Assembly (NCBI GenBank): GCA_021199305.1
Contig: JAJQIH010000037.1
Coordinates: forward strand, 1-64,000
Length of the DNA: 64,000 nucleotides
Direction: 5' to 3'
Source: Ruminococcus sp.
Lineage (GTDB): Bacteria; Bacillota; Clostridia; Oscillospirales; Ruminococcaceae
Shown here piece after piece: positions 1 through 64,000 of the stretch; within the stretch, counting starts at the first letter, position 1, and every line of letters begins with the position of its first letter. A program made the position numbers and the translations under genes. A model generated the notes under the pieces. That model was not told where the DNA came from. It was given only the letters and a program-made list of their open reading frames with translations, and searched no databases.

Positions 1-120
1 CGAACACCCCCCCCCCCCCCCCCCCCGCCCCCTCCCCCCCCCCCCCCCGCCCCCCCCCCCCCCCCCCCCCCAGCCCCCCCCCCCCCCCCCCCCCCCCCCG
101 CCCCCCCCCCCCCCCCCCCC
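1..120. repeat. Near-homopolymeric poly-C tract with scattered G/A, most likely a sequencing or assembly artefact at a contig edge
   Basis: Seen directly: more than 110 of the first 120 nt are C; normal-complexity sequence begins abruptly at about 121. Confidence 0.5.
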
Positions 121-326
121 GCCGGCCCCACGTATTAAAATACAAATATACTCATTATTTTAGCATATTTTCAGCGAATTTCTTTTGATAAAAACCGTAA
201 TGAGTAAAAACTATGAGGTCGGGATCCTGAAGTTTTGGCAAGGGAATCTGGGTGACTTGCCACCTCAATTCGGCACCCTGGAAAAATTAAATGCGCATTT
301 ATAAAATTTAATAAAGGAGGAATCAC

Positions 327-2303
327 ATGTCTTTTAAGAAAAAATTCTTGAGCGTAGTTTCCGCTTTGGCTTTTGGTGCAACCTGTCTTACAGGCTTAAC
401 CGCCAGTGCCGCTGACGCTAACACGCTTTTAGAGAATCTGGATGTTTCAGGCGGATATTCTTATATTGATACCTATTACACTTCTACCTATTATGCTAAA
501 AGTGCTTTTGAGATTCAATATGAGTATGTTTCCATAGATGACGATGGAGAGTATTACGACAGAGATACTGATGAACTAACTGCTATTGACTATTCTGATA
601 CCTTCGAGTTTCTTGTTTTTGACACAAGCTGGGGTGGCTGGAACGCTACCAAAGTAGGTGTATCAGAAGCTGAGGAAGGCACTGTTTATACAGCAACAGT
701 GTCAATTTCGGGTATTGAAAGTAAACTTGATACAGGGTTATCGCCTTATGGCATTAACCTTGAAACTGGCAGAATTGGCGATACTAAAGTCAGAATTATA
801 TCTCTGAAATATGTAAACGATACTTCTGTTGAAAGCTCAAATCTTGAAGCATCCGGAAGCTGGGTTAAAGGAACAGGCGGCACTATGGAAGTAACATCAG
901 GAACTGCTACCGTTTCCTTTGATGAATGGAAAATCGACATTTCCAAGCTTTGCGTATATAGCTTTACCAATCCAACGATTGATGTAACAGTTAATTACGA
1001 AACAGCGCCGAACGATTACGTTCAGGCGGAAATTCTCGACAACCAAGGAAATCCAATCGTCTCAAATTACCCTTACGTTTCTGAATCGGGAAAGGTTACC
1101 TATACGACCGAGTTCGATAGCGACCTCACAGCGTTATCTCTTTGCTATGATAGCTGTACAGTAACTACTATTAAGATTTACGACAATACAGACGGAAATA
1201 CCGAATATTCTGTATCAGGTAAATCAGCAACTGAGATAGCAAACGATATGGGAATGGCTTGGAATTTGGGAAATGCCCTTGACTGTGTAAACAGCGAAAC
1301 TGGTAAGGTTGATGAAACCTGCTGGGGAAATCCTGTTACTACCAAAAAGCTTATTCAGGCTGTTAAGGAACAGGGCTTTAACACGATAAGGATTCCAATC
1401 TCCTATCTGGATAAGATTGTAGAATCTACTGAGAACGGTTCTGCAACCTATACTGTTGACGACGACTATCTCGCCAGAATCAAGCAGGTTGTTGATTATG
1501 CTTATGATATGGGTATGTATGTTGTAATTGATATGCATAACGACGGCGGAGAAGGCGTAACAGGAAAATGGCTCGATATTACTAAGTCGGGCGACGAGTT
1601 TACAGAAATTGTAGACAAATACTCAGATGTATGGACAGATATTGCAACATACTTTGCAGATTATGACCAGAAGCTTATATTTGAAGGCTTTAATGAGCTG
1701 ATGAACGGCAATTATAGCGATACGCCGGCTGAAGACTCGTATTTGTATACTAATATAAATACATTGAATAATGCCTTTGTAAGCGCAGTACGCTCGACAG
1801 GAGACGACACTAATGACGACCGTATCCTTATCGTAGCGGGTTATAACACTGATATTGATTGCACTATAACAGGCTTTGACGTACCTGAAGATTCATCAGA
1901 AAACAAATTGATGCTCTCAGTTCATTATTACAGTCCTTATGACTTTGTTCTTAATGAAAGCGGAACATCAAGCTATACTTCTTCTGATTTGTCATCTATG
2001 GCAACCTCAATCAGTAATATTTGTTCGTTTGCATCAAAATCGGGTATGCCTGTATTTATTGGCGAGTACGGTCCTATAGATAAGACCAATACTACTGCAA
2101 GAGCAGAGTATTGCTATTATCTGAATTATTATGCGGCTAGTAACTCTGATGCTACTGTAGTATTGGCATTCTGGGATAATGGAGTTACCACGACCTATGG
2201 CTCTGGTCTCTTTAACAGAACTTCCAATACTGTAACCGATACAGGTTCTACAATAATCAGTTATATTAAAGCAGGGTATAGTTGTTCATCTATACCCTCA
2301 TAA
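327..2303 (+). CDS. Secreted glycoside hydrolase family 5 (cellulase/endoglucanase-like) with N-terminal non-catalytic region
   Basis: N-terminal signal peptide (MSFKKKFLSVVSALAFGATCLTGLTASAADA); GH5-type motifs MGMAWNLGNALD, IRIPISY, FEGFNELMN (NE acid/base region), VHYYSPYDF, FIGEYG; RBS AAGGAGG upstream of ATG 327. Confidence 0.75.
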   Translation: MSFKKKFLSVVSALAFGATCLTGLTASAADANTLLENLDVSGGYSYIDTYYTSTYYAKSAFEIQYEYVSIDDDGEYYDRDTDELTAIDYSDTFEFLVFDTSWGGWNATKVGVSEAEEGTVYTATVSISGIESKLDTGLSPYGINLETGRIGDTKVRIISLKYVNDTSVESSNLEASGSWVKGTGGTMEVTSGTATVSFDEWKIDISKLCVYSFTNPTIDVTVNYETAPNDYVQAEILDNQGNPIVSNYPYVSESGKVTYTTEFDSDLTALSLCYDSCTVTTIKIYDNTDGNTEYSVSGKSATEIANDMGMAWNLGNALDCVNSETGKVDETCWGNPVTTKKLIQAVKEQGFNTIRIPISYLDKIVESTENGSATYTVDDDYLARIKQVVDYAYDMGMYVVIDMHNDGGEGVTGKWLDITKSGDEFTEIVDKYSDVWTDIATYFADYDQKLIFEGFNELMNGNYSDTPAEDSYLYTNINTLNNAFVSAVRSTGDDTNDDRILIVAGYNTDIDCTITGFDVPEDSSENKLMLSVHYYSPYDFVLNESGTSSYTSSDLSSMATSISNICSFASKSGMPVFIGEYGPIDKTNTTARAEYCYYLNYYAASNSDATVVLAFWDNGVTTTYGSGLFNRTSNTVTDTGSTIISYIKAGYSCSSIPS

Positions 2304-2408
2304 AGAAAGAAAGGTTTCTTAAGAAATCCCTCCGCTTGTTTACGGCGTCTTTTATGGCGAAGTAAAATTACAAAACGGAGGGATTTTTTAATTTTTTAGG
2401 TGACTCAT

Positions 2409-4961
2409 ATGAAAAAAATATTGTGTTCAATATTGTCATTTGCCATAATGTGTATGTTGTTCAGCTCTATTATACCTGCGTATGCGGACGATTATTTGAC
2501 TGAAGGGGATTGGACATATTCGGAAGAGGGATCTCTAAGAGGATACAATGGTACGGTTGTTGAAAACTTGACCTTACCGACACAGCTAGGCGGTGTTACC
2601 TTAACGGGCACCGCCTATACTTTTTATAATAATGGTTCATCATATAACTTTAATAACGAAGTTGTTTCTGTAATAATACCGGAAGGCTATACGTTAGTTG
2701 GCACTAACACATTTTATGGATGCACAAAGCTAAAAACCGTGGAGATACCAGAGGGCGTTACAAATATATCAACTTATGCACTGAGGAACTGTGTTTCGCT
2801 GGAAAGCGTCACACTCCCTTATTCTGTTGCTAAACTTATGGGTAGTTGCTTTAGCGGTTGCACAAATGAAAATTTAATTATTGATATCAAAAGAACAGAA
2901 ACCTTCACAACCTTGAACAGCACAGCGTTCTCGAATGTGGTAGGTACTATTTATGTATACTCACAGGAAGTATATGATCAAATTTCAGCAGTAGCTACAA
3001 CGGCAACGGTTATTTTAAAAGAAGAGGAAATAGACACTTCCGAGCTTGAAGCAGCAATTACAGCAGCAGAAGCTATCGATACAAGCGTTTATACAACGGC
3101 AAGCTTAGCGACATTAACCGACGCCGTTACAGCAGGTAAGACAGTTCTTAACAACGAAGACGCAACGCAGACAGAGATTAACAACGCAGCAACAGCTATA
3201 ACCGATGCAATTGATGCGCTCGTAACCCTTTTAGCTGAAGCGATTGAAAACGCAGAGTCGGCAATTGAAGCGGCGGAAATGATTGATACTACAAATTGTA
3301 CAGAGGATAGCGTAGCAGCGTTGACAGCGGCTATAGAAGCGGCAAAAACAGCGATAGCTGACGAATCGGCGACTGCTGATTCAGTTGAAGCGGCTGTAGA
3401 AGCGGTAAACGCGGCAGTAGCAGAGCTTGAAGGCGTAATTTACGTAACCGAAGATGAAGAGCTATACAACTCGATTTCATCAGCGGCAACAAGCGCAACG
3501 GTAATTTATGTAGCAGAGTCAGGTTTAAGCGGTCAGGTTCTGGCTAACATCTATTATGGTGGCAATACGTTATATCAGATTGCAACAGGAACAGCAGGTT
3601 CTGACATTGCAGGAGCGACAAGCGTCAAAGTATACTTTGACTGCGCGTCCGATGTAAGCTACAATCCATATGCATCGATTGATTTATATGCGGTAGTAAA
3701 TTCGACGCAAAACTACGCACAGATTGCAGGAACAGACAGCTCCTACTCGTCAGGTACAACAGGCTGGTCGGAAACTCTGTCGCTTGAAAATGCGATAGCA
3801 GAAGGCGACACATATACAATTTCCGGAGCTACATGGTCATGGAGCGGAGCGGAAGATTACGTATATGCAGTAACTAAGGTAGAGTTTTTGGATGACTCTG
3901 GCGCTGTACTGGCAACAATTGACCCGAACGTAGCTAACGACCTGACAGAGTTAAAGGCAGCGATAGTAGAAGCTGACGCCGTTGACGAAACAGTTTATAC
4001 AGACAACAGCGTAGCTACAATGAATGAAGCTCTCGCAGCAGCTATAACAGTTATTGGTAACGCAGATGCAACTCAGGATGAAGTTGACGCAGCAACAGCA
4101 GCTTTGACAGCAGCAATTGCTGGCCTTGTTGACACTTCAGACCTTGAGGGAACAATCGCAACAGCGGAAGATATTGATACGTCGGCGTTTACGCCATCGA
4201 GCGTAGCGGCAATGACCGAAGCACTTGAAAGTGCAAAGGAAACGCTTGCAAACGCAGACGTAACACAGGACGAAGTAAATGCGGCGGTAGATGCTCTGAC
4301 AGAAGCGATTAACGGCTTGACAGAGCTTGCTGACACAACAGATCTTGTAACTGCAATCGCAGATGCTGAGACAGTTGATGCAACCCTTTACACATCTTCA
4401 AGCGTAGCTGACTTAACAGCAGCACTCGAAGACGCAAAGACAGTTCTTGACAATGCAGATGCAACTCAGGACGAAGTTGATGCAGCAGCATCAGCTTTGA
4501 CAAGCGCAATCAACTCACTTGTAAGCGCATACTCGATAACTGGTACTGTATACGTTTCAGATTCTGATACAGAAACGACAATGACAGTAGCAGTAACTCT
4601 TGCAGATGGCACAGAGGTTTCAGCAGAAGCTACAAGTATGGGTGAGTACGCAATTGAAGGCTTGGATGCAGGCACTTACACAATCACAATCAGTGGTGGT
4701 AAATATGCTCCAAGAAGCTATGAAGTTGAAGTTTCGGAAAGCCTGACACAGGACGTTTACTTAAATCCATACGGAGATGTAAACGGTGACGGCAATGTAA
4801 CAACAGCAGATGTTGGACTTGCAAATAGCCATGCAAAGAACGTTACACTTCTTGAAGATTACGAATTTGTTTGCGCAGACGTAAATCTTGACGGAAGCGT
4901 AACAACAGCAGACGTTGGAAAGATCAACAGTCATGCTAAGGGCGTAGTAGCTCTATGGTAA
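2409..4961 (+). CDS. Secreted cellulosomal scaffold-like protein: BspA-type leucine-rich repeats, about 6-7 FIVAR helical repeats, CarboxypepD_reg-like domain and C-terminal type-I dockerin
   Basis: Signal peptide; LRR segment (VVSVIIPEGYTLVGTNTFYGCTKLKTVEIPEGVTNIS...); repeated 60-65 aa units with YT..S...L..A...AK..L.N.DATQ.EVDAA..AL..AI..L (FIVAR pattern); duplicated Ca-binding dockerin segments DVNGDGNVTTADV and DVNLDGSVTTADV at the C-terminus. Start moved to ATG 2409 (GGTGA 6 nt upstream). Confidence 0.75.
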   Translation: MKKILCSILSFAIMCMLFSSIIPAYADDYLTEGDWTYSEEGSLRGYNGTVVENLTLPTQLGGVTLTGTAYTFYNNGSSYNFNNEVVSVIIPEGYTLVGTNTFYGCTKLKTVEIPEGVTNISTYALRNCVSLESVTLPYSVAKLMGSCFSGCTNENLIIDIKRTETFTTLNSTAFSNVVGTIYVYSQEVYDQISAVATTATVILKEEEIDTSELEAAITAAEAIDTSVYTTASLATLTDAVTAGKTVLNNEDATQTEINNAATAITDAIDALVTLLAEAIENAESAIEAAEMIDTTNCTEDSVAALTAAIEAAKTAIADESATADSVEAAVEAVNAAVAELEGVIYVTEDEELYNSISSAATSATVIYVAESGLSGQVLANIYYGGNTLYQIATGTAGSDIAGATSVKVYFDCASDVSYNPYASIDLYAVVNSTQNYAQIAGTDSSYSSGTTGWSETLSLENAIAEGDTYTISGATWSWSGAEDYVYAVTKVEFLDDSGAVLATIDPNVANDLTELKAAIVEADAVDETVYTDNSVATMNEALAAAITVIGNADATQDEVDAATAALTAAIAGLVDTSDLEGTIATAEDIDTSAFTPSSVAAMTEALESAKETLANADVTQDEVNAAVDALTEAINGLTELADTTDLVTAIADAETVDATLYTSSSVADLTAALEDAKTVLDNADATQDEVDAAASALTSAINSLVSAYSITGTVYVSDSDTETTMTVAVTLADGTEVSAEATSMGEYAIEGLDAGTYTITISGGKYAPRSYEVEVSESLTQDVYLNPYGDVNGDGNVTTADVGLANSHAKNVTLLEDYEFVCADVNLDGSVTTADVGKINSHAKGVVALW

Positions 4962-5016
4962 AGCTAATCCTTCCTTAATGGGATTTATTATTAGATCTCT
5001 GAGAAAAATAGTTGCA

Positions 5017-5054
5017 AAAATCGGCAGAGTTTTCACTCTGCCGATTTTTGTTTT
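5017..5054 (+). terminator. Rho-independent terminator after the dockerin gene
   Basis: Hairpin atcggcagag-ttttca-ctctgccgat followed by TTTTTGTTTT. Confidence 0.7.
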
Positions 5055-5164
5055 ACAGGGGCGACAAGCATTTCAATGCGGTCGCCGAGCGTTTTACGAA
5101 GTATAATGCGGGATAGAGAGGATAACGAAATCTGACATTGTTAATAGCGGAAAATCTACTACTT

Positions 5165-5215
5165 TCTACTGTTATTTTTACTATTTTGGCAACGAAGCGT
5201 TTAACGGAGTTTAAT
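5165..5215. repeat. Copy A of a small dispersed intergenic repeat family (partner at 42975..43073)
   Basis: tgttatttttactattttggcaacgaagcgtttaacggagtttaatgcgtg aligns with 42975-43073 (tgtttatttctacaagttttggca ... aagcgttaaacgaagtttaatgcgtg, with two insertions in copy B). Confidence 0.5.
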
Positions 5216-5405
5216 GCGTGGTATTTTTACAGTTTCCCCTCGCCGAAGGCGAGGGGAAATTCTTTCTTTTCCAGGGCGAAGAGTACATACACCCGTTTAT
5301 ATGCCCACTTTGTTTCCCACTTCTTTATTTACATTATAGCAGCACAGGCTTTTTGGACAAATCAAGGCTATATCAGGTCGCTTTACAGCGGTCTGGTATA
5401 GCCTT

Positions 5406-5432
5406 TTTTCGCAAAGTATCTTAATTGACGAA
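5406..5432. repeat. Left 27-bp inverted repeat (IR-L) of the recombinase-containing invertible segment
   Basis: ttttcgcaaagtatcttaattgacgaa is the exact reverse complement of 6704..6730. Confidence 0.9.
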
Positions 5433-5461
5433 CGCTGACACGTCATCATTTATCTAGTAAA

Positions 5462-5490
5462 ATTATATATGGTGTTGTCGGATTTGTCAA
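5462..5490 (-). promoter_or_regulatory. Perfect consensus sigma-A promoter (TTGACA-17-TATAAT) on the minus strand inside the invertible segment, currently firing outward through IR-L into gene-free DNA
   Basis: Plus strand 5462-5467 attata (rc TATAAT), 17-nt spacer, 5485-5490 tgtcaa (rc TTGACA). Confidence 0.6.
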
Positions 5491-5525
5491 TAGAATGCAT
5501 AAAAATGTCGAAAAAAGTAGCAAAA

Positions 5526-5555
5526 TTGACGTCATATAGAACCAGGGCGTTTAAT
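5526..5555 (+). promoter_or_regulatory. Candidate promoter for the recombinase gene (TTGACG-18-TTTAAT)
   Basis: Sequence match only; lies about 50 nt upstream of the int RBS. Confidence 0.3.
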
Positions 5556-5604
5556 CTGTTTTACATTTCCTTCAGCATACATTTATAATTGCGGAGGTAC
5601 TGCT

Positions 5605-6669
5605 ATGTCGGAAAGAGGAGAAAATGTTTATAAAAGAAAAGGCGAAAGAAAAAACTCTACAGATTTAAAACGTCAGCAGCTTGAAATTAAAGACGAGTTG
5701 CAACAAGCTGATTTGTATTCTGATACGCCGTCTTGCAAATATGCTACAGTTTTAGATGAGTGGTTGGCAATGTCAAAAATACGGGTTAAGGAATCGACCT
5801 TTGCTTGCTACTCCCGAATTGTCAATTCGCATATTCGGGAAGAATTAGGCTCCTGTAATATAAATGAATTGACAACGATGATGATTGAGCAATTTATAAG
5901 CTACAAGCTGAGCATTGGCAACTTAAACAGCTGCAAAGGTCTGTCGCCGAAAACTGTCAGCGACATTCTATTTGTAATCAAAAGTACGCTCGAATATGCA
6001 AGGTGTCAGGGCTTGGATGTTCGGTGCAATCTGAGCCGAGTGGTCATAAAACGCTCTACAAAGGAGATACGTGTACTTACCAAAAAGGAGCAAGGCAAGC
6101 TCGTGAAGGTTCTGCTTGCCGATATGGATTTATATAAGTTTGGAACGCTTCTTTCACTCTATACCGGCATCAGAATTGGCGAGCTTTGTTCGCTGCAATG
6201 GCAGGACTTTTCTCCCGATAGTTGTGTTTTATCTGTAAGGAAAACAATCCAGCGAGTTCAAAATACCGATAAAGAAGCTTTAGCTAAAACAAAGGTAATC
6301 ATAACAGAACCTAAAAGTCAATGCTCTGTAAGAGATATACCAATACCTGCTTTTTTAAGAGAATACGTCGAACGGTTCAGGTCGGAAGATTCAGCATATA
6401 TTCTTTCAGGTCGTCAAGACAAATATGTTGAACCACGGACTATGCAGAATCACTTTAAAGCTTTTGTCAGACAAAGCAAAATTGCTGACGCTAACTTTCA
6501 CTCTTTGCGACATACATTTGCAACAAGATGTGTAGAGGTGGGATTCGATATTAAAAGCCTGAGCGAAATTCTAGGGCATTCTAACGTGAATATTACGCTG
6601 AACCGCTACGTTCACTCTTCTTTTGAGCTCAAGGCAAGCAATATGAGCAAGCTTTCTCTTGAAGTATAA
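5605..6669 (+). CDS. Tyrosine site-specific recombinase (phage integrase family)
   Basis: RBS GGAGG before ATG 5605; N-terminal SAM-like domain; catalytic signature TGIRIGEL (Arg), HSLRHTFATR (His-x-x-Arg), LGHSNVNITLNRYVHS (His, Tyr nucleophile). Confidence 0.85.
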   Translation: MSERGENVYKRKGERKNSTDLKRQQLEIKDELQQADLYSDTPSCKYATVLDEWLAMSKIRVKESTFACYSRIVNSHIREELGSCNINELTTMMIEQFISYKLSIGNLNSCKGLSPKTVSDILFVIKSTLEYARCQGLDVRCNLSRVVIKRSTKEIRVLTKKEQGKLVKVLLADMDLYKFGTLLSLYTGIRIGELCSLQWQDFSPDSCVLSVRKTIQRVQNTDKEALAKTKVIITEPKSQCSVRDIPIPAFLREYVERFRSEDSAYILSGRQDKYVEPRTMQNHFKAFVRQSKIADANFHSLRHTFATRCVEVGFDIKSLSEILGHSNVNITLNRYVHSSFELKASNMSKLSLEV

Positions 6670-6703
6670 GCTGTCAGTTTTATATCCAGCTTTTCGGAAA
6701 TAT

Positions 6704-6730
6704 TTCGTCAATTAAGATACTTTGCGAAAA
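6704..6730. repeat. Right 27-bp inverted repeat (IR-R), ending 3 nt before the RBS of the first TIR gene
   Basis: ttcgtcaattaagatactttgcgaaaa, the reverse complement of 5406..5432. Confidence 0.9.
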
Positions 6731-6746
6731 TATGGAGGTAATTAAA

Positions 6747-9215
6747 ATGGCAATCATAAAATGTAAAATGTGCGGCGGAGATATGGAAATCAATGAGGAG
6801 AAGTCTTTTGGCGTCTGCGAATACTGCGGAAGTACAATGACCTTGCCTAAAATTGATGATGAACAAAGGCTTGCTGCCTTTAATCGAGGAAATTATTTCA
6901 GACGTATTGGCGAATTTGATAAAGCTATTTCAATTTTCGAGCAGATTGTTGCCGAGGACGATACCGATGCCGAAGCGCATTGGTGCTGTGCGCTTTGTCG
7001 GTTTGGTATTGAATACGTCGAAGATCCTGCTACCCTTGAATGGCTGCCAACCTGTCACCGTGTGAGCTTTGATAGTTTTCTGGAAGACGTTGACTATCTG
7101 GCTGCTGTGGAATATTCAGACGGCATCACTCGCCGACAATATCAGAAGGATGCAGCTAAAATTGCAGAGGTTCAAAGAGGAGTTCTGGCGACAAGTCAGA
7201 AGGAAGAGCCTTTCGATGTCTTTATTTGTTATAAGGAAAGCGATGAGAACGGCCAGCGTACCGTAGATTCCACTCTCGCTCAGGATATTTATTACCAGCT
7301 TACCGAAAAGGGCAGGCGGGTGTTCTTTGCACGTATTACATTGGAGGACAAGGGCGGAGCTGAATACGAGCCGTACATATTTGCTGCGTTAAATAGCTCC
7401 AAGGTAATGGTTGTCGTTGGAACTAAAACTGAAAACTTCAATGCTGTCTGGGTTAAGAACGAGTGGAGCCGTTTCTTAAGCCTGATGAAAAAGGACCATT
7501 CAAAGCTGCTGCTGCCTTGCTACAGGGATATGAATCCTTATGATTTGCCTGACCAGCTTTCAGTTCTTCAATCTTACGATATGAGCAAAATCGGTTTTAT
7601 TCAGGACCTTATAAGAGGCGTAGACAAGGTTCTGGACGCTGGAAAGCAAACTGAAACTAAAAAAGAAACCGTCGTCATTCAAGGCGAAGGCGGCGGGAAT
7701 ATTTCCGCTTTGATAAAGCGTGGAAATATGTCGTTGGAGGACGGCGACTGGGATAAGGCTCAGGAGTTCTTTGACAGGGTTCTTGATAATGATGCTGAAT
7801 GTGCGGAAGCTTATCTCGGTAAGGCTTTGGCTGATATGAACCTTGCAAACCTTGATGCGTTTGAATACAGATATTTGCCGAAAGCAGATAATATCGAACC
7901 GACTGAACTGCAAGCTTACGTTCCGAATCAGAAAGAGCGGGAAGAAAAGCTTGCCGAAGAAAATGAAGTTCCGTACCAGCTGACAAAGGAAGACATACAT
8001 AATATCTGCACATTCGATTTTTCTTATCCAAGCCGTGTGAGCCGCTATAAAGAGGAAATGAACGCTGCTCTTGGAAAATTTCAAAACCGTAATTTTAAAA
8101 GAGCGGAGGAATATGCAAGCGGTAAATTCAAAATGCAGATAGAAGCTTTCAAGAGCGACACAAACAATAAAATGAAAAAGGCGTTGAAGGCTCTTGAAGA
8201 CGAGGATGCGCAATCGCAAAAGAATATCTGCGAGCGATATGATGAAGCCTTTGCAAAATGGGAAGAGCAAGCTGCACAAATGCGTACAACCGCCGAAGCT
8301 AAAAGAGAAGATGTATATCAAAGGGCAGTTTCAGCATTTGAAAAAGAAGAAGATAACTATAAGGCATTAGATTTATTTCAAAGAGAAGTAATAATAGATT
8401 ACAAAGACTCAAAAGAATATATAGGAAAAATTAAAAAACTCGAAAAAGAGAAAGCTGAACAAGTAGAAAAAGCAGAGAAGGAGAGAAAAGAAGCTTTACA
8501 GCAAAAAGAGAAGGAACGAAAGAAGAAAATCAAAAGAATCAAAATAAGTATAAGCTGTGTTGCTGTCGTAATAGTTTTTGCAGTTGTATTATTTACGGTG
8601 ATTATCCCGTCTATTAAGTATAACACAGCTATGAATTATTATCAAGACGGTGATTATGAAAAAGCTTATACTGCATTTGAGGAACTGGGCAGTTTTGGAG
8701 ATGCAAGCGATAAGATAACTGAAATAGCAGAAAAATATCCTAAAGTTATATGTGAAATGGCAGAGGACGGAGATATTATTAAATTTGGCAATTATAGTTG
8801 GATAGTTTTAGAAAAGACAGATGACACAATGCTGATTATCACAGAAGATGTTATTAAGGATAGAGTCTATAATGAGGAGTATGAAGATATAACATGGGAG
8901 GATTGCACACTTCGCGAATATCTGAATGGTTCATTTTATAATAGATTTTCAGAAGGAGAAAAATCAATGATAGCGGAAACAACCTTATCGGATAACAATG
9001 ACATAGTAGACAAAATTTTCCTATTAAGTTTAGAAGAAGCAGAGGAGTATATGACAGAAGATGAACGGGCTGCTTCCGGTTGGTGGTGGCTGCGGTCGCC
9101 TGGCGATACTCATTCTAGTGCGGCGGGAGTCTATTTCAACGGTGTCGTCGATACAAATGGTTGTGCTGTTGACGCTAAGGGTGGCGTTAGACCCGCTTGT
9201 TGGATTACTTTTTAA
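6747..9215 (+). CDS. Receptor-like multidomain TIR protein A: N-terminal C4 zinc ribbon, TIR domain, TPR repeats, coiled-coil, one TM helix, C-terminal WWLRSP (DUF6273-type) domain
   Basis: CKMCGG...CEYCGS zinc ribbon; TIR hallmark DVFICYKESDENG...VFFARITLEDKG...SKVMVVVGTKTENFNAVWVKNEWSRF; TPR-like EDGDWDKAQEFFDRVLDNDAECAEAYLGKALA; hydrophobic ISISCVAVVIVFAVVLFTVIIPSI; C-terminal WWLRSPGD...GGVRPACWITF. Start moved to ATG 6747 (GGAGG 8 nt upstream). Confidence 0.75.
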   Translation: MAIIKCKMCGGDMEINEEKSFGVCEYCGSTMTLPKIDDEQRLAAFNRGNYFRRIGEFDKAISIFEQIVAEDDTDAEAHWCCALCRFGIEYVEDPATLEWLPTCHRVSFDSFLEDVDYLAAVEYSDGITRRQYQKDAAKIAEVQRGVLATSQKEEPFDVFICYKESDENGQRTVDSTLAQDIYYQLTEKGRRVFFARITLEDKGGAEYEPYIFAALNSSKVMVVVGTKTENFNAVWVKNEWSRFLSLMKKDHSKLLLPCYRDMNPYDLPDQLSVLQSYDMSKIGFIQDLIRGVDKVLDAGKQTETKKETVVIQGEGGGNISALIKRGNMSLEDGDWDKAQEFFDRVLDNDAECAEAYLGKALADMNLANLDAFEYRYLPKADNIEPTELQAYVPNQKEREEKLAEENEVPYQLTKEDIHNICTFDFSYPSRVSRYKEEMNAALGKFQNRNFKRAEEYASGKFKMQIEAFKSDTNNKMKKALKALEDEDAQSQKNICERYDEAFAKWEEQAAQMRTTAEAKREDVYQRAVSAFEKEEDNYKALDLFQREVIIDYKDSKEYIGKIKKLEKEKAEQVEKAEKERKEALQQKEKERKKKIKRIKISISCVAVVIVFAVVLFTVIIPSIKYNTAMNYYQDGDYEKAYTAFEELGSFGDASDKITEIAEKYPKVICEMAEDGDIIKFGNYSWIVLEKTDDTMLIITEDVIKDRVYNEEYEDITWEDCTLREYLNGSFYNRFSEGEKSMIAETTLSDNNDIVDKIFLLSLEEAEEYMTEDERAASGWWWLRSPGDTHSSAAGVYFNGVVDTNGCAVDAKGGVRPACWITF

Positions 9216-9233
9216 AAGGAGGTAAAAAGTGCA

Positions 9234-10184
9234 ATGGCAAAACATAAGCAAGTCTTATTATTAGGAAATGGAATCAATCGGGCATTTGACGGATTTTCCT
9301 GGCAGGAATTGCTTGCAATGTTAAGCGAAAGCTATAGTAAGGAAGACGTGGAAAAGCTTGAATCCCCCGCACCCCTGCAAGCGATTCTTGTAACCCGTGA
9401 CCACGTTGACACTGTATTGAAAGAACACAAAAAAGAGCTGTTTGGAACTGTAAATTCAGAACAAAGAGAAATTTTGCGGAAACTACTTTCTATTAAATTT
9501 GATGCAATTCTGACAACCAATTACAGTTATGAGCTTGAAATCGCAGCTCAGGAAAAAATATCCGATTCTGGAATTTCCGAATACAGGCTGAAAAAATTAT
9601 TGCGCCATAGCGACAGTGTCAAACAGGCGGAACCTCGGTACTCGTTATATACATATAATGAAGTTTCTTATAATGGTGTACAGAATAAAATATGGCATAT
9701 ACACGGAGAAGCCCGAAAACCGAGCAGCATTGTTTTAGGACACTACTATTATGCAAATTATATCGGCAAATTGCACGACCTCAACCAATCCCGGGAAAAT
9801 GTATATTCACGCAAACAGAAAGCGGGCGAAGAATTTTCTATAAAAAGCTGGTTTGACGCATTTGTTTTAGGAGATGTGCACGTACTGGGTTTTGGATTTG
9901 ATTTTTCGGAAATGGATTTATGGTGGCTTTTAAATCGAAAAAAGCGAGAAAAAGCCGACCACGGAAAAGTCTGCTTTTATGATGCAAAAGCTTCAGAAGA
10001 AAGCTCTGATTTAAAAGAAAAGTATGACTTGCTGAAAATGCTGGGCGTAAAATTATGCCTGGAAGAAACAGAACCAAATAATGATTGGAAATCATTTTAT
10101 TGGAAAGCGATTGAAAAAATCGAACAATCAATTAAAAGACAAGTTAAAGAAACAATGAAAGAGGAGGAACTCATTTATGTCTGA
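9234..10184 (+). CDS. SIR2_2-family (sirtuin-like, predicted NAD+-consuming) protein, short form without a SLOG sensor domain
   Basis: VLLLGNGINRAF...SWQELL; ILTTNYSYELE (TTNY box carrying the catalytic Asn of ThsA-type SIR2); IWHIHGE...IVLGHYYY (HG His). RBS AAGGAGG; 8-nt overlap with the next gene. Confidence 0.7.
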   Translation: MAKHKQVLLLGNGINRAFDGFSWQELLAMLSESYSKEDVEKLESPAPLQAILVTRDHVDTVLKEHKKELFGTVNSEQREILRKLLSIKFDAILTTNYSYELEIAAQEKISDSGISEYRLKKLLRHSDSVKQAEPRYSLYTYNEVSYNGVQNKIWHIHGEARKPSSIVLGHYYYANYIGKLHDLNQSRENVYSRKQKAGEEFSIKSWFDAFVLGDVHVLGFGFDFSEMDLWWLLNRKKREKADHGKVCFYDAKASEESSDLKEKYDLLKMLGVKLCLEETEPNNDWKSFYWKAIEKIEQSIKRQVKETMKEEELIYV

Positions 10185-12033
10185 ATTCGCAATTGAATGC
10201 CCGGTTTGTGGCAAATACGTAGAAGCAAAAACAGGAATTTTCGCAAGTAAGCAAATCGCTTGCTCTTGTGGAAATATTATCAATGTTAAAACTGACAAGC
10301 TCACGACAAGAAAGTGTGAGCATTGTGGAAATGTGGTTGTTTACGACCAGTCCAAGAGCAAATCAAAATGTATCTGTCCGGTTTGTCATACCGAGATAAA
10401 TACGCTTGCCAATAAGCAGCAGGAGGCAGAGTTTTCTTGCGCTCAATGCGGAATAAAGCTTTCAACTATAAAAAGCGCAACAAAGTATACCTGCCCTGTT
10501 TGTGATTATGAAAACGACGTTCAGGAGTGCCTGGCGAAAGAAAAAATCAAGCACGACGGACTTGCGAGCATTATAAAGTTTGAAGGGAATAACGATGCAC
10601 TTGTATGGAAGCATCCGATTGAGGACTTCAATCTCGGCTCGCAGCTGATAGTACATGAAAGCCAGGAAGCGATATTCTTTAAGGACGGACAGGCGTTAGA
10701 CCTTTTCGGCCCTGGCAGATATACGCTTGAAACCCAGCAGCTGCCGTTGCTTGAAAAGATATATAAGCTTCCGACAGATACTGAGGGAACATTCCATTCC
10801 GAGGTTTACTTTATAAACAAGACCGTTCAGATGTCAATAAGGTGGGGAACACCCGATAAGGTACGCTTTATTGACCCGCTTACAGGCGTTCCGCTATCAT
10901 TAGGCGCATCAGGTGAGATGAATTTACAGGTTTCAAATGCCAGAAAGCTGATTGTCAAGCTTGTAGGAACGATGAATGGTATTGCCTGGGAAGATGAGGA
11001 GGGCTTGTCAAAATCCCTTCAGAAATCCTTCCGCCCGCTGATAGTAAATGCAGTCAAGACAAATCTGCCGTCTGTTATAAAAAGCGAAGCGATTGATATT
11101 TTGGAAATAGACGAAAATCTGGATATTATTTCACAAAGCTTGCGAAAGAAGATTTCAGCAGGCTTTGAGGAGTACGGTCTGACAATTCCTCAATTTTATG
11201 TGACAGCAGTTGTACTTCCTGAGGAAGACCCGAACTTCAAGAGAATACGTGATTTACATACTATTACTCTGCAAACCAGAGTAATTCAGGCTGAGGCGAC
11301 AGTAAAAACAGCGCAGGCTCAAAGCGAAACGCAATATCGCACAGCTCAGGAGCAAAGCAAGGCTGCTATCGAAGAAGCAAGACGACAGGCGGAGCTGCAG
11401 CGCCAGACTACCGAAACAGAGGTAGCAAAAAGAGAAGCAGAGCGTACTGTTATTGCGGCGCAAGCCGAAGCGCAGGCAGCCAGAATGGCAGGACTTACCG
11501 AAGCTGAGGTTATGAAAGCCAAAGGCTACACCGAGAAGGACGTATTGCAGGCCGAGGTTCAGAAAGCTTACGCTGCTGGACTTGGCGAAATGGGTTCTGG
11601 CGGTGGAATAAATGTCGGCGGCGGCAGCAGCGTTATGGGCGATATGCTTGGTATGGGAATTGGACTTGCAGCAGCTGGAGCGGTTGCTCCGCAGATTGGC
11701 AATATGATGCAGGGACTGAATCCGAACGCACAAAATAACGCCGCAGGCACGAATACTGATAACGCTCCTCAGCCTGATACGTGGGATTGCTCCTGCGGTC
11801 AGAAAAATATAGTTGGAAATTTCTGTAATAATTGCGGCTCAAAGCGACCAACGCCCGAGGGGGAAGAAACCTGGAATTGCAGCTGCGGAAAGACAGGCAA
11901 TACTGGTAAATTCTGCTCAAATTGTGGAGCTAAGAGAGCTGACGACGCTCAGGCTACATGGGATTGTAGCTGTGGAAAGACAGGTAATACAGGTAATTTC
12001 TGTAATAATTGTGGAAAGAAGAAGGAGAACTAA
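10177..12033 (+). CDS. Zinc-ribbon-rich SPFH/Band-7-like protein with flotillin-like coiled-coil, Gly-rich hydrophobic segment and three C-terminal zinc ribbons
   Basis: At least four N-terminal CxxC...CxxC pairs; central Band-7-like region (FKDGQALDLFGPGRYTLET...IRWGTPDKVRFIDPLTG); Q/A/E-rich coiled-coil (QAEATVKTAQAQSET...AQAEAQAARMAGL); C-terminal WDCSCG...FCNNCG repeated three times. Confidence 0.55.
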   Translation: MSEFAIECPVCGKYVEAKTGIFASKQIACSCGNIINVKTDKLTTRKCEHCGNVVVYDQSKSKSKCICPVCHTEINTLANKQQEAEFSCAQCGIKLSTIKSATKYTCPVCDYENDVQECLAKEKIKHDGLASIIKFEGNNDALVWKHPIEDFNLGSQLIVHESQEAIFFKDGQALDLFGPGRYTLETQQLPLLEKIYKLPTDTEGTFHSEVYFINKTVQMSIRWGTPDKVRFIDPLTGVPLSLGASGEMNLQVSNARKLIVKLVGTMNGIAWEDEEGLSKSLQKSFRPLIVNAVKTNLPSVIKSEAIDILEIDENLDIISQSLRKKISAGFEEYGLTIPQFYVTAVVLPEEDPNFKRIRDLHTITLQTRVIQAEATVKTAQAQSETQYRTAQEQSKAAIEEARRQAELQRQTTETEVAKREAERTVIAAQAEAQAARMAGLTEAEVMKAKGYTEKDVLQAEVQKAYAAGLGEMGSGGGINVGGGSSVMGDMLGMGIGLAAAGAVAPQIGNMMQGLNPNAQNNAAGTNTDNAPQPDTWDCSCGQKNIVGNFCNNCGSKRPTPEGEETWNCSCGKTGNTGKFCSNCGAKRADDAQATWDCSCGKTGNTGNFCNNCGKKKEN

Positions 12034-12034
12034 A

Positions 12035-12721
12035 ATGAAGAAGAGTAGTTTAAAAGGATATTTAATCATAGCCATTATTTTAATAGTATTCAGCGTGGTA
12101 GCATTTTTACCGCCATTTTCAAAGACAGCAGTATTTTTTGTAGCATATTGCTTCGGACTGATTTCTATATTGTCGCAAATTTATTTCTTCAAGACCTCAT
12201 TTAGCGGCGAAGGCGCAAAGAGCAAATTTTACGGCTTCCCGATTGCCAGACTAGGAGTTATTTACCTGGTTGTTCAGCTTATTTTAAGTCTGCTTGAAAT
12301 GGTATTTGCAGCTTTTATTCCTCTGTGGGTTGTGCTTATTGTAGATATAGTCGTTACAGGAGCAGCTGCTATCGGTTGTATCGCGGTAGACACTATGCGG
12401 GAAGAAATCGTTCGACAGGATAACGTTCTCAAGAAAGACGTATCTGCTATGCGGGAGCTCCAATCCTTAGCAGCAGTGTTGCAGAGCCAATGCGATAACG
12501 ACGAAATGAAGGAGGATATAAAGAAAATATCCGAAGAGCTCAGATTCAGCGACCCCGTTTCGTCCGAAAAGTCCGCAATACTCGAAAAGAGATTATTGGT
12601 GCAGCTGGGCGAAATACAAAATGCTATGCTTGCGGGCGATGCAGAAACTGTAAAAGAAATGTCTGAAAAGGCGCTTGCAAATTTAACAGAGCGAAACAGA
12701 ATCTGTAAATTGAGCAAGTAG
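12035..12721 (+). CDS. Small integral membrane protein (about 4 TM helices) with alpha-helical cytoplasmic tail
   Basis: RBS AGGAGAA plus ATG 12035 one nt after the upstream stop; hydrophobic stretches IIAIILIVFSVVAFL, VFFVAYCFGLISILSQIYFF, IYLVVQLILSLL, IPLWVVLIVDIVVTGAAAIGCIAV. Confidence 0.6.
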   Translation: MKKSSLKGYLIIAIILIVFSVVAFLPPFSKTAVFFVAYCFGLISILSQIYFFKTSFSGEGAKSKFYGFPIARLGVIYLVVQLILSLLEMVFAAFIPLWVVLIVDIVVTGAAAIGCIAVDTMREEIVRQDNVLKKDVSAMRELQSLAAVLQSQCDNDEMKEDIKKISEELRFSDPVSSEKSAILEKRLLVQLGEIQNAMLAGDAETVKEMSEKALANLTERNRICKLSK

Positions 12722-12765
12722 AAGAATATAACGAAAATTATTTAGCCGAGAGGAGAATTTGATTT

Positions 12766-14874
12766 ATGGCTGTTTTTAAATGTAAGATGTGCGGAGGAAT
12801 GCTTGAAGTCACGGAGGGCGCAAAAATCTGCGAATGCGAATACTGTGGAAGCAAGCAGACTATTCCGTCTGTAAACGAGGAAAATCTGCGGAGCCTTTTT
12901 AACAGAGCTAATGTTCTCAGAATGAGGGGCGAGTACGATAAAGCCGCAGATATTTATGAGAAAATCATACAGGCTGATGAAACAGAAGCTGAGGCGTACT
13001 GGGGATTGGTGCTTTGTAAGTACGGTGTGGAATATGTTGAAGATCCAGCAACCTTAAAGCGGGTTCCAACCTGTCACAGAACGTCCTTTGACGCTGTTAT
13101 CACAAGCGAAGATTACAGCAAGGCGATAGAATACGCAGATATAGCTCAAAAGAGTATCTATGAGTCGGAAGCTAAAGCTATTGATGAAATCCAGAAGGGA
13201 ATACTTAACGTAGTATCCTCTGAGGAACCGTACGACGTATTTATTTGCTATAAGGAAGCTGACGAAAATGGAAAGAGAACTCACGATAGCGTAATTGCAA
13301 ATGACATTTATCACCAATTAACGCAGGAGGGCTTTAAGGTCTTTTATGCGGCAATTACCCTCGAGGATAAGTTAGGAAGCGAATACGAGCCTTACATATT
13401 TGCGGCTTTGAATTCGTCGAAGGTTATGCTGGCGATTGGTACAAAGCCTGAATACTTTAACGCTGTGTGGGTAAAAAACGAGTGGTCTCGCTTTATGAAA
13501 ATTATGCGAACCGACCGAAGCCGCACGCTTATCCCTTGCTATAGAGATATGGACGCTTATGAGCTGCCTGAAGAATTTGCTCACCTGCAGGCTCAGGATA
13601 TGTCAAAAATCGGCTTTATAAACGACATTATCAGGGGAATAAAAAAGATAGTGGTAATACCTGAGATGGCAGGCGGAAATGTTTCCAATGGATCAACGGT
13701 TCGCAGACTGGATAAAGCCACAGCGGCAAATGTTGAAGCTTTACTGAAAAGAGCTGACATATCTCTTAACGACGGCGAATGGAAAAAAGCGGATGAATGC
13801 TGCGAGAAGGCTCTTGATTTAGATCCTGAAAATGGGCAAGCCTATTTAGCAAAGCTGATGGCGCAGTTAAAGCTACATAATGCGGAGGAGTTTCAAACTC
13901 GTGTGGGAACAATAGAGGGGTATGAATATTTTAAAAAGGCACAACGCTTTGGCGATAATGAACTAAAGGCAAAGCTTGAGGAATATGACAATCAGGGTGT
14001 CTATAATGAAGCGATAGAAAAAATGCAGAGTGCAAAAGACGCACAGACTTATCGAGAAATAAAGGATGTATTAGAGCGACTTGGAAATTTTTCTGGTGCT
14101 TCTGAAAAGGCTGAGGAATGTGAAACTTTAGCCTTGAAGTGCTTGAAAAAACGCAAACGGCGCAAGCGGAGAATAATTAGTATTCTTTGTAGCGTGGTTG
14201 TACTTGCTATAGTGTCTAAATTGGCAATTGATAAGGTGATTATTCCTTACTGCGAGAATCGTGAAATTTACAATACAGCGATGAATTATTATGAAAGCGG
14301 TGATTTAGGAGCTGCTTATAATATTTTTGTGGAACTGGGCGATTTTAGTGACTCAAAAGAAATGATAAATAAGGTATGTTCAAAACTCAGCAACGGAGAT
14401 ATTATAGAATTTGGTGATTATAGCTGGATTGTTTTAGAAAAATCGGATGACACAATGCTAATTATCACAGAAGATATTATTGAGGATAGAGCCTATAACG
14501 AGCAGAAAGAAGATATAACATGGGAGAATTGCACACTTCGCGAATATCTGAATGGGTCATTTTATGATAGCTTTTCAGAAGAAGAGCAATCAATGATAGT
14601 AGAAACAAATCTAACGAATCCTGACAATTCAAAATGTGGCACAGACGGTGGTAATGATACAACAGATAAGATATTCCTATTAAGCTTAGAAGAAGCGGAA
14701 GAATATATGACAGAAGATGAGCGAATAGCTTCTGATCGGTGGTGGCTGCGTTCGCCCGGCGGTATTCAGGATCATACGGCGGTAGTCTCTATCAGCGGCG
14801 TCATCGGTACGAATGGCTTTTATGTCAATTATGAGTATGGTGTTCGTCCCGCCCTCCGTCTGAAGCTTAGTTAA
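12766..14874 (+). CDS. Receptor-like multidomain TIR protein B (paralog of 6747..9215): zinc ribbon, TIR, TPR, TM helix, C-terminal WWLRSP (DUF6273-type) domain
   Basis: MAVFKCKMCGG...CEYCGS; DVFICYKEADENGKRT...VFYAAITLEDKLG...SKVMLAIGTKPEYFNAVWVKNEWSRF; TM IISILCSVVVLAIVSKLAI; C-terminal WWLRSPGG...GVRPALRLKL. Confidence 0.75.
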   Translation: MAVFKCKMCGGMLEVTEGAKICECEYCGSKQTIPSVNEENLRSLFNRANVLRMRGEYDKAADIYEKIIQADETEAEAYWGLVLCKYGVEYVEDPATLKRVPTCHRTSFDAVITSEDYSKAIEYADIAQKSIYESEAKAIDEIQKGILNVVSSEEPYDVFICYKEADENGKRTHDSVIANDIYHQLTQEGFKVFYAAITLEDKLGSEYEPYIFAALNSSKVMLAIGTKPEYFNAVWVKNEWSRFMKIMRTDRSRTLIPCYRDMDAYELPEEFAHLQAQDMSKIGFINDIIRGIKKIVVIPEMAGGNVSNGSTVRRLDKATAANVEALLKRADISLNDGEWKKADECCEKALDLDPENGQAYLAKLMAQLKLHNAEEFQTRVGTIEGYEYFKKAQRFGDNELKAKLEEYDNQGVYNEAIEKMQSAKDAQTYREIKDVLERLGNFSGASEKAEECETLALKCLKKRKRRKRRIISILCSVVVLAIVSKLAIDKVIIPYCENREIYNTAMNYYESGDLGAAYNIFVELGDFSDSKEMINKVCSKLSNGDIIEFGDYSWIVLEKSDDTMLIITEDIIEDRAYNEQKEDITWENCTLREYLNGSFYDSFSEEEQSMIVETNLTNPDNSKCGTDGGNDTTDKIFLLSLEEAEEYMTEDERIASDRWWLRSPGGIQDHTAVVSISGVIGTNGFYVNYEYGVRPALRLKLS

Positions 14875-14888
14875 AACAGCACAAAACA

Positions 14889-14960
14889 TTTTTTTGGTGT
14901 AAAAAGTGTGGAGGATTACATTTTTTCGGTGTAAAAAGTGTGGAAGATTACATTTTTTCG
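14889..14960. repeat. Two-and-a-half tandem copies of a 32-bp unit (T6-7 + cggtgtaaaaagtgtggaRgattaca) directly upstream of a promoter
   Basis: Seen directly; T-tracts are phased at 32 bp. Confidence 0.8.
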
Positions 14961-14989
14961 TTGCATTTTTTGTATAAGTGTGCTATAAT
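14961..14989 (+). promoter_or_regulatory. Sigma-A-type promoter TTGCAT-17-TATAAT for the DUF4143 ATPase gene
   Basis: Sequence match; ends 30 nt before the start codon. Confidence 0.55.
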
Positions 14990-15019
14990 ATACCCATAAT
15001 ATACTTTGGAGGTGGGCAT

Positions 15020-16336
15020 ATGTATAGAACCGCAATAGAAAAGCTGCTGAAATGGAAAGAAAGCAAGCACAGCAAGCCGCTTATTATCGAGGGAGCCAGA
15101 CAGGTCGGTAAAACCTGGTTGATGAAGGAGTTCGGAAGGCAGGCTTATTCCAGCACGGTATACATTAACTTTGATTCTAATTCACAAATGGCGGAGCTGT
15201 TTTCGTCTGACCTGGACACAAGCCGCATAATTATGGGATTGGAGCTGTACGCTGGCAGCAAAATAGACCCTGAAAATACGCTTTTGATTTTCGATGAGGT
15301 TCAGGAGGTTCCCAGAGCGCTTTCCTCGCTCAAGTATTTTTGTGAGGACGCTCCTCAATACCATATCGTTTGTGCAGGTTCGCTTTTAGGTATTGCATTG
15401 CATGAGGGTACTTCATTTCCAGTAGGAAAGGTGGATTTTTTAAAGCTTTATCCTCTTTCTTTTGTTGAGTTTTTAATGGCGGTCGGCAAGGAACGCTATG
15501 CAGAATTGCTCGCAAGACGAGATTTCGATATGATTTCCGCTTTTAAACAGACATATATTGACGCTTTGAAGCAATACTATTTTGTAGGCGGTATGCCCGA
15601 GGCTGTTCAAAGCTTCGCAGAGGATAATGATTTTAACGAGGTTCGTGACATTCAAAAACGTATACTTGCGGCTTATGAGCAGGATTTTTCCAAACACGCT
15701 CCTAATGAAATTGTACCGAAAATCCGAATGGTCTGGAACAGTATTCCTTCTCAGCTTGCCAAAGAGAACAAAAAGTTTATTTACGGCCTTGTCCGTGAGG
15801 GAGGACGTGCAAAGGATTACGAAACCGCAATTATGTGGCTGACAGACTGTGGTCTTGTTCATAAGGTCAGCCGTGTTAATGCGGCTGGTATTCCCTTGAA
15901 GGCTTACGAGGATTTAAAAGCGTTCAAGCTGTATGTTGTTGATGTTGGCCTTCTCGGATGTATGACTGGACTTAACCAGCATACATTGTTAGATGGCAAC
16001 GATCTTTTTGTAGAATTTAAAGGAGCATTAACAGAACAATATGTTTGCCAGCAGCTTAAAGCAATTGACAATTTGAATATTTACTATTACACTAACAGCA
16101 GGAACTCGTGCGAAGTTGACTTTGTCGTTGACACAGGAGTTCAGATTGTTCCTGTAGAGGTAAAGGCTGAGGTGAACCTTAAGTCAAAAAGTTTAAAGAC
16201 ATATTGCGAGAAATACTCTCCTCAAATTGCTGTTCGCACTTCAATGGCGGAATACAAAAAAGAAAATTGGCTTTTAAACTTGCCATTGTATGCAATATCC
16301 TGCTTTAATATGGTAGATGACCTTTCCGTTTTGTAA
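15020..16336 (+). CDS. AAA-family ATPase of the DUF4143 type
   Basis: P-loop LIIEGARQVGKTWL; Walker B LLIFDEVQEV; family typically associated with accessory/mobile regions. Start at ATG 15020 (GGAGG 8 nt upstream). Confidence 0.7.
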   Translation: MYRTAIEKLLKWKESKHSKPLIIEGARQVGKTWLMKEFGRQAYSSTVYINFDSNSQMAELFSSDLDTSRIIMGLELYAGSKIDPENTLLIFDEVQEVPRALSSLKYFCEDAPQYHIVCAGSLLGIALHEGTSFPVGKVDFLKLYPLSFVEFLMAVGKERYAELLARRDFDMISAFKQTYIDALKQYYFVGGMPEAVQSFAEDNDFNEVRDIQKRILAAYEQDFSKHAPNEIVPKIRMVWNSIPSQLAKENKKFIYGLVREGGRAKDYETAIMWLTDCGLVHKVSRVNAAGIPLKAYEDLKAFKLYVVDVGLLGCMTGLNQHTLLDGNDLFVEFKGALTEQYVCQQLKAIDNLNIYYYTNSRNSCEVDFVVDTGVQIVPVEVKAEVNLKSKSLKTYCEKYSPQIAVRTSMAEYKKENWLLNLPLYAISCFNMVDDLSVL

Positions 16337-16354
16337 ACTTTCTGTTAAATGTTG

Positions 16355-16383
16355 TTGACTTTGCATTTGAGGTATGATATGAT
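16355..16383 (+). promoter_or_regulatory. Promoter TTGACT-17-TATGAT for the rplU operon
   Basis: Sequence match. Confidence 0.5.
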
Positions 16384-16478
16384 AGTAAAGCCGCATATTG
16401 ACGGTTTATTTAAGTTGCGTAAATTTACGCACACCGTTTAGTAGCGAGACTTATGAAAAAGAGAGGTGCATTTTTAAG
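16384..16478 (+). promoter_or_regulatory. rplU 5' leader (candidate ribosomal-protein L21 leader with palindrome gcgtaaatttacgc)
   Basis: About 95-nt untranslated leader with a stable hairpin; this position is a known autoregulatory site in Firmicutes (inference). Confidence 0.3.
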
Positions 16479-16787
16479 ATGTACGCAGTTATTGAAACAG
16501 GCGGAAAGCAGTATCAGGTAAACGAAGGTGACGTAATCTTCATTGAGAAGCTTCCAGTCGAGGCTGACGAAACAGTAACCTTTGACAAGGTAGTTGCAGT
16601 AGGCGCAGACAGCCTTACAGTAGGAACTCCTTATGTTGACGGCGCAGCTGTTACAGCAAAGGTTTTAAAGAACGGAAAGGCTAAGAAAATTCGTGTGTTC
16701 ACTTACAAGCCAAAGAAGAGCAAGAAGAGAGCAATGGGACACAGACAGCCTTACACACAGGTTAGAATTGAATCTATTAAGGCATAA
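16479..16787 (+). CDS. rplU: 50S ribosomal protein L21
   Basis: [18 protein letters not shown]...; length 102 aa; RBS AGAGAGGTG. Confidence 0.9.
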
Positions 16788-17104
16788 TGGTTAAAGCAGA
16801 TTTTTTCAAAAATTCTGAGAACAAGCTTTTGGGCTTTTGTATTTCAGGACACTCTGACTACGCTGCGATGGGCGACGATGTCGCTTGCGCAAGCATTTCA
16901 AGCGCAGTTATGTTGACAGCGAACGCTATGACTGATATTTTTAAGCTTGACGCAAAGGTCGGAGTACAGGAAAATGAAATTATGCTAAAGCTTAACGGAG
17001 CTGACGATATTGGCGATAAGCTTTTACTTTCGCTTTTGACACAGCTGTATGAAATTCAGCATCAGTATCCGTCAAGCGTTGAAATCACAATTTACGACAG
17101 ATAG
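16787..17104 (+). CDS. prp: Ribosomal-processing cysteine protease Prp
   Basis: Located between rplU and rpmA; GHSDYAAMGDDVACASISS motif. Confidence 0.8.
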   Translation: MVKADFFKNSENKLLGFCISGHSDYAAMGDDVACASISSAVMLTANAMTDIFKLDAKVGVQENEIMLKLNGADDIGDKLLLSLLTQLYEIQHQYPSSVEITIYDR

Positions 17105-17153
17105 GTTGTGGCAGTTTGGCTTACTTTAAGTCAGAAAGGATAGGTAAGTAACG

Positions 17154-17435
17154 ATGATAAGAATTAGTATGCAGTTCTTCGCTCATAAAAAGGGAATGGG
17201 CTCTACAAAGAACGGACGTGACTCAGAATCAAAAAGACTCGGAGTCAAGAGAGCAGACGGACAGTTTGTTCTTTCAGGAAATATCCTTGTTCGCCAGAGA
17301 GGAACAAAGATTCATCCGGGAAACAATGTAGGAAGAGGATCAGACGATACGCTTTTTGCAATGGTTGACGGAGTAGTTAAGTTTGAAAGACTCGGTCGTG
17401 ACCGCAAGCAGGTTTCGGTTTATCCAGAGAACTAA
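17154..17435 (+). CDS. rpmA: 50S ribosomal protein L27 (with Prp-cleaved N-terminal extension)
   Basis: MIRISMQFF|[21 protein letters not shown]... matches the Firmicutes L27 pro-sequence. Confidence 0.9.
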
Positions 17436-17448
17436 TCGTTAAATTTTC

Positions 17449-17484
17449 GACCCCTTAGCGTATTGCTCAGGGGTCTTTGTTTTA
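17449..17484 (+). terminator. Intrinsic terminator after rpmA
   Basis: gacccct...aggggtc hairpin followed by TTTGTTTT. Confidence 0.6.
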
Positions 17485-17508
17485 ATTTCACCCGAACGGA
17501 GGATAGAA

Positions 17509-18783
17509 ATGTTTGTAGATATAGCAAGGGTGTTCGTCAAGGCAGGAGACGGCGGCGACGGAGCAGTTTCATTTCACAGAGAAAAATATGTAGCGGCAGG
17601 TGGTCCTGACGGAGGCGACGGCGGAAAGGGCGGAGATATCGTTTTTGTCGCTGACAGCAATATGTCGAACCTTATAGATTTCAAATACAAGAGAAAGTTT
17701 GTCGCTGAGAAGGGTGAAAATGGAAGCAAGAAAAGATGCTACGGAAAAAACGCCCCCGACCTTATAGTTAAGGTCCCTGTCGGAACTGTTGTGTACGACG
17801 ACGATACAGGCAGAATACTCGCCGACATTTCAGACGATACGCCGCAGGTTATTGCTGTCGGCGGAAAGGGCGGAAAGGGAAACGCTCATTTTGCGACCTC
17901 CACCAGGCAGATTCCAAAATTTGCAAAGCCGGGATTTAAAGGCGATTCCTATAACCTTCGTCTGGAGCTTAAGCTTATAGCGGACGTTGGATTGGTTGGC
18001 TTTCCGAACGTCGGAAAAAGCACGCTTATTTCGGTAGTTTCGGCGGCGAAGCCTAAAATCGCCAACTATCATTTTACAACCCTCACACCTGTTTTAGGCG
18101 TTGTAAAGACAAACGATACTTCATTTGTAATGGCGGATATACCAGGACTTATCGAAGGCGCAAGCGAGGGCGTTGGTTTAGGACACGAGTTTTTGCGACA
18201 CGTTGAAAGATGCCGCCTTATAGTTCACGTTGTAGACGTTTCGGGAAGCGAGGGTCGTGACCCGAAGGAAGATTACGAAACTATCTGTCGGGAGCTTGAA
18301 AACTTTAACGAAGAGCTATGTCAGGTTCCAATGCTTGTAGCTGCCAATAAGTCTGATATGGCAACGTCTGAGCAGCTTGACGACTTCAAGCAGTTTATCG
18401 AGCAAAAGGGACTTGATGTTGTAACAATTTCAGCGGCTACCACAAGCGGCACAGACGAGCTTGTCAATAAAATTTCCCAAATGCTCGCAGCCTTGCCGCC
18501 AGTAAAAAGATACGAGGCTCAGCCGCTTACCCGTGAGGAGCTTGACGAAAAGCTCCTTACAAACAAGGACTTCAGCGTAACGGTTGAGGACGGCGTATAT
18601 TTTGTCGAAGCGGATTGGCTTTACGATATTTTACGAGTTGTCAATATGGACGACTATTCGTCATTGCAGTATTTCCAGAGAGTTTTGCAAACGAGCGGAA
18701 TAATTGATAAGCTTGAGCAAATGGGAATCAACGAGGGCGATACGGTTGCAATTTTCGATTTTGAATTTGAATATATGAGGTAG
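17509..18783 (+). CDS. obg: GTPase Obg
   Basis: MFVDIARVFVKAGDGGDGAVSFHREKYV...GGPDGGDGGKGGDIVF; G-domain GFPNVGKST. Confidence 0.9.
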   Translation: MFVDIARVFVKAGDGGDGAVSFHREKYVAAGGPDGGDGGKGGDIVFVADSNMSNLIDFKYKRKFVAEKGENGSKKRCYGKNAPDLIVKVPVGTVVYDDDTGRILADISDDTPQVIAVGGKGGKGNAHFATSTRQIPKFAKPGFKGDSYNLRLELKLIADVGLVGFPNVGKSTLISVVSAAKPKIANYHFTTLTPVLGVVKTNDTSFVMADIPGLIEGASEGVGLGHEFLRHVERCRLIVHVVDVSGSEGRDPKEDYETICRELENFNEELCQVPMLVAANKSDMATSEQLDDFKQFIEQKGLDVVTISAATTSGTDELVNKISQMLAALPPVKRYEAQPLTREELDEKLLTNKDFSVTVEDGVYFVEADWLYDILRVVNMDDYSSLQYFQRVLQTSGIIDKLEQMGINEGDTVAIFDFEFEYMR

Positions 18784-18823
18784 TTCTCACTTTATTTCTT
18801 TATATAATAAGGAGAAGCAAAAA

Positions 18824-19216
18824 ATGGAGAAAAGAGAAGCGAAGCAGTATTCGCCGCTGGCGCTTGCCTTTTTAGGCGACGCTGTTTATGAGCGGAAGGT
18901 ACGGCTGCATCTTGTAAAAAAAGCTAATATGTCCGCTGGAAAGCTTCACAAAAAGGGAGTTCATCTGGTAAACGCTCACTTTCAGGCCGCTTGCGCTAAA
19001 GCGTTGGAGGAAACCTTCACTCAGGATGAAGCTGACATTTTCAGGCGAGGCAGAAACGCCAAAAGCTTAACCGTTCCAAAGCATACAGATGTAGCGGTTT
19101 ATAAGCTTGCAACAGGGCTTGAAGCGCTGTTTGGATATTTAGAGCTTATCGGCGACGAGCAAAGAATTGATGAGCTTTTTGCCGCCTGTTTAAAGCTCGA
19201 TAAAGAGGAAATCTGA
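18824..19216 (+). CDS. mrnC: Mini-ribonuclease 3
   Basis: LALAFLGDAVYERKVRLHLV; about 130 aa; directly follows obg. Confidence 0.65.
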   Translation: MEKREAKQYSPLALAFLGDAVYERKVRLHLVKKANMSAGKLHKKGVHLVNAHFQAACAKALEETFTQDEADIFRRGRNAKSLTVPKHTDVAVYKLATGLEALFGYLELIGDEQRIDELFAACLKLDKEEI

Positions 19217-19218
19217 GA

Positions 19219-19257
19219 AAACGTCCCTTATCTTACAAAAGACAGGGACGTTTTTAA
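19219..19257. terminator. Bidirectional terminator hairpin
   Basis: aaacgtccct...agggacgttttt. Confidence 0.6.
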
Positions 19258-19263
19258 TTTGCC

Positions 19264-19719
19264 TTATAAAAATCTGCGAATATCCTTAGCGAGCGTTTCC
19301 TCAAGGCTTATCAAATCCTTTGTTATGCTTTTCGACTGCTCGTCAGCCGCTTTGTACTGGTTGAGGTATCGGCTTAGCGTTTTAACCCCCATATTGCAAC
19401 CCTCAGTCATCAGATCGGCAATCGTTTCATCGGAATCGTTCATTGCAAGCTTCATAGCTACCTTTGCTTTCGACATAGTTTTCGCCATAGCGCCAGGCGA
19501 CTTTTCATCATCTCCGTAGCGGTTTAAAATCTCGCTGATTTTTTTATCAAGCACTAAGTGCTTGTCCTTACAGTCGGAAAGGCTTTTCTTTAAGCTGTCG
19601 CTTTGCACAGAGTCTAATACATTCTCAATCGACTCCGTACCCATTTGTACGCCTGAGCTGCATTCCCGCAAAAGTCGTATGGTATCCTGCTCAATCATAT
19701 TCTTTCCCCTAGCTTTCAA
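19264..19719 (-). CDS. Hypothetical protein co-transcribed with spoVT
   Basis: 11-nt overlap with spoVT; no recognisable motifs. Confidence 0.4.
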   Translation of the reverse strand: MKARGKNMIEQDTIRLLRECSSGVQMGTESIENVLDSVQSDSLKKSLSDCKDKHLVLDKKISEILNRYGDDEKSPGAMAKTMSKAKVAMKLAMNDSDETIADLMTEGCNMGVKTLSRYLNQYKAADEQSKSITKDLISLEETLAKDIRRFL

Positions 19720-20242
19720 TCTGCTTTCCCAGAAACATAGCAGCCGCCTTTGTAAGCATCAGATGCTTGTCGTTTGCTTTTTGCTCGCTGTCGCTTTCGA
19801 CAAACGCCACAGCTCCCGTTACATCTCCCGATGAAATAATCGGCGTTATCGCCAGGGCCGATTTTGAAATTCCCTCAATAGGCATAAGCTTGTCGCCGTT
19901 TTTAATATATGTGCTTCTGCTTTCAATCAGGTCCTCAAGCTCTGCGGAAACTCTTCTTTCGCTGTATTCCTTTTTTGAAGTTCCTGCAACTGCAACCACA
20001 TGATCTCTGTCAAAAACCACAGCAGGTGCGCCGCCAAGCTTGAAAATTACCTCTGCTGCGGAGCTTGCAGCTTCGTTTATCTCGCCGATTGACGAATACT
20101 TTTTAAATATTACCTCGCCCTCGCTGTTTACAAAAATTTCCAGAGGATCTCCCTCACGGATCCGAAGCGTTCGCCTTATCTCTTTTGGAATTACAACCCT
20201 TCCGAGATCGTCAATACGCCTTACTATTCCCGTTGCTTTCAT
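19709..20242 (-). CDS. spoVT: Stage V sporulation protein T (AbrB-type N-terminal domain plus GAF domain)
   Basis: MKATGIVRRIDDLGRVVIPKEIRRTLRIREGDPLEIFV..EGEVIFKKYS. Confidence 0.85.
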   Translation of the reverse strand: MKATGIVRRIDDLGRVVIPKEIRRTLRIREGDPLEIFVNSEGEVIFKKYSSIGEINEAASSAAEVIFKLGGAPAVVFDRDHVVAVAGTSKKEYSERRVSAELEDLIESRSTYIKNGDKLMPIEGISKSALAITPIISSGDVTGAVAFVESDSEQKANDKHLMLTKAAAMFLGKQIES

Positions 20243-20474
20243 ATCTTAATCTCCTTTGCTTTTTATCATTTGTAAATCTATTATCTGCAATGAACAAAGG
20301 AATATTCCAAAATTTAAAATTTGTGAGACAGAAGGGGAGCGAAAATTCAGAATTTTTTACCAGCCGCTTGTATATTTTGCCAGCCACATATTGCAAAAAA
20401 TTACATTTTTGTGTTCAGTTGTTACGAGCTTGTCCCGCACCTTACAAAAGCTGTCCGTTTTGAACCCCTCGTTG

Positions 20475-20503
20475 TTGACACAAATAAAAAATTATGGTAT
20501 TAT
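20475..20503 (+). promoter_or_regulatory. Promoter TTGACA-17-(TGg)TATTAT for the cps regulatory genes
   Basis: Sequence match with extended -10. Confidence 0.5.
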
Positions 20504-20533
20504 ATTTGGTACGAACTATTTTGATTAGGAGTT

Positions 20534-21286
20534 GTGCAAATGGATAAAGATGTGAAAACCATTGACCTGAAAAACATATATCAAATGCTTTTGAAGCACA
20601 TAAAATTCATCATAATCCTTACTCTAGTATGTGGTGTTCTGGCGTACATTATTTCCGCATTTTTCATCACTAAGGAATACACTTCAAGCGTTATGTTATA
20701 TGTTCAGTCCAATGAAGAAATTTCTTCAGACACATCCTCAGGCTCAGTAAGCTACAGCGACCTGCAAACCTCTGAAAAGCTTGCAAGTACCTGTCAGACA
20801 CTTTTTACGAGCAAGAAGATGACAAGCCTTATACTTGAGGACCTGGCTGAGGACTATAACGTAACACAGTATTCTGACGCCAGTGTTCAGAGCTGGATTA
20901 CTGTAACGGCTGTTGAGGATACTTCAATTCTTGAAGTAAGCGTTACAACAACCGACCCTGACCTTTCCGCCGCAGTGGCGCAAAGCCTTGATTTAAACGC
21001 TCATGAGGTTTATTCCTCGATTGTTGAATCGGGCGTTGTAAAGGAAGTTGTTCAGGCTGAGGTTCCTACCTCTCATTCCTACCCGAACATTCCAAGAAAT
21101 ACACTTTTAGGACTTGTAGTAGGATTTGTTTTAGGCTGTGCAATTATTATCATTCTTGAAATGGTTGACAACAAGATCAAGCCGAACGATGATTTGCTTG
21201 CAATGTACGGTATTCCAATGTTTGCTGAAATTGTTGACTTTGACGCTAATATAAAAGGAGGTTATAACTATGAGTACAAAAACTAA
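20534..21286 (+). CDS. Capsular polysaccharide chain-length determinant (Wzz/CpsC-like transmembrane modulator)
   Basis: N-terminal TM, Wzz-like region YTSSVMLYVQ, second TM near the C-terminus. Confidence 0.7.
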   Translation: MQMDKDVKTIDLKNIYQMLLKHIKFIIILTLVCGVLAYIISAFFITKEYTSSVMLYVQSNEEISSDTSSGSVSYSDLQTSEKLASTCQTLFTSKKMTSLILEDLAEDYNVTQYSDASVQSWITVTAVEDTSILEVSVTTTDPDLSAAVAQSLDLNAHEVYSSIVESGVVKEVVQAEVPTSHSYPNIPRNTLLGLVVGFVLGCAIIIILEMVDNKIKPNDDLLAMYGIPMFAEIVDFDANIKGGYNYEYKN

Positions 21287-22034
21287 AAAGTCCTCCGACG
21301 CTAAGTTAAGACAATCAAAATCTCAGTCGAGAAAGTATATTTTAAACGACGGTACCAAGTTTATTATTACCGAAGCGTATAACACAGCGAGAACCAATCT
21401 TATCTTTGCGCTTTCACAAACGGATAATAAGGCGATTTCTTTTACCTCTTCAGGCTCTGCGGAGGGAAAGAGTACAACCTGTCTTAATATGGCGATTACA
21501 TTCGCTTCAACCGGCGCTAAGGTACTGCTTATTGATATGGACCTTAGAAAGCCTGTACAGCATTCGCTGCTAAAGATAAATCGTTCTGTCGGAACAAGCA
21601 CCATTCTTAGCGGTCAATGCACCGTTTCAGAAGCAATCGTCAAGGAGGTAAGACCTAACCTTGACGTTATTCCTGCCGGACCTATTCCGCCAAACCCGTC
21701 GGAAATCTTGTCCTCACCAAATACAGGAAAGCTTATCGAGGTTCTTCGCTCTCATTACGATTATATTCTGATTGACACACCTCCTGTAAATGTTGTTACC
21801 GACTCTCAGCTTTTAAACAACTATATCGCAGGAACAGTATTTATCCTCAGAGATAATTATTCAAGACACAATGAACTTGCAAGAGCGCTTGAGCAGATCA
21901 AGCTTGCTAACGGAAAGGTTTTAGGCTTTATTAAAACTGCTTGCGAGGTTTCAGGCGGTTCCGGTTATTACAAGAAGAGCTACTACAATTACAACTATTC
22001 ATATTCTGAGCCTGCCGACCATAAGCATTCCTAG
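21270..22034 (+). CDS. BY-kinase (CpsD/CapB-type tyrosine protein kinase)
   Basis: Walker A SSGSAEGKSTT; LLIDMDLRKP; C-terminal tyrosine cluster YYKKSYYNYNYSYS; 17-nt overlap with the upstream gene. Confidence 0.8.
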   Translation: MSTKTKKSSDAKLRQSKSQSRKYILNDGTKFIITEAYNTARTNLIFALSQTDNKAISFTSSGSAEGKSTTCLNMAITFASTGAKVLLIDMDLRKPVQHSLLKINRSVGTSTILSGQCTVSEAIVKEVRPNLDVIPAGPIPPNPSEILSSPNTGKLIEVLRSHYDYILIDTPPVNVVTDSQLLNNYIAGTVFILRDNYSRHNELARALEQIKLANGKVLGFIKTACEVSGGSGYYKKSYYNYNYSYSEPADHKHS

Positions 22035-22067
22035 TAGCGAGGCTAAAAGCTTAAAAGAAGTGGTATT

Positions 22068-22784
22068 ATGATTATTGATTTTCATTCCCATATTTTGCCG
22101 TCACTTGACGACGGCTCGGCGTCTGTTGAGGAGTCGGTTAGGCTGCTTGATATTTTAGCTCAAAGTGGTACTGAGCTGGTAGTTGCGACGCCGCACTTTT
22201 ACTGCCACGAAATTTCAGCTGAAAGATTTTTGGCGGCAAGGAATGAATCTTTTGAACGCTTGAAGCCGCACCTGAAGCCGAACCATCCGAAAATTCTGCT
22301 CGGCGCAGAGGTTTTGTTTTCAAGCGAGCTTAAAAAATTAAGCGAGCTTAAAAAGCTCACCATTCAGGGTACCAATTATTTGCTGCTTGAAATGCCATAT
22401 ATCAGGCTTTCAAAGCAGATTACAGACAGCGTTTCGGAGCTTGCAGATTCGGGCGTTGTAAAGCTTCTGATAGCTCACGTTGAGCGGTATTTGAACTTTA
22501 CAAGCTTTGAGGACGTAGACGAGCTGATGTCGCTTGACGTTTTAGGTCAGCTTAACGCAAATTCGTTTTTAAGCTTTAAGACCAAAAGAAACTGCTTCAA
22601 GCTGATGAACAAGGGTTATATTCAGGTGCTCGGAAGCGATATTCACCACGAGGACAGAGGTAAGCCTGTTTCGATGGCGCTCGATATAATTTCCAAAAAA
22701 TACGGAAGCGAACGAGTAGCGCAATTTGAAAGCAGCGGCATAAAGCTTTTAAACGATATGGAAACCTACGAAGTAATGGAATAA
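22068..22784 (+). CDS. PHP-family tyrosine-protein phosphatase (CpsB/YwqE type)
   Basis: MIIDFHSHILPSLDDGS...ATPHF. Confidence 0.8.
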   Translation: MIIDFHSHILPSLDDGSASVEESVRLLDILAQSGTELVVATPHFYCHEISAERFLAARNESFERLKPHLKPNHPKILLGAEVLFSSELKKLSELKKLTIQGTNYLLLEMPYIRLSKQITDSVSELADSGVVKLLIAHVERYLNFTSFEDVDELMSLDVLGQLNANSFLSFKTKRNCFKLMNKGYIQVLGSDIHHEDRGKPVSMALDIISKKYGSERVAQFESSGIKLLNDMETYEVME

Positions 22785-22791
22785 TAAATCA

Positions 22792-22827
22792 AAATATCCC
22801 CCGCCAACAGCAGGGGATATTTTTTTA
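22792..22827 (+). terminator. Intrinsic terminator after the cps module
   Basis: aatatccccc...ggggatattttttt. Confidence 0.6.
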
Positions 22828-22830
22828 CTG

Positions 22831-22871
22831 AAAAACCGCTATGAGAGGTAAATCCCATAGCGGTAATTTTT
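22831..22871 (-). terminator. Terminator for the convergent GGDEF gene
   Basis: ccgctatg...catagcgg hairpin with flanking T-run on the minus strand. Confidence 0.5.
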
Positions 22872-22873
22872 GT

Positions 22874-24775
22874 CTATTCAGTTTCAGTTCGCTTGTGCCG
22901 GTCTGGTTTTGAAAACTTATTGACATACATCAGTTCGTCTGCAATTCTTTCAAGCTGGTTAAGCGTTGTATTCTTGTCAATGTCGCATACAACATAACCG
23001 GTAGAAGCCGCTACCTTGTATTTGTTATTGTTGGCAAGATTATATCTGTCGAGATACTTTTCAAACTGACTGATAGTTTCCTTAACGACCGTGTCGTTGT
23101 AGTCGCCGTAGCCGATAACCATAAATTCGTCACCGCCGACCCTTGCGCAAATCTCATTGCTAAGACAAACGTAGCTCAGACCGTTTGCAATAATTCTGAG
23201 CGATACGTCGCCTTCAAGATGTCCGAAGGTGTCGTTTACGTACTTAAGTCCGTCCATATCGCAGGATATAAGCATAAGCTTTTTTCCGGTTTCCTTAGCC
23301 GCTTGCATAAACTCATCAGCGTATTTTTCAAAACCGCTTCGGTTGTAAATGCCAGTAAGCTTATCCTTGATTGAATTTAAATATGTGATGCGGTTTAAGC
23401 TTTCAAGACAGATTCTTACACGTCTGAATTCTATAGCGTTTGTAACCGCCTTGTGCCAATCCCAGAAGGTTCTTCCGCAAACGTCTACGTGACCGTCGTA
23501 CCATACAACAGAGTAGCCTAAGCATCTGTCGTTAAAGTGAACAGGGAAGAAGTAGTAGATGCTTGAATAATCCTTTTCCTCCCACATCAGCGGGTAAATC
23601 TCGTTGGGGTCAAAATCAAAGCGTTCCTCTAAGTCCTTGCAAACCGACTGTACAACCTTTCCATAGCCTTTTGTGATATAATTTTCATCGCTTGCCATAG
23701 AATCCCAATCCTTGCAAAGGCAAAGATCGTACTTGCATTCCTTCTTGCCGGCAGCGAAGGTGTAAATCGTCTGTCCAAGATAGGTGATAAAGTCGTTGAA
23801 GGTATCGGTTCTTGAAAGGTTTTCAAAAACGTTAGCCGTTCTGAAATACTCACGTCTGTTTTGCTCGATTCTTGTATTCTGACGCATGATTCTGACTTTT
23901 GTAGAATTGTCTTCAAGACAGCCGCAGCTTTCGCCACGAATAACAAAGCCAGAGTGCAGATTAATCGTTTCACATTTCTTTCCAGTCATCAGCTCGTAAA
24001 GCTTGGAAAAACCGTCTGCGCCAAGCTGAGCGTCAGGACCCTTATATGTACAGATTGTAGGTACGTTATCTCTTGATTCGGTAATTCCGTCATAGCCAAC
24101 TACTGCTATTTCTTCAGGAACCTTGTGACCAAGCTCTGTAAATCTTTCGATGAAAAACATTGCCATTCTGTCGTTTGCGCAAACGAGCGCCTGCGGAACA
24201 GCCATTTCACCTCTGTCCATTTTCTCCGCTAAATCCCACGCAACGTCGCTCCAGTAGTCGCCGTAAATGCAATGATCCTCCCGTACCTCAATGTTATGCT
24301 CTCTCAGAGTTTCCTTATAAGCTTCAAGTCGCTCCTCCGCCTGGAAGGTATCCTTTCTTCCTGTCAGGCACATAATATCGGTAAGTCCGTGAACGTCAAT
24401 AAGGTGGTTGACAACCTCTTTGAAAGGCTGCCTTTCATCTCTCAATACTGCAGTATAGTCAGTTTCATCATTATCTATTGTAACGACAGGCTTGCCTGTT
24501 GATTTTAAAATATCAGAAATCTGCTGCCGCATATCAGAGTCGTTAAACATAGCAGCAGGGTATAAAAATCCGTCAAATTTATCAGCGTTTATAAGGCTGA
24601 AAATATTCATTTCCCCTTCGTGGTAGTCCTTGTTGTATGTGTTTTCGTCAAACACGCAAAAAACCGCAACATCATAGTCCATTTTGAAAGCCTGCGTTGC
24701 TGCACCCTCTATAATCTCTCTCGGGTACGCTTCGTCAATGCTCCTCGCTACGATGCCGATACAAGGTCTTTTCAA
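22874..24775 (-). CDS. Diguanylate cyclase with N-terminal periplasmic-binding-protein/LacI-like sugar-sensor domain
   Basis: C-terminal GGDEF domain (RVGGDEFMVI, GIYNRSGF...DMDGLKYVND); N-terminal PBP-like fold (IGIVARSIDEAYPREI...). Confidence 0.75.
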   Translation of the reverse strand: MKRPCIGIVARSIDEAYPREIIEGAATQAFKMDYDVAVFCVFDENTYNKDYHEGEMNIFSLINADKFDGFLYPAAMFNDSDMRQQISDILKSTGKPVVTIDNDETDYTAVLRDERQPFKEVVNHLIDVHGLTDIMCLTGRKDTFQAEERLEAYKETLREHNIEVREDHCIYGDYWSDVAWDLAEKMDRGEMAVPQALVCANDRMAMFFIERFTELGHKVPEEIAVVGYDGITESRDNVPTICTYKGPDAQLGADGFSKLYELMTGKKCETINLHSGFVIRGESCGCLEDNSTKVRIMRQNTRIEQNRREYFRTANVFENLSRTDTFNDFITYLGQTIYTFAAGKKECKYDLCLCKDWDSMASDENYITKGYGKVVQSVCKDLEERFDFDPNEIYPLMWEEKDYSSIYYFFPVHFNDRCLGYSVVWYDGHVDVCGRTFWDWHKAVTNAIEFRRVRICLESLNRITYLNSIKDKLTGIYNRSGFEKYADEFMQAAKETGKKLMLISCDMDGLKYVNDTFGHLEGDVSLRIIANGLSYVCLSNEICARVGGDEFMVIGYGDYNDTVVKETISQFEKYLDRYNLANNNKYKVAASTGYVVCDIDKNTTLNQLERIADELMYVNKFSKPDRHKRTETE

Positions 24776-25399
24776 GAGAATTCCCTCCTTTACAAAAGAG
24801 TGACACGATACCGATTTAACAATTTAAACCAGTAAACGCAATTCTTCATACTACTTCCAATTATATCACATTTACGCCTGTAATTTATTAACAGAAAATT
24901 AACATTGTGTAATTTCACGTTAATTATTAAAATTGTTTAACTTAAACTTCTTACGAAATCTGATTTTGCAGAAAATCTAGAGCCTTTCGGCTTTAAAGCC
25001 TCCCTTCAGATCCTGATAAACAAATTATACCACAAAAGCCTGAAAACTGCAATCAGTTTACGGGTAGCACAAACAAAAATGCCTCCCGCTAAATAAGCGG
25101 AAGACATATTTTTCTACAAAAAATCCACCTTGCCGTCACATAGTATGATAAAACCCGCACTCAGGCAGGTGGGTAACGGCCTGCTTGTTTCATGATCCCC
25201 TCGTCCCATAAGGATTTCTCGGCACAAAGCAAAAGCTTTGGCGGAGCCTCAGAGGAGGGCCTTCAATCCTCAACCAGAGCTTGGTCCCCTTAATAAATGT
25301 GTTGGATTTATAAAAAACTATGATTGCTCGAACAAGGCAGAAAATTCACAAATATATTGTTTGCAAAGGGTGAAATGTTATTCACGGGATTTGCAAAAA

Positions 25400-25732
25400 T
25401 CAGTTGTCCTCATGACTGTGACAATCGCAATCATCGTCGTCACATTCTTCTTCGTACATATCCTCAAGAATCGACATAAAAATCTCGCCGACTTTATCGA
25501 AGGTTTCGTCGTCGTCAACCGAAACCAGGATTTCCTCGTCGTCCTCGTAAGTGCTTTTGAGAATAACCAATAAGCCGTCGTCGTCAACAGCTTCATCAGG
25601 ATTTGCGTAATAGGGGGTCATTGCGTAATAAACGTCGCCCTCGTATTCTGTCTCAGCCAGAACCTCAAATGTCTGTTCTTTTCCGTCCTCGTCAATAAGA
25701 GTGTATAGGTCGGGTGCGTATTCACTTGGCAT
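25400..25732 (-). CDS. DUF1292-family acidic protein
   Basis: Very acidic; pattern LIDEDGKEQTFEVL...GDVYYAM; start at MPSEY (GGAGG 7 nt upstream). Confidence 0.6.
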   Translation of the reverse strand: MPSEYAPDLYTLIDEDGKEQTFEVLAETEYEGDVYYAMTPYYANPDEAVDDDGLLVILKSTYEDDEEILVSVDDDETFDKVGEIFMSILEDMYEEECDDDDCDCHSHEDN

Positions 25733-25875
25733 AATAAATCCTCCTGTAAATGAAAATTGTGAAAAGAATTTTTTCACCGCAACATATACATTATACTATA
25801 TAATGTGAATGAAGTCAAGCAGATTTTGTGAAAGTAATGTTAAATAAAAAAGTTTGAAAATTTTGAGAAAAACTG

Positions 25876-25904
25876 TTGACATTGCACAAAAAGTGTGGTA
25901 TATT
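25876..25904 (+). promoter_or_regulatory. Strong sigma-A promoter TTGACA-17-(TGg)TATATT driving a non-coding unit
   Basis: Perfect -35, 17-nt spacer, extended -10. Confidence 0.6.
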
Positions 25905-26263
25905 ATAGACAAGGAAAAGAGAAGAAAGGTGATGATGAGTATGAAAGCTTATTATCTGACATCTATCCGAATTATCAAATGAGAAAGGGGCGAGTCCAAT
26001 GGCAATAGAAGAATCATCAAAGTCATCTTTCCTGAGTGACTCGGTGAAATTGTAAGAAGCTTAGAACTCAGACGGTAAGAGCTGATAAAGCTTGAGGAAT
26101 TAAAAGAAAAATAATCACGAGTTATTTGGGCAAGAACTTTGATATAGGACACTATCCGTGAAGACGGAGCAAAAACTAGCTAAGTAATATGAATTTGGAC
26201 ATGAATTCATAAAGTCGGGAGGGGATTAAACCATTCTATTTAAGCTTTTAACCGACACGAAAT

Positions 26264-26450
26264 TTTAAAAGGAAGTACAGTCCAATGAAGTAAGACAGGC
26301 TTTTAAGAAGCAATTAAAGGATTTAAAATTTTAAGAAATCAGGTACAGTCCAATGAAGTAAGTAAGCTTTGTAACAGGATTTATGAGATTTGAAATTTTA
26401 GAAAACAGGTACGGTCCAATGAAATAATTAGTTTTTGGAAAATTTAATAT
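26264..26450 (+). repeat. Three tandem ~67-bp repeats with conserved core GTACRGTCCAATGAAGTAA (cores at 26275, 26344, 26409)
   Basis: Seen directly; each core contains a minimal ATG-AAG-TAA reading frame; a degenerate copy (agtccaatgg) lies at about 25993. Confidence 0.8.
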
Positions 26451-26462
26451 CCAGATAAATCG

Positions 26463-26499
26463 GAAAAGTCAGGCAAAGCGTCCTGACTTTTCTTTTTTG
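26463..26499 (+). terminator. Intrinsic terminator
   Basis: aaagtcaggcaaagcgtcctgacttt followed by TCTTTTTTG. Confidence 0.7.
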
Positions 26500-26546
26500 T
26501 AATGCTTTGTTGCATTTGCAAAATACAAAAATAAGACTCTTTGCAG

Positions 26547-26575
26547 TTGACTTTTTCGGCTGAGTATTGTATAAT
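26547..26575 (+). promoter_or_regulatory. Promoter TTGACT-17-TATAAT for the lipoprotein gene
   Basis: Sequence match; about 150-nt leader follows. Confidence 0.55.
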
Positions 26576-26725
26576 CAAATAATGATGTCACTTTGCTTCT
26601 GGCAAGGGACTATCGCAATCTTTGCTGGGGAATATCCCCACTGAAATTCAGCGAGCAGTTTTGGCCGACTTATAAACCACAAACCGCTTCGCTTTAAAAT
26701 GTAAATAATACAGGGAGGCATTACG

Positions 26726-28084
26726 ATGCTAAAAAAGAAGATTGTTGCAGTTTTGTGTGCAGCGGCAATGGTGATAGGGTTTACCGGCTGTACTGATATG
26801 TCTAAGATTATGACTGTCGAGGGCGAGGAACTTAACGCCGGAGTATATATTTTCAATATGCTGTCCGATTACACCGTTCAAGCTTACTACGCTAGTTATT
26901 TTTCAAGCGATGACAGCGACACGGCTTTCTTGGATCAGGAATACGACGACGGCGTAACCTACAGCGAGTATTTTCTTGATTCTGCTATGGAGCAGACATT
27001 AAGAGGCGTTGCAGCGGACAAGCTGTTCAAGGACGCAGGACTTGAGCTTTCAGACGACGACAAGGAAGAAATTGCTGACAGCGTTGAACAGGCAATGGAA
27101 GGCTACGGCGAGGATTACCTGAGCGCTCAGGGAATCTCAGAGGAATCTGTTGAAATTTGCTACACTTACGATAAGGAAATGGAGCTTCTGTTTGACTACT
27201 ACTACGCTGAAGGCGGTACAGAGGAAGTAACAGATGAGGATATTCAGACATACCTTGGTGAAAACTACTTGAGATACAAGATGATTTCAATTTCAAGAGC
27301 GCCAGAATCGACCGAAGACGAAGAAGCAACAGACGAGGAAATCGAAGCGGCTGAGGAAGAAGCAAAGGCTTTGGCTGACAAGTATCTGGAGCTTGCTGAA
27401 GAAGGCGGAGCTGACGGCTTTGACGATGTAATCGCTCAATATGAGGAAGAAACAGCAGAGGAAGATACGGACGACGACGATTCAACCGATGAGGAAGAGG
27501 AAGAGGACGATACCGAGATTGATACTACTGCTGAGTATACAGTAACTTTCGTTGACGGCGACGGAGAAGAGTACGACGAGGATTCAGATTATCCGCCAAT
27601 TACTGTAAACGGCGGAGATACAATCACCAAGCCTGAAACTGACCCTGAAAAGACCTACTATCTGTTCGACGGCTGGTATGCTGATTCTTACGGTTCAACA
27701 GAATTTGACTTTGACGAGCCTATAACTGCTGATACAACAGTTTATGCTTGCTTCTCAACAAACGAAGTTCTGACAACTTATGATGAGGACAGCGCAAGCG
27801 ACATTCAGACAACCATAAACGAAATGGAAATTACAGGTACGCCTGTTTTAGAGTCTGACGACGATTATTACTACATCATCTTAAAGCTCGATCCGAGCGA
27901 GAGAGAAGATTATATGGCTGGCGGAACTAACCACGACAGCATAATCACAACAATGAAGACAGACGAGTTTAACGAGCGACTTGACGACACCGCAGATTCA
28001 ATGGATATTGATACTAACGACAAGGCGGTAGACAAGTACACACCAGAAAAGATTGAAGAAATTGCTGAGGAATACTCTGAGTAA
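26726..28084 (+). CDS. Highly acidic lipoprotein with a Listeria-Bacteroides (Flg_new) repeat domain
   Basis: Lipobox VIGFTGC; D/E-rich; YTVTFVDGDGEE...KTYYLFDGWYADSYGST..FDFDEPITADTTVYACF. Confidence 0.6.
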   Translation: MLKKKIVAVLCAAAMVIGFTGCTDMSKIMTVEGEELNAGVYIFNMLSDYTVQAYYASYFSSDDSDTAFLDQEYDDGVTYSEYFLDSAMEQTLRGVAADKLFKDAGLELSDDDKEEIADSVEQAMEGYGEDYLSAQGISEESVEICYTYDKEMELLFDYYYAEGGTEEVTDEDIQTYLGENYLRYKMISISRAPESTEDEEATDEEIEAAEEEAKALADKYLELAEEGGADGFDDVIAQYEEETAEEDTDDDDSTDEEEEEDDTEIDTTAEYTVTFVDGDGEEYDEDSDYPPITVNGGDTITKPETDPEKTYYLFDGWYADSYGSTEFDFDEPITADTTVYACFSTNEVLTTYDEDSASDIQTTINEMEITGTPVLESDDDYYYIILKLDPSEREDYMAGGTNHDSIITTMKTDEFNERLDDTADSMDIDTNDKAVDKYTPEKIEEIAEEYSE

Positions 28085-28229
28085 TTTTAAATAGCAAAAT
28101 TTAAGCTGACCCCGATTTTTTGTGGGTCAGCTTTTTGTTGCCTGATTTGTTTGAATAAACTCGCCAATAAAAAACGCTTCGCCTTAAATTAAGACGGAGC
28201 GTTTGTACTGATCTGTATTTTTTGTAAGC

Positions 28230-29498
28230 CTACTTTGCCTGGTTTACATCGTCTGCCGGAGGAATTACAATATCGTCGAGCTTTTCCTTCGTTATGTGAG
28301 ATCCTTTTCGGGTTTCGTAAACGAACGGGTTCTCGCTCTTGTAAAACTCAGTGCTGGTTGGAAGATGCTTCTTTTTAAGCCTTTCACAGATGTACTCCCT
28401 GAACAGGTCGTATATAAGAGCAAAGGTAGGAACTGCAAGCAGCATTCCTAAAAAGCCGAACAATCCGCCGCCAACCAGAATTGAAATAAGCACCCATATA
28501 GCAGGAAGTCCTGTTGAGTCGCCTAAAATCTTCGGGCCTAAAATGTTGCCGTCAAACTGCTGCAGCACAACAATAATGATAACAAACCAGATTACCATTT
28601 TCGGCTCAACCAAAAGAATCAGTATCGCCGACGGAATTGCACCGATAAACGGACCAAAAAACGGAATTATATTTGTAACTCCCACGAAAACCGAAATCAT
28701 CAGAGGATAAGGGAAGTTAAAGACTGTAAGAATAATTCCGCAAAGAACACCGATTATAAGCGAGTCCAAAAGCTTTCCTGAAATAAAGCCTGAGAAGGTT
28801 TTGTTTGCCTTGCCTAAAATGCGAGCAGTTGTGTCGTATCTTTTTTTCTTGACAAAGGCAAGCGTAATTTTCTTAGCTTGAGCGATAAGGCGTTCCTTGC
28901 TGTAAAGCAGGTAAATTGAAATGATAATACCGACAAGGAAGTTTTTGAGAAACGTCAGAACGCTCCAGATGCTTGACATCAGATTCGTAATCATCGGTTC
29001 AATCTGCGTCCAGAGAGCAGTAGTATCCTTTGAGAACGATGTCAGCTTTTCAGTCAGGAAATTCAAAATATCCTGGTTGTTTTTAAATGTGTTGTTTATA
29101 AAATCCTGTACCTTTGATACCAGTTCAGGTGTGCTTTTGAAAATTTCCAACAGCGATTCCAGAAGGCTTGGCAGGATTATAGCGATAACGCCGAAAATCA
29201 AAAGCAAAAACAATATCGTTACAAGTGAAACTGAAATAGCGCGTGTGAGTCTGGGATAAGGCTTCTTTTTGAAGATGTATTTCACAAGCAGCCTGTCAAA
29301 AAGCTTCATAACAGGGTTTAATATAAACGCTATCGCAAAGCCCCAGATTGCAGGCTTTAAGACATTTACTGCCTTGCCGATAATGTTCAGAATTGTAGAA
29401 AACTCAAAAACGCAAAGCACCATCAGCAGAGCTATTGCAATTACGACGATAACGTAAATGGCTATTGTATTGTAACGTGAATTAGTGTATTTTTTCAA
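28230..29498 (-). CDS. AI-2E family transporter (PerM/YtvI-like permease)
   Basis: Multi-TM protein; conserved DGNILGPKILGDSTGLPAIWVLISILVGG. Confidence 0.7.
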   Translation of the reverse strand: MKKYTNSRYNTIAIYVIVVIAIALLMVLCVFEFSTILNIIGKAVNVLKPAIWGFAIAFILNPVMKLFDRLLVKYIFKKKPYPRLTRAISVSLVTILFLLLIFGVIAIILPSLLESLLEIFKSTPELVSKVQDFINNTFKNNQDILNFLTEKLTSFSKDTTALWTQIEPMITNLMSSIWSVLTFLKNFLVGIIISIYLLYSKERLIAQAKKITLAFVKKKRYDTTARILGKANKTFSGFISGKLLDSLIIGVLCGIILTVFNFPYPLMISVFVGVTNIIPFFGPFIGAIPSAILILLVEPKMVIWFVIIIVVLQQFDGNILGPKILGDSTGLPAIWVLISILVGGGLFGFLGMLLAVPTFALIYDLFREYICERLKKKHLPTSTEFYKSENPFVYETRKGSHITKEKLDDIVIPPADDVNQAK

Positions 29499-29731
29499 TA
29501 TATGCGCCCCCTGGCTTCAGTATATTCATAAATGGTTGTAGCCTTGCCTTACATTATACAATACTTTGCGTAAAAAATCCACCTTTTTTTGTGATGACAT
29601 CAAAAAAAGATTGAAAAAGTCTTTTCAATTTTCGATATTTGTGGTATTATATATTGTGTATTACTGTACATAGCTGTATTGCTGTGTTAAAATAGAGAAT
29701 AAATGCAGAAGAGTTGGAGGAAAGCCTGGTG

Positions 29732-32095
29732 CTTACAACGGAAAGCAATAAACAATTAAAGCAAAAAGCGCTCGAAAAATATTTTAACAGACTTAACCCT
29801 GAACAGAGAAGAGCGGTTTTTCAGATAGATGGGCCGGTACTGATTTTAGCTGGTGCCGGAAGCGGTAAGACAACAGTTTTAGTAAACCGGATTGCCAATA
29901 TGATATATTTTGGAAATTCATATCACGCCGAAACGTCGGAATATACTGAAAGTGAACGAGCATTTTTAAAAAGCTATATTGAGGGAGAAAACGACGACAA
30001 GGAAACGCTTCGTGAAATAGTAAGCGTAAATCCTATAAACCCCTGGAACATTCTGGCGATAACATTTACAAATAAGGCAGCATCTGAGCTTAAAGAGAGA
30101 ATTTCTTTAATGCTGGGGGAAAGTTCAGACGGCATTTTAGCCGCAACCTTTCACTCGGCTTGTGTCAGAATTTTAAGACGTGAAAGCGAGCATACCGATT
30201 ACGGCTCGAACTTTACAATCTACGATACCGACGACCAGAAGCGAGTTATAAAAAGCGTCCTGAAGGATTTGAATATAAGCGATAAAATGTTTCCGCCGAA
30301 AAGTCTGCTGGGAATCATTTCAAGATGTAAGGAATCGCTTATTACTCCCGACGCATTTGAGCAGGAAAACGCACAGGATTATCAGAAGAAAATCCAAGCG
30401 AGAATTTATAAGGAATATCAAAGACGGCTGCTTCGTGCGAACGCTATGGACTTTGACGATATTATCGCTCTGACAGTAAAGCTGTTTGAGGAAAATCCCG
30501 ACGTTTTAAACCACTACCAGAATCTTTACAAGTACATAGTAGTCGACGAGTATCAGGACACCAATATGGTGCAGTACAAGCTTATTTCGTTATTGAGCGC
30601 GAAGTATAAAAACCTCTGCGTTGTCGGCGACGACGACCAAAGCATTTATAAATTCAGAGGAGCGACTATTGAAAATATTTTAAGCTTTGAGAGCACATTT
30701 GCAAACACGGCTGTAATAAGGCTTGAACAAAATTACAGATCGACGCAAAATATTTTAAACTGCGCCAATACTCTTATCAAGAACAATCGTGGCAGAAAGG
30801 GTAAAACGCTGTTTACTTCAATAGGAAACGGCGACAAGGTTACCCTTTATACTGCGAATAACGAAAAGAGCGAAGCGAAGTTTGTCGCAGATACCGTTTT
30901 AGAGGGAATCAAAAACGGAAAGAAGCAAAGTGATTTTGCCGTTCTTTATAGAATGAACGCTCAGTCGAACGCTATCGAGCAGGCGTTTATTCAAAGCGGA
31001 GTTTCATATAAAATCTTCGGCGGAACTAAATTCTACGACCGAAAGGAAATAAAGGATGTTTTATCCTATCTCTCGGTTGTCAACAATAACGGCGACCTTT
31101 TAAGGCTTCGACGAATTATCAACGAGCCGAAACGCTCGATAGGCGAAGCGACCGTTACAGCAATAGAGCAAATAGCTTCCGACCTTTCCCTGACGCCGAT
31201 TGAGGTAATGAGAGATTCAGAGTCGCTTATGCCTCTTTCAAAGAAAGCAAGGGTGCTGGTGCCGTTAGCTGAAATGTTTTTAACGCTTCAGGAGATTTCC
31301 GAGCAGGAGCCGTTGGAAACGCTGCTTGATGAGCTTCTGGAACGCTCAGGCTACGGCGATTATTTAAGAAGTCAGGGCGACGAGGGGCTGATGCGGCTTG
31401 AAAACATCGAGGAACTTAAAAGTACAATGGCAAACTACGAGGAAAGTGCTGACGAGCCTTCGCTTTCAGGCTTTCTTGAGGAAATTGCACTTTTCACCGA
31501 TATGGATAATATGGACGAAAACGGCGACTATGTTGTAATGATGACAATGCACTCTGCCAAGGGACTTGAATTTGATACCGTTTTCGCTGTGGGAATGGAA
31601 GAAAATATTTTCCCGTCGCAAAGAAGTATTCTTGACGACGCTGATATTGAGGAGGAGCGCAGACTTTGCTATGTCGCAATAACGAGAGCTAAAAACAAGC
31701 TCTATCTTACAAACGCCCGAAGCAGACTGCTTTACGGAATGACAAATCACAATGAGCCGTCAAGGTTTTTGTTTGAGCTTGATAAATCTGCGACCGAAGA
31801 TGAAGAGGAGCAGATTGTAACGCATTCTGTGGCGAACAGATACAATCCGCTTGGCAATCGTGCGAGAAACAGTATGTCGCTTGAAAATCAGATCAAGCGT
31901 AATCTGAAGGACAAACCGCAAAAGAACAACCAGACCTTCAGCGCAGGAGACAGAATTTCTCACAACGTATTTGGCGAGGGAACTGTTTTGAATGCAAAGG
32001 CGATGGCGAACGACACGATGCTTGAAATAGCATTCGATACAAAGGGAACGAAAAAGGTTATGGCGAATTTTGCCAGAATTACAAAAATAGATTAA
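29732..32095 (+). CDS. pcrA: ATP-dependent DNA helicase PcrA/UvrD
   Basis: LNPEQRRAV...GPVLILAGAGSGKTTVL; VVDEYQDTN; C-terminal UvrD_C. Start is probably GTG 29732 (GGAGG upstream). Confidence 0.85.
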   Translation, partial: LTTESNKQLKQKALEKYFNRLNPEQRRAVFQIDGPVLILAGAGSGKTTVLVNRIANMIYFGNSYHAETSEYTESERAFLKSYIEGENDDKETLREIVSVNPINPWNILAITFTNKAASELKERISLMLGESSDGILAATFHSACVRILRRESEHTDYGSNFTIYDTDDQKRVIKSVLKDLNISDKMFPPKSLLGIISRCKESLITPDAFEQENAQDYQKKIQARIYKEYQRRLLRANAMDFDDIIALTVKLFEENPDVLNHYQNLYKYIVVDEYQDTNMVQYKLISLLSAKYKNLCVVGDDDQSIYKFRGATIENILSFESTFANTAVIRLEQNYRSTQNILNCANTLIKNNRGRKGKTLFTSIGNGDKVTLYTANNEKSEAKFVADTVLEGIKNGKKQSDFAVLYRMNAQSNAIEQAFIQSGVSYKIFGGTKFYDRKEIKDVLSYLSVVNNNGDLLRLRRIINEPKRSIGEATVTAIEQIASDLSLTPIEVMRDSESLMPLSKKARVLVPLAEMFLTLQEISEQEPLETLLDELLERSGYGDYLRSQGDEGLMRLENIEELKSTMANYEESADEPSLSGFLEEIALFTDMDNMDENGDYVVMMTMHSAKGLEFDTVFAVGMEENIFPSQRSILDDADIEEERRLCYVAITRAKNKLYLTNARSRLLYGMTNHNEPSRFLFELDKSATEDEEEQIVTHSVANRYNPLGNRARNSMSLENQIKRNLKDKPQKNNQTFSAGDRISHNVFGEGTVLNAKAMANDTMLEIAFDTKGTKKVMANFARITKID

Positions 32096-32111
32096 CTGGA
32101 GGAAAAATATA

Positions 32112-33131
32112 ATGGTAATCGTATTAAAGAACGACGTAACAGACGCACAAATTAACGAGCTTGTTGACTGGCTTCAGACATTTGACGTAAAGACAAATTT
32201 AATCAGAGGACTTCATTCAAAGGTTATAGGACTTGTCGGCGACACAACGAAGATTGATCTTGAAAGCGTTCAGGCTAAGGATATGGTATACGAAGTCAAG
32301 CGAGTTCAGGAGCCGTACAAGCAGGCAAACAGAAGATTTCACCCGGAAGATACAGTAATAGAGATTGAAAACAGAAAAGTAGGCGGCGGGAAGTTTAATG
32401 TTATCGCCGGCCCTTGCTCGGTAGAAAGCGAGAAGCAAATTATTGAAACTGCCATTGCTGTTAAAAAGGCGGGAGCTACTATGCTTCGTGGCGGAGCTTA
32501 TAAGCCGAGAACCTCGCCGTATTCATTTCAGGGACTTGGCAAAAAAGGACTTGAATATTTGCTGAAGGCGAAAAAGGAAACAGGTCTTCCGATTGTTACT
32601 GAAATTATGTCAGTTTCGCACCTTGATCAGTTTGAAGATATTGACGTTTTGCAGGTCGGCGCAAGAAATATGCAAAACTTTGAGCTTTTAAAGGAGCTTG
32701 GCAAGACTGACAAGCCGATTCTCTTAAAGAGAGGTCTTGCAAATACCCTTGAGGAGCTTCTTATGAGCGCCGAGTACATTATGTCAAACGGAAATATGAA
32801 TGTAATTTTGTGCGAAAGAGGAATCAGAACCTTCGAGCCAATGACGAGAAATACGCTCGATATTTCAGCTATTCCGCTTTTGAAGCAAAAATCACATCTG
32901 CCGATTATAGTTGACCCTAGCCACGCAACGGGAATGACTTCGCTTATCGAGCCGATGAGCCTTTGCGCAGTAGTTTCAGGCGCAGACGGACTTGAAATTG
33001 AAGTTCATCCAGACCCGAAAAATGCGCTGAGCGACGGAGCGCAATGCCTGACGCCTGAGAGCTTTGAAAGCGTAATGGAGAGAATAAAAGCTTGCGTTGA
33101 GTTTGTCGGTAGAGAAATGGACAAAAATTAA
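32112..33131 (+). CDS. 3-deoxy-7-phosphoheptulonate (DAHP) synthase with N-terminal regulatory domain
   Basis: GPCSVESEKQ...LRGGAYKPRTSPYSFQGLG...GLPIVTE. Confidence 0.8.
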   Translation: MVIVLKNDVTDAQINELVDWLQTFDVKTNLIRGLHSKVIGLVGDTTKIDLESVQAKDMVYEVKRVQEPYKQANRRFHPEDTVIEIENRKVGGGKFNVIAGPCSVESEKQIIETAIAVKKAGATMLRGGAYKPRTSPYSFQGLGKKGLEYLLKAKKETGLPIVTEIMSVSHLDQFEDIDVLQVGARNMQNFELLKELGKTDKPILLKRGLANTLEELLMSAEYIMSNGNMNVILCERGIRTFEPMTRNTLDISAIPLLKQKSHLPIIVDPSHATGMTSLIEPMSLCAVVSGADGLEIEVHPDPKNALSDGAQCLTPESFESVMERIKACVEFVGREMDKN

Positions 33132-33164
33132 AATAAGAAAGATAGAAAGAAAGGGAGAGTCAGA

Positions 33165-33575
33165 ATGCTTAAAAAAGCACTTTGTACATTGTCGATTTTG
33201 ATGGTAGCTTTATCGCTGTGCGCTTGTTCTTCAAGCGGAGATGTCGACATAACATTTGTGAGAAAAACCACAACTACTACAACAGCAGCGACTGTTGAGG
33301 AGGATACCTCTGAAGCTGATGAAGAGGAAGCTACTACCGAGGAAGTAACTGAAGAAGCGACAGAGGAAGAAGCTGACGAGGAAACCGTTCAGTACACAGC
33401 CGATCAGGACGTAAACGTAAGAGAAGAGCCTGACTATAATTCTACCATTTTAGGAACGCTCACAGCAGGTGAAACTGTAGGTGTTTATACTATAGAAAAC
33501 GGCTGGGCAATAATAGATTACGACGGCGACTGGGGCTACGTTTCAAGCGACTATCTGACGCTTGTCAGCGAATAG
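33165..33575 (+). CDS. Lipoprotein with bacterial SH3-like domain
   Basis: Lipobox LSLCAC; acidic linker; GWAIIDYDGDWGYVSSDYL. Confidence 0.55.
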   Translation: MLKKALCTLSILMVALSLCACSSSGDVDITFVRKTTTTTTAATVEEDTSEADEEEATTEEVTEEATEEEADEETVQYTADQDVNVREEPDYNSTILGTLTAGETVGVYTIENGWAIIDYDGDWGYVSSDYLTLVSE

Positions 33576-33600
33576 TAAACAGTCAAAAGGGAGAGTTCAT

Positions 33601-34713
33601 TTGAAAAGCTTTAATGTAACGCTTAAAAAGGTTGTTGACAATTCTTATAATATTGATATAGGCTATAATCCTGGCGACCAGCTTGTAAAAGACCTTAAAA
33701 ACGGTCTTTGCAAGGGTTATAAAAAGGTGGCGGTTATAAGCGACAGCACAGTAGCGTCGCTTTACGCTGAGAGTATAGTAGAAAGGCTTGAGCAAAGCGG
33801 ATTTTCGCCGAAGCTTTTTGTGTTCCCCGAGGGGGAAAAGAGCAAGGTCAGAAAGACAAAAGAAATGCTTGAGGACGCAATGCTTGAGGCTGGCTTTCGC
33901 CGTGACTGCTGCGTTGTGGCAGTCGGAGGAGGAGTAGTAACCGACCTCGCTGGTTTCCTTGCGGGAACGTTCGGCCGAGGAGTTCCGTTTGTAAATTATG
34001 CGACAACGCTTTTAGCGGCAGCGGACGCATCTGTCGGCGGAAAAACGGCAGTAGATACACCTGTCGCTACAAACCTTATAGGAATTTTTAACCAACCCAA
34101 AAAGGTGTATATCGATTTGGCAGCATGGAAAACTTTGCCGAAAAGACAAATTTCATCTGGACTTGCTGAAACGATAAAGCACGCTATGATGGCGGATATT
34201 GAGTTCTTTGAATACTTGGAGCAAAATGTTCAGCGGGTTTTTGAATTTGACGAACAAGTCTGCGAGCATATAGCTGAGAAAAATTGCGAGATCAAGTATA
34301 GCGTTGTGATGAAGGACGAATTGGAGTCGTCGCTTCGTGAAATTTTAAATCTCGGCCACACAGTTGGCAGAGCGATAGAAACGGTAAGCGATTATAGATT
34401 GCTTCACGGCGAAGCGGTAGCAATCGGACTTTTAGCCGAATGCGAGCTGTCCTGCTCTCTGGGATTTATGACAAGTGATGAGGTAGCTCGTGTAAAGGCG
34501 CTTTTAAATAACGCACAGCTCTCAACCGATATACCTGATTATATTGACAGAAACGCATTGGTCGATAAGCTTTATACCGACAAAAAGGTGCGTGACGGCT
34601 GTCTGAGATTTGTCCTTCAGGACGGAATCGGCAGGGTAAAACAGTTTGAAAACTCCTGGGCGCTTAAAGTTCCGAGAGAGAGCATTGAAAAAATAATCCT
34701 TAATATGAAGTAA
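33601..34713 (+). CDS. aroB: 3-dehydroquinate synthase
   Basis: GGGVVTDLAGFLAGTFGRGVPFVNYATTLLAAADASVGGKTAV. Start reassigned to TTG 33601 (AAAGGGAGAG 6 nt upstream). Confidence 0.8.
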   Translation: MKSFNVTLKKVVDNSYNIDIGYNPGDQLVKDLKNGLCKGYKKVAVISDSTVASLYAESIVERLEQSGFSPKLFVFPEGEKSKVRKTKEMLEDAMLEAGFRRDCCVVAVGGGVVTDLAGFLAGTFGRGVPFVNYATTLLAAADASVGGKTAVDTPVATNLIGIFNQPKKVYIDLAAWKTLPKRQISSGLAETIKHAMMADIEFFEYLEQNVQRVFEFDEQVCEHIAEKNCEIKYSVVMKDELESSLREILNLGHTVGRAIETVSDYRLLHGEAVAIGLLAECELSCSLGFMTSDEVARVKALLNNAQLSTDIPDYIDRNALVDKLYTDKKVRDGCLRFVLQDGIGRVKQFENSWALKVPRESIEKIILNMK

Positions 34714-34791
34714 GGCGTACTCTTTGCGCTTTGGGATATATGTGGGTGGAAAGCAAAAAATTTGTAATTATTATTTTTGGAGGTAGAACAG

Positions 34792-35886
34792 ATGGCTTCA
34801 GTATGGAATCACAATATCAACATTTCAATTTTCGGGGAAAGTCATGGCCCCGCAATAGGCGTTGTTTTGGACAACATTCCAGCAGGCGAGTATATTGACA
34901 CAAACGAGCTAATGCACTTTATGGCAAGGAGAGCGCCGAAAAAGAACAAGACCTCTACACAGCGCAGAGAAAGTGATATGCCACAGATTATGTCGGGACT
35001 TTTTAACGGAAAGACAACCGGCACTCCGCTTTGCGCGCTTATAAGAAATACCGACCAGCATTCAGACGACTATTCAAATTTGTCGAAGATTGCCCGTCCT
35101 GGTCACGCAGACTATACGGGAGCTGTTCGCTATGGCGGCTTTAACGACGCTCGTGGCGGCGGACATTTTTCCGGAAGACTTACAGCACCGCTTGTTTTCG
35201 CAGGCGCTGTTGCAGGACAGATTCTGTCGAGAAGAGGAATACATACAGGAGCGCACATTCTTGAAATTCACGGAACAAAGGATAAATCGTTTAATCCGAT
35301 AAGCACCTCCAGAGAGGAAATTTTAAGCATCAAGGAAAAGGAGTTCCCTGTAATTGACGACAAGCAGGGAGAAAAGATGATTGCCGACATTGAAAAGGCG
35401 AGAAGCTGTCAGGATTCAGTCGGCGGAATTGTCGAGTGTATCGCTATAAACGTTCCTGCTGGAATAGGCTCGCCTATTTTTGAAGGACTTGAAAATTCAA
35501 TTGCAAGCTTAGTGTTTGGAATACCAGCAGTCAAGGGATTGGAATTTGGAGCAGGATTTAACTGCGCTAAAATGCTTGGAAGCGAAAACAACGACGAGTT
35601 TTATGTTGATGACAACGGACACGTTGTAACAAGGACAAATTTCCACGGCGGAATTTTAGGCGGAATTTCATCGGGTATGCCGATAACTCTTAAGGTTGCG
35701 TTCAAGCCGACGCCTTCAATTTCAAAGCCGCAGCAGACTGTTGACTACTCGGCAATGAAGAACGAAACGCTTACTATCAAGGGCAGACACGACCCTTGCG
35801 TTGTGCCTCGCGCAGTGCCTTGCGTTGAAGCTGCGGTAAATATTGCGCTTTTAGGCCATATGCTCGATTACCCGAACTTCAAATAA
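34792..35886 (+). CDS. aroC: Chorismate synthase
   Basis: IFGESHGPAIGVVLD...; start at ATG 34792 (GGAGG upstream). Confidence 0.85.
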   Translation: MASVWNHNINISIFGESHGPAIGVVLDNIPAGEYIDTNELMHFMARRAPKKNKTSTQRRESDMPQIMSGLFNGKTTGTPLCALIRNTDQHSDDYSNLSKIARPGHADYTGAVRYGGFNDARGGGHFSGRLTAPLVFAGAVAGQILSRRGIHTGAHILEIHGTKDKSFNPISTSREEILSIKEKEFPVIDDKQGEKMIADIEKARSCQDSVGGIVECIAINVPAGIGSPIFEGLENSIASLVFGIPAVKGLEFGAGFNCAKMLGSENNDEFYVDDNGHVVTRTNFHGGILGGISSGMPITLKVAFKPTPSISKPQQTVDYSAMKNETLTIKGRHDPCVVPRAVPCVEAAVNIALLGHMLDYPNFK

Positions 35887-35927
35887 AAACAAAACGGCGG
35901 GGAGTTAATTCTTTGAAAGGAGAAAAA

Positions 35928-36491
35928 ATGGATCATAATTTTGAAAAATACGTAACGCCAAATATGCTTAATCTGACCGACAAGTACGCAATAAAGATTT
36001 TGCTGTGCTATTTTCTCAAGCAGATTGACCGCCCGATTACTCAGAATCAGCTTACTGAAATTGTGACAGGCGACGGCATTATAAATTACTTTTTGTATAT
36101 GGAATCTCTTGAGGAGCTTTTACAAAACGGACTTTTGTATTTAAGCGAGGTCGACGGCGTAGAGTATGTAAGAATGAGCGACGCTGCCGAGCAAACGGCT
36201 GACGAGTTCAAGGGAATAGTTCCCAAAAGCTTCAGAGATAAAATTTTAGCGGCTGGACTGAGATTCTTCGCAAGGCTAAAATCAGGTCACGTAAAGTGCG
36301 AGATTGAGGAGGCTAAAAAGGGCGCAAGCGTTCATTTTATCTGTACAGACGGCGGCGAGGAGCTTGTAAACCTGAAGCTTTATGCGCCGGATACTACACA
36401 GGCTGAGTATATGAAGGCGAAGATTATGGAAAATCCGTCCGAGTTTTATTCAAACCTTTTGGATCTGGTGATTGAAAACAAGGAAGAGTAA
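35928..36491 (+). CDS. DUF4364-family protein
   Basis: Characteristic N-terminal region KYAIKILLCYFL...; start at ATG 35928 (GGAG upstream). Confidence 0.5.
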   Translation: MDHNFEKYVTPNMLNLTDKYAIKILLCYFLKQIDRPITQNQLTEIVTGDGIINYFLYMESLEELLQNGLLYLSEVDGVEYVRMSDAAEQTADEFKGIVPKSFRDKILAAGLRFFARLKSGHVKCEIEEAKKGASVHFICTDGGEELVNLKLYAPDTTQAEYMKAKIMENPSEFYSNLLDLVIENKEE

Positions 36492-36547
36492 ACACAATTT
36501 TATCAAATACATAGTATAATATATAGTTACACTGGGAGGAAACAGCA

Positions 36548-37051
36548 ATGCTTAAAGAAATTGATATCAAAACGGTAGATCTGAATCCGTTTAAGAAGAT
36601 AGGCGACGACTGGGCGCTTTTAATGGCAGGAGATAAGACTTCTTATAACTCTATGACAATAAGCTGGGGATATATGGGAGTTATGTGCGGAAAGAACGTG
36701 TTCTTAACGGTTGTTCGCCCGCAAAGATATACAAAGAAGTTTGTGGACGGCAGCGAATACTTTACAGTTTCGTTCTTTGACGATAAGTATAAAAAGACGC
36801 TTGCCTATTTAGGTTCGCACAGCGGCGTAGACGTTGACAAGATGAATGTAGAGGGAATGGAAGCGGAGTTTTCTGACAATAGCGTGTATTACAAGCAGGC
36901 TTCATTGGTACTTGTTTGCAAAAAGCTATTTTCAATGGAGCAGTCGGACGCAAAGTTTTATGACGAAGCTTTAAAGAAAGAAATTTATCCGACGGGAGAT
37001 TTCCACACCTTCTATACTGGCGAAATAGTCAAGGCTTATATAAACGAATAG
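36548..37051 (+). CDS. Flavin reductase-like (FMN-binding split-barrel) protein
   Basis: MTISWGYMGVMCGKNVFLTVVRPQRYT pattern. Confidence 0.6.
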   Translation: MLKEIDIKTVDLNPFKKIGDDWALLMAGDKTSYNSMTISWGYMGVMCGKNVFLTVVRPQRYTKKFVDGSEYFTVSFFDDKYKKTLAYLGSHSGVDVDKMNVEGMEAEFSDNSVYYKQASLVLVCKKLFSMEQSDAKFYDEALKKEIYPTGDFHTFYTGEIVKAYINE

Positions 37052-37168
37052 AAACAGATAATAGATTTTGTATTGTTATCTTGCAAAAGAGAGAACAATG
37101 TGCTAAAATAAAAAGGATGTAGGGCAAAACGCAAAAAGGACAACAAAACGCAAGAAAGGAAATGCCTG

Positions 37169-38938
37169 ATGAGTGAAAAGTTTAAAGATAGCGGCGAAAT
37201 TGATGAGATAATCGCCGAGGTAAACAAGCTCAAGGAAGAAAAGGAGCGTGCGCTTAACGGAAAAAGCGCCGAGTCGGCAGTAAACAGTATTGTAGAGAAA
37301 AATAATCTGTCTGAAGGTGAAAGTGACAAGTCACAAATGGCTGATATGATAGCTTCTTCGTTAAATGACAAGCACAGCGATACTGCAAGCGAGTCGGAAG
37401 AAAAGAAAAAGCCTGAAGAGAAAAAGGAAGAGCCTGAAGCTGAAGAGGACAAAGCACCAAAGAAGCAAAAGAAAAAGAAGAAAAAGAAAAAAACAGCAGT
37501 GCTCTTTGTTTTAGGACTTCTTATAATACTTCTCGGCGGAGCGTACATAATCGGACTTATGATGACAAATGATAAGTTCCTGCCGAATACATACATAAAC
37601 GGAGTAAATGTTTCGGGAATGACTGCTGAACAGGCGGTTGAAACGATTGAGGAGCTTGGAAATCAGCTTGATAAAATTGTATTTCTGAAAAATGACGGAA
37701 GCTCTGTAACTATTCCTTACGAGCGCTTTGGATATGAGTTCAATACCGAAGAGGTAGTTGATGAAGCAATTTCCGGAACAAACGAGTATCTGTATTTTCT
37801 GCATTTCTTTAAGACGACAGAAATAACTGACGAGATAGTTGGTTCTTATGATGAAAGCGAGCTTGAGGAAGAAATCAACAACGCAAGCTTTGGTACAAAG
37901 GAGCCGACAAACGCTAAAATTGTTCAGGGCGACGACGGAAAGTTTACCATTTCCGCTGAGAAGGAGGGTACTGTTGTTGAAACTGATAAGGTTTTAGCGG
38001 CAGCAATCGAAGCAATTGACGCAGGCGTTGAGGAGGTTGACCTTGAAGCTGAGGGCTGTTACAAGCAGCCTGAAATTACAAGCGAGGACTTAGAGGATAA
38101 GCTTGAAGAACTCAACAAGATTTTCGACGTAGTAATCGAGCTTGATTTTGACTACACAACTGAAAAAATCTCTTATGATACGATTGAGGACGCCTTTACC
38201 TTTGAAGAGGACGGAACATACACAATCGACCAGGAGGTAGTCTGGGAATGGGTTGAAACGCTAAGAGATAAGTACGATACCCTCCACAAGACCAGAAAGT
38301 TCACAGCGACCCTTCAAGGCGAAATTACTATCGATTCGCAGGAGGACTATTACGGAAAAAAGGACGCTATTTTCGGCTATATGCTGGATTCCGATGAAAC
38401 AGCGGCAGCTATAGTTGAAGCATTTATGGCTGGAGAAAGCACAACAATAGAGCCTGTTTATTACCACAACGGCGGCTACTATTACGACACAATGGGTCAG
38501 GTTGAGCATGACGAAAGCGACGAAGCAGACGTAATTACTGACATTTCAAGAATAGACTCGTATATCGAGGTCGACCTTACAAATCAGGAGCTTTGGTATT
38601 ACGAGGACGGCGAGCTGGTATTTGAATGCGGCGTTGTATCAGGACTTCCAACTGCTGAGAGAATGACATATCCTGGAATTTATCAGCTTTGGTATAAAGA
38701 AACCGATAAGACGATGACTGGCGAAACGACAGAGGGCGAGTATGAATCCACCTGTAGCTTCTGGAATTATATTTCTGTACGAAGCATTGGTATTCACGAT
38801 GCAGTATGGCAATCGTCCTTTGGCGGCGACAGATATACCTGGGCTGGTTCGCACGGCTGCGTTGGAGTTTCTTACGATTCCGCAAAGTTCATTTACGAGA
38901 GCGTGCCACTCGGAACTGTTGTAATAATGTACTACTAA
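37169..38938 (+). CDS. Membrane-anchored L,D-transpeptidase (YkuD catalytic domain) with K/E-rich N-terminal region
   Basis: TM LFVLGLLIILLGGAYIIGLMM; C-terminal HDAVWQ...GSHGCVGVS (SHGC active-site motif). Confidence 0.7.
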   Translation: MSEKFKDSGEIDEIIAEVNKLKEEKERALNGKSAESAVNSIVEKNNLSEGESDKSQMADMIASSLNDKHSDTASESEEKKKPEEKKEEPEAEEDKAPKKQKKKKKKKKTAVLFVLGLLIILLGGAYIIGLMMTNDKFLPNTYINGVNVSGMTAEQAVETIEELGNQLDKIVFLKNDGSSVTIPYERFGYEFNTEEVVDEAISGTNEYLYFLHFFKTTEITDEIVGSYDESELEEEINNASFGTKEPTNAKIVQGDDGKFTISAEKEGTVVETDKVLAAAIEAIDAGVEEVDLEAEGCYKQPEITSEDLEDKLEELNKIFDVVIELDFDYTTEKISYDTIEDAFTFEEDGTYTIDQEVVWEWVETLRDKYDTLHKTRKFTATLQGEITIDSQEDYYGKKDAIFGYMLDSDETAAAIVEAFMAGESTTIEPVYYHNGGYYYDTMGQVEHDESDEADVITDISRIDSYIEVDLTNQELWYYEDGELVFECGVVSGLPTAERMTYPGIYQLWYKETDKTMTGETTEGEYESTCSFWNYISVRSIGIHDAVWQSSFGGDRYTWAGSHGCVGVSYDSAKFIYESVPLGTVVIMYY

Positions 38939-38941
38939 AGA

Positions 38942-38963
38942 CCAGATAACATAGAGGCTAGAA
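38942..38963. repeat. 22-bp element CCAGATAACATAGAGGCTAGAA, inverted partner at 42912..42933
   Basis: 21 of 22 positions match in inverted orientation; lies between a stop codon and a terminator. Confidence 0.6.
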
Positions 38964-38971
38964 GCCAGATA

Positions 38972-39008
38972 AACCCCGTAAAGGTTATACTTTACGGGGT
39001 GTTTTTGC
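38972..39008. terminator. Bidirectional terminator hairpin
   Basis: ccccgtaaag...ctttacgggg followed by TGTTTTTGC. Confidence 0.65.
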
Positions 39009-39015
39009 TTTCGTC

Positions 39016-39606
39016 CTAATTTCTGTACATTATTGGCTGCGACTGAATGCCGTTCATAGCGTCTATTATCGCCTGCGGAATAAGCTCAAACCTCGCAACG
39101 ACTGACTTCGGCTTATTTATATAATCGTCCTGAGTGTATGGCACAAAGTAGTAATTTTTGTAGTTCTGAAGCATTCCTATATTCTTAGCGGCGGCGCCAA
39201 GAGCGTCGTTTGTTGAAACTGCAATAAGCACAGGCTTGCTGTTGCGGATGTGAGATTTTACAGCCATAGTAACTGGCGTATCTGTAATTCCAACGCTCAG
39301 TTTCGCTAAAGTATTTGCGGTGCAGGGCGCTACTACAAGAATATCGAACAGGTTTTTCGGTCCTATCGGCTCTGCATCCTCGATAGTTTTTATCACCTTT
39401 CTGTTTGTTATATTTTCAAGATAGGCTATGTGGTCACTCGCCTTGCCGAAGCGTGTGTCAAGGCTTGAAGCATTAAAGGACATTATCGGCACCACCCACG
39501 CTTTGGTTGAAACAAGTTGCGAGAGCGTTTCAAACGACTTTTTGAATGTGCAAAACGAACCCGTTATACAATAGCCTATTCTGAGTCCTTCAAGAGTTCC
39601 AATCAT
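39016..39606 (-). CDS. dpaB: Dipicolinate synthase subunit B (flavoprotein family)
   Basis: LRIGYCITGSFCTF...; adjacent to dpaA. Confidence 0.75.
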   Translation of the reverse strand: MIGTLEGLRIGYCITGSFCTFKKSFETLSQLVSTKAWVVPIMSFNASSLDTRFGKASDHIAYLENITNRKVIKTIEDAEPIGPKNLFDILVVAPCTANTLAKLSVGITDTPVTMAVKSHIRNSKPVLIAVSTNDALGAAAKNIGMLQNYKNYYFVPYTQDDYINKPKSVVARFELIPQAIIDAMNGIQSQPIMYRN

Positions 39607-39607
39607 T

Positions 39608-40477
39608 TTATACTCCTCCCTTTGTCAAATCCGAAATGATTGTCTTTCCTATAATTTCTCCGCTAGTGACGGGAGCTACTCGCCCCGGAAGCGATAGCGC
39701 CCATATCACATTAAGTCCCCGAAGCTTAGCGTATTCGAGGTCAACGCCGCCAGGCTTTGAAGCAAGATCGATAATAAGAGCTTCTCGCTTAACCTTTTTA
39801 AGCCGCTCTTTTGTCAGGACTTCACAGGGAACCGTGTTTATAATAATATCGCAGTCAAAAAGCCTGTCGTCGTAAAAATCAAAAGTGTTTAAGTCTTTGC
39901 TACGGGCGATTTTTCGCTTTTCTTCCTTTCGGTCGAAAACAAAAACCTCTGCGCCGACGTTTTTAAAAAGCGATGCTGTAGTAGCGCCGACACGTCCGTA
40001 GCCTAATACAGCAGCTTTTGCGCCGTACAGAACAAACGGCGTTTCCTCAAGAGCTATCATCAGCGCGCCTTCTGCTGTCGGAAGGGTATTATCCACTATA
40101 AACCGTTCGTCCAGAAGGTAATCAAACGGGCGAAATCCTTGATAAGAAAGTGTGTCTTTAAGCTTGTCGCTTAGCTTTCCGCCGTAAACCTTTGCACCTT
40201 TGTTCAAGTGCTTTAAAACCTCGTCAATGTACAAGTTCTTATCATAAAACGGCGTATTAACAGTAGCTTCGTCGTTGGTTGCTACGGGCGGAAGGATAAG
40301 CACGTCTATTTTTTCGTCAAGGCCATCAAGCGTATCAAGTGGTATTATCCTGTCAAAGCTAAGAGCCAGGTTAAATCCGATAGTATAAATCTTGTCGAAA
40401 GCTTTTAGCAAGAACCTTGCCAGGTAAGTCTGGCGACAGTCGCCGCCAGCAATCAAAACATTTTTATTTGAATTCAT
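39608..40477 (-). CDS. dpaA: Dipicolinate synthase subunit A
   Basis: NVLIAGGDCRQ Rossmann motif; start at MNSNKN (GGAGG upstream). Confidence 0.75.
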   Translation of the reverse strand: MNSNKNVLIAGGDCRQTYLARFLLKAFDKIYTIGFNLALSFDRIIPLDTLDGLDEKIDVLILPPVATNDEATVNTPFYDKNLYIDEVLKHLNKGAKVYGGKLSDKLKDTLSYQGFRPFDYLLDERFIVDNTLPTAEGALMIALEETPFVLYGAKAAVLGYGRVGATTASLFKNVGAEVFVFDRKEEKRKIARSKDLNTFDFYDDRLFDCDIIINTVPCEVLTKERLKKVKREALIIDLASKPGGVDLEYAKLRGLNVIWALSLPGRVAPVTSGEIIGKTIISDLTKGGV

Positions 40478-40643
40478 AAATTTTCCTCCCTGCCGCTGAA
40501 ACTGTTTTAATATATCACATAGTATGCGAAAAAACTTGCAGGGGTGACCACCCCGCACTTGTAAAAGCAAGCGAAATGTGGTAATATAAATGTAGTGGGG
40601 TATTATTTGAAAATTCGTCCTCGTGGTTTAAGGAGAACGGCTG

Positions 40644-41546
40644 ATGAAGAAGGTTACGCTTGAAGCTATAAATCAACAGATTAAAAACAATCCGAAGGAG
40701 TTTGTTGACGCTTGCGAAAAGGAATATAACGACCAAATAGCTAAGCTTGCAAATCTTGTGATGAGCGAGCAGGGTCAAAGACCTGTTATACTGCTTTCGG
40801 GTCCGTCAGGGTCTGGAAAAACTACTACTGCGCTGAAGCTTGAAGCAATTCTTGATAACGTCGGACTTGAAACGCACACCATTTCAATGGACAATTATTT
40901 CACGCCTCTTAAAATCGAGGAAGGCTCTGACCTTGAATCGCCCGAGCGAATGGACATTGAGCTTTTACAAAGTCACATTGTGAAAATTGCAAACTGCGAG
41001 CAGGTAGAAATTCCATTGTTCAGCTTTAAAACGCAGTCAGTAAACGGCTACAGACCTTTGAAGAGAAAGAAAAACGAGCTTATTATCTTAGAGGGTATTC
41101 ACGCTCTGAATCCTGACGTTACAGGCTATAACGACAATTTTACTCAGCGTGTTTTTGTCGGAATTGACAGCGTTCTTGAAGCAAAAAGCGGCGTTACGCT
41201 TGAGTCGTCAAAGCTAAGGCTTATAAGACGACTTGTCAGGGATTTGAACTACAGAGGAAGAAGCTTTGACGAAACGCTTAAAAGCTTTGAGCGAGTTAAA
41301 AACGGAACGAAGAATTATGTAATGCCATATCAATGTCGGGCAAGCTTTTGCGTCAATTCATTTTTGGATTACGAGCTGTGCGCCTTTAAGGATATAGTTT
41401 TAAACGGCTTTGAAAGCAGCCATACAGAAACAGACCGCTTTGGAATTTGCGAGGCTTTACAGCAGGCTGAGGGTATGAGCGATGAGATAGTGCCTGCTGA
41501 TTCGCTTATTCGGGAATTTATCGGCGGAAGTATTTACAGCTATTAA
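40644..41546 (+). CDS. P-loop uridine/nucleoside kinase-family protein
   Basis: ILLSGPSGSGKTTTAL; ILEGIHALNPDV. Confidence 0.55.
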   Translation: MKKVTLEAINQQIKNNPKEFVDACEKEYNDQIAKLANLVMSEQGQRPVILLSGPSGSGKTTTALKLEAILDNVGLETHTISMDNYFTPLKIEEGSDLESPERMDIELLQSHIVKIANCEQVEIPLFSFKTQSVNGYRPLKRKKNELIILEGIHALNPDVTGYNDNFTQRVFVGIDSVLEAKSGVTLESSKLRLIRRLVRDLNYRGRSFDETLKSFERVKNGTKNYVMPYQCRASFCVNSFLDYELCAFKDIVLNGFESSHTETDRFGICEALQQAEGMSDEIVPADSLIREFIGGSIYSY

Positions 41547-41559
41547 GGGAGAGAGTTTT

Positions 41560-42219
41560 ATGTCAATAGAAATCAGCGCTTCAATTTTAGGGTGCGACCT
41601 TTCAAATATTGCTGGGGAAATTATGCGTGCTGAGCTAAGCGGCGCAGATTATATACATTTTGACGTAATGGACGGAGTTTTCGTAAACAATATAAGCTTC
41701 GGACTTCCAGTTTTACAAAGCGCAAAAATGAAGTCCGGACTGCCTTTTGACGTTCATATGATGATAACAAAGCCTGAAAAATATATTACTCGATTTGCCG
41801 AAGCGGGAGCTGACAGCATCACCTTCCATTTGGAAGCTACAGACAATGTTTCTGAGTGTATATCCCTTTGCAGAAAAAGTGCAGTTGGAGCTGGAATTTC
41901 TATAAAGCCGACAACGCCCGCAGAGGAGGTTTTTCCGTATCTTGAGGTTGTTGACAAGGTGCTTGTTATGACGGTTGAACCAGGCTTTGGCGGACAGGGT
42001 TTTATCGAAGGAACGCTTGACAAGATAAAGAAAATCAGTCAAAAAATAAAAGAGCTTAAAACAGATACGGTAGTTCAGGTTGACGGCGGAATAAACGAAA
42101 AAACCGCACCGCTTGCAGTTTTGAGCGGTGCGACGGATCTGGTTGCTGGAACCTATTTGTTTAAAGCGACCGATATGCCGCTTGCAATAAAGCGACTGAA
42201 GGAATTAAACCACGCTTAG
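41560..42219 (+). CDS. rpe: Ribulose-phosphate 3-epimerase
   Basis: ASILGCDLSNIAGEI...HFDVMDGVFVNNISFG...DVHMMI. Confidence 0.85.
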   Translation: MSIEISASILGCDLSNIAGEIMRAELSGADYIHFDVMDGVFVNNISFGLPVLQSAKMKSGLPFDVHMMITKPEKYITRFAEAGADSITFHLEATDNVSECISLCRKSAVGAGISIKPTTPAEEVFPYLEVVDKVLVMTVEPGFGGQGFIEGTLDKIKKISQKIKELKTDTVVQVDGGINEKTAPLAVLSGATDLVAGTYLFKATDMPLAIKRLKELNHA

Positions 42220-42759
42220 AATTTTTTCAACAGCGTTTTCGCCGCACAAAAGCTTGTAATGTTCGGCAGTAAAAAGTATGTCGCTTGTTTGTGAAGAAGC
42301 GTGATAGATTGAAATAAGTCGGCTCAATGCCTTGCATTGCTCGTCGGCTTTTTTTATTTTTAAAACCAGCCGATAATCTGAAAGGTAATAAAGGCTGGAG
42401 AAAGCTTCAATTTTAGCTTTCTTTAAAGCCTTCGCCAAAGCGCAAAGCTTTTTGAAATTCAAAGAAAATACTATCTCCTGCCCTGGATTTAACTTTTCGA
42501 CGTCGCTTTTTGAAAAGGCTTCGTTTGAGCAGATATAAACCACACAGCCGCCGTTTGTATCCTCAAAGATTTCAACAAAAAGCTTGCTTCTGGTTATTTT
42601 TGCATTCATTGATTTTTCTATAATGTCAATAAGGCTTGAAATGAATACGCCCGTGTAGCTTTGCTTGTCGCTTACATCAAATTCAGGATCCATTCTCTTT
42701 ACATCCTGCCTTGTAAGCGTCACCTTGAAGGTATATCGTGAAAGCTGTGAAATTCTCAA
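42205..42759 (-). CDS. Hypothetical protein
   Basis: ORF only; preceded by an unusually long gene-free region. Confidence 0.4.
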   Translation of the reverse strand: MRISQLSRYTFKVTLTRQDVKRMDPEFDVSDKQSYTGVFISSLIDIIEKSMNAKITRSKLFVEIFEDTNGGCVVYICSNEAFSKSDVEKLNPGQEIVFSLNFKKLCALAKALKKAKIEAFSSLYYLSDYRLVLKIKKADEQCKALSRLISIYHASSQTSDILFTAEHYKLLCGENAVEKILSVV

Positions 42760-42911
42760 ATTTACTCACCTCGTAATTCAATAATGGGCTTGGCAACGTC
42801 AATCAACATTTCAGTGGCGGATTGTACCGCCACTGAAAAAGACGGCTAGTCGCTTAGTCGCCAGACACTAGATTTTTGATTTACACTTTATGCGGCAAAC
42901 ACTTTCTAGCT

Positions 42912-42933
42912 TTCTAGCTTCTATGTTATCTGG
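42912..42933. repeat. Inverted partner of the 38942 element (rc CCAGATAACATAGAAGCTAGAA)
   Basis: Seen directly. Confidence 0.6.
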
Positions 42934-42974
42934 CCTTCTGACAAGTGGAACCCGCCGCCCAGCGTTATGCGTGC

Positions 42975-43073
42975 TGTTTATTTCTACAAGTTTTGGCATT
43001 CTCTTTTCCACTTTGTGTAGGGAGAACGGGCAACGAAAGTTGCCAAGCGTTAAACGAAGTTTAATGCGTGAAA
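42975..43073. repeat. Copy B of the dispersed intergenic repeat family (partner at 5165..5215)
   Basis: Shares the ...ttttggca...aagcgttaaacgaagtttaatgcgtg core with copy A, with two insertions. Confidence 0.5.
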
Positions 43074-43132
43074 GCTTGATGCATAAGGCGGGAACATCTT
43101 GCTTTCAGTTATATTATGAAAACGGAAAAAAT

Positions 43133-43172
43133 AAGGTGCGAATTTAAGTCCGCACCTTATTCCTGCTTTTTT
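43133..43172. terminator. Bidirectional terminator hairpin
   Basis: aaggtgcgaatttaagtccgcacctt flanked by A/T runs on both sides. Confidence 0.6.
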
Positions 43173-43178
43173 GTATTT

Positions 43179-44222
43179 CTACCGCCCTGAGCGTTTTCTT
43201 TTGATATAGAAAATAAGCGCAATAAACAAAGCAACACCAAATGCGGCGACAAAGATGCACATATAAATTACGCTTGTAAGCTCGCTCTTTCTGACGTTTT
43301 CAAGCTGAGTGCTGGCCTGTCTGGCACTTTCAGTTTCAGCTTCTGTTGTTTCCTCTGAGACCCGAAAGCTATGACTGTTTACAACGTCAAGAAGTGCTTC
43401 GTAAATCTTTTTGTGACCCTTAGCGCTCGGATGAATGTCGCCGTCAAGCATATTTGTCAGAACGTCCGTCTGTCCTTTGAAAAGCCTGTAAATATCTACC
43501 GCTTTTGCAAATGCCGAGCTGCTGTTTAGCTCTTTGACGCAGCTTTTTATAGCGTCGTTTAAATCGCAGATTTTGTTGTCAAAGAGCGTTTTTATCGTTT
43601 CGGGAATCGGCAAGCATTCAAGTGGGTTGTAGACCGTCTGACAGATTATATATGCGTTTTCGTTTTGCTCGTGAATGGCCGACAGGATAGAGATAAGATT
43701 ATCGCTGAACTCAAGAATGTTCTGGTCTATGTGATTTAAGCATTCGCTTAGCTTTGCGATAAGCTCAGGATTTGTAAAATCGGCGTTTATAAAGCCGCCG
43801 TCCGTGCCGATAAGCTCAAGTCCGACGCTTTCCTTTAAAAAGTCGATAAAATCGCCGAGCAGGTCGTTGCCGCCGATAGTAAGGCAGATAAGATCTGATG
43901 ATAAATGCTCGTCGTATTCGCCGTCCTGAAGGGATGTCAGAAGCTCACTTGATGTTATTCCGTCAGCGGCAAGGTTCTGGTAAGTGTTTCCTTGCGTTAA
44001 GTGAAGCGAGCTTGCCAGGAGATTTGCGTAGCTGTCGGTGTTGTAGTTGTTGCCTGAGCTATAGGCGTAAAGCTTGTAGCCTGTTGAAATTGAATCGCCA
44101 AGCACCAGCATACTTTTCGGTGGAGTTATAATCTCGCTCTCGTCGTCAGCAAAGGAAAAACTGTTTATACAAAAACAAATAAGCGTACAGACCACAAAAA
44201 CCACACCGAATAATTTTTTCAT
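43179..44222 (-). CDS. Secreted SGNH/GDSL-family hydrolase with C-terminal membrane anchor
   Basis: Signal peptide; LVLGDSISTGY GDSL block; C-terminal TM VIYMCIFVAAFGVALFIALIFYI; start at MKKLFGV (AGAGGGA upstream). Confidence 0.65.
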   Translation of the reverse strand: MKKLFGVVFVVCTLICFCINSFSFADDESEIITPPKSMLVLGDSISTGYKLYAYSSGNNYNTDSYANLLASSLHLTQGNTYQNLAADGITSSELLTSLQDGEYDEHLSSDLICLTIGGNDLLGDFIDFLKESVGLELIGTDGGFINADFTNPELIAKLSECLNHIDQNILEFSDNLISILSAIHEQNENAYIICQTVYNPLECLPIPETIKTLFDNKICDLNDAIKSCVKELNSSSAFAKAVDIYRLFKGQTDVLTNMLDGDIHPSAKGHKKIYEALLDVVNSHSFRVSEETTEAETESARQASTQLENVRKSELTSVIYMCIFVAAFGVALFIALIFYIKRKRSGR

Positions 44223-44345
44223 AGAAATCCCTCTTTTAAAGTACAAGTTTGTTTCTTTTGTATTGATATTTTTCCCGAAGTATATTATTATATAATTTAG
44301 GAAATTTATCCACAAAGGTAAATGACAATAGAAACGGAGAAGTTT

Positions 44346-46226
44346 ATGTTACTCGAAGTAAAAAAGATTAGTAAATATTTTGGAGCGCAGACGGTATTCA
44401 GGGACGTTTCGTTTTCTATTGAGGAAAATGAAACTGTCGGACTTATCGGCGTAAACGGTTGCGGAAAGTCAACTCTTTTAAATATAATTTCAGGCGATCT
44501 GGATTTTGATACAAACGAAAAGGGCGAGGGAAGCGTCAGCTTGAAAAACGGCGCTCGAATAGGATTTCTAAGGCAAAATTCAGGACTTGAATCAAGCGCA
44601 ACAATAGCTGAGGAAATGAGAAAGCCGTTTGCTAAGCTTGATAAAACGCTTGAGCGAATGAAGGAGCTTGAGAAAAATATGACGGAGGAAAACGCCGATG
44701 AATACGCTAAGCTCTCATCCTTCTATGAAGCGAACGACGGCTACAATATCGACGTTTTTATAAGTCGTGTTTTAAACGGAATGGGCTTTTCAGGCTTTGA
44801 TAAAAGCCGTGAGGTTTCAACCCTTTCGGGCGGCGAAAAGACAAGGCTTGCTTTAGCAAAACTACTGCTTGAACGCCCCGACCTTCTCATTTTAGACGAG
44901 CCTACCAATCACCTTGATTTTGAAACGCTGATGTGGCTTGAGGATTACCTGAAGTCGTACAGCGGAGCGGTTTTGGTAGTTTCCCACGACAGATATTTTC
45001 TCGACGCTCTTTGTTCAAGAATACTTGAAATTGAAAACAAGGGACTTCGCTCCTACAAGGGCGGCTACAGCAGATATGTCGTCTTAAAGGAGCAGAACTT
45101 TGAAACTCAGCTTAAAGCATACAGAAAGCAGCAGGAGGAAATAGCAAAGCTCAAAGACTATATTGCCAAAAACAAGGTGCGGGCTTCAACTGCCGCAATG
45201 GCAAAAAGCCGTGAAAAGCAGCTTGAAAAAATAGAGCTGTTAGACAAGCCATTTGAATACAAAAGCCAGGTTCGCCTGAATTTAAGCTATGATATTGAGC
45301 CGCCGAAGGAGCTTTTAAAGGTAATGAATGCAAGACTTGAAATTGGCGGCAGGAGGCTTGTTGACAGCTTTTCGTTTGAGATAAGGCGAGGGGAAAGAGT
45401 CGGAATTGTTGGCAACAACGGAATGGGAAAGTCAACCCTCTTGAAGCTTATCTTAGGAGAAGTACCAAAAGAGCAGGGTAAAATTATCTGGGCGGAAAAC
45501 GTAAAGAGATTTTACTTCGATCAGGAGCTTAAAATGCTCAGTACATATGATACTGTCATGGACTTTTTGCATAACCGCTTTCCGTCGCTTACAGACGGCG
45601 ATATACGAAAAACCTTAGCAAGCGTTTTGTTTTCAGGCGAGAATGTATTTAAAAGCGTAAATATCCTTTCAGGCGGCGAAAAGGTAAAGCTTATGTTTGC
45701 GGTAATGATTCTTACAAGAGCTAATGTGCTGCTGCTTGACGAGCCTACAAACCACCTTGATTTAACCTCGAAGGAGGTTCTGGAAGCGGCGCTTAACGAT
45801 TACGAGGGAACGATAATTTTCGTATCGCACGACAGGTACCTGCTTAACCGACTGGCAACAAGGATTTTTGAAATAGAGGACGGAGCTTTGAATCAGTATG
45901 ACTGCGGCTTTAAAAAGTATATTGAAGGAAAGCGTCTGCAAAGCGCCAAAAGCGAGGTGACACCTGAAAAGCGAGATGAAAAGCCAAAGACTAAAACCTA
46001 CAGAACAAAGCAGCAACGGGCAGAGGACGCAAAGTGCAAGCAGCGCATCCGTGAGATTGAAGGGGAAGTATCTGAGATTGAAGAGCAGGCAAGGGAAATA
46101 AGCGAAAAAATGGCAACGCCTGAAATTGCCGCTGACTATATGGAGGTAAATCGCCTTTGCGAGGAGCTTGATAAGACAAAAGAGCAAATTGACAAGCTTT
46201 TAGAGGAATGGGCTGAGCTTGAGTAA
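44346..46226 (+). CDS. ABC-F family ATPase (two tandem ABC domains, no TM domain)
   Basis: Two Walker A sites (GVNGCGKST; GNNGMGKST), two LSGGE signature motifs, inter-domain linker, C-terminal coiled-coil. Confidence 0.8.
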   Translation: MLLEVKKISKYFGAQTVFRDVSFSIEENETVGLIGVNGCGKSTLLNIISGDLDFDTNEKGEGSVSLKNGARIGFLRQNSGLESSATIAEEMRKPFAKLDKTLERMKELEKNMTEENADEYAKLSSFYEANDGYNIDVFISRVLNGMGFSGFDKSREVSTLSGGEKTRLALAKLLLERPDLLILDEPTNHLDFETLMWLEDYLKSYSGAVLVVSHDRYFLDALCSRILEIENKGLRSYKGGYSRYVVLKEQNFETQLKAYRKQQEEIAKLKDYIAKNKVRASTAAMAKSREKQLEKIELLDKPFEYKSQVRLNLSYDIEPPKELLKVMNARLEIGGRRLVDSFSFEIRRGERVGIVGNNGMGKSTLLKLILGEVPKEQGKIIWAENVKRFYFDQELKMLSTYDTVMDFLHNRFPSLTDGDIRKTLASVLFSGENVFKSVNILSGGEKVKLMFAVMILTRANVLLLDEPTNHLDLTSKEVLEAALNDYEGTIIFVSHDRYLLNRLATRIFEIEDGALNQYDCGFKKYIEGKRLQSAKSEVTPEKRDEKPKTKTYRTKQQRAEDAKCKQRIREIEGEVSEIEEQAREISEKMATPEIAADYMEVNRLCEELDKTKEQIDKLLEEWAELE

Positions 46227-46320
46227 AAAAACCTTGTAAAAAAAGAGCTATTATGGTATACTTATTAGATAAAGACATTTTGTGAAAAATGAAAAATTGA
46301 CAGTTCAAGGAGTTTTGATT

Positions 46321-47514
46321 ATGAAATACGAATTTTCAAAAAAGGTAGCGGGACTTCAGGCTTCCGCAATAAGAGAAATACTTAAATCCACAGGTGACCC
46401 GGAGGTTGTTTCCTTTGCAGCAGGAAATCCGGCACCGGAAGCTTTTCCGGTTGACGAGATTAAGAGAATTTCAAACGACGTTCTGGAAAACGATCCGATA
46501 CTTGCACTTCAATATTCTGTTACCGAAGGCTATACGCCGCTGAGAGATACATTAAAGAAGAGATTGGCAAAGGATAATTGCTTTGATTCTGATACAGACG
46601 AGCTTGTTATAATGTCAGGCGCACAGCAGGCAAACGAGCTTGCTGCAAAGGTTTTGTGCAACGAGGGCGATACTATTGTTTGTGAAGCGCCTTCTTTTGT
46701 CGGATCGCTTAACGCTTTCAAGTCGTATAATGTAGACCTTGTAGGAGTTGAGCTTGAAGAGGACGGAATTAACCTTGAAAAGCTTGAAGAGGTATTAAAG
46801 ACAAAGAGGGTAAAGCTCATTTATCTTATCCCGAACTTCCAGAACCCGACAGGCCTTACTATGAGCTACGAAAAGAGAGTTAAGGTGTTAGGGCTTGCAA
46901 AGAAGTATGATGCTGTAATCTTAGAGGACAATCCTTACGGGGATTTAAGATTTGACGGCGAGAACATTCCCAGCATAAAGAGTATGGACAACGACGGCAG
47001 AGTAATCTATTCGGGAACCTTCTCGAAAATTTTAGCTCCTGCAATCAGAGTCGGTTATTCGTCAGCTCCAAAGGAGATTGTTTCAAAAATGATAGTCTGC
47101 AAGCAGGTAGCCGATGTTCACACAAATATGTGGGGACAGATAATTGCTGACAGATTCTTAAACGAATGCGATATAGACAAGCATTTTGCTTCGCTTCAGG
47201 AGATTTACCGCAAAAAGTGCGGACTGATGCTGAGCTGTCTTGAAAAGAACTTTTCTTCAAAGGTTAAATATACTCGTCCTCAGGGCGGATTGTTCATCTG
47301 GTGTACTTTGCCAGAAGGATATGATATGATGACGTTTTGCAAGCGTGCAGTTGAAGAGTACAAGGTAGCTGTGGTTCCAGGAACGGCGTTTTTGGTAAGT
47401 GAGGAGGAAAAGACTTCTTCCTTCAGAATTAATTTTTCAACTCCTACCGACGAGCAGATTATCAAAGGCTGCGAGCTGATAGGTGCGCTTTCAAAGGAAA
47501 TGTTCGGCGAGTAA
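46321..47514 (+). CDS. PLP-dependent class I/II aminotransferase
   Basis: Fold-type I aminotransferase pattern; GTFSKILAPAIRVGY lysine-containing motif. Confidence 0.7.
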   Translation: MKYEFSKKVAGLQASAIREILKSTGDPEVVSFAAGNPAPEAFPVDEIKRISNDVLENDPILALQYSVTEGYTPLRDTLKKRLAKDNCFDSDTDELVIMSGAQQANELAAKVLCNEGDTIVCEAPSFVGSLNAFKSYNVDLVGVELEEDGINLEKLEEVLKTKRVKLIYLIPNFQNPTGLTMSYEKRVKVLGLAKKYDAVILEDNPYGDLRFDGENIPSIKSMDNDGRVIYSGTFSKILAPAIRVGYSSAPKEIVSKMIVCKQVADVHTNMWGQIIADRFLNECDIDKHFASLQEIYRKKCGLMLSCLEKNFSSKVKYTRPQGGLFIWCTLPEGYDMMTFCKRAVEEYKVAVVPGTAFLVSEEEKTSSFRINFSTPTDEQIIKGCELIGALSKEMFGE

Positions 47515-47548
47515 TTCAAGTTAAAATATATAGATTAGGAGTTTTAGT

Positions 47549-48553
47549 ATGGATAAGGAAAAGAAGCTGATATTAAGTCTTATACAGCCGTCAGCGAAAT
47601 CATTTACGCTGGGAAATTATATAGGCTCGGTCGGAAACTGGGGAAAGCTTCAGGATGAATACAACTGCGTTTACGGAATCGCAGACCTTCACGCAATTAC
47701 CGTAAAGCAGGACCCTGTAGAGCTTAGAAAAAATTCTCTTTCAGCTTATGCTTTGATGCTTGCCTGCGGAATTGACCCTGAAAAGAGCGTTGCGTTTTTT
47801 CAAAGCCACAACAAGTGCCACGCAGAGCTTAACTGGATTTTAGCCTGCAACACTCAGTTCGGCGAGCTTTCAAGAATGACTCAGTTTAAGGATAAGTCAG
47901 CAAAGCACCCCGACAACATCAATGCAGGACTGTTTACATACCCTGTTTTAATGGCGGCGGATATATTGGTTTATAATGCAGATCTGGTTCCTGTCGGAAT
48001 TGACCAGAAGCAGCATTTGGAACTTGCGAGAAACGTAGCTCAGAGATTTAACTACGTTTACGGCGACTTCTTTAAGGTGCCTGAGGCGTATATTCCAAAG
48101 GTTGGCGCAAAGATTATGTCGCTTACCGACCCTACAAAGAAGATGAGCAAGTCGGACGAGAACCAGAACGGCTGCATTTATGTTCTTGACGATAAGGACA
48201 CTATTATCAGAAAGTTCAAAAAAGCAGTTACCGATTCCGACGCTGAAATAAAGTTCGCTGAGGGCAAGGACGGAATCAACAACCTGCTTACTATTTATTC
48301 TGTAATTACTTCAAAGACGGTAGAAGAGGCTGAAGCTGAGTTTTCAGGCAAGGGTTACGGAGAGTTTAAGCTTGCAGTCGGCGAGGTTGTAGCTGATAAG
48401 CTTGCACCGATAAGAGAGGAGCACGCAAGACTGATGGCTGACAAGGCGTATCTCAAAAAGTGCTATACAGAGGGTGCAATGAAGGCTCAGAGCATAGCGC
48501 AAAGAACAGTTACTAAGGCATACAGAAAAGTAGGATTTGTCGACGCCAGATAA
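47549..48553 (+). CDS. trpS: Tryptophan--tRNA ligase
   Basis: Class I motifs around SAKSFTLGNYIG (HIGH-like) and KMSKS. Confidence 0.85.
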   Translation: MDKEKKLILSLIQPSAKSFTLGNYIGSVGNWGKLQDEYNCVYGIADLHAITVKQDPVELRKNSLSAYALMLACGIDPEKSVAFFQSHNKCHAELNWILACNTQFGELSRMTQFKDKSAKHPDNINAGLFTYPVLMAADILVYNADLVPVGIDQKQHLELARNVAQRFNYVYGDFFKVPEAYIPKVGAKIMSLTDPTKKMSKSDENQNGCIYVLDDKDTIIRKFKKAVTDSDAEIKFAEGKDGINNLLTIYSVITSKTVEEAEAEFSGKGYGEFKLAVGEVVADKLAPIREEHARLMADKAYLKKCYTEGAMKAQSIAQRTVTKAYRKVGFVDAR

Positions 48554-48571
48554 ATCCACAAGGAAAGATAA

Positions 48572-51331
48572 ATGAAACGCGCACTATTAAAGGATACTTT
48601 TTTAGAAATAAAAAATTCGTTCGGGCGGTTTATGTCGATTTTGGTAATTGTAATGCTTGGAAGCGGATTCTTTACCGGACTTAAAGCTACAATGCCTGAT
48701 ATGATTGATACGGCTGCGGAATATTTTGAGGAAAATAACCTTGCCGACTTAACGCTTAAATCCTCTTATGGAGTAAAGTACGAGGATATCGAAGAGCTTA
48801 AAGAGCTTGACGACGTAAAAGGCGTTATGGCAGGATACTCAAAGGACGTTTACTATTCTTACGAGGGGAATAACCTTGTCCTGAAGGCGATTTCGTATAA
48901 CGACAACCCCAGCGTTTCTGACAAAAATGTTTTAAATAAGCTTGTAGTTTCAGAAGGCCGCCTTCCAGAAAACAGTGGCGAGTGCGTAGTTGAGCAAAAG
49001 CTAAGCTCGCCAGATACGTTTGAGGTAGGAGAAACTATTACGCTTTCAGAGCCTGACGAATCCAAGTCGCTTTCTGAAAGTCTTAAAACGGATGAGTATG
49101 AGATTGTTGGAATTGTAAGCTCGCCGATGTATATAGGCTATGAAAGGGATAAAACAACCGTCGGCAGCGGTACTGTCGACAGCAATATTTTTATCCTCGA
49201 GGACGATTTCGTTTCCGACTATTATACAGAGGTTTATCTGACAATTGAGGGCGCAGATGAGTATGAGCCGTTTTCCGACGAGTATAAAAGCTATGTTGAG
49301 GAAAAGTCGGAAGCAATAACCGAAGCCTTTGAGCGAAGCGTAAACGAGCGGTATTCTGTACTATTAGCAGACGCTGAGGCGGATATTGAAAGTGCTGAAA
49401 GCGAAGCGGAGGAGTACGAAGCACTATTAAATTCCGACTATGATGCTTTGGTTCAGACGGTTGATAATTTACAGGCGCAGCTTTCCGTTCTCGACAGCGA
49501 TTCTGCTGAATATAGCGCGGTAAGCGAAGTGTATGCCAAGGCGACAACTCTTCTGGAAGCGATAAGAAGCAACGACGAGGTCGTGCTTTCTGAAATGGGA
49601 AACGAGCTTGTTACCGCTCAGCTTCAGATAGCGTCGGCAAAGCAGGAGCTTTCTGAAATGGCGGAGCCTGTGGTTGTTTCTTATGATAGATTTGACAGCT
49701 CTGACTATTCGTCCTATTCGTCAGACAGCGAAAGAATTGACAACATCTCGAAGGTGTTCCCGGTATTCTTTATAATTGTAGCGGCGCTTGTCTGCCTTAC
49801 TACAATGACAAGAATGGTGGACGAAAAGCGGGTTGAAATAGGAACCTATAAGGCGCTTGGCTACAGCGGATTCAGAATTGCCGAAAAGTATCTGGTATAC
49901 GCTTTTTGCGCAACAATTATAGGCTGCACAGTAGGAATGGCAATAAGCTTTCAGCTTTTCCCGAAGGTAATTTTCAACGCATACAAAATGCTCTACAATA
50001 TACCGAAAATCAACACGCCGTTTAAGTGGAGCTATTATATTTTATGTACTCTTTGCGCTTTGGCGGTAACGCTTACAACGGTTATCGTTGCAATCAAAAA
50101 CGAGCTACGGCAGGAGCCCAGTCAGATTATGCGGCCAAAGTCGCCGCCTGCTGGAAAGAGAGTTATACTTGAAAAAATCCCGATTATCTGGAATAAGATA
50201 AGCTTTTTATCAAAGGTAACGGTCAGAAATCTGCTTCGCTACAAGAAGCGGTTCTTGATGTCGGTTGTCGGCGTGGCAGGCTGTACTGCGCTTATCATCG
50301 CAGGCTTTGGACTTAAATATTCTATTTCATCAATTGTCGACAAGCAGTACGGCGAGGTATTTTTGTACGACGCTACGGCATCTGTAAATACCGACAGCCT
50401 GACAGATGAAGCGGAAATCGAGAGCGCAATAGGCGAGTATTCTGAGGTAGATTCTTCCTGCTTGCAGTCGATTGAAAGCTTAGACGTTTACGCAAACGAC
50501 AATCATCAAAGCGCTTATGTAACCGTTCCACAGGATACGGAAACTTATGAAAGCCTGGTAGCGTTAAATTCAGCCGATACTGGCGACCCTTTAAGTCTTT
50601 CAGACGGCGAGGTTCTGATTACTAATAAGCTTTCTCAGCTTTTGGGCGTTGAAACAGGAGATAAAATTACAATAGCGTCGGGACTTGACGAGGTAAGCGT
50701 TACGGTTACAGGAATTGTCGAAAATTACGCTATGCATTACATATATATGTCGCCGACTACTTACGAAAGAGAGTTTGGCGAGAGCGTGGAATATAACTCC
50801 GTTTGCTTAACACTCAACGACGGCACTGACAAGGACGACTTTTCAGCGGCACTTATTGCTTCAGGCGACTTTTTAGGAATCAGCTATACGGAGGAATCGG
50901 GCGAGAGCTTTACCGACAGTATGGATAGCCTTGATATTATAATCTGGGTTCTGATTATATGTGCTGGAGCACTTGCAATCGTCGTGCTTTATAATCTTGC
51001 AAACATAAACATCACCGAGAGAGTAAGGGAAATTGCTACCATTAAGGTTTTAGGCTTTTACGACGGCGAGGTTGCAGCTTATATCTACCGTGAAAATGTA
51101 ATTTCCTGTATTTTGGGAATATTGCTCGGATTTGTTATGGGCGTATTTTTGCACAAGTTTGTTGTAAGTACCTCTGAGGTTGACCTTGTAATGTTTAACC
51201 GTGAGCTTGTATGGTGGGCTTATGCCCTCGGAGCTTTGCTTACAATTTTGTTTGCGGTAGCGGTTAACTTCGTTTTGTACTTTAAGCTCAGCAAGATAAA
51301 AATGGTGGAATCGCTCAAGTCGGTTGAATAA
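48572..51331 (+). CDS. FtsX/MacB-like ABC transporter permease with two 4-TM modules and large extracytoplasmic domains
   Basis: 919 aa; two FtsX-type TM blocks. Confidence 0.7.
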   Translation: MKRALLKDTFLEIKNSFGRFMSILVIVMLGSGFFTGLKATMPDMIDTAAEYFEENNLADLTLKSSYGVKYEDIEELKELDDVKGVMAGYSKDVYYSYEGNNLVLKAISYNDNPSVSDKNVLNKLVVSEGRLPENSGECVVEQKLSSPDTFEVGETITLSEPDESKSLSESLKTDEYEIVGIVSSPMYIGYERDKTTVGSGTVDSNIFILEDDFVSDYYTEVYLTIEGADEYEPFSDEYKSYVEEKSEAITEAFERSVNERYSVLLADAEADIESAESEAEEYEALLNSDYDALVQTVDNLQAQLSVLDSDSAEYSAVSEVYAKATTLLEAIRSNDEVVLSEMGNELVTAQLQIASAKQELSEMAEPVVVSYDRFDSSDYSSYSSDSERIDNISKVFPVFFIIVAALVCLTTMTRMVDEKRVEIGTYKALGYSGFRIAEKYLVYAFCATIIGCTVGMAISFQLFPKVIFNAYKMLYNIPKINTPFKWSYYILCTLCALAVTLTTVIVAIKNELRQEPSQIMRPKSPPAGKRVILEKIPIIWNKISFLSKVTVRNLLRYKKRFLMSVVGVAGCTALIIAGFGLKYSISSIVDKQYGEVFLYDATASVNTDSLTDEAEIESAIGEYSEVDSSCLQSIESLDVYANDNHQSAYVTVPQDTETYESLVALNSADTGDPLSLSDGEVLITNKLSQLLGVETGDKITIASGLDEVSVTVTGIVENYAMHYIYMSPTTYEREFGESVEYNSVCLTLNDGTDKDDFSAALIASGDFLGISYTEESGESFTDSMDSLDIIIWVLIICAGALAIVVLYNLANINITERVREIATIKVLGFYDGEVAAYIYRENVISCILGILLGFVMGVFLHKFVVSTSEVDLVMFNRELVWWAYALGALLTILFAVAVNFVLYFKLSKIKMVESLKSVE

Positions 51332-51394
51332 ATTTCCAGAGGTTTATAATATGAACGAGAACAATAAAAATATTGAAGATAAGGAGATCAAAGA

Positions 51395-52489
51395 ATGAAA
51401 CTAGGTATGGTAGGACTTCCAAATGTTGGTAAATCAACCCTGTTTAACGCACTTACAAACGCAGGAGCTGAGTCGGCTAACTATCCGTTTTGTACGATAG
51501 AGCCGAATGTCGGAATAGTTTCTGTTCCTGACGAACGACTTGATAAGCTCGCTGAAATGTACAACCCAAAGAAGTTTACACCTGCAACGCTTGAATTTGT
51601 AGATATTGCGGGACTTGTAAAGGGAGCTTCCAAAGGCGAAGGACTTGGAAACAAGTTTTTGTCAAACATCAGAGAGGTTGACGCAATAGTTCACGTAGTA
51701 AGGTGCTTTGAGGACGATAATATTGTTCACGTTGACGGAAGCATTGATCCAAAGCGTGATATTGAAACTATAGAGCTTGAGCTTATTTTCTCAGACCTTG
51801 AAATGCTGGACAGGCGAATTGACAGAACCAAAAAGGCTATGAAGGGCGACAAGTCGTTGTCCGCTGTCTGCGACTTTTTGGAAAGACTGAAGGCACACCT
51901 TGAGGAGGGCAAGCCTGCAAGAAGCTTTGATATGAACGAGGACGAGCAGGAGTGGATAAAAGAAACCCCTCTTCTGTCGTTGAAGCCTGTTATCTATGCG
52001 GCGAATATGTCCGAGGACGATTTCATCAACAACATTGAAACTAACAAAAACTATCTGACAGTCAAGGAAATTGCTCAAAGCACAGGCTCGGCGGTGTTTC
52101 CAATCTGCGCTCAGATAGAAGCGGAAATTGCCGATATGGACGAGGAAGATAAGAAAATGTTCCTCTCAGAGCTTGGACTTGAAATCTCAGGACTTAACAG
52201 AATCATAAAGGAAGGCTATGCGCTGTTAGGACTTATTTCTTTCCTGACAGCTGGCGAGCCGGAGGTCAGAGCCTGGACGATAACAAAGGGAACCAAAGCT
52301 CCGCAAGCGGCAGGAAAAATCCACACGGATTTTGAAAAGGGATTTATCCGTGCTGAGGTTGTTTCATTTGATGATCTGATGGAATGCAAAACTATGGCTC
52401 ACGCAAAGGAGCTGGGACTTGTAAGGCTTGAAGGAAAGGATTACGTTATGCAGGACGGCGATATAGTTCTGTTCAGATTTAACGTTTAG
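51395..52489 (+). CDS. ychF: Ribosome-binding ATPase YchF
   Basis: MKLGMVGLPNVGKSTLFNALT...; C-terminal TGS domain. Confidence 0.9.
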   Translation: MKLGMVGLPNVGKSTLFNALTNAGAESANYPFCTIEPNVGIVSVPDERLDKLAEMYNPKKFTPATLEFVDIAGLVKGASKGEGLGNKFLSNIREVDAIVHVVRCFEDDNIVHVDGSIDPKRDIETIELELIFSDLEMLDRRIDRTKKAMKGDKSLSAVCDFLERLKAHLEEGKPARSFDMNEDEQEWIKETPLLSLKPVIYAANMSEDDFINNIETNKNYLTVKEIAQSTGSAVFPICAQIEAEIADMDEEDKKMFLSELGLEISGLNRIIKEGYALLGLISFLTAGEPEVRAWTITKGTKAPQAAGKIHTDFEKGFIRAEVVSFDDLMECKTMAHAKELGLVRLEGKDYVMQDGDIVLFRFNV

Positions 52490-52510
52490 AGCTTACCTGG
52501 AGGAAGAGTA

Positions 52511-53212
52511 ATGGCTTTTGTCGAATTTAAGGACGTTTACAAAACCTATAAAATGGGCGACGTTGAAATACACGCTTCAGACGGCGTCAGCTTTGAGGTT
52601 GAAAAGGGCGAGTTTGCCGTAATTGTCGGAGCGTCTGGCGCTGGAAAGACAACTGTGCTTAATATGCTCGGCGGAATGGATACCTCAAACGGCGGAGAAA
52701 TTTTTGTAGACGGCGAGGATATTGCAAAGTACAAAAAGAAGGAGCTTATCTCCTATCGACGAAACGACGTTGGCTTTGTCTTTCAGTTTTACAACCTCAT
52801 AAACAACCTTACCGCAAAGGAAAATGTCGAGCTTGCAACGCAGATTTGCAAAAACGTCAGAGACAGCGAAGAGGTACTGAAAGAGGTAGGACTTGAAGAG
52901 CGAATGAATAACTTTCCGGCTCAGCTTTCTGGTGGCGAGCAGCAAAGAGTTTCTATTGCCCGTGCGCTCGCTAAAAATCCGAAGCTGCTTTTGTGCGACG
53001 AGCCTACAGGCGCTCTTGATTACAACACGGGAAAAACGATTCTGAAGCTTTTGCAGGACACCTGCCGGAATATGGGAATGACAGTAATAGTTATCACTCA
53101 TAACTCTGCTATCGCTCCAATGGCGGACAGGGTAATAACACTCAAAAACGCAAAGGTGAGCAAGGTTACGCTTAATGAAAATCCGACCGATGTAAGCGAG
53201 ATTGAGTGGTAA
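52511..53212 (+). CDS. ABC transporter ATP-binding protein (MacB/LolD type)
   Basis: GASGAGKTT; [15 protein letters not shown]; [12 protein letters not shown]. Confidence 0.85.
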
Positions 53213-53243
53213 CGTATAACCTCAGACTACAAAGGAGCCTTAA

Positions 53244-53882
53244 ATGACGAGAAAGGAAAGGGGAGCGGAGGCGGTCAGGCTTTTAAAAGAAAAGTATCCC
53301 GACGCTAAATGCTCGCTTGAATATAAACATCCTCACGAGCTTCTGATAGCAACACGGCTTTCAGCACAATGCACAGACAAGAGAGTAAATATAGTAACGA
53401 AAACCCTGTTTGAAAGGTTTCGCTCGATTGATGACTTTGCTGACGCTGAAATAAGTGAAATTGAGGAGATTATAAAGCCTTGCGGACTTTATAAAACCAA
53501 GGCGAAAAGCATAAAGGAGATGTGTATTCAGCTTCGTGAGGAGTATAATTACACGCTTCCTGATACGATAGAGGAGCTTACAAAGCTCAGCGGAGTAGGC
53601 CGCAAAACCGCAAATCTGATTGTCGGAGATATTTATAATAAGCCGGCAATCGTTACCGATACGCATTGTATAAGAATATGCGGAAGACTGGGTCTTACAA
53701 AAAACACAGAGCCTGAAAAGGTTGAAGACGACCTTCGGAAGGTTATTGAACCCTCTGAAGGAAACAACTTTTGCCACCGACTTGTTTTGTTTGGAAGAGA
53801 TACCTGCAAGGCAAGGGGCGAAAGGTGCGAAATATGTGAGCTGAGTGGAATCTGCAAGCATTTTAATAGTACAAAAAAATAG
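53244..53882 (+). CDS. nth: Endonuclease III
   Basis: HhH-GPD fold; LSGVGRKTANLI; C-terminal 4Fe-4S cluster cysteines. Confidence 0.85.
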   Translation: MTRKERGAEAVRLLKEKYPDAKCSLEYKHPHELLIATRLSAQCTDKRVNIVTKTLFERFRSIDDFADAEISEIEEIIKPCGLYKTKAKSIKEMCIQLREEYNYTLPDTIEELTKLSGVGRKTANLIVGDIYNKPAIVTDTHCIRICGRLGLTKNTEPEKVEDDLRKVIEPSEGNNFCHRLVLFGRDTCKARGERCEICELSGICKHFNSTKK

Positions 53883-53925
53883 ACAGAAACTAAGTCCTTC
53901 GGAAATAACCCGGAGGACTTGTTAG

Positions 53926-56280
53926 TTATATAGCACTTTCTTTAAGCGCCTTTTCGGTGGCAATCGTTTTAAATTCATCTCCTGTTACGGTAAGCTTTAT
54001 TTCAGACGACCCGCCCGTAATTATTTCGTCGCCGACAATCGTTTTTATCTCGTTTGAAATTATCTTTATAACCTCTCTTGCTTCGCCGTTTTTGTTTTGT
54101 ATCGCTTTTTCTACAATCTGAGGGATTACTCTGCCTGAAATATTAAGCTTTATCCCTTTGCTCTTACAGCCGTCTGAAAGCGAGGTGAGCTTATCTTCTG
54201 CAATTTTACAAAGCGACTGCCTGTCAAGCGGTTTGAAATATACGCACTCGTCAATTCTGTTTAAAAGCTCAGCAGAAAAAAATTCCTTTACGCTTTTGTC
54301 CATTCGCTCACGCTCAAGCTTGCTTGAGTCCGCTTGATTAAATCCGACCGAAGAGGTATGGCAAGCGGCTCCCAAATTGGTAGTCATAATGATAAGGGTA
54401 TTTTTAAAAGATGCTCGCCTGCCTTTTGAGTCCTCTAAAAATCCTGTATCCAGGACCTGAAGCAAGAGATTATAAATGTCCTTGTGCGCCTTTTCAATTT
54501 CGTCAAACAAAAGCACGCTGTACGGCTTTTTGCGAACCTTTTCAGTCAGCTCCCCTGCGTTTTCGTACCCGACGTAGCCTGCTGGCGAGCCTATAAGCCT
54601 TGAAATGGTATGCTGCTGAGAAAATTCGCTCATATCAAATCTTATAAGCGAGCCTTTGCCGAAAATTTCCTCGGAAATAAGACTCGCTAAATGCGTCTTG
54701 CCAACGCCGCTTCTCCCCATAAAGACAAATGCGCCGATAGGACCCGATCTTTCGTCTAGGTCAATGCGGCTTCGCCTTATTGCTTTTAAAAGCGTGTCTA
54801 CTGCATCGTTTTGTCCGAAAATTTTCTCTTTTATCTTTTTTTCGCTTATATAAAGCTCGCTCAGTTCATTTCTTGAAATCCTGTTCGCTGGAACGCCTAA
54901 GCTTTCGCTGATATGCTGCCTTATATGCTTGTCACTGAGAGCGGGAGTGCTGGCGTTTGTTTTGCCTGAAATAAGAGAAAGATACTTATCCCTTGAAATT
55001 TCGCCGGACACATAGCTGTTAAATGCGTCGTACATATTGCTGCCGTCCCTGTCGCTGTTTTCAAGCCGAAGCTTTGAGCAGGCTTCGTCAATCAGGTCTA
55101 TCGCTTTGTCTGGAAAATACCTGTCGGTAATGTAGCGCTTTGAAAGCCGTATTGCTTCCGTAATTGCGCTGTCAAGTATTTTTACCCCGTGAAATTTTTC
55201 GTATTCAGGCTTTATGCCGTTGAGGATAAGTCTGGTCTGCGCTTCGTCAGGTTCGTTTACAAACACCTTTTGAAATCTTCTTTCCAGCGCTGCGTCCTTT
55301 TCAATACAGCTTCTGTATTCTTCATAGGTCGTAGCACCGATAAGCTGTAGCGAACCTCTTGCAAGCTCAGGCTTTAATATGCTTGCAGCGTCAATAGCTC
55401 CCTCAGCAGCACCCGTTCCCATAATAGAGTGTATTTCGTCAATGAACAGTATTATATTTTTGTCGCCCGCCGCTTCCGCTAAGCATTCCTTAAGCCGTTC
55501 CTCAAAGTCGCCCCGATATTTAGCTCCTGCGAGAATAAGGCTTAAATCAAGCGCAAAAATTCTCTTGCCAATAAGCGGTGCGGGAGCGGATTTCTCGTAA
55601 ATTCTCTTTGCAAGTCCTTCGACAATAGCTGATTTTCCAACTCCCGCTTCACCGATAAGACAGGGGTTGTTTTTGTTTCGCCGCAAAAGAATCTGTGATA
55701 TTCTCGCCATTTGCTCGTCACGCTCAAAGCAGGTATCAAGCGTTTTAACATTCTTTTCATCTGTAAGCTCTTTGGAATACTTTTCGAGCGCCTTGTACTT
55801 TTTGGCCTTTACGGTAACTGATTTTAAATCTCCGTTTCCGACGTTTGCACAGTCGCAATAAAGGCTCGAAATTGATACGTCCTGACCTCGCAAAGCGTCC
55901 ATTGCCGCCGAGCCTTCAAGCCGCAAAAGCATCATCAGAATATGTTCAGTTCCAGCTTTTGAAAGCCCTAAATTCTTAGCAAGCGTTACGCTGCCTGAAA
56001 TTATTCTTCTAGCGTTTTGCGAAAAGCTTTTGTCGCTAAGCGTTACCTCCCGACCCGAATCGGAAAAATCGTCAAGAAAACGCGTCAAATCGCTTTTTCT
56101 GACGCCCTGTCGCTTTAAAAGATAAGTTCCGACGCAATTTTCAATTTCAAAAAACGACAGAAGTAAATGCTCGCTTCCTATATATTCGTATCCCTTTTCC
56201 TGCGCAATGTTAATGCTCTTTTTAATAAGCTCCTTTGCCTGAGGAGTAAATTCATTTAAAAGCCTGGTGAATTTGTCCAT
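53926..56280 (-). CDS. Clp protease ATP-binding subunit, ClpC-like (two AAA+ modules, N-terminal Clp_N repeats)
   Basis: GEAGVGKSAIVEGLA and GRSGVGKTHLA Walker A motifs. Confidence 0.8.
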   Translation of the reverse strand: MDKFTRLLNEFTPQAKELIKKSINIAQEKGYEYIGSEHLLLSFFEIENCVGTYLLKRQGVRKSDLTRFLDDFSDSGREVTLSDKSFSQNARRIISGSVTLAKNLGLSKAGTEHILMMLLRLEGSAAMDALRGQDVSISSLYCDCANVGNGDLKSVTVKAKKYKALEKYSKELTDEKNVKTLDTCFERDEQMARISQILLRRNKNNPCLIGEAGVGKSAIVEGLAKRIYEKSAPAPLIGKRIFALDLSLILAGAKYRGDFEERLKECLAEAAGDKNIILFIDEIHSIMGTGAAEGAIDAASILKPELARGSLQLIGATTYEEYRSCIEKDAALERRFQKVFVNEPDEAQTRLILNGIKPEYEKFHGVKILDSAITEAIRLSKRYITDRYFPDKAIDLIDEACSKLRLENSDRDGSNMYDAFNSYVSGEISRDKYLSLISGKTNASTPALSDKHIRQHISESLGVPANRISRNELSELYISEKKIKEKIFGQNDAVDTLLKAIRRSRIDLDERSGPIGAFVFMGRSGVGKTHLASLISEEIFGKGSLIRFDMSEFSQQHTISRLIGSPAGYVGYENAGELTEKVRKKPYSVLLFDEIEKAHKDIYNLLLQVLDTGFLEDSKGRRASFKNTLIIMTTNLGAACHTSSVGFNQADSSKLERERMDKSVKEFFSAELLNRIDECVYFKPLDRQSLCKIAEDKLTSLSDGCKSKGIKLNISGRVIPQIVEKAIQNKNGEAREVIKIISNEIKTIVGDEIITGGSSEIKLTVTGDEFKTIATEKALKESAI

Positions 56281-56465
56281 TTCATTGCTCCTTTCTGTGA
56301 TACTATCATTTTTGTCTGAAATAATTTTTTTAATCTCTTCTTATTGTATGCTTTGTGAATTTGTCTGTAACACATTTTATGAGAATTCATAAACTGTACT
56401 ATAAAGCAAAAAAGCTCTGAACAAACGAGTATTGCTTTAAATTACTGTAAAGGAGTGTTTTTATA

Positions 56466-56582
56466 ATGAACGGATGCGGATTTGGTGGATGCTGGTGGAT
56501 TATTATTCTTATCCTTATCATCGCTTGCTGCTGTGGTAACAGCTGTGGCTGTGGAAACAACGATTGCGGATGCGGATGCTAA
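56466..56582 (+). CDS. Unannotated 38-aa Cys/Gly-rich hydrophobic micro-protein, YjcZ-like small sporulation-protein pattern
   Basis: MNGCGFGGCWWIIILILIIACCCGNSCGCGNNDCGCGC; RBS AAGGAG 12 nt upstream; own terminator downstream. Not on the ORF track because it is under 60 aa. Confidence 0.55.
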   Translation: MNGCGFGGCWWIIILILIIACCCGNSCGCGNNDCGCGC

Positions 56583-56602
56583 TCTGATTTTACAAAAAAA
56601 AT

Positions 56603-56637
56603 CCGGCGTGGAGGTCTGACCTCTGCGCCGATTTTTT
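56603..56637 (+). terminator. Intrinsic terminator after the micro-ORF
   Basis: Imperfect GC-rich hairpin followed by ATTTTTTG. Confidence 0.5.
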
Positions 56638-56739
56638 GTTTCAAAATGCTGTATTTTTGAAAAATAACTATTGACAAAGAGACGTTGTTGTGTTAAAATA
56701 TATTGTAGCGAATACTCAATACTTTACGGAGGAATTTTT

Positions 56740-57750
56740 ATGAGTACCATTTTAGTAACAGGCGGAGCAGGCTTTATCGGAAGCCACACAAGCGTTGAGC
56801 TGCTGGAAGCAGGCTACAATATAGTAATTGTCGACAACTTTTCAAACTCAAAGCCGGAAGCTCTCAACAGAATCAAAAAAATCACAGGCAAGGATTTTAA
56901 GTTTTATGAAGCTGACCTGCTTGACCTTGACGCAATGAATAAAATATTTTCTGAAAATGAAATAGATGCAGTTATTCATTTCGCAGGTCTTAAAGCGGTA
57001 GGCGAATCTGTTGAAAAGCCTGTTGAATATTATCACAACAATATTACAGGAACACTGATGCTGATAACTGCTATGAAAGCGGCAGGTGTAAAGAAGATTG
57101 TTTTCTCTTCATCTGCAACAGTTTACGGAATGCACAACAAAGCGCCTTATGTCGAGGATATGCCGACAAGTGCTACAAATCCTTATGGCTACACAAAGGT
57201 AATGATCGAGCAGATTTTAAAGGACGTTTATACCTCTGACAATGAGTGGAGCGTTTCTCTGCTTCGTTACTTTAACCCGATCGGAGCGCACAAGAGCGGA
57301 CTTATCGGCGAGGACCCGAACGGAATACCAAACAATCTTTTGCCATATATCGCTCAGGTAGCGGTCGGCAAGCTTGAATGCCTGGGAGTTTTCGGAAACG
57401 ACTACGATACCCCCGACGGTACAGGAGTCAGAGATTACATTCACGTTGTCGACCTCGCAACAGGTCACTTGGCTGCCGTTAAATACGTTCTGGAGCATAA
57501 AGGTGTTGAAGCTGTTAATTTAGGAACAGGTAAAGGCTCGAGTGTAATGGAGGTTTTGCATAGCTTTGAAAAGGCTTGCGGAAGGGAGCTTCCGTACAAA
57601 ATAATGCCGAGAAGAGCAGGAGATATTGCAACCTGCTATGCTGATACTACAAAGGCTTTTGAGCTTTTCGGCTGGAAGGCGAAGTATACGCTTGATGAAA
57701 TGACAGCAGACGGCTGGAATTTCACTAAAAACAATCCAAACGGACTTTAA
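56740..57750 (+). CDS. galE: UDP-glucose 4-epimerase
   Basis: MSTILVTGGAGFIGSHT...; SSSATVYG; YxxxK. Confidence 0.85.
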   Translation: MSTILVTGGAGFIGSHTSVELLEAGYNIVIVDNFSNSKPEALNRIKKITGKDFKFYEADLLDLDAMNKIFSENEIDAVIHFAGLKAVGESVEKPVEYYHNNITGTLMLITAMKAAGVKKIVFSSSATVYGMHNKAPYVEDMPTSATNPYGYTKVMIEQILKDVYTSDNEWSVSLLRYFNPIGAHKSGLIGEDPNGIPNNLLPYIAQVAVGKLECLGVFGNDYDTPDGTGVRDYIHVVDLATGHLAAVKYVLEHKGVEAVNLGTGKGSSVMEVLHSFEKACGRELPYKIMPRRAGDIATCYADTTKAFELFGWKAKYTLDEMTADGWNFTKNNPNGL

Positions 57751-57779
57751 AGAAAAGACATCATTTGAAGGGACGAAAA

Positions 57780-58190
57780 ATGAAAAATTGTTATGCACAG
57801 TTTAAATATTTGTTGGCGGTTTACGAGCTTTCCAAAGGAGATAAGAAGGTGAAAAACGTTGACATTGCAAAGCGGCTTGACGTTTCACGACCAAGCGTCA
57901 GCAAAACGCTTAGATGCCTTTCAAAAAACGGCTTTGTAGACGACGACTTTTCAAACGAGGTTGTCCTGACCGAGAGCGGTAAAGCTGTCGGCAAGGAGCT
58001 TTTTAACAACTACAGATACGCATTGCTGTTTTTCAGAAAGGTTTTAAAGCTTGACGACGAGCAGGCGGACGAGCAGGCGCTTACATTTATAGCGACCTTC
58101 CCCGAAGCTACTGTTGAGCGGCTCAGTCAGACGATGAAAAATACAATTGAACGTCAGCGTGCAATCCGTCACGCAAAGCAAGACCAGTAA
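57780..58190 (+). CDS. DtxR/MntR-family metal-dependent transcriptional regulator
   Basis: Winged-helix N-terminus (VDIAKRLDVSRPSVSKTLRCL). Confidence 0.6.
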   Translation: MKNCYAQFKYLLAVYELSKGDKKVKNVDIAKRLDVSRPSVSKTLRCLSKNGFVDDDFSNEVVLTESGKAVGKELFNNYRYALLFFRKVLKLDDEQADEQALTFIATFPEATVERLSQTMKNTIERQRAIRHAKQDQ

Positions 58191-58246
58191 ATACAAAAAC
58201 GCCCTTGTGGGAATTTCTCACAAAGGCGTTATTTTTATGCTTTTTC

Positions 58247-59512
58247 TCAGACAATTTTTCTGCACTCGATATAATATCTCTTATCCTCAGCGTGACCCAT
58301 AGAAAAGGTCTTTCTCGGTAAAACTCCGTCCTTGATTACTGTCGGGAAAAGCTCGGATTTATGTATATCAGGCAGGATAAAGCCTATTTTGTCGTCGCTG
58401 TCGACAAGCTTTTTTATTGTCTGCGTACCGTGAATGTAATCAATCTCAGCGTCAGTTTCAGACAGATACTCATCCAAAAAGCTCTGAAGGCTGCCGACGG
58501 TAAGATTTGAAGTTGGCTTGTTTATGTAATAGGTCTGTTCCCCGCTTCGGGTTACAACTTTAAAGCTCTGCGAAGCTCCGCTTTTATCTGTCGAAGCTGA
58601 AAGCTTGGCTTTCATATTTTCCAGCAGGTCGCTTACGTTTACGTTTTTAACAAAGCGGTGTATAGCTTCAAATTGAAGTGCTTCGCTGTGAAGGTTTACA
58701 ATTTCAACAAGTGCGTATCTTGCAGGGTGGCAGCTTAAATCCTTGTCAGGATTTTTCGCCTTCAGCTGCTCGTAATAGGTTTTGGCTGTTGCGAGCGAGT
58801 GGTTTCCGTCGCCCATTGCAAAAACGAGCGGCGAAGCGTTTTTGATTTTGTATTTTTCTTCAAATACATTAGCGTCTGCAAGACTGTCAAGCGCTGCGCT
58901 GATTTTTTCGTTGTCTGCGCTGTTTACTAAATAACCCTTTATGCTGCCGCCGCCTTGCGAAAGCGAAGTATCGTAAAGAAGCTTCATATCGTCTGTTCTT
59001 TCGCCGACAGGCTCGATAACAGTTCTGTCCTTGTCGTCGATTAAAATCAGTATGTGCGGAAGCTCAATGCTTGCGTTTTCACGGACCTTGATACGAGGAG
59101 GTATTCTCTCTAAAACTGTAGCTTCAGTAGCTCGCACGAGCGACCGACTGCCTTTTGAATAATCATACTCTTCAAGGTCTATCATTCCGATAATTCCCTG
59201 ACGCAAAATTCCGTTCGACTGTACCCTCTCAACGTAGAAAAACGCATTTTTATATTCCTCAAACACGCCGCTTGAAAGGTACTCGCTCATATTCTCATTT
59301 ATGCTCTCGATTCTCTTTTCAACGTCAGGTGTGTTAAGATAAATTTCCGGAAGTATAAGCTTTAGCGTTGAAAGGCTGTCTCCAACGAGCGAGTAAGCGT
59401 TCTCCCAGTATTCAGGCTCGCTTGTGTATTGGTCGCAGGCGATAGTCGCCCACTTTTTCATATCGACATTTTTCGGAAGTAAAATATCTGCTGGTTTAAA
59501 AGCTCTGTTCAT
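58247..59512 (-). CDS. DUF1015-family protein
   Basis: Conserved Firmicutes family pattern. Confidence 0.55.
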   Translation of the reverse strand: MNRAFKPADILLPKNVDMKKWATIACDQYTSEPEYWENAYSLVGDSLSTLKLILPEIYLNTPDVEKRIESINENMSEYLSSGVFEEYKNAFFYVERVQSNGILRQGIIGMIDLEEYDYSKGSRSLVRATEATVLERIPPRIKVRENASIELPHILILIDDKDRTVIEPVGERTDDMKLLYDTSLSQGGGSIKGYLVNSADNEKISAALDSLADANVFEEKYKIKNASPLVFAMGDGNHSLATAKTYYEQLKAKNPDKDLSCHPARYALVEIVNLHSEALQFEAIHRFVKNVNVSDLLENMKAKLSASTDKSGASQSFKVVTRSGEQTYYINKPTSNLTVGSLQSFLDEYLSETDAEIDYIHGTQTIKKLVDSDDKIGFILPDIHKSELFPTVIKDGVLPRKTFSMGHAEDKRYYIECRKIV

Positions 59513-59542
59513 TAACCTCTCTCCATGTGTGTAAATTTTGCT

Positions 59543-60358
59543 TTAAAGCTTTTCGATAGCGTCTGACATATTGTCAAGCCAATCGCCCTCGAACAGCTCT
59601 GTCATTCCTTTATCTACCGCCGCTGAAAGCTTTTTGGTGATTGGAATTTTGGAAATGTTTTCGATGCCGTACCTGCTTGCAATTTCCTCAATGTGACTGT
59701 CGCCGAAGATGTGATGCTCCTCACCGCAGTTGTCGCAGACAAAGTAGGACATATTTTCAACAATTCCAATTACAGGAACGTCCATAAGCTTTGCCATTTT
59801 TACGGCCTTTTCAACTATCATAGAAACAAGCTCCTGAGGACTTGTAACGACGATAATTCCGTCAACAGGAAGCGACTGGAAAACTGTAAGCGGAACATCT
59901 CCGGTTCCCGGCGGCATATCTACAAACATATAGTCAACCTCGTCCCAGATTACGTCGGTCCAGAACTGAGTAACTGCGCCCGCAATAACAGGTCCTCTCC
60001 AGATAACAGGATCGGTATCGTTTTCAGTCAGGAGATTTAGTGACATTATTTTGATTCCCGTTTTTGTAACAACAGGGAATAGCGCTTCTTCTGTAGAATC
60101 AGCCTTTTCCTTTATTGAAAACGATTTTGGAATAGAAGGACCAGTAATATCAGCGTCCAGAATAGCCGTGCTGTAACCTTTTCTGTTTTGTAAAACCGCC
60201 ATAAGCGAGGTTACAAGCGACTTTCCAACGCCGCCCTTTCCGGAAACTACTGCGATTATTTTTTTGACCTTAGTTCCTTCGTGCGGCTCTTTGATCAGGC
60301 TTTCAGGCTCGTTTGAGCAATTGCTGCTGCAGCTGGAACAATCATGTGTACAACCCAT
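59543..60358 (-). CDS. Mrp/NBP35 (ApbC) family Fe-S cluster carrier ATPase with N-terminal Cys-rich motif
   Basis: VVSGKGGVGKS; N-terminal CTHDCSSCSSNCS. Confidence 0.75.
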   Translation of the reverse strand: MGCTHDCSSCSSNCSNEPESLIKEPHEGTKVKKIIAVVSGKGGVGKSLVTSLMAVLQNRKGYSTAILDADITGPSIPKSFSIKEKADSTEEALFPVVTKTGIKIMSLNLLTENDTDPVIWRGPVIAGAVTQFWTDVIWDEVDYMFVDMPPGTGDVPLTVFQSLPVDGIIVVTSPQELVSMIVEKAVKMAKLMDVPVIGIVENMSYFVCDNCGEEHHIFGDSHIEEIASRYGIENISKIPITKKLSAAVDKGMTELFEGDWLDNMSDAIEKL

Positions 60359-60486
60359 ATTTTATTACTCCTTTTTAAGGGGAACCCCCTGAAATATTCT
60401 AAAGAATAGTATACCATAAATTTTCAAAAAATCAACCGCACCTGCCATTCATTTCAGACAAATGCGGTTTATGTGGGTTTTGTATC

Positions 60487-61401
60487 TTATCCTCCAAGCT
60501 CAACCATTTTAAAAATACACCTTCCGGCTTCTCTGATAAGCTTGTCGCTCATAATTATTTCTTCTCCCTCGCCACAAACGGCGTTATATACGTCAACTAA
60601 GGTTGTCGACTTCATATTCGGGCAGATAAGATCCTTTGAGAGCGGATAAAATCTCTTGTCGGGGCAGCTGTACTGAAGATGTTCGGCAATGCTTATTTCC
60701 GTACCGATAAGAAATTCCTTGTCGTCTGAGCTTCTGGCGTAATTCATAATGCCGCTTGTCGAGCCCACAAAGTCAGCTTCCTTTACAATTGACGGTGCAC
60801 ATTCAGGGTGAACCAAAAGCTTAGCGTCAGGGTGAAGAGCTTTCGCCTTTCTGACATCTGTCAGAGTTACTCTTGCGTGAATAGGACAGCCGCCCTGCAA
60901 AAGCTTAAAGGTCTTGTCAGGAATTTGCCTTTGTACATAATCTCCGAGATTGCAGTCTGGTATAAACAAAATCTTGTCGTTTTCTATGCGCTTTATTATA
61001 TTTACGGCGCTTGAGCTTGTAACGCAAACGTCACAGACAGTTTTAAGCTCAGCTGTTGTATTGATATATGCAACTACTGTGTAATCCGGATAACGTTCCT
61101 TTACGGAAACTATCATTTCCTTATCCATTTGCTCCGCCATCGGGCAGGAGGCTACCTTGCTTGAAAGATATACGTTTTTGTCGGGGGATAAAATCTTAAC
61201 CGTTTCAGCCATAAATCTGACTCCACACATCAGAATGTTCTTTTGCGGCGCAGATTTCGCCATTACGCTAAGCTGATAGGAATCGCCTGTAAAATCTGCA
61301 ATTTCGCAAATTTCACGAGCCTGATAGCTGTGTGCCAGAATACATATATCATTTTGCTTTTTAAGTCTCAGAATTTCCTGTTGAAGCTCATATACGTTCA
61401 T
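60487..61401 (-). CDS. nadA: Quinolinate synthase
   Basis: ILAHSYQAREICEIADFTGDS; start at MNVYEL (GGAGG upstream). Confidence 0.75.
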   Translation of the reverse strand: MNVYELQQEILRLKKQNDICILAHSYQAREICEIADFTGDSYQLSVMAKSAPQKNILMCGVRFMAETVKILSPDKNVYLSSKVASCPMAEQMDKEMIVSVKERYPDYTVVAYINTTAELKTVCDVCVTSSSAVNIIKRIENDKILFIPDCNLGDYVQRQIPDKTFKLLQGGCPIHARVTLTDVRKAKALHPDAKLLVHPECAPSIVKEADFVGSTSGIMNYARSSDDKEFLIGTEISIAEHLQYSCPDKRFYPLSKDLICPNMKSTTLVDVYNAVCGEGEEIIMSDKLIREAGRCIFKMVELGG

Positions 61402-61468
61402 TTTTAACCTCCTGAAAAAGTCGGACCGAAAAGCTTCAGTCCGACTCCAGTGCTTTGAAATTTTCTTT

Positions 61469-62758
61469 TTAGTCGCCAAACGCCTGCGACAGGTCGGCGA
61501 TAATATCGTCAATATGCTCTGTGCCTATTGAAAGACGAATTGTGTTTGGCTTGATGCCTTGATCCAGAAGCTCCTCTTCGTTTAGCTGAGAGTGAGTTGT
61601 AGAAGCAGGATGAATAACAAGCGACTTGACGTCAGCAACATTTGCCAAAAGCGAGAAAACTTGAAGCCTGTCGATAAACTCCTGTGCTTCCTTTGCGCCA
61701 CCCTTGATATCAAATGTGAAAATCGACGCTCCGCCGTTTGGAAAATACTTTTTGTAAAGTGCGTTGTAAGGACTGTCCGGAAGGGAAGGGTGATTTACTC
61801 TTTCAACACGAGGGTGATTGTTTAAAAACTCAACAACCTTCAGAGTGTTTTCAACGTGCCGCTCAACTTGAAGTGAGAGCGTTTCAAGTCCTTGCAGGAA
61901 TAAAAATGCGTGAAGCGGTGCGAGGGTTGCTCCTGTATCACGAAGCAGTATAGCTCTTATTTTTGTTACGAACGCCGCTGCTCCGACAGCCTTTGTAAAG
62001 CTGATTCCGTGGTAGCTGGGGTTAGGTTCAACGAGCGACGGGAACTTTCCGCTTGCCTCCCAGTCGAACTTTCCGCTGTCAACTATAACTCCGCCTATAG
62101 CTGTGCCGTGTCCGCCTATAAACTTTGTCGCTGAGTGAACAACTATGTCTGCGCCGTATTCAAACGGACGGACAAGATATGGCGTTGCAAAGGTTGAATC
62201 AACCACCAGCGGAATTTTATGTGCGTGAGCAATGCCTGCAACCTTTTCGATGTCTATAAGGTTAGCGTTCGGATTTCCGATAGTTTCGATAAAAATCGCC
62301 TTGGTGTTGTCGTCAATCGCCTTTTCAAACGAGCCATCCTCGTCAGGGTCGACAAACTTAGCGGTAATTCCGTATTGCGGAAGGGTATGCTCCAAAAGGT
62401 TGTAGGTTCCGCCGTAAATGGTTTTTGCGGAAACTATATTGTCGCCAGCGCCTGCAAGATTTAAAAACGTGTAGGTTATAGCTGCCGCACCCGACGCTAC
62501 GCCAAGCGCCGCAACGCCGCCCTCCAGAGCGGCAATTCTCGCTTCAAATGCGTCGACGGTAGAGTTTGTAAGTCTGCCGTAAATGTTTCCTGCGTCAGCA
62601 AGTCCGAACCTCGCTGCTGCGTGTGCGGAATTTTTAAAAACGTAAGACGTTGTCTGATAAATAGGAACGGCTCTTGCGTCGGAAGCGGAGTCTGGCGACT
62701 CCTGTCCTGCGTGAAGCTGAATCGTTTCAAATTTATATTTATCTAATGTATAGCTCAT
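61469..62758 (-). CDS. metY: O-acetylhomoserine (thiol)-lyase / sulfhydrylase
   Basis: PLP-dependent Cys/Met-metabolism family; [10 protein letters not shown]...; [10 protein letters not shown] lysine motif. Confidence 0.8.
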
Positions 62759-63116
62759 TTTAATTTACCTCTTTCTGATATTTGCATTTTTTGATTTTGT
62801 CTGTTTTATTTGTGTTCGGAAAATTTAACAGCTACACATTCGTCCTTGTCTGAAATTGTGTCGTATCATTTTTAGCAGCAGTGCTTTCATTTGCAAAACC
62901 TCCGTCAATTTTGATAATACCTATCTGTTTGGTATGTTTTATATTTTACACGATGTCCGAGCATTTGTCAATAGGTTTTAAAGAAATTTTTTTATTTTTT
63001 TAAAAACCTTGTAAATTGATATGTTTTTCGGCATTTCTCTTGAAAAATTCAATACCCTGTGATATACTATGTATTGAGAAATTTCGATATTGATATTACG
63101 TAAAGGAGCGGATGTT

Positions 63117-63554
63117 ATGAAAATTTCAACCAAGGGCAGGTATGCGCTTCGGCTGATGCTTGACCTCGCCGAGCATAAAGACGAGGGATATATAGCTTTG
63201 AAGGATATAGCTCAGAGGCAAAACATTTCAAAGAAGTATCTGGAGCAGATAATACCGCTTGTCAATAAATCGAATATGCTTCGCACAAACAGGGGATTTC
63301 AGGGCGGCTATATGCTTGCGCACTCGCCCGACAAATACACAGTCGGCGACATTCTGAGAACGACTGAAGGAAAGCTCGTTCCGGTAGCCTGTCTTGAAGA
63401 TGAGGAAAATATGTGTCCTCGAGCGGCTGAATGTATGACGCTTGATGTGTGGACGGGACTTGCTAAGGTAATTAACGAATATCTCGATTCAATCACGCTT
63501 CAAACGATTCTCGATACGCAAAAGCAAAAGTTCGCCAACGAGTATTATATTTAA
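63117..63554 (+). CDS. Rrf2-family transcriptional regulator (CymR/IscR-like)
   Basis: MKISTKGRYALRLMLDLAEH...; divergent from metY. Confidence 0.75.
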   Translation: MKISTKGRYALRLMLDLAEHKDEGYIALKDIAQRQNISKKYLEQIIPLVNKSNMLRTNRGFQGGYMLAHSPDKYTVGDILRTTEGKLVPVACLEDEENMCPRAAECMTLDVWTGLAKVINEYLDSITLQTILDTQKQKFANEYYI

Positions 63555-63606
63555 CGAAACGGCTTTGCGCCGAATATATTGTAGTAAACGCAAGGAGGTC
63601 ATCATA

Positions 63607-63942
63607 ATGAGCGACTACAAAAAGGATATTTTGAATTTTGCCAGAAAGGCTGAAGAAAAGGTTAAAGACGGAGCTGATAAGGGCGTAAAGCTTGCAAAGG
63701 AAAAAGCTCCTAAAGCGGTAGACTTTGCAAAAAAGAGTGCAGACAAGGCTTCAAAATTTGCGAAGGAAAAGGCACCAGTCGTCAAGGATTTTGCAAAAGA
63801 CGTTGGGAATGAGCTTTACGACGCTGGCGTTGAAGCGAAAGATTATGCAACCAACAAATATAACGAATACAAAAACCGAAACCACATAAAGGTTAGCACT
63901 ACAAAGGACGTAATCAATACAGAAGACGAAAACAAGGAATGA
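63607..63942 (+). CDS. Hypothetical lysine-rich repeat protein (KAxxFAKEKAP repeats)
   Basis: ORF plus RBS AAGGAGG before ATG 63607; internal approximately 11-aa repeats. Confidence 0.45.
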   Translation: MSDYKKDILNFARKAEEKVKDGADKGVKLAKEKAPKAVDFAKKSADKASKFAKEKAPVVKDFAKDVGNELYDAGVEAKDYATNKYNEYKNRNHIKVSTTKDVINTEDENKE

Positions 63943-64000
63943 TAGCTGATAAAAGTTCGCTTTGAAGCGGACTTTCGGCTTTAAGGAGGACAAATGAATA

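Follow-up and report, generated by a model that had tools for sequence, protein, structure and literature searches.

In a 64,000-nt stretch of Ruminococcus sp. DNA (hereafter the window), a gene for a tyrosine recombinase lies between inverted repeats, immediately ahead of an operon encoding TIR-domain proteins. This arrangement raises the question of whether the enclosed segment is a switch turned over by its own recombinase and, if so, which state of the operon the present orientation represents.

Inverted repeats and core sites

The 27-bp inverted repeats that a preliminary description of this DNA called perfect are so over their whole length: positions 5406–5432 (IR-L, TTTTCGCAAAGTATCTTAATTGACGAA) and 6704–6730 (IR-R) are reverse complements at 27 of 27 nt and are spaced 1271 nt apart, so that the segment from 5406 to 6730 measures 1325 bp in total. 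With up to 3 mismatches allowed, the 27-mer matched the 64-kb window at exactly two places, IR-L and IR-R, and had no match in 100 dinucleotide-preserving shuffles. An inverton is recognized by paired inverted repeats around a short segment (here identical at 27 of 27 nt), by a site-specific recombinase encoded in or beside that segment (here the product of 5605–6669) and by an internal promoter facing a neighbouring gene in one orientation only (here a consensus match, named P_out). The features at the two ends of the segment are as follows, the ortholog being the locus of a relative whose recombinase is 96% identical.

5364–5405, no strand assigned: imperfect 19-bp hairpin (84% complementary) immediately next to IR-L, whose TTTT follows it on the + strand
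5406–5432, + strand: IR-L, predicted complete recombination core site (exact inverted repeat; family site architecture; 0 substitutions relative to the ortholog)
5407–5416: outer half-site of IR-L, TTTCGCAAAG
5417–5423: 7-nt asymmetric spacer of IR-L, TATCTTA
5424–5432: inner half-site of IR-L, ATTGACGAA
6704–6730, − strand: IR-R, core site identical to IR-L in inverted orientation (exact inverted repeat; 0 substitutions relative to the ortholog)

Judged by its sequence, each arm is a lox/dif-like, dyad-symmetric core site, in which half-sites of about 10 nt surround a 7-nt asymmetric spacer. The aligned arms of related loci read TTTCG(Y)A(R)AG, then about 7 variable nt, then the inverted half-site, and such a 10-7-10-like organisation of half-sites and spacer is that of lox, FRT, dif and att core sites. 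At every family locus examined, exact identity between the left and right arms covers the outer half-site and the spacer; this identity is kept even in L037, L039, L046, L058, L077, L081 and L092, where the inner half-sites differ between the arms. Identity confined in this way is exactly what strand exchange within the spacer requires, whereas the terminal repeats of a transposon would not require it. In tyrosine recombinases the asymmetric spacer sets directionality, and inverted sites lead to inversion without excision. The hairpin at 5364–5405 likely serves as an insulator or terminator separating the left neighbour from the switch, and a comparable hairpin stands at the equivalent place in relatives from Agathobacter rectalis (A. 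rectalis).

Recombinase, promoters and predicted inversion

Between the arms we located the following features.

5462–5490, − strand: P_out, TTGACA-17-TATAAT, a 12/12 match; its −10 box ends 29 nt from IR-L, and it reads outward through IR-L
5560–5589, + strand: candidate recombinase promoter, TTTACA-18-TATAAT, an 11/12 consensus match
5605–6669, + strand: tyrosine recombinase gene, 354 aa, catalytic residues intact (Pfam, family alignment)
6669–6703, + strand: gap between the recombinase stop codon and IR-R, with a weak hairpin only (−8.4 kcal/mol)

The sole ORF of at least 60 aa between the arms runs from 5605 to 6669 (+), in agreement with the earlier account of a single enclosed gene for a 354-aa tyrosine recombinase with intact motifs. 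Its product contains a Phage_integrase domain (PF00589, 4.7e-25) and a Phage_int_SAM_3 domain; it carries the R..H-x-x-R..H/W..Y signature of the tyrosine recombinase superfamily, and an alignment of 15 family sequences shows no variation at R190, H299, R302, H325 or Y335. Among solved structures, Tn1549 Int (6EN0/6EMY, E ~1e-15) is the nearest. Assignment to better-known invertases and resolvases failed: the FimB/FimE-type invertase model (NF007371) gave 18.7 bits against a cutoff of 222, the best of the XerC, XerD, XerA and XerS models reached 81.5 bits against 220 (XerA), the other Xer models also falling below cutoff, and a serine invertase of the Hin/Gin/Cin type was rejected because Pfam gives tyrosine-integrase domains only.

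In the comparison with the ortholog, found at the same locus of a Ruminococcus metagenome-assembled genome (MAG; L002), the recombinase gene has a dS of 0.075 and a dN of 0.018 (dN/dS 0.24), and there are 0 substitutions in IR-L, in IR-R and in the P_out region (5433–5532), whereas the two genomes differ by about 3% elsewhere. These values indicate that the recombinase gene and its sites are maintained. The protein lacks about 22 N-terminal residues (the 'RWEGRY...GYVYGK' segment) that are present in its closest relatives, a deletion common to it and the 96% ortholog; in most family members there is an N-terminal extension that we take to be like the arm-binding domain of Tn1549/Tn916-type integrases. 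The deletion would suit a formerly active switch that was locked when its recombinase was trimmed, leaving the operon silent or constitutively low through read-through, as would the single orientation of the only three contigs found by exact look-up of the recombinase and of its 96% relative (L001, L002 and L003, all oriented as in the window, with no flipped copy among them) and the weak terminator after the recombinase gene. We regard such a relic as unlikely, because its repeats would not be expected to remain exact and invariant, nor P_out to remain an invariant 12/12 match, nor the recombinase to retain a dN/dS of 0.24. In addition, family members without the whole N-terminal region, in sublineages that align to the query only from about residue 46 onward, keep their IR-bracketed layout and occur in both orientation states, which softens the caution that the 22-aa deletion calls for. 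The window copy presumably still flips.

P_out lies inside the segment on the strand opposite to the recombinase gene and reads from 5490 to 5462. An outward promoter matching at no fewer than 10 of 12 positions was found in 44 of 50 family loci, as against 9 of 50 for the coding strand of the same region, and its −10 box ends 18–44 nt from IR-L in 36 of the 50 (29 nt in the window). The candidate promoter of the recombinase gene at 5560–5589 is doubtful, because its −10 box ends 16 nt before the ATG and because it is not conserved in the family; no conserved promoter for the recombinase gene was found in the 50 loci. Promoter and terminator calls are consensus matches throughout.

In the present orientation, P_out faces the hairpin at 5364–5405 and then more terminator-like hairpins, and the window has no minus-strand gene on that side for more than 1 kb. 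On the other side, as the preliminary description had it, IR-R ends at 6730, 3 nt before a GGAGG (6734–6738) that is followed by an ATG at 6747; an alternative ATG at 6732 is without a Shine-Dalgarno sequence. Only 16 nt separate IR-R from the ATG at 6747, and another promoter would therefore not fit there. Inversion maps each position x to 12136−x, which would move P_out to 6646–6674 on the + strand (−35 box at 6646–6651, −10 box at 6669–6674), some 70 nt ahead of the TIR start codon (ATG at 6747), leaving a leader of about 66 nt. The predicted order is −10 box, 29 nt, IR (27 nt), TAT, GGAGG, 8 nt and ATG, and the junctions of the flipped form would read ...GGTATAGCCTT / TTTTCGCAAAGTATCTTAATTGACGAA / ATATTTCCGAAAAGCTGG... 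and ...GACGTGTCAGCG / TTCGTCAATTAAGATACTTTGCGAAAA / TATGGAGGTAATT..., with the repeat between the slashes.

We propose that the encoded recombinase binds the two identical core sites (half-sites of about 10 nt, spacer TATCTTA) and that strand exchange within the spacer would invert the whole segment, since the two sites face in opposite directions; the window recombinase itself would presumably be the catalyst. As the segment now lies, P_out would point left into the hairpin/terminator region with no gene to drive, and transcription of the TIR/SIR2-like/SPFH/TIR operon would be limited to whatever reads through from the recombinase gene (OFF or low). Once inverted, the segment would place P_out upstream of the TIR gene, putatively turning the operon ON. 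With the states assigned in this manner, the window copy is probably in the promoter-away, OFF or low state. Because the window has only a weak terminator beyond the recombinase gene, its present state may be leaky instead of OFF. Close relatives carry 14-bp terminator stems in the interval from the recombinase gene to IR-R, and a strict scan 3′ of the recombinase gene detected a hairpin plus T-run in 12 of 50 family loci; the OFF assignment of the co-directional state thus draws on the close relatives and not on the family as a whole.

Related loci and their orientations

Recombinase relatives at 40–68% identity number in the thousands, and the family protein of A. rectalis is listed in 1495 blocks of a contig collection. 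A scan of genome contigs with the single recombinase protein found none, whereas a scan with the family alignment succeeded and detected relatives in at least 572 species-representative genomes. Among the best 80 of these (39–68% identity), about 50 have the same order of inverted repeat, outward promoter, recombinase gene and inverted repeat. Each of the approximately 50 loci has its own, locus-specific exact IR pair of at least 15 nt, at conserved distances from the gene (about 170–280 nt before the start codon and about 70–100 nt past the stop), and the layout spans Lachnospiraceae, Oscillospiraceae and Ruminococcaceae. For instance, the recombinase genes of L004 (68% identity) and of the A. 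rectalis loci L005–L014 (57% identity) are each bracketed by their own perfect IR, of 27 or 25 nt. The preliminary description considered invertons of this kind unusual, which is not true of their frequency, given relatives in so many species.

The genes next to the switch differ entirely between L004, A. rectalis and the window. Downstream of the L004 element lie genes for an HTH protein, an M78 peptidase and a YukD/ThiF/UQ_con ubiquitin-like system, and downstream of the A. rectalis element are those for a small HTH protein, an FHA protein, a PP2C protein and a Ser/Thr kinase-WD40 protein. At 40-odd loci, a census of the two regulated-side genes nearest the switch (82 proteins scanned) yielded XRE-type HTH proteins in 9 of the 82 cases, a conserved first gene in the closest subfamily of the window that is absent from the window itself, as well as NusG-like proteins, TetR regulators, M78 peptidases, Ser/Thr kinases, S26 signal peptidases, LytR_cpsA_psr, DegT and Bac_transf proteins and radical SAM enzymes. 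Such diversity fits a portable regulatory cassette.

A module that precedes very different operons could also be a small IS-like transposable element, with the IRs as its terminal repeats and an outward promoter, which moves rather than flips; one identical IR occurs in three genera, and some contigs are bounded by IRs. We consider this explanation very improbable. The identical IR comes with flanks that are themselves 94–97% shared among the three genera, indicating that a larger region moved. The element occupies the same site in orthologous genomes, all 10 of 10 A. rectalis contigs share one context, and it is an established mechanism that tyrosine recombination between inverted sites inverts and cannot excise. 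Repeated copies with target-site duplications, which the preliminary description had named as the mark of a transposing unit, did not turn up: in the 64-kb window the element is present once only, its recombinase has no paralogue and the segment is not flanked by direct repeats, and the sequences on either side of the segment, CAGCGGTCTGGTATAGCCTT and TATGGAGGTAATTAAAATGG, share no repeat. On these grounds, and because the ortholog carries the element at the same site, an insertion sequence or transposon was rejected. Finally, a related switch shows its inner segment flipped between identical flanks (L030/L032).

These last two loci, from two Mediterraneibacter species, each have a family recombinase gene followed immediately by a short-form switch; short-form switches with the same site motif as the window family were found in L025, L030/L032 and L041. 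The flanks of the L030 and L032 switches match at 288 of 300 and 299 of 300 positions (96–99.7%), the IRs at 21 of 21 and the recombinase genes at 1025 of 1053. By contrast, the inner 183 nt match at 173 positions as the reverse complement and at only 105 directly. Two further pairs point the same way. In L063 and L066, paralogous loci of one MAG, the recombinase genes have the same direction (+/+) and about 2 kb of homology next to the element is found to the left of one and to the right of the other, as the reverse complement and equally far from the IR; in L046 and L055 (also +/+), about 2 kb of neighbouring homology is likewise on the opposite side and in reverse complement. As far as these alignments tell, homologous family loci are caught in both orientations. 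Read-supported flipping has been reported for short Clostridial invertons linked to tyrosine integrases (PMC11892184).

Assembled contigs gave further hints. The Logan contigs L095, L097 and L098 end at, or symmetrically inside, their IRs, which are shorter than k−1; such ends are suggestive of mixed orientations in the samples and would fit multiple genomic contexts too. Two more contigs were discarded as signs of mixed orientation, L099 because its 30-nt IR equals k−1 of the k=31 graph on which Logan assemblies are built, and L096 because it is not IR-bounded. L049 has a 99-nt terminal IR in a k99 contig and is ambiguous. Searches of metagenome contigs returned 0 matches to the window 27-mer and 0 to the flipped right junction of the A. 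rectalis element, the latter a count without a denominator of normal junctions. The A. rectalis 25-mer had 0 matches in viral contigs. A plasmid search with an erm(B)-linked family member matched the erm(B) cassette only, and a Ruminococcus albus 7 plasmid match sits in a recombinase gene cluster and is uninformative.

A crude gene census placed the operon on the 3′ side of the recombinase gene, as in the window, at about 40 of 50 loci, and on the promoter side at about 5–6 of 50 (L037, L090, L072, L063, L061 and L055). This predominance of the co-directional state among assembled relatives would be expected if the present orientation were the one that expresses the operon, co-transcribed with the recombinase gene, while P_out served the other side (for example a small regulator) or set a high as opposed to a low state. 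The weak terminator of the window and the small HTH gene that, in many relatives, reads away on the P_out side also fit this alternative, which we nonetheless hold to be quite unlikely: the P_out side of the window is gene-free for more than 1 kb, the recombinase promoter is not conserved, in close relatives strong 14-bp hairpins separate the recombinase gene from IR-R, and the short-form switch of L025 aims a 12/12 promoter at its operon with the same geometry. The reading in which P_out drives the operon only after inversion is therefore the one that we retain. Backed by the 12/12 outward promoter, the conservation of layout and promoter in about 50 relatives, the core-site arms and the presence of both orientations in the family, the initial proposal of a self-contained, Hin-like inverton with a tyrosine recombinase gating the TIR operon has gained ground, and we consider it likely that the 1325-bp segment is a self-contained phase-variation switch for this operon, flipped by its own recombinase.

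The TIR operon and comparison with known switches

The genes that the switch would control are listed below, all on the + strand.

6734–9215, + strand (GGAGG at 6734–6738, ATG at 6747): first regulated gene; Zn-ribbon/TPR/TIR_2 protein with one TM helix and TPR/DUF6273, 822 aa
9234–10184, + strand: SIR2_2/AbiH-like protein, 316 aa, marginal Pfam scores
10177–12033, + strand: SPFH/Band_7_1 protein, 618 aa, with an 8-nt overlap with the preceding gene
12034–12721, + strand: multi-pass membrane protein; likely true start at ATG 12034 after AGGAG
12766–14874, + strand: second Zn-ribbon/TPR/TIR_2/TM/DUF6273 protein, 702 aa; probable last gene of the operon

Of the TIR/SIR2 designation originally given to this operon, the TIR part corresponds to a TIR_2 domain (1e-9, 39 bits against a cutoff of 28), whereas the SIR2_2 match is marginal (26.6 bits against 24.5) and the SIR2-like protein has no NCBIfam match. 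The further designation as an immune-type operon is unproven. PADLOC gave no match for the first TIR protein or for the SIR2-like, SPFH and membrane proteins, and only a weak one for the second TIR protein (PDC-S66, 1.4e-4), so that neither Thoeris (ThsB TIR plus ThsA SIR2) nor another catalogued defence system could be assigned. Both TIR proteins are predicted to cross the membrane once, the TIR domain lying N-terminal to the membrane helix and TPR/DUF6273 on its other side. Their membrane location suggests that the operon may encode a surface or sensor system, of the sort classically subject to phase variation, and not a cytoplasmic defence resembling Thoeris.

Recombinases inside invertible segments are already known, for example Hin and the tyrosine recombinases within hsdS shufflons, and so are promoter switches worked by tyrosine recombinases, such as fim, RecV and the Bacteroides Tsr recombinases. 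The Salmonella H segment (hin, hixL/hixR and the fljBA promoter) resembles the window segment in that the recombinase gene lies inside a segment with an outward promoter, that an operon is driven in one orientation only and that the IRs are about 26 bp long. It differs in its enzyme and sites: Hin, a serine recombinase, depends on Fis and an enhancer and acts on hix sites with a 2-bp core, whereas the window encodes a tyrosine recombinase with 10-nt half-sites and a 7-nt spacer. In E. coli fimS and related switches, a tyrosine recombinase (FimB/FimE) inverts a promoter segment and thereby turns a neighbouring operon ON or OFF; however, the fim recombinases are encoded outside the 314-bp switch, the IRs are of 9 bp, and the window protein scores 18.7 bits against the 222 of the FimB/FimE model. 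Similarly, RecV of C. difficile acts in trans on many sites, whereas the window recombinase gene is inside its own switch. Cre/loxP and Xer/dif share with the window the arrangement of two inverted binding elements around a short spacer whose asymmetry sets directionality, and there, too, inverted sites bring about inversion; there is no sequence relationship, and the Xer models fall below cutoff.

The Tn1549/Tn916-type integrases are closer, with Tn1549 Int as the nearest structure and a SAM_3 core-binding domain in common with the window protein, but they excise and integrate between direct-repeat ends, whereas the window sites are inverted and enclose only the recombinase gene and a promoter. 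A reading of the window repeats as attL and attR was considered and rejected. That a tyrosine recombinase gene can sit between the inverted repeats acted on is known from hsdS shufflons (cf. PMC7672463, PMC9881135). Type I R-M hsdS shufflons have such an embedded tyrosine recombinase and shuffle coding sequence; the window switch, by contrast, would move a promoter and change no protein. The Clostridial 'inverton group 139 / invertase group 35' (PMC11892184) agrees with the window in host class, in IRs of up to 26 nt, in an adjacent tyrosine recombinase and in read-supported flipping, and differs, in the features compared, in that the switch is of about 150–400 bp with the recombinase outside, whereas the window recombinase is inside a 1.3-kb switch.

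The literature, which we covered incompletely, offered general statements that recombinases can sit within invertible segments and also the one Clostridial group of short invertons. We came across no account in it of a conserved and widespread family in which a tyrosine recombinase sits within the very promoter inverton it acts on. We tentatively suggest, with a confidence somewhat short of probable, that the loci form a widespread autonomous class of 'integrase-inside' promoter invertons in gut and rumen Clostridia, in which Tn1549-like integrases have been recruited as portable cassettes of about 1.3–1.5 kb for diverse operons. If this is so, XRE-led conflict systems, capsule loci, kinases and membrane-anchored TIR proteins with SIR2-like/SPFH partners would be switched. 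An active switch in the window would leave the TIR/SIR2-like membrane system of a fibre-degrading Ruminococcus on in a subpopulation only, a form of bet-hedging for a costly or dangerous function. Across hundreds of gut Clostridia species, one compact cassette would bring both recombinase and promoter before very different operons.

Segments of 1.3–1.5 kb would be too long for standard inverton finders, and read-based surveys are likely to miss or set aside gene-containing switches of this size; phase variation in Clostridia may thus be underestimated. Such a survey found few invertons in this class, with a median of 3 per genome (PMC11892184). The 10-7-10 nt site with its self-encoded enzyme makes a directly testable system that could serve engineering, and A. 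rectalis, which carries a family member, would make an experimental model. This species is culturable. As for the surroundings of the window locus, a GH5 cellulase and a dockerin/FIVAR protein are encoded upstream of the switch, and the closest relatives of the window are named Ruminococcus sp.

Membrane topology of the TIR proteins and genes flanking the operon

The two TIR proteins of the operon that follows IR-R have the same domain order, with a Zn-ribbon at the N-terminal end of each:

6747-9215 (+), first TIR protein: Zn-ribbon, TPR, TIR_2, coiled/TPR region, transmembrane (TM) helix, TPR + DUF6273
12766-14874 (+), second TIR protein: same order

Each contains one strong TM helix (residues ~595-626 in the first and ~468-495 in the second), which places TIR_2 on its N-terminal side and TPR + DUF6273 on its C-terminal side, a receptor-like layout that recalls the topology of Toll-like receptors. 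Given this topology, the operon may encode a sensor system seated in the membrane and not a defence acting in the cytoplasm. A comparable gene arrangement has been reported at the tirE locus of Enterococcus faecium (PMC6304867), where the gene order is int1 - tirE1 - Sir2-like hp1 - tirE2; there, as in the window, a site-specific integrase lies immediately 5′ of a TIR/SIR2-like/TIR operon.

On either side of the switch and operon we observed the following features:

4772-4945, direct repeat of 72 nt, 72% identity, copies 102 nt apart
5015-5050, perfect 16-bp hairpin
14978-16336, AAA_14/DUF4143 ATPase gene, directly past the operon end

The direct repeat lies in the upstream gene, inside its segment with a match to the type I dockerin domain. 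The hairpin, located 3′ of this dockerin-domain gene, looks from its sequence like a bidirectional terminator. The ATPase matched PDC-S01, a PADLOC candidate defence family, very strongly (1.8e-194), and its gene is probably separate from the operon.

The window recombinase and its relatives

Compared with its closest family members in the family alignment, the window recombinase has lost ~22 residues in frame near its N-terminus ('WEGRYIR..GKAKYGYVYG'; window 5605-5700), a lineage-specific loss that it has in common with its 96% ortholog. Five places on plasmid pRUMAL02 of Ruminococcus albus 7 (= DSM 20455; NC_014825.1) matched the window recombinase, the best at 40.7% identity; the one of the five whose gene context was inspected (L100, NC_014825.1 135358-144317) sits where genes for tyrosine and serine recombinases are clustered.

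HTH genes and erm(B) beside family switches

In the subfamily closest to the window, the first gene past IR-R conservedly encodes a small XRE-type HTH protein with the motif ...SQEELSNxxGVSRQTYSAIE...MSW... (loci L004, L005, L019-L023, L042-L045, L062 and L083); this first gene is absent from the window locus. On the promoter side, many loci additionally bear a gene for a small HTH protein that is transcribed away from the switch, and these small HTH genes may constitute a second regulatory layer. At two of the loci, the gene next after the HTH gene of the switch was called as erm(B) (565 bits against a cutoff of 525):

L042:7566-8351, Clostridium sp. AF27-2AA
L045:7663-8397, Butyricicoccus pullicaecorum

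Since the erm(B) cassette of both loci is 99-100% identical to Enterococcus plasmids, it is, judging from sequence, a recent insertion adjoining a family switch, and erm(B) might thus be subject to phase-variable expression. Nearly the same IR is common to L042, L045 and L043 (Coprococcus intestinihominis).

Extended repeat arms and contig ends

Doubled or long arms were found at three loci:

L075 5687-5740 / 7275-7328, two tandem core-site copies in each 54-nt arm
L089 3054-3126 / 4551-4623, two tandem core-site copies in each 73-nt arm
L049 1-99 / 1527-1625, 99-nt terminal inverted repeats of a 1625-nt contig (k-mer size k99)

Such arms could serve as accessory sites; alternatively, they could be long IRs at which assemblies break. 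For many family proteins (P0017, P0071, P0094, P0098 and others) the longest contig is merely 1.4-1.5 kb, approximately the IR-to-IR length, which suggests that assemblies are often broken at family switches.

Follow-up and report, generated by a model that had tools for sequence, protein, structure and literature searches.

Results

Inverted repeats, a recombinase gene and an operon in the window

The window, that is the whole 64-kb stretch of DNA analysed here, contains two 27-nt inverted repeats (IR-L and IR-R), which are 100% complementary and delimit a segment of 1,325 bp (5406–6730). This segment encloses a promoter facing outwards (P-out) and the gene of a tyrosine recombinase, int (Table 1). 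No third copy of the repeat was found in the window, even if three mismatches were allowed, and the original prediction that P-out lies inside an invertible segment is therefore backed by a perfect and unique 27-bp repeat pair around an intact recombinase. The 16 nt counted in that prediction between IR-R and the ATG codon at 6747 were also confirmed (6731–6746). They include the GGAGG motif at 6734–6738, and the ATG opens a cargo of five tightly packed genes.

Table 1. Positions of the switch elements, hairpins and genes in the window.
Feature	Position	Strand	Remarks
Hairpin, bidirectional terminator-like	5015–5050		16-bp stem, T-runs on both sides
Strong hairpin abutting the outer edge of IR-L	5364–5405		19-bp stem
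IR-L, left recombination site (putative)	5406–5432		TTTTCGCAAAGTATCTTAATTGACGAA; outer half fits the family motif TTTCGYRRAGTAT
Alternative candidate int promoter	5435–5463	+	CTGACA-17-TAAAAT, 10/12; back-to-back with P-out
P-out	5462–5490	−	−35 TTGACA 5490–5485, 17-nt spacer AATCCGACAACACCATA, −10 TATAAT 5467–5462
Candidate int promoter, best match	5560–5589	+	TTTACA-18-TATAAT, 11/12; kept in L002
int, tyrosine recombinase, 354 aa	5605–6669	+	Phage_integrase and SAM_3 (SAM-like) domains
IR-R, right recombination site (putative)	6704–6730		fully complementary to IR-L; 16 nt separate it from the cargo ATG
Cargo gene 1: Zn-ribbon, TPR, TIR, TPR, membrane span (residues 594–628), C-terminal DUF6273	6747–9215	+	RBS GGAGG 6734–6738
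Cargo gene 2: SIR2_2/AbiH-like, 316 aa	9234–10184	+	
Cargo gene 3: SPFH/Band-7 domain protein, 618 aa	10177–12033	+	8-nt overlap with gene 2
Cargo gene 4: small multi-pass membrane protein, 228 aa	12035–12721	+	ATG 12035, RBS AGAAGGAG
Cargo gene 5: Zn-ribbon, TPR, TIR, membrane span (residues 468–496), DUF6273; 702 aa	12766–14874	+	paralogue of gene 1

The cargo had initially been named a TIR-SIR2 operon. This name holds at the level of domains, where Pfam TIR_2 and SIR2_2 are the only models that support it, and fails if a catalogued defence system is meant. PADLOC gave no match for the SIR2-like protein and only marginal matches for the TIR proteins, while the score obtained with the NCBIfam model of Thoeris type III ThcB4 was 21.5 bits at a cut-off of 220. 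Assignment of the cargo to Thoeris (ThsA SIR2 plus ThsB TIR) or to any other catalogued TIR/SIR2 defence system was therefore rejected as lying below the model thresholds. Exact look-up of the 822-aa TIR protein returned no record. Both TIR proteins have one predicted span with the Zn-ribbon, TPR and TIR domains on its N-terminal side and DUF6273 on its C-terminal side, and this modelled arrangement suggests receptor-like membrane proteins. Directly after the operon (14978–16336) lies the gene of an AAA_14/DUF4143 ATPase, which corresponds to PADLOC candidate system PDC-S01 (E = 1.8e-194), and together they may form a small defence island. Upstream of the switch (327–4961) a GH5 cellulase and a FIVAR/LRR/dockerin protein are encoded. 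Such genes of the cellulosome type fit a Ruminococcus that degrades fibre in the rumen, to which the closest relative of the recombinase (see below) also points. The dockerin gene ends at the terminator-like hairpin at 5015–5050.

P-out and the DNA that it faces

A combination of TTGACA and TATAAT separated by 17 nt had been read without mismatch on the minus strand, and the promoter scan agreed with it in 12 of 12 positions of the σA consensus. P-out turned out to be the sole perfect match on both strands of the whole window, and 100 dinucleotide-preserving shuffles of the window gave no perfect match at all. If at most one mismatch was allowed, 8 sites were found against 0.54 expected; the canonical σA-type consensus is therefore in use in this genome. 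These match statistics, together with the conservation described below, rule out a chance match as the origin of P-out. The promoter sits 29 nt inside the left repeat arm and, as sequenced, reads outwards, that is leftwards, with a predicted start of transcription at about 5454–5456. Hereafter the orientation with P-out facing away from the cargo is called OFF and the opposite one ON.

The original prediction assumed gene-free DNA to the left of the switch, and no credible leftward gene was indeed found there, so that a role of P-out as the promoter of such a gene was rejected. An 87-aa open reading frame on the plus strand (5138–5401) has lost its start region in L002, the contig with the closest relative of the recombinase, and a 50-aa frame on the minus strand (5449–5297) runs across IR-L. 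In comparison with L002 the DNA left of the switch shows deletions totalling 86 nt as well as several indels of 1 nt, and it is therefore read as non-coding. An Rfam search over positions 4900–6800 gave only matches far below threshold, with no known RNA in the region of the OFF transcript. An ATG is present on the minus strand at 5449–5447, 5–7 nt past the predicted start of transcription. In the ON orientation it would be in frame with the cargo ATG and 60 nt upstream of it with no stop codon in between, which would add 20 residues; most probably this is a coincidence.

The strong hairpin at the outer edge of IR-L occupies the slot where relatives carry an intrinsic terminator for transcripts leaving the switch. 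Its T-run belongs to the plus strand, while on the minus strand the stem is followed just by GAUUUGU. For this reason it looks more like a barrier against transcription reading in, and the OFF transcript may continue to the terminator-like hairpin at 5015–5050, which is plausibly its furthest end. The 127-nt OFF transcript is predicted to fold at −36 kcal/mol (z = −4.58), and no structure is predicted for the ON leader (z = 0.22).

Inversion of the segment maps position x to 12136 − x. The computed positions after inversion are 6646–6651 for the −35 element, 6669–6674 for the −10 element and about 6681 for the start of transcription, which gives a leader of about 65 nt. The −35 element would then begin 101 nt and the −10 element would end 72 nt upstream of the ATG at 6747, in line with the distance estimated in the original prediction. 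This geometry lies inside the range of the family described below, where 53–130 nt separate the end of the −10 element from the start codon in all but two loci. The original prediction saw no independent strong promoter between IR-R and the ATG, and the scan detected no rightward promoter-like site between 5589 and 6742.

A family of cassettes with a near-invariant promoter block

The same layout, namely terminator, IR, outward TTGACA-17-TAnAAT, int, IR and cargo RBS, was found in relatives with recombinases 53–68% identical to that of the window and with unrelated cargo (L004, L005–L014 from Agathobacter rectalis, L106, L110 and L114). The recombinase of L004 is 68% identical, and that of A. 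rectalis, which is present on hundreds of contigs, 57%. In both cases a perfect repeat of 25–27 nt starts with TTTCGYAAAGTAT, an outward promoter with the identical block TTGACAAATCCGACAACAC follows about 30 nt inwards and a terminator-like hairpin stands outside this first repeat; int is followed by a hairpin, the second repeat and the cargo RBS. Throughout the relatives the repeats have the outer motif TTTCGYRRAGTAT in common, the promoter is placed 28–37 nt inside one of them and directed outwards, and the RBS of the cargo lies beyond the other.

The 19-mer TTGACAAATCCGACAACAC (5490–5472 in the window) was found at 16 loci when species-representative genomes were scanned and at 75 in metagenomes. 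Of these 19-mer loci, 53 include the two repeats together with the flank on each side; the window and the loci found earlier are added to them. Such a search is biased to loci that keep the promoter, and three further recombinases were for this reason looked up by their exact protein sequence; each of them has TTGACA-17-TAnAAT at the same place. All 38 distinct promoter sequences have a spacer of 17 nt, and their −10 element is TATAAT in 26, TAAAAT in 6, TACAAT in 4 and TATACT in 2. In the alignment of six elements found through their proteins (A2) invariant columns cluster in the −35 element, the spacer, the −10 element and the IR, while the 30 nt between the −10 element and the IR vary freely. 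Thus, the promoter is the most conserved non-coding feature of the family.

Part of the loci carrying the 19-mer deviate from this layout. In L018, L019, L020, L032 and L039 the block of IR-L and promoter is present, int is truncated and no IR-R was found, so that they are apparently decayed remnants of cassettes locked in one orientation. The 19-mer without the IR motif was registered in L023, L026, L036, L044, L056, L057, L063, L077, L084 and L105, and it also occurs in six viral contigs of IMG/VR (L118–L123). The viral contig L120 and the metagenome contig behind L044 are both 28,991 nt long and may be the same contig. The contigs without the IR motif and the viral ones may represent unrelated contexts or a different element.

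The 19-mer block is the same in five of the six protein-found elements, and in these five the 13 spacer bases AATCCGACAACAC (5472–5484) are unchanged; L110 differs at three positions of the spacer. For recombinases just 53–68% identical such constancy of the spacer exceeds what contact with a sigma factor requires, and the block may have a second role, for instance as an operator for the XRE-type protein encoded first in the cargo of relatives or as an accessory site of recombination. One could go further and regard the block mainly as a protein-binding site of this kind, in which the hexamers are incidental. However, the drifted spacer of L110 (AATTCGGCAACATC) is accompanied by intact hexamers and the 17-nt spacing, the −10 element varies solely among functional variants, the block always points outwards through the IR, and in relatives it is accompanied by a terminator on the far side of one IR and by an RBS on the far side of the second. 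We consider it very improbable that binding is the main function; the two roles are not mutually exclusive.

Orientation of the segment in public assemblies

The state of each locus was called from the side of the terminator and the side of the cargo ORF, and of the 53 complete loci 33 were OFF, 16 ON and 4 unclear. At least eight elements occur in both orientations across independent public assemblies. DNA scans revealed five flank-matched loci in opposite orientation, and in the pairs L016/L025, L031/L072 and L037/L047 the segment with 750–1000 nt of each flank is 99.3–100% identical, only the segment being flipped. Exact-sequence look-up of recombinases gave the same result for three of the four relatives present on many contigs (P0060, P0103 and P0097), with L106 opposed to L107, L111/L113 to L110/L112 and L115 to L114/L116/L117. 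The elements with P0097 and P0103 are mostly ON, while the fourth one, with P0013 of A. rectalis (L005–L014), was OFF in 10 of 10 places among the matches listed. The flipped pairs and the presence of both orientations therefore make inversion at these repeats a fact for the family.

Contig L030 (CATJWA010000018.1, 1460 nt) begins and finishes precisely at the outer ends of the two repeats, and such a contig is the assembler product expected when both orientations are present in one sample. As a proxy for heterogeneity within samples, contig ends at the repeat were registered only in L030 and L060, which are too few to be used.

The flank-matched pairs also bear on the idea that the unit bounded by the repeats is a transposable IS-like element with an outward promoter, which moves and does not flip. 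An enzyme that breaks DNA, enclosed by terminal inverted repeats and accompanied by an outward promoter, does resemble the architecture of insertion sequences, and related cassettes in front of unrelated cargo in many genomes imply that the unit or the cargo was exchanged over evolutionary time. However, the enzyme is a tyrosine recombinase without a transposase domain, the window holds a single copy, no plasmid matched the cassette in a blastn search, and the members of the pairs differ by inversion in place, bounded exactly by the repeats, rather than by presence or absence. An insertion sequence was therefore rejected as a candidate, and we give this idea almost no credence.

For the element of the window itself all four contigs (the window, L001, L002 and L003) are OFF. 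Exact look-up of its recombinase and of the 96% identical relative yielded only three further contigs and no ON copy, and scanning of metagenomes with the IR of the window GTCAATTAAGATACTTTGCG gave 0 matches. The state of the window is deduced from the family rule, according to which the promoter faces the non-cargo side and int faces the cargo in the OFF state. The OFF reading proposed originally, with the operon driven after inversion, is thus strongly supported by sequence comparison: the promoter has the same place in every relative examined, and relatives are found in both orientations between identical flanks.

The recombinase and the state of this copy

The catalytic residues R190, H299-x-x-R302, H325 and Y335 of the recombinase are invariant across relatives (alignment A1), and the closest solved structures are those of the Tn1549 integrase (6EN0, 6EMY, 6EMZ; E about 1e-15). 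Thus, the marks of an inverton found in the window comprise the IR pair, a recombinase with intact catalytic residues and a promoter directed one way through the repeat. The closest relative, P0001 on contig L002, belongs to a metagenome-assembled genome of “Ruminococcus sp.” and is 96% identical. The two genes differ by about 31 nucleotides (dN/dS 0.24, dS 0.075), while 212 nt at 5321–5532, including the hairpin, IR-L and P-out, show no differences.

Both proteins lack 22 N-terminal residues (WEGRYIRxYDENGKxKYGYVYG, around codons 15–16), which are found in every other member of the family. By analogy with integrases of the Tn916/Tn1549 type, this segment is probably part of an arm-binding domain, although Pfam recognised no family in the 65 N-terminal amino acids of a full-length relative. 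In relatives int is also framed by GCCGTCA-N5-6-CCGTCA repeats, one immediately ahead of its RBS and one immediately past its stop codon, and in the window the CCGTCA repeats flanking int are degenerate (5558–5583 and 6670–6697). Their loss in parallel with the 22 residues suggests that they are arm-type sites. Taken together, these changes suggest that the switch of the window is either simplified to a core-only form or in the course of slowing down, and with degenerate repeats and a shortened recombinase it may be slow or locked.

The promoter of int proposed originally (5526–5555, TTGACG-18-TTTAAT) is not supported: it failed the scan, its −10 element is replaced in L002, and the sites at 5560–5589 and 5435–5463 match the consensus better. 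For the first of these the predicted start of transcription falls inside the RBS of int (GGAGG 5593–5597), which makes its assignment uncertain. Between P-out and int a patch of 27 nt (5532–5558) is wholly replaced in L002, next to the 212 identical nucleotides on its left, and from the sequences this appears to be a site of local hypervariability or recombination. Between the int stop codon and the IR a hairpin is present in most relatives. In the window neither visual inspection nor the scan revealed a hairpin or a terminator in the 34 nt from the int stop codon to IR-R, and because of this a low level of read-through from int into the operon is plausible.

These data have to be weighed against the view that the switch of the window has invertible ancestry and is now locked or decaying, being frozen OFF by the N-terminal deletion in int and the decay of the CCGTCA repeats. 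The perfect promoter would then be a relic firing into non-coding DNA, and the operon would be silent or expressed by read-through from int only. It is in line with the uniform OFF state of the four contigs, with the 22-aa deletion common to P0001, with the degenerate motifs beside int, with the gap before IR-R that may permit read-through, and with the decayed relatives (L018–L020, L032, L039). However, the two IR arms are still identical in 27 of 27 positions, int has been under purifying selection since the split from L002 and retains its catalytic residues, and 0 substitutions in the promoter and IR-L against about 31 in int are unexpected for a relic unless the split is too recent. Moreover, the simple tyrosine invertases FimB and FimE, as well as Cre, manage without an arm-binding domain. 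A locked state therefore seems rather unlikely to us, and we prefer the reading in which the copy of the window still flips.

Discussion

Based on these data one can assume that the segment 5406–6730 is, quite probably, a self-contained invertible promoter cassette sequenced in its OFF state, and that a flip would drive the TIR/SIR2 operon. In the proposed mechanism the tyrosine recombinase would act on the 27-bp inverted repeats on either side of its gene as its recombination sites, and the σA-type P-out would fire outwards through IR-L. In the OFF state it would transcribe leftwards into non-coding DNA that starts with a strong hairpin, while int would be directed towards the cargo. If the repeats recombined, the segment would be flipped and P-out would come to face the cargo, so that the unstructured leader of about 65 nt, started at about 6681, would cross IR-R and reach the RBS and the ATG at 6747. 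The ON transcript would serve the operon of five genes, that is two TIR/DUF6273 membrane proteins, the SIR2-like protein, the SPFH protein and the small membrane protein. This reading presumes that the copy of the window still flips, that P-out is active, and that the operon is silent or only weakly expressed in the present state.

Several known systems resemble this arrangement in part. Sekulovic et al. cite Hin as a recombinase encoded within the invertible segment (PMC5903667). The H-segment of Salmonella (hin-hixL/hixR, fljBA promoter) is similar to the cassette described here in that it contains both a recombinase gene and an outward promoter and in that one orientation drives the adjacent operon while the other silences it. 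Hin, a serine invertase, depends on an enhancer and Fis, whereas the window encodes a tyrosine recombinase that belongs with the integrases of Tn916/Tn1549 type and is combined with 27-bp repeats in a host belonging to the Clostridium class of anaerobes; a serine invertase system of the Hin/Gin type was therefore rejected. Inversion of a short regulatory segment bounded by inverted repeats, with an ON/OFF outcome and a tyrosine recombinase, is also characteristic of fimS of E. coli (FimB/FimE) and of the RecV switches of Clostridioides difficile (flgB, cwpV, cmrRST). Their segments are of about 150–300 bp, and the recombinase is encoded outside, adjacent in the case of Fim and remote in the case of RecV. 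In contrast, the segment of the window is 1.3 kb long and holds the recombinase inside, which turns the whole switch into one portable unit.

The integrases of Tn916 and Tn1549 are the nearest in solved structure, and the extra N-terminal segment of the relatives sits where these enzymes have the arm-binding domain. Unlike theirs, the sites of the window are inverted repeats around int, which implies inversion and not excision or integration, and the N-terminal segment is absent. An integrative element of this type, with direct att sites and usually xis and transfer genes, was rejected, since the sites are inverted and enclose just the promoter and int, and since the segments of relatives invert in place. 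The invertible promoters of Bacteroidales (Mpi, Tsr, PhaseFinder invertons) likewise gate surface or conflict operons of gut commensals and occur in both orientations in metagenomes. They differ in phylum and promoter type (the σAB consensus of Bacteroidetes), and recombinases there act in trans on many short invertons.

“Inverton group 139” from Clostridia of the hCom2 community is linked to tyrosine “invertase group 35” (PMC11892184). These invertons are of about 230–260 bp with the recombinase nearby, and shifts of their orientation were seen experimentally (PMC11892184). They are similar to the cassette of the window in the clostridial host, in a family-specific tyrosine recombinase adjoining the invertible DNA and in arms that are 14–26 nt long in two printed examples, the longer of them resembling the repeats of the window (PMC11892184). 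As described there, they differ from our element in that the recombinase is not inside the segment. Full-text searches of the literature, with some journals beyond their coverage, found no description of a family of tyrosine invertons with internal recombinase in Clostridia. From the sequence data the switch of the window appears to belong to a widespread on/off family of gut and rumen Clostridia, for which no description was found. Inverton finders of the PhaseFinder type reportedly have a size limit and are tuned to segments of a few hundred bp, and the family, with a segment that is 1.3–1.5 kb long and holds a gene, may have escaped them for that reason.

The first cargo gene of most relatives encodes a small HTH protein of the XRE type. 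It is followed by YukD and an FtsK/SpoIIIE (EssC-type) ATPase, DUF87 ATPases, an FHA-PP2C-kinase module or Zn-ribbon/TPR proteins; WXG100-like proteins, coiled-coil LXG-toxin-like proteins and an Hsp70-like pair were recognised by eye. The cargo of the window has no HTH gene, and a TIR protein comes first. Judging by sequence, the cargo of the family can be described as conflict or secretion-related systems, and a switch placed in front of such costly cargo fits bet-hedging on costly functions. We tentatively suggest, giving it slightly less than an even chance, that the window represents an undescribed and widespread family of portable ON/OFF cassettes that phase-vary conflict systems in gut and rumen Clostridia. 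Such a cassette would consist of a recombinase of the Tn916/Tn1549 type, a near-invariant σA block and two inverted repeats of 17–27 bp, and a terminator immediately beyond the IR on the side away from the cargo would insulate it.

Much work has been devoted to phase variation through inverted promoters in Enterobacteria, Bacteroidales and C. difficile, and to our knowledge little to that in the dominant Clostridia that produce butyrate and degrade fibre. A. rectalis, which carries one member of the family, is among the most abundant species of the human gut. The locus described here and its relatives point to a compact and self-sufficient switch, which can be placed before almost any operon and in nature gates costly systems of conflict or immunity-like type. 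If this is true, it would explain how such genes are kept at low cost, as well as why isolates of identical gene content may differ in expression or phenotype. The TIR/SIR2 operon of the window is then best treated as conditionally expressed, and its annotation as “present” tells little about its activity. For organisms that are hard to engineer, the family would offer a natural genetic toggle in a single cassette.

Follow-up and report, generated by a model that had tools for sequence, protein, structure and literature searches.

Putative antigen sensors diversified by DGRs have been described in the conflict systems of multicellular bacteria (Kaur et al. 2020, 2021, PMC7159879, PMC8195603; Dore et al. 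2024, PMC10907252). These sensors are built on STAND, MoxR-vWA or other NTPases and on FGE-sulfatase-type lectin domains, are enriched in multicellular cyanobacteria and proteobacteria, and are mostly predicted to be cytoplasmic. What they share with the receptors analyzed here is a C-type-lectin-fold variable domain, rewritten by Avd-TR-RT and fused to death or immunity effectors, including TIR in a few cases. Several targets may share one TR, and some sensors are predicted to carry the lectin domain outside the membrane. DGR targets with DUF6273 domains are also known from phages, namely the tentaclins and Mtd-like targets of the gut phages nd4/nd12 and the Faecalibacterium phages Lelie and Toutatis (PMC10743442, PMC11792537, bioRxiv 10.1101/2024.10.15.618418). 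The phage proteins sit on the virion, where they bind receptors or serve as decoration, and contain Ig-like domains; they have in common with the present receptors the Pfam domain, the C-lectin fold and a VR at the C-terminal end of DUF6273.

Known bacterial TIR defence either senses the invader in the cytoplasm or answers nucleotide signals. Thoeris ThsB, TIR-STING, TIR-SAVED, SPARTA and SpbK resemble the locus described below in their TIR fold, catalytic-type glutamate and variable, island-like locus. A single-pass TIR protein with an extracytoplasmic sensor is found among none of the known TIR defence systems in the literature searched. Here, we analyzed a 64,000-nucleotide stretch of Ruminococcus sp. 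DNA (hereafter, the window) that encodes two such candidate proteins, gene A and gene B. No description of their architecture was found in the open-access literature and bioRxiv, and existing annotation of family members reads just "TIR domain-containing" or "DUF6273 domain-containing".

Results

Domain plan of gene A and gene B

The features of the locus are collected in Table 1. The open reading frame of gene A is a real gene, whose product runs in the order zinc ribbon, TPR, TIR_2, TPR, coiled coil, one TM helix and DUF6273. Because a GGAGG sits 7 nt upstream of the ATG at 6747, this codon is a likelier start than the alternative ATG at 6732. Pfam detected TIR_2 (aa 158-281, E 1e-9), DUF6273 (aa 692-821, E 6e-25), several TPR families and, at the N-terminus, a weak zinc ribbon (CxxC...CxxC, aa 6-28), in which, across 37 homologues, C9, C24 and C27 never vary and C6 hardly ever does. 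The AF2 model (mean pLDDT 83) contained, in its N-terminal part, the zinc ribbon, a helical/TPR region, a flavodoxin-like TIR and TPR; in the middle, a 74-residue helix and a second long helix, which make up the K/E-rich coiled coil; and in the C-terminal part, a helix through the hydrophobic segment followed by a beta-rich domain. The first-pass annotation, made from the sequence alone, had proposed this plan of zinc ribbon, TIR, TPR, K/E-rich coiled coil, TM helix and DUF6273, and both Pfam and the AF2 model bore it out; the motifs that it had cited (DVFICY, WVKNEW, WWLRSPG and GVRPA) were all present in gene A. Its further claim that gene B follows the same plan also held, as gene B has an identical domain set and a single hydrophobic segment, and is 51% identical to gene A over the N-terminal 400 aa and 54% from the TM helix to the C-terminus.

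Table 1. Features of the receptor locus (window coordinates).
Feature	Position	Strand	Details
Left 27-nt inverted repeat	5406-5432	.	Perfectly complementary to 6704-6730
Sigma-70-type consensus promoter, TTGACA-17-TATAAT, in invertible segment	5462-5490	-	12/12 match; points out through left repeat
Tyrosine recombinase gene inside invertible segment	5605-6669	+	Pfam Phage_integrase E 5e-25, Phage_int_SAM_3; PHROG integrase
Right 27-nt inverted repeat	6704-6730	.	Ends 16 nt before gene A start codon
Gene A, zinc ribbon-TPR-TIR-TPR-coiled coil-TM-DUF6273 receptor (predicted)	6747-9215	+	822 aa; Pfam, hydropathy, AF2 model, Foldseek
N-terminal Cys4 zinc ribbon of gene A	6747-6842	+	aa 1-32; four short strands (AF2 model)
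TIR domain of gene A, Glu239 in WVKNEW	7212-7634	+	aa 156-296; Pfam TIR_2, Foldseek
K/E-rich long helices of gene A, predicted cytoplasmic coiled-coil stalk	8037-8501	+	aa 431-585; AF2 helices 459-532, 555-585
TM helix of gene A, KKKIKRIK just before	8538-8609	+	aa 598-621; KD19 max 3.23
DUF6273 / C-type-lectin-fold ectodomain of gene A	8760-9212	+	aa 672-822
VR-A, DGR-type variable region (WWWLRSPG...GVRPA)	9079-9194	+	Compared with TR of ortholog locus L001
SIR2_2/AbiH-like protein, accessory operon member	9234-10184	+	316 aa; Pfam SIR2_2 E 7e-6
SPFH (Band_7_1) protein, conserved partner	10177-12033	+	Pfam E 2e-35
~4-TM membrane protein with helical C-terminal tail, conserved partner	12035-12721	+	228 aa; hydrophobic segments
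Gene B, paralogous TIR-TM-DUF6273 receptor (predicted)	12766-14874	+	702 aa; Pfam, hydropathy
TM helix of gene B, KKRKRRKRR just before	14173-14241	+	aa 470-492; KD19 max 2.66
VR-B, DGR-type variable region	14738-14853	+	Compared with TR of ortholog locus L001
AAA_14/DUF4143 ATPase, neighbour outside conserved system	14978-16336	+	PADLOC candidate PDC-S01, E 2e-194

The TIR domain

The TIR_2 scores of gene A (39.3 bits) and gene B (48.4 bits) lay over the Pfam cutoff of 28. Foldseek matched aa ~150-300 of gene A, with probability 1.00, to plant, animal and SPARTA TIR domains (RPV1, L7, SNC1, RPS4, MyD88 and SPARTA; target-normalised TM-score about 0.6). A sequence search of the PDB returned only flax L6/L7 as TIR matches (E about 0.4), and in this weak match (E 0.4-0.6) E239 of gene A aligned with the Glu of WCLMEL. 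E239, which lies in a W-x-x-x-E helix, was invariant in sets of 37 and 50 homologues, and the catalytic-Glu motif was kept in all 149 diverse representatives of the family. The TIR of gene A is thereby predicted to retain an intact catalytic-type glutamate and to be of the enzyme (NADase) type.

Membrane topology

A hydropathy scan of gene A detected no N-terminal signal peptide and exactly one segment above the TM threshold, with a KD19 maximum of 3.23 at aa 602-620 and a next best value of 0.92 elsewhere. In both gene A and gene B, eight K/R residues stand on the N flank of this helix versus one on the C flank. Each of the 120 closest homologues has a single hydrophobic segment, and the N flank was richer in K/R in each of the 118 scored as single-segment; in a far more diverse set, the bias to the N flank was found in 85 of 86 single-TM members. 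One span, a positive-inside bias on the N side and the absence of a signal peptide are the features predicted of a type II (N-in/C-out) protein. The N-in orientation is further supported by the ~600-aa N-terminal part, which comprises a Cys4 zinc ribbon and a NAD-type TIR and carries no signal peptide. The sequence evidence thus supports an N-in/C-out topology for gene A and gene B.

These results confirmed the earlier claim of a single TM helix without a signal peptide, and all computational tests run favoured its prediction that the TIR lies inside and DUF6273 outside. The accompanying argument, that DUF6273 is a surface-type domain and hence outside, stood only in part: the nearest solved structure is indeed secreted, but some DUF6273 relatives lack a TM segment, so that this argument from domain type appears weaker than had been assumed.

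We consider it highly improbable that the hydrophobic segment is not a span or that the orientation is reversed, with the whole protein, DUF6273 included, in the cytoplasm as in TM-less relatives and most described DGR-diversified conflict sensors. The TM segment is absent in 39 of the 149 diverse representatives, which include a DUF6273 protein (P0156) and others whose C-terminal sequence resembles RCC1, LRR and ankyrin repeats, so that some TM-less members have C-terminal domain types equal to those of the TM-bearing ones. Outside sensing is therefore not universal in the family. AF2 confidence is also low at about aa 584-606 of gene A, and the hydrophobic segment of gene B includes K485 and D489. 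However, a KD19 of 3.2 over 19 residues is far above the maximum of 0.92 elsewhere in gene A, and the segment and its K/R-rich N flank keep their position across hundreds of sequences despite otherwise highly divergent linkers. For a reversed orientation, moreover, a 600-aa zinc-binding, NAD-type module would have to be exported without the help of a signal peptide.

The DUF6273 domain as a DGR variable domain

The ectodomains encoded in the window match DUF6273 and have the C-lectin fold. A sequence search of the PDB with the DUF6273 domain gave no match, and among solved structures the one nearest to the C-terminal domain is the DUF6273 domain at the N-terminus of an IgA protease, a secreted, sortase-anchored protein of gut bacteria (PMC12402451). 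We compared the two 3′ variable regions with the TR of an ortholog locus, L001, which is syntenic with the window at 91-97% nucleotide identity and carries bAvd-TR-RT directly after its gene B ortholog and before the AAA_14 gene. VR-A was changed at 19 of 33 TR-adenine positions and 11 of 83 others (p 3e-6), and VR-B at 18 of 33 and 9 of 83, respectively (p 2e-6). Within L001, the TR differs from both VRs at 15 of 35 adenines and 1 of 86 other bases, and adenine-specific TR/VR mismatch was observed within six loci (L001, L002, L015, L030, L031 and L045). VR-B is hypervariable: among three orthologs at least 94% identical, 19 of 27 VR-core residues vary, compared with 37 of 676 residues elsewhere (p 8e-17). 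In one well-sampled cluster (P0005, 12 sequences), the VR was invariant. Avd and/or RT occurred in 8 of 38 DUF6273-type loci with enough downstream sequence (about one fifth); loci in which no DUF6273 domain was detected had neither. The ectodomain is thus a DGR variable domain, as judged from these sequence comparisons, a point that the first-pass annotation had missed.

The window itself does not hold a complete local DGR, as RT, Avd and TR are all missing from its 64 kb. No TR-like repeat was found, blastn of both 3′ ends matching only the paralog, and tblastn with RT (L001 and L002 queries) and Avd (L001 query) gave no match. Compared with L001, the site of the missing cassette is 14853/14854. 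Loss of the DGR by simple VR/TR recombination is unsupported, since the sequence matching the gene B tail lies after RT in L001; for the same reason, the Avd-TR-RT cassette with the 3′ portion of its target looks as if it was inserted or exchanged as a block. Because the cassette is absent, two different, fixed VR variants appear to be left in the window.

Among phage proteins, the nearest relatives of the L001 RT (40-48% identity) are RTs of gut-phage DGRs whose targets are DUF6273 receptor-binding proteins (PMC10743442, PMC11792537), and the best phage match of the window DUF6273 domain was in phage nd4. Across the family, a constant N-terminal module is combined with interchangeable ectodomains, which may be DUF6273, RCC1-like, LRR_5, PASTA, Big_2 or FGE-sulfatase; some relatives have PASTA or Big_2 at the equivalent position, which also favours an outside placement of this domain.

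Operon partners and genomic island

A census of 83 loci, of which the 48 of at least 15 kb served for the long-locus counts, showed a conserved operon order of SPFH protein, 4-TM protein and one to six TIR receptors. The SPFH gene was present in 41 of the 48 long loci; its product has N-terminal zinc ribbons, three C-terminal zinc-finger repeats and no TM segment. The 4-TM protein was encoded in 37 of the 48, in nearly all of them directly 3′ of the SPFH gene, and had no family match in Pfam, PADLOC, NCBIfam or PHROG. The SIR2-like gene occurred in 5 of the 48 (about 10%), upstream of SPFH wherever SPFH lies in the fetched stretch, and the AAA_14 gene adjoined receptors in 1 of the 83 loci. 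On this census, the SIR2-like protein, the AAA_14 protein and the integrase were rejected as core components. Sequence searches of the PDB with the SIR2-like and SPFH proteins returned nothing useful.

The SPFH pair recalls B. subtilis YdjI/YdjH/YdjG, the Band_7_1 SPFH module of the PspA operon (PMC8581546), which likewise has a Band_7_1 SPFH protein without a TM segment, zinc fingers and a gene beside a small multi-pass protein. The window operon differs in lacking a PspA gene and in pairing with TIR receptors, where the B. subtilis module is paired with a membrane-repair protein; the 4-TM protein is likened to YdjH by context.

The SIR2_2-family gene is flanked by TIR genes in a tight operon, with intergenic gaps or overlaps of at most 44 nt. 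This arrangement could point to a Thoeris-like two-step system, in which the membrane TIRs would act as sensors of the ThsB kind, producing a cyclic ADPR-type signal, and the NAD-depleting effector would be the SIR2-like protein. The SIR2-like protein contains GNG, TTNY and HIHG stretches, which resemble SIR2 NAD-site motifs, and gene B has a weak NCBIfam match to the Thoeris type III protein ThcB4 (E 8.5e-5; 21.5 bits, far below the cutoff of 220). However, the SIR2-like gene is a rare member of these loci, whereas the SPFH and 4-TM proteins are near-universal. The SIR2-like protein shows the SIR2_2 core only; Pfam recognised neither SLOG nor Macro nor any other signal-binding domain in it, and PADLOC gives no ThsA or ThsB match. 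SPFH, lectin and zinc ribbon are also unmentioned in a survey of 29 predicted Thoeris configurations (bioRxiv 10.64898/2025.12.03.692087). We thus regard a Thoeris-like scheme as distinctly unlikely.

No system-level PADLOC match was obtained for gene A, gene B or the SIR2-like, SPFH or 4-TM proteins, and NCBIfam gave sub-threshold matches only across the operon proteins. The operon lies in a variable island: which of a PADLOC candidate gene, a ParE/Phd pair and a DGR it contains depends on the strain. The site of the island is fixed in all strains, between a dockerin-protein gene and the rplU-obg operon (or the ParE/Phd pair before it), and nearby genes encode cellulosome-type surface proteins (Pfam). 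This neighbourhood, the lack of a match to known defence-system models and the IgA-protease structure would also fit a diversified surface adhesin. Here, DUF6273 would, like other cellular DGR targets, bind ligands such as glycans, IgA or plant fibre that come from the host, the diet or neighbouring cells, and the TPR, TIR and coiled coil would form an anchor or SPFH-microdomain scaffold without immune signalling. We hold this to be unlikely: conservation of the catalytic-type Glu and of a whole 300-aa module exceeds the needs of an anchor, TM-less and presumably cytoplasmic relatives share the N-terminal module, and tandem arrays of up to six receptors in a strain-variable island fit conflict systems.

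An inverton upstream of gene A

Upstream of gene A, perfect inverted repeats enclose a promoter and a recombinase gene, and both orientations of the segment were found across related genomes, as in an inverton. The 27-nt repeats are intact in the window, L001, L084 and L087; the segment between them is oriented in L001 opposite to the window, L084 and L087. L001 has its copy of the promoter at 9900-9928 on the + strand, and the gene A ortholog follows 73 nt downstream. The recombinase was rejected as a prophage or ICE integrase, given its place between the repeats, the flipping between strains and the fixed island site. Expression of the operon may thus be phase-variable through this recombinase-carrying inverton.

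Family size and distribution

The family comprises about 3,900 clusters at 50% identity from gut and rumen Clostridia, its hosts being hundreds of species of Oscillospiraceae, Lachnospiraceae, Ruminococcus and Christensenellales. Among the best 150 of the about 3,900 clusters, the ~300-aa N-terminal module is 51-82% identical to gene A. At least 585 hits were found in species-representative genomes versus 2 in 2.9 million viral contigs (IMG/VR); a phage origin was rejected on this count, and the TIR receptor family is cellular, not phage-borne.

Discussion

The DGR variable ectodomain, the conserved SPFH operon and the upstream inverton are points new beyond the first-pass annotation. In the reading that we consider best, gene A and gene B would be type II single-pass receptors of a large Clostridia-specific family, acting as outside-in TIR conflict sensors with a DGR-variable lectin ectodomain; this function is one that we infer, and we are evenly divided on whether it is correct. 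The proteins look like a surface immune receptor with an adjustable site because the TIR is predicted to lie inside and a lectin-like domain outside, and because in close relatives a mutagenic retroelement rewrites the tip. A predicted cytoplasmic zinc-ribbon/TPR/TIR module is linked, by way of a long coiled coil and a single TM helix, to a lectin-fold DUF6273 domain predicted to lie outside, and the putative ligand-binding tip of this domain is the variable region of the DGR. Where strains carry an adjacent Avd-TR-RT cassette, it rewrites this tip by adenine mutagenesis. The receptors may be clustered by a multivalent ligand outside the cell, for which a phage particle or other foreign surface structure is the most plausible candidate, and the coiled coil and co-encoded SPFH scaffold could help this clustering, with the 4-TM protein tethering the scaffold to the membrane. 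These roles of the SPFH and 4-TM proteins are proposed by analogy with B. subtilis YdjI/YdjH (PMC8581546). The clustered TIR domains would then cleave NAD+, leading to its depletion or to the production of a signal, and the outcome may be cell arrest or the activation of accessory effectors such as the SIR2-like protein. A suicidal response combined with a randomly diversified receptor would probably be hard to select unless the arrest is reversible or kin benefit.

Only tentatively do we go further and propose, for gut and rumen Clostridia, a repertoire of phase-variable, SPFH-organised outside-in TIR receptors with antigen-binding tips that a DGR rewrites somatically, acting at phage adsorption before DNA entry. 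If this were true, recognition would precede genome entry, the receptor repertoire would be diversifiable and, in some strains, the binding site could be rewritten by targeted hypermutation, which would give bacteria an equivalent of surface immune receptors that diversify clonally. Because the family is very large and barely annotated, its function would bear on phage-host dynamics in the human gut and rumen microbiomes. Cellular DGRs of Firmicutes would also gain a concrete, testable target class, and SPFH scaffolds would be linked to a putative immune receptor.

Compared with the described DGR antigen sensors, the window receptors have no NTPase; the TIR is linked by a coiled coil and a TM helix to a DUF6273-type lectin, the partners are SPFH and 4-TM proteins, and the host bacteria are unicellular Clostridia of the gut and rumen. 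Unlike the phage DUF6273 proteins, they are chromosomal membrane proteins with a predicted cytoplasmic TIR, and the family is nearly absent from viral contigs. In the literature searched, bacterial TIR immunity senses infection from inside, so a TIR receptor that reads the outside would follow a different logic. Animal Toll-like receptors likewise cross the membrane once and combine a TIR on the inside with a ligand-binding repeat or lectin-type domain on the outside, and ligand-induced clustering is a natural model for both. The likeness to Toll-like receptors with inverted domain order, drawn in the first-pass annotation, was right about the reversed order; it is an analogy only, because homology ends at the TIR fold. 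The window receptors are predicted to be type II rather than type I, have a lectin-fold rather than an LRR ectodomain, and keep the enzyme-type Glu. If the proposed mechanism is true, their design would nonetheless be nearer to animal surface immune receptors than that of any bacterial system in the literature searched.

Architecture of the paralogous receptors and their operon

The first-pass annotation had read gene A, one of two paralogous receptor genes, as encoding a zinc ribbon, a TIR domain, TPRs, a coiled coil, a TM helix, and DUF6273, and this layout was confirmed by Pfam, hydropathy, AlphaFold2, and Foldseek analyses. A GGAGG motif lies 7 nt 5′ of the ATG at 6747, and the in-frame upstream ATG at 6732 has none. 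Pfam matched TIR_2 (aa 158–281, E 1e-9) and DUF6273 (aa 692–821, E 6e-25), as well as a number of TPR families and, weakly, a zinc ribbon at the N-terminus. A hydropathy scan of the whole protein showed a sole TM-grade segment at aa ~598–621, whose 19-residue peak (KD19 max) was 3.23 compared with 0.92 for the next highest, and found no N-terminal signal sequence; both the single hydrophobic helix and the lack of a signal peptide were thus upheld. The AlphaFold2 monomer model (37 homologues as input, mean pLDDT 83.3) contained the annotated elements, with two long helices ahead of the TM segment, the first of 74 residues, and the TIR region resembled plant, animal, and SPARTA TIR structures (Foldseek probability 1.00). 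The 702-aa product of gene B, 51–54% identical to that of gene A, matched the latter in domain order and likewise had a single hydrophobic segment, as had been claimed.

Features of the receptor operon and its surroundings
Feature	Position	Strand	Remark
Left inverted repeat	5406–5432		27 nt, perfect
Tyrosine recombinase gene	5605–6669	+	within invertible segment 5406–6730
Right inverted repeat	6704–6730		27 nt, perfect
Gene A ORF	6747–9215	+	822 codons, intact
VR-A	9079–9194		variable region, gene A
SIR2_2-like protein	9234–10184	+	
SPFH/Band_7_1 protein	10177–12033	+	with zinc ribbons
228-aa protein	12035–12721	+	about 4 TM segments
Gene B	12766–14874	+	paralog of gene A
VR-B	14738–14853		variable region, gene B
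AAA_14/DUF4143 ATPase	14978–16336		

Gene A, the SIR2_2-like, SPFH, and 4-TM genes, and gene B follow one another in tightly packed, same-strand order. A 302-aa ORF starting with TTG (11813–12721), which overlaps the end of the SPFH gene, was judged less likely on the gene calls of three homologous loci (L001, L084, and L087), and the 4-TM gene most likely encodes the 228-aa product from the ATG at 12035. At least two zinc ribbons of the CxxC...CxxC type lie at the N-terminus of the SPFH protein, and its C-terminus has three tandem repeats, TW(D/N)CSCG...N(F)C(N/S)NCG, which we take to resemble RanBP2-type zinc fingers; no TM segment was predicted in it. In its Band_7_1 domain, lack of a TM segment, and zinc-binding motifs, it is like the characterised YdjI of B. 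subtilis, a soluble zinc-finger protein tethered by adjacent membrane proteins (PMC8581546). By analogy alone, the tether of the SPFH scaffold would here be the 4-TM protein.

In a tblastn census over 83 loci, SPFH, the 4-TM protein, and one to six receptor genes emerged as a core whose genes all run in the same direction, and some loci had tandem arrays of 4–6 receptors. Among the 48 loci of at least 15 kb, SPFH was present in 41 and the 4-TM protein in 37, followed by SIR2-like (5/48), integrase (2/48), and AAA_14 (1/48) genes. Thoeris-like signalling from TIR to SIR2 appears quite unlikely with the SIR2-like gene at so few loci; on its side, the stretches GNG, TTNY, and HIHG of the SIR2_2-like protein resemble NAD-site motifs of defence SIR2 proteins, and no sensor domain was recognisable in this protein. 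At L084, a 308-aa protein without a Pfam match takes its place.

The AAA_14/DUF4143 ATPase matched the PADLOC candidate family PDC-S01 (E 2e-194). In the sister strains L084 and L001, a ParE/Phd toxin-antitoxin pair replaces or joins this ATPase, indicating that the right end of the island is strain-variable. Two kinds of product, a GH5 cellulase bearing a signal peptide and a surface protein of LRR_5-FIVAR-dockerin make-up, are encoded 5′ of the operon (327–4961). They fit a cellulolytic Ruminococcus, and the label that NCBI gives the source MAG agrees with this.

Candidate inverton upstream of gene A

The inverted repeats bracket the recombinase gene, and the right one ends 16 nt 5′ of the gene A start codon. 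The whole segment between them has the opposite orientation in L001, the syntenic ortholog locus. Its promoter (12/12 consensus match, 5490→5462, minus strand) points leftward in the window, L084, and L087, out through the left repeat and away from the operon, whereas in L001 it lies 73 nt 5′ of the gene A ortholog and faces it. By its sequence, the segment is thus a candidate phase-variable promoter switch.

Predicted topology and family range

In both paralogs, Lys/Arg residues number 8 in the 15 residues N-terminal of the hydrophobic segment and 1 in the 15 C-terminal of it. One hydrophobic segment was found in all 120 closest database homologues, and the N flank was richer in K/R in 118/118 of those scored as single-segment. 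Furthermore, 86 of 149 diverse representatives of the N-terminal module had a single TM segment, with the K/R-richer N flank in 85. Because of this bias, the absent signal peptide, and the location of the Cys4 zinc ribbon and NAD-type TIR domain within the N-terminal 600 residues, an N-in/C-out topology is predicted with high confidence for both products, in agreement with the earlier proposal of a sensor outside and a TIR inside.

The hydrophobic segment was absent in 39 of the 149 representatives, about a quarter (P0156, P0175, P0195, and 36 more; KD19 max at most 1.61), indicating that some family members span the membrane and others are soluble. A Pfam DUF6273 match was obtained for P0156, and some of the other TM-less proteins have C-terminal sequences that were judged by eye to be RCC1-, LRR-, or ankyrin-repeat-like. 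Presumably, the TM-less proteins follow the same sensor design but work in the cytoplasm. The earlier use of DUF6273 as a pointer to the outside therefore did not hold as proof of location, since TM-less relatives carry such domains, although the outward placement itself is predicted on the other grounds. The two window proteins are the membrane-spanning form; a cytoplasmic location, as in the TM-less relatives, is most improbable for them given their flank bias.

At least 585 family matches were confirmed, nearly all in gut and rumen Clostridia MAGs (one genome per species), and 2 relatives were found among 2.9 million viral contigs. The N-terminal 300-aa module matched 3,884 clusters (50% identity, E ≤1e-30); it was N-terminal in nearly all of the 150 listed matches, and these proteins ranged from 310 to about 1,900 aa. 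The C-terminal domains in a sample of 50 were DUF6273 (12), RCC1-like (8), LRR_5 (2), and ankyrin (2), with FGE-sulfatase, PASTA, and Big_2 once each. To keep the cytoplasmic module constant while exchanging the distal domain is the hallmark of sensor families. In NCBI, the window's proteins bear no label other than 'DUF6273 domain-containing protein [Ruminococcus sp.]'.

DGR footprints in the predicted ectodomain

In the phages of gut Firmicutes, DUF6273, a C-type-lectin-like domain, is what diversity-generating retroelements (DGRs) usually target, and its C-terminal end holds the variable region (PMC10743442, PMC11792537, bioRxiv 10.1101/2024.10.15.618418). L001, from another assembly whose cluster-mates are named Ruminococcus sp. 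at NCBI, is syntenic with the window (nucleotide identity 96.6% over 9195–13666, 91% over 6704–9162, and 95.8% over 14854–16336). Between its gene B ortholog and AAA_14 gene, it carries bAvd, a 121-nt template repeat (TR; translation WWWLRSPGNNQNNAAEVNSDGDINTNGNNVNNENGVRPAL), and a reverse transcriptase (RT), in that order. This TR mismatched the 3′ ends of both L001 receptor genes at 15/35 adenines and 1/86 other bases, and adenine-specific mismatch was also observed in L002, L015, L030, L031, and L045, all of them contigs from MAGs or metagenomes with differing taxon labels. Among phage sequences, the L001 RT is closest to DGR RTs of gut phages, namely nd12 (48%) and the Faecalibacterium phages Lelie and Toutatis (40%). 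The cassette or its remnant always lies directly 3′ of a TIR-DUF6273 gene, usually the last of the array. For 38 DUF6273-type loci, the downstream sequence extended over at least 2.5 kb, and 8 of these had Avd and/or RT; loci in which no DUF6273 domain was detected had neither. The two L001 VRs (12373–12494 and 18294–18415) are 100% identical to each other. Compared with the TR, both have a 1-nt insertion by which an early TAA stop arises, so that the genes are called at 809 and 744 aa; this could reflect gene conversion, a shared faulty homing event, or MAG assembly collapse.

No RT, Avd, or TR was found in the 64-kb window, and comparison with L001 placed the absence of the cassette exactly at 14853/14854. 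Both window VRs nevertheless retain an adenine-biased DGR footprint, as judged against the L001 TR: VR-A differed at 19/33 adenine and 11/83 other positions (p 3e-6), and VR-B at 18/33 and 9/83 (p 2e-6). Between the two paralogs, differences were found at 20/33 of the TR-adenine positions and at 13/83 of the others. In a set of three gene B orthologs from different samples (≥94% identical), 19/27 residues varied in the VR core and 37/676 elsewhere (p 8e-17). Since two of these three strains lack the adjoining DGR, VR-B was probably diversified earlier, in trans, or in DGR-bearing sister strains. Diversification is not universal, as the VR was invariant in a 12-member cluster around P0005.

Just 3′ of gene B, at 14886–14960, is a tandem repeat with a 32-nt unit (2.3 copies, 95% match). 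The same repeat sequence, accompanied by a gene B tail of the window type, follows the RT at L001 ~20560–20640, so cassette and target 3′ portion look to have been exchanged as a block. At L003 (1416–21246) and L042, five or six tandem TIR-TM-DUF6273 paralogs have no DGR nearby, and such arrays suggest a germline-encoded route to receptor diversity in place of the DGR-based one.

Proposed mechanism and comparison with known systems

TIR NADases such as SARM1, plant TNLs, TIR-STING, TIR-SAVED, and SPARTA are generally activated by oligomerisation. Glu239 of WVKNEW was invariant across the family; in a weak alignment, it matched the Glu of WCLMEL in the TIR domains of flax L6 and L7. A diversified adhesin, with the cytoplasmic part as a non-signalling anchor, would share the variable lectin tip and is unlikely beside this invariant residue. 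The most economical model, which we put forward with moderate confidence, is a receptor acting in four steps: a multivalent extracellular ligand would bind the lectin tip; the receptors would cluster, helped by the coiled coil and the SPFH scaffold; the TIR domains would then assemble; and NAD+ cleavage would lead to growth arrest or signal to accessory effectors, e.g. the SIR2-like protein. The DGR link, receptor arrays, phage-like DGR origin, and strain-variable island (PDC-S01 candidate, ParE/Phd, and DGR) suggest a conflict or immune role.

Phage defence based on TIR domains is well established. Our literature search found no description of a direct TIR/coiled coil/TM/DUF6273 receptor, its predicted outside-in topology, an SPFH and 4-TM partnership with TIR receptors, an inverton at such an operon, or the size of this family in gut and rumen Clostridia. 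With the TIR-DUF6273 receptor, it becomes possible to test directly whether bacteria have surface-exposed immune receptors that can be diversified. DGR-diversified lectin-fold domains, occasionally fused to TIR, have been proposed as antigen-sensor-like modules of bacterial conflict systems; in contrast to the receptors described here, those systems are NTPase-centred and belong to multicellular bacteria (PMC7159879, PMC8195603, PMC10907252).
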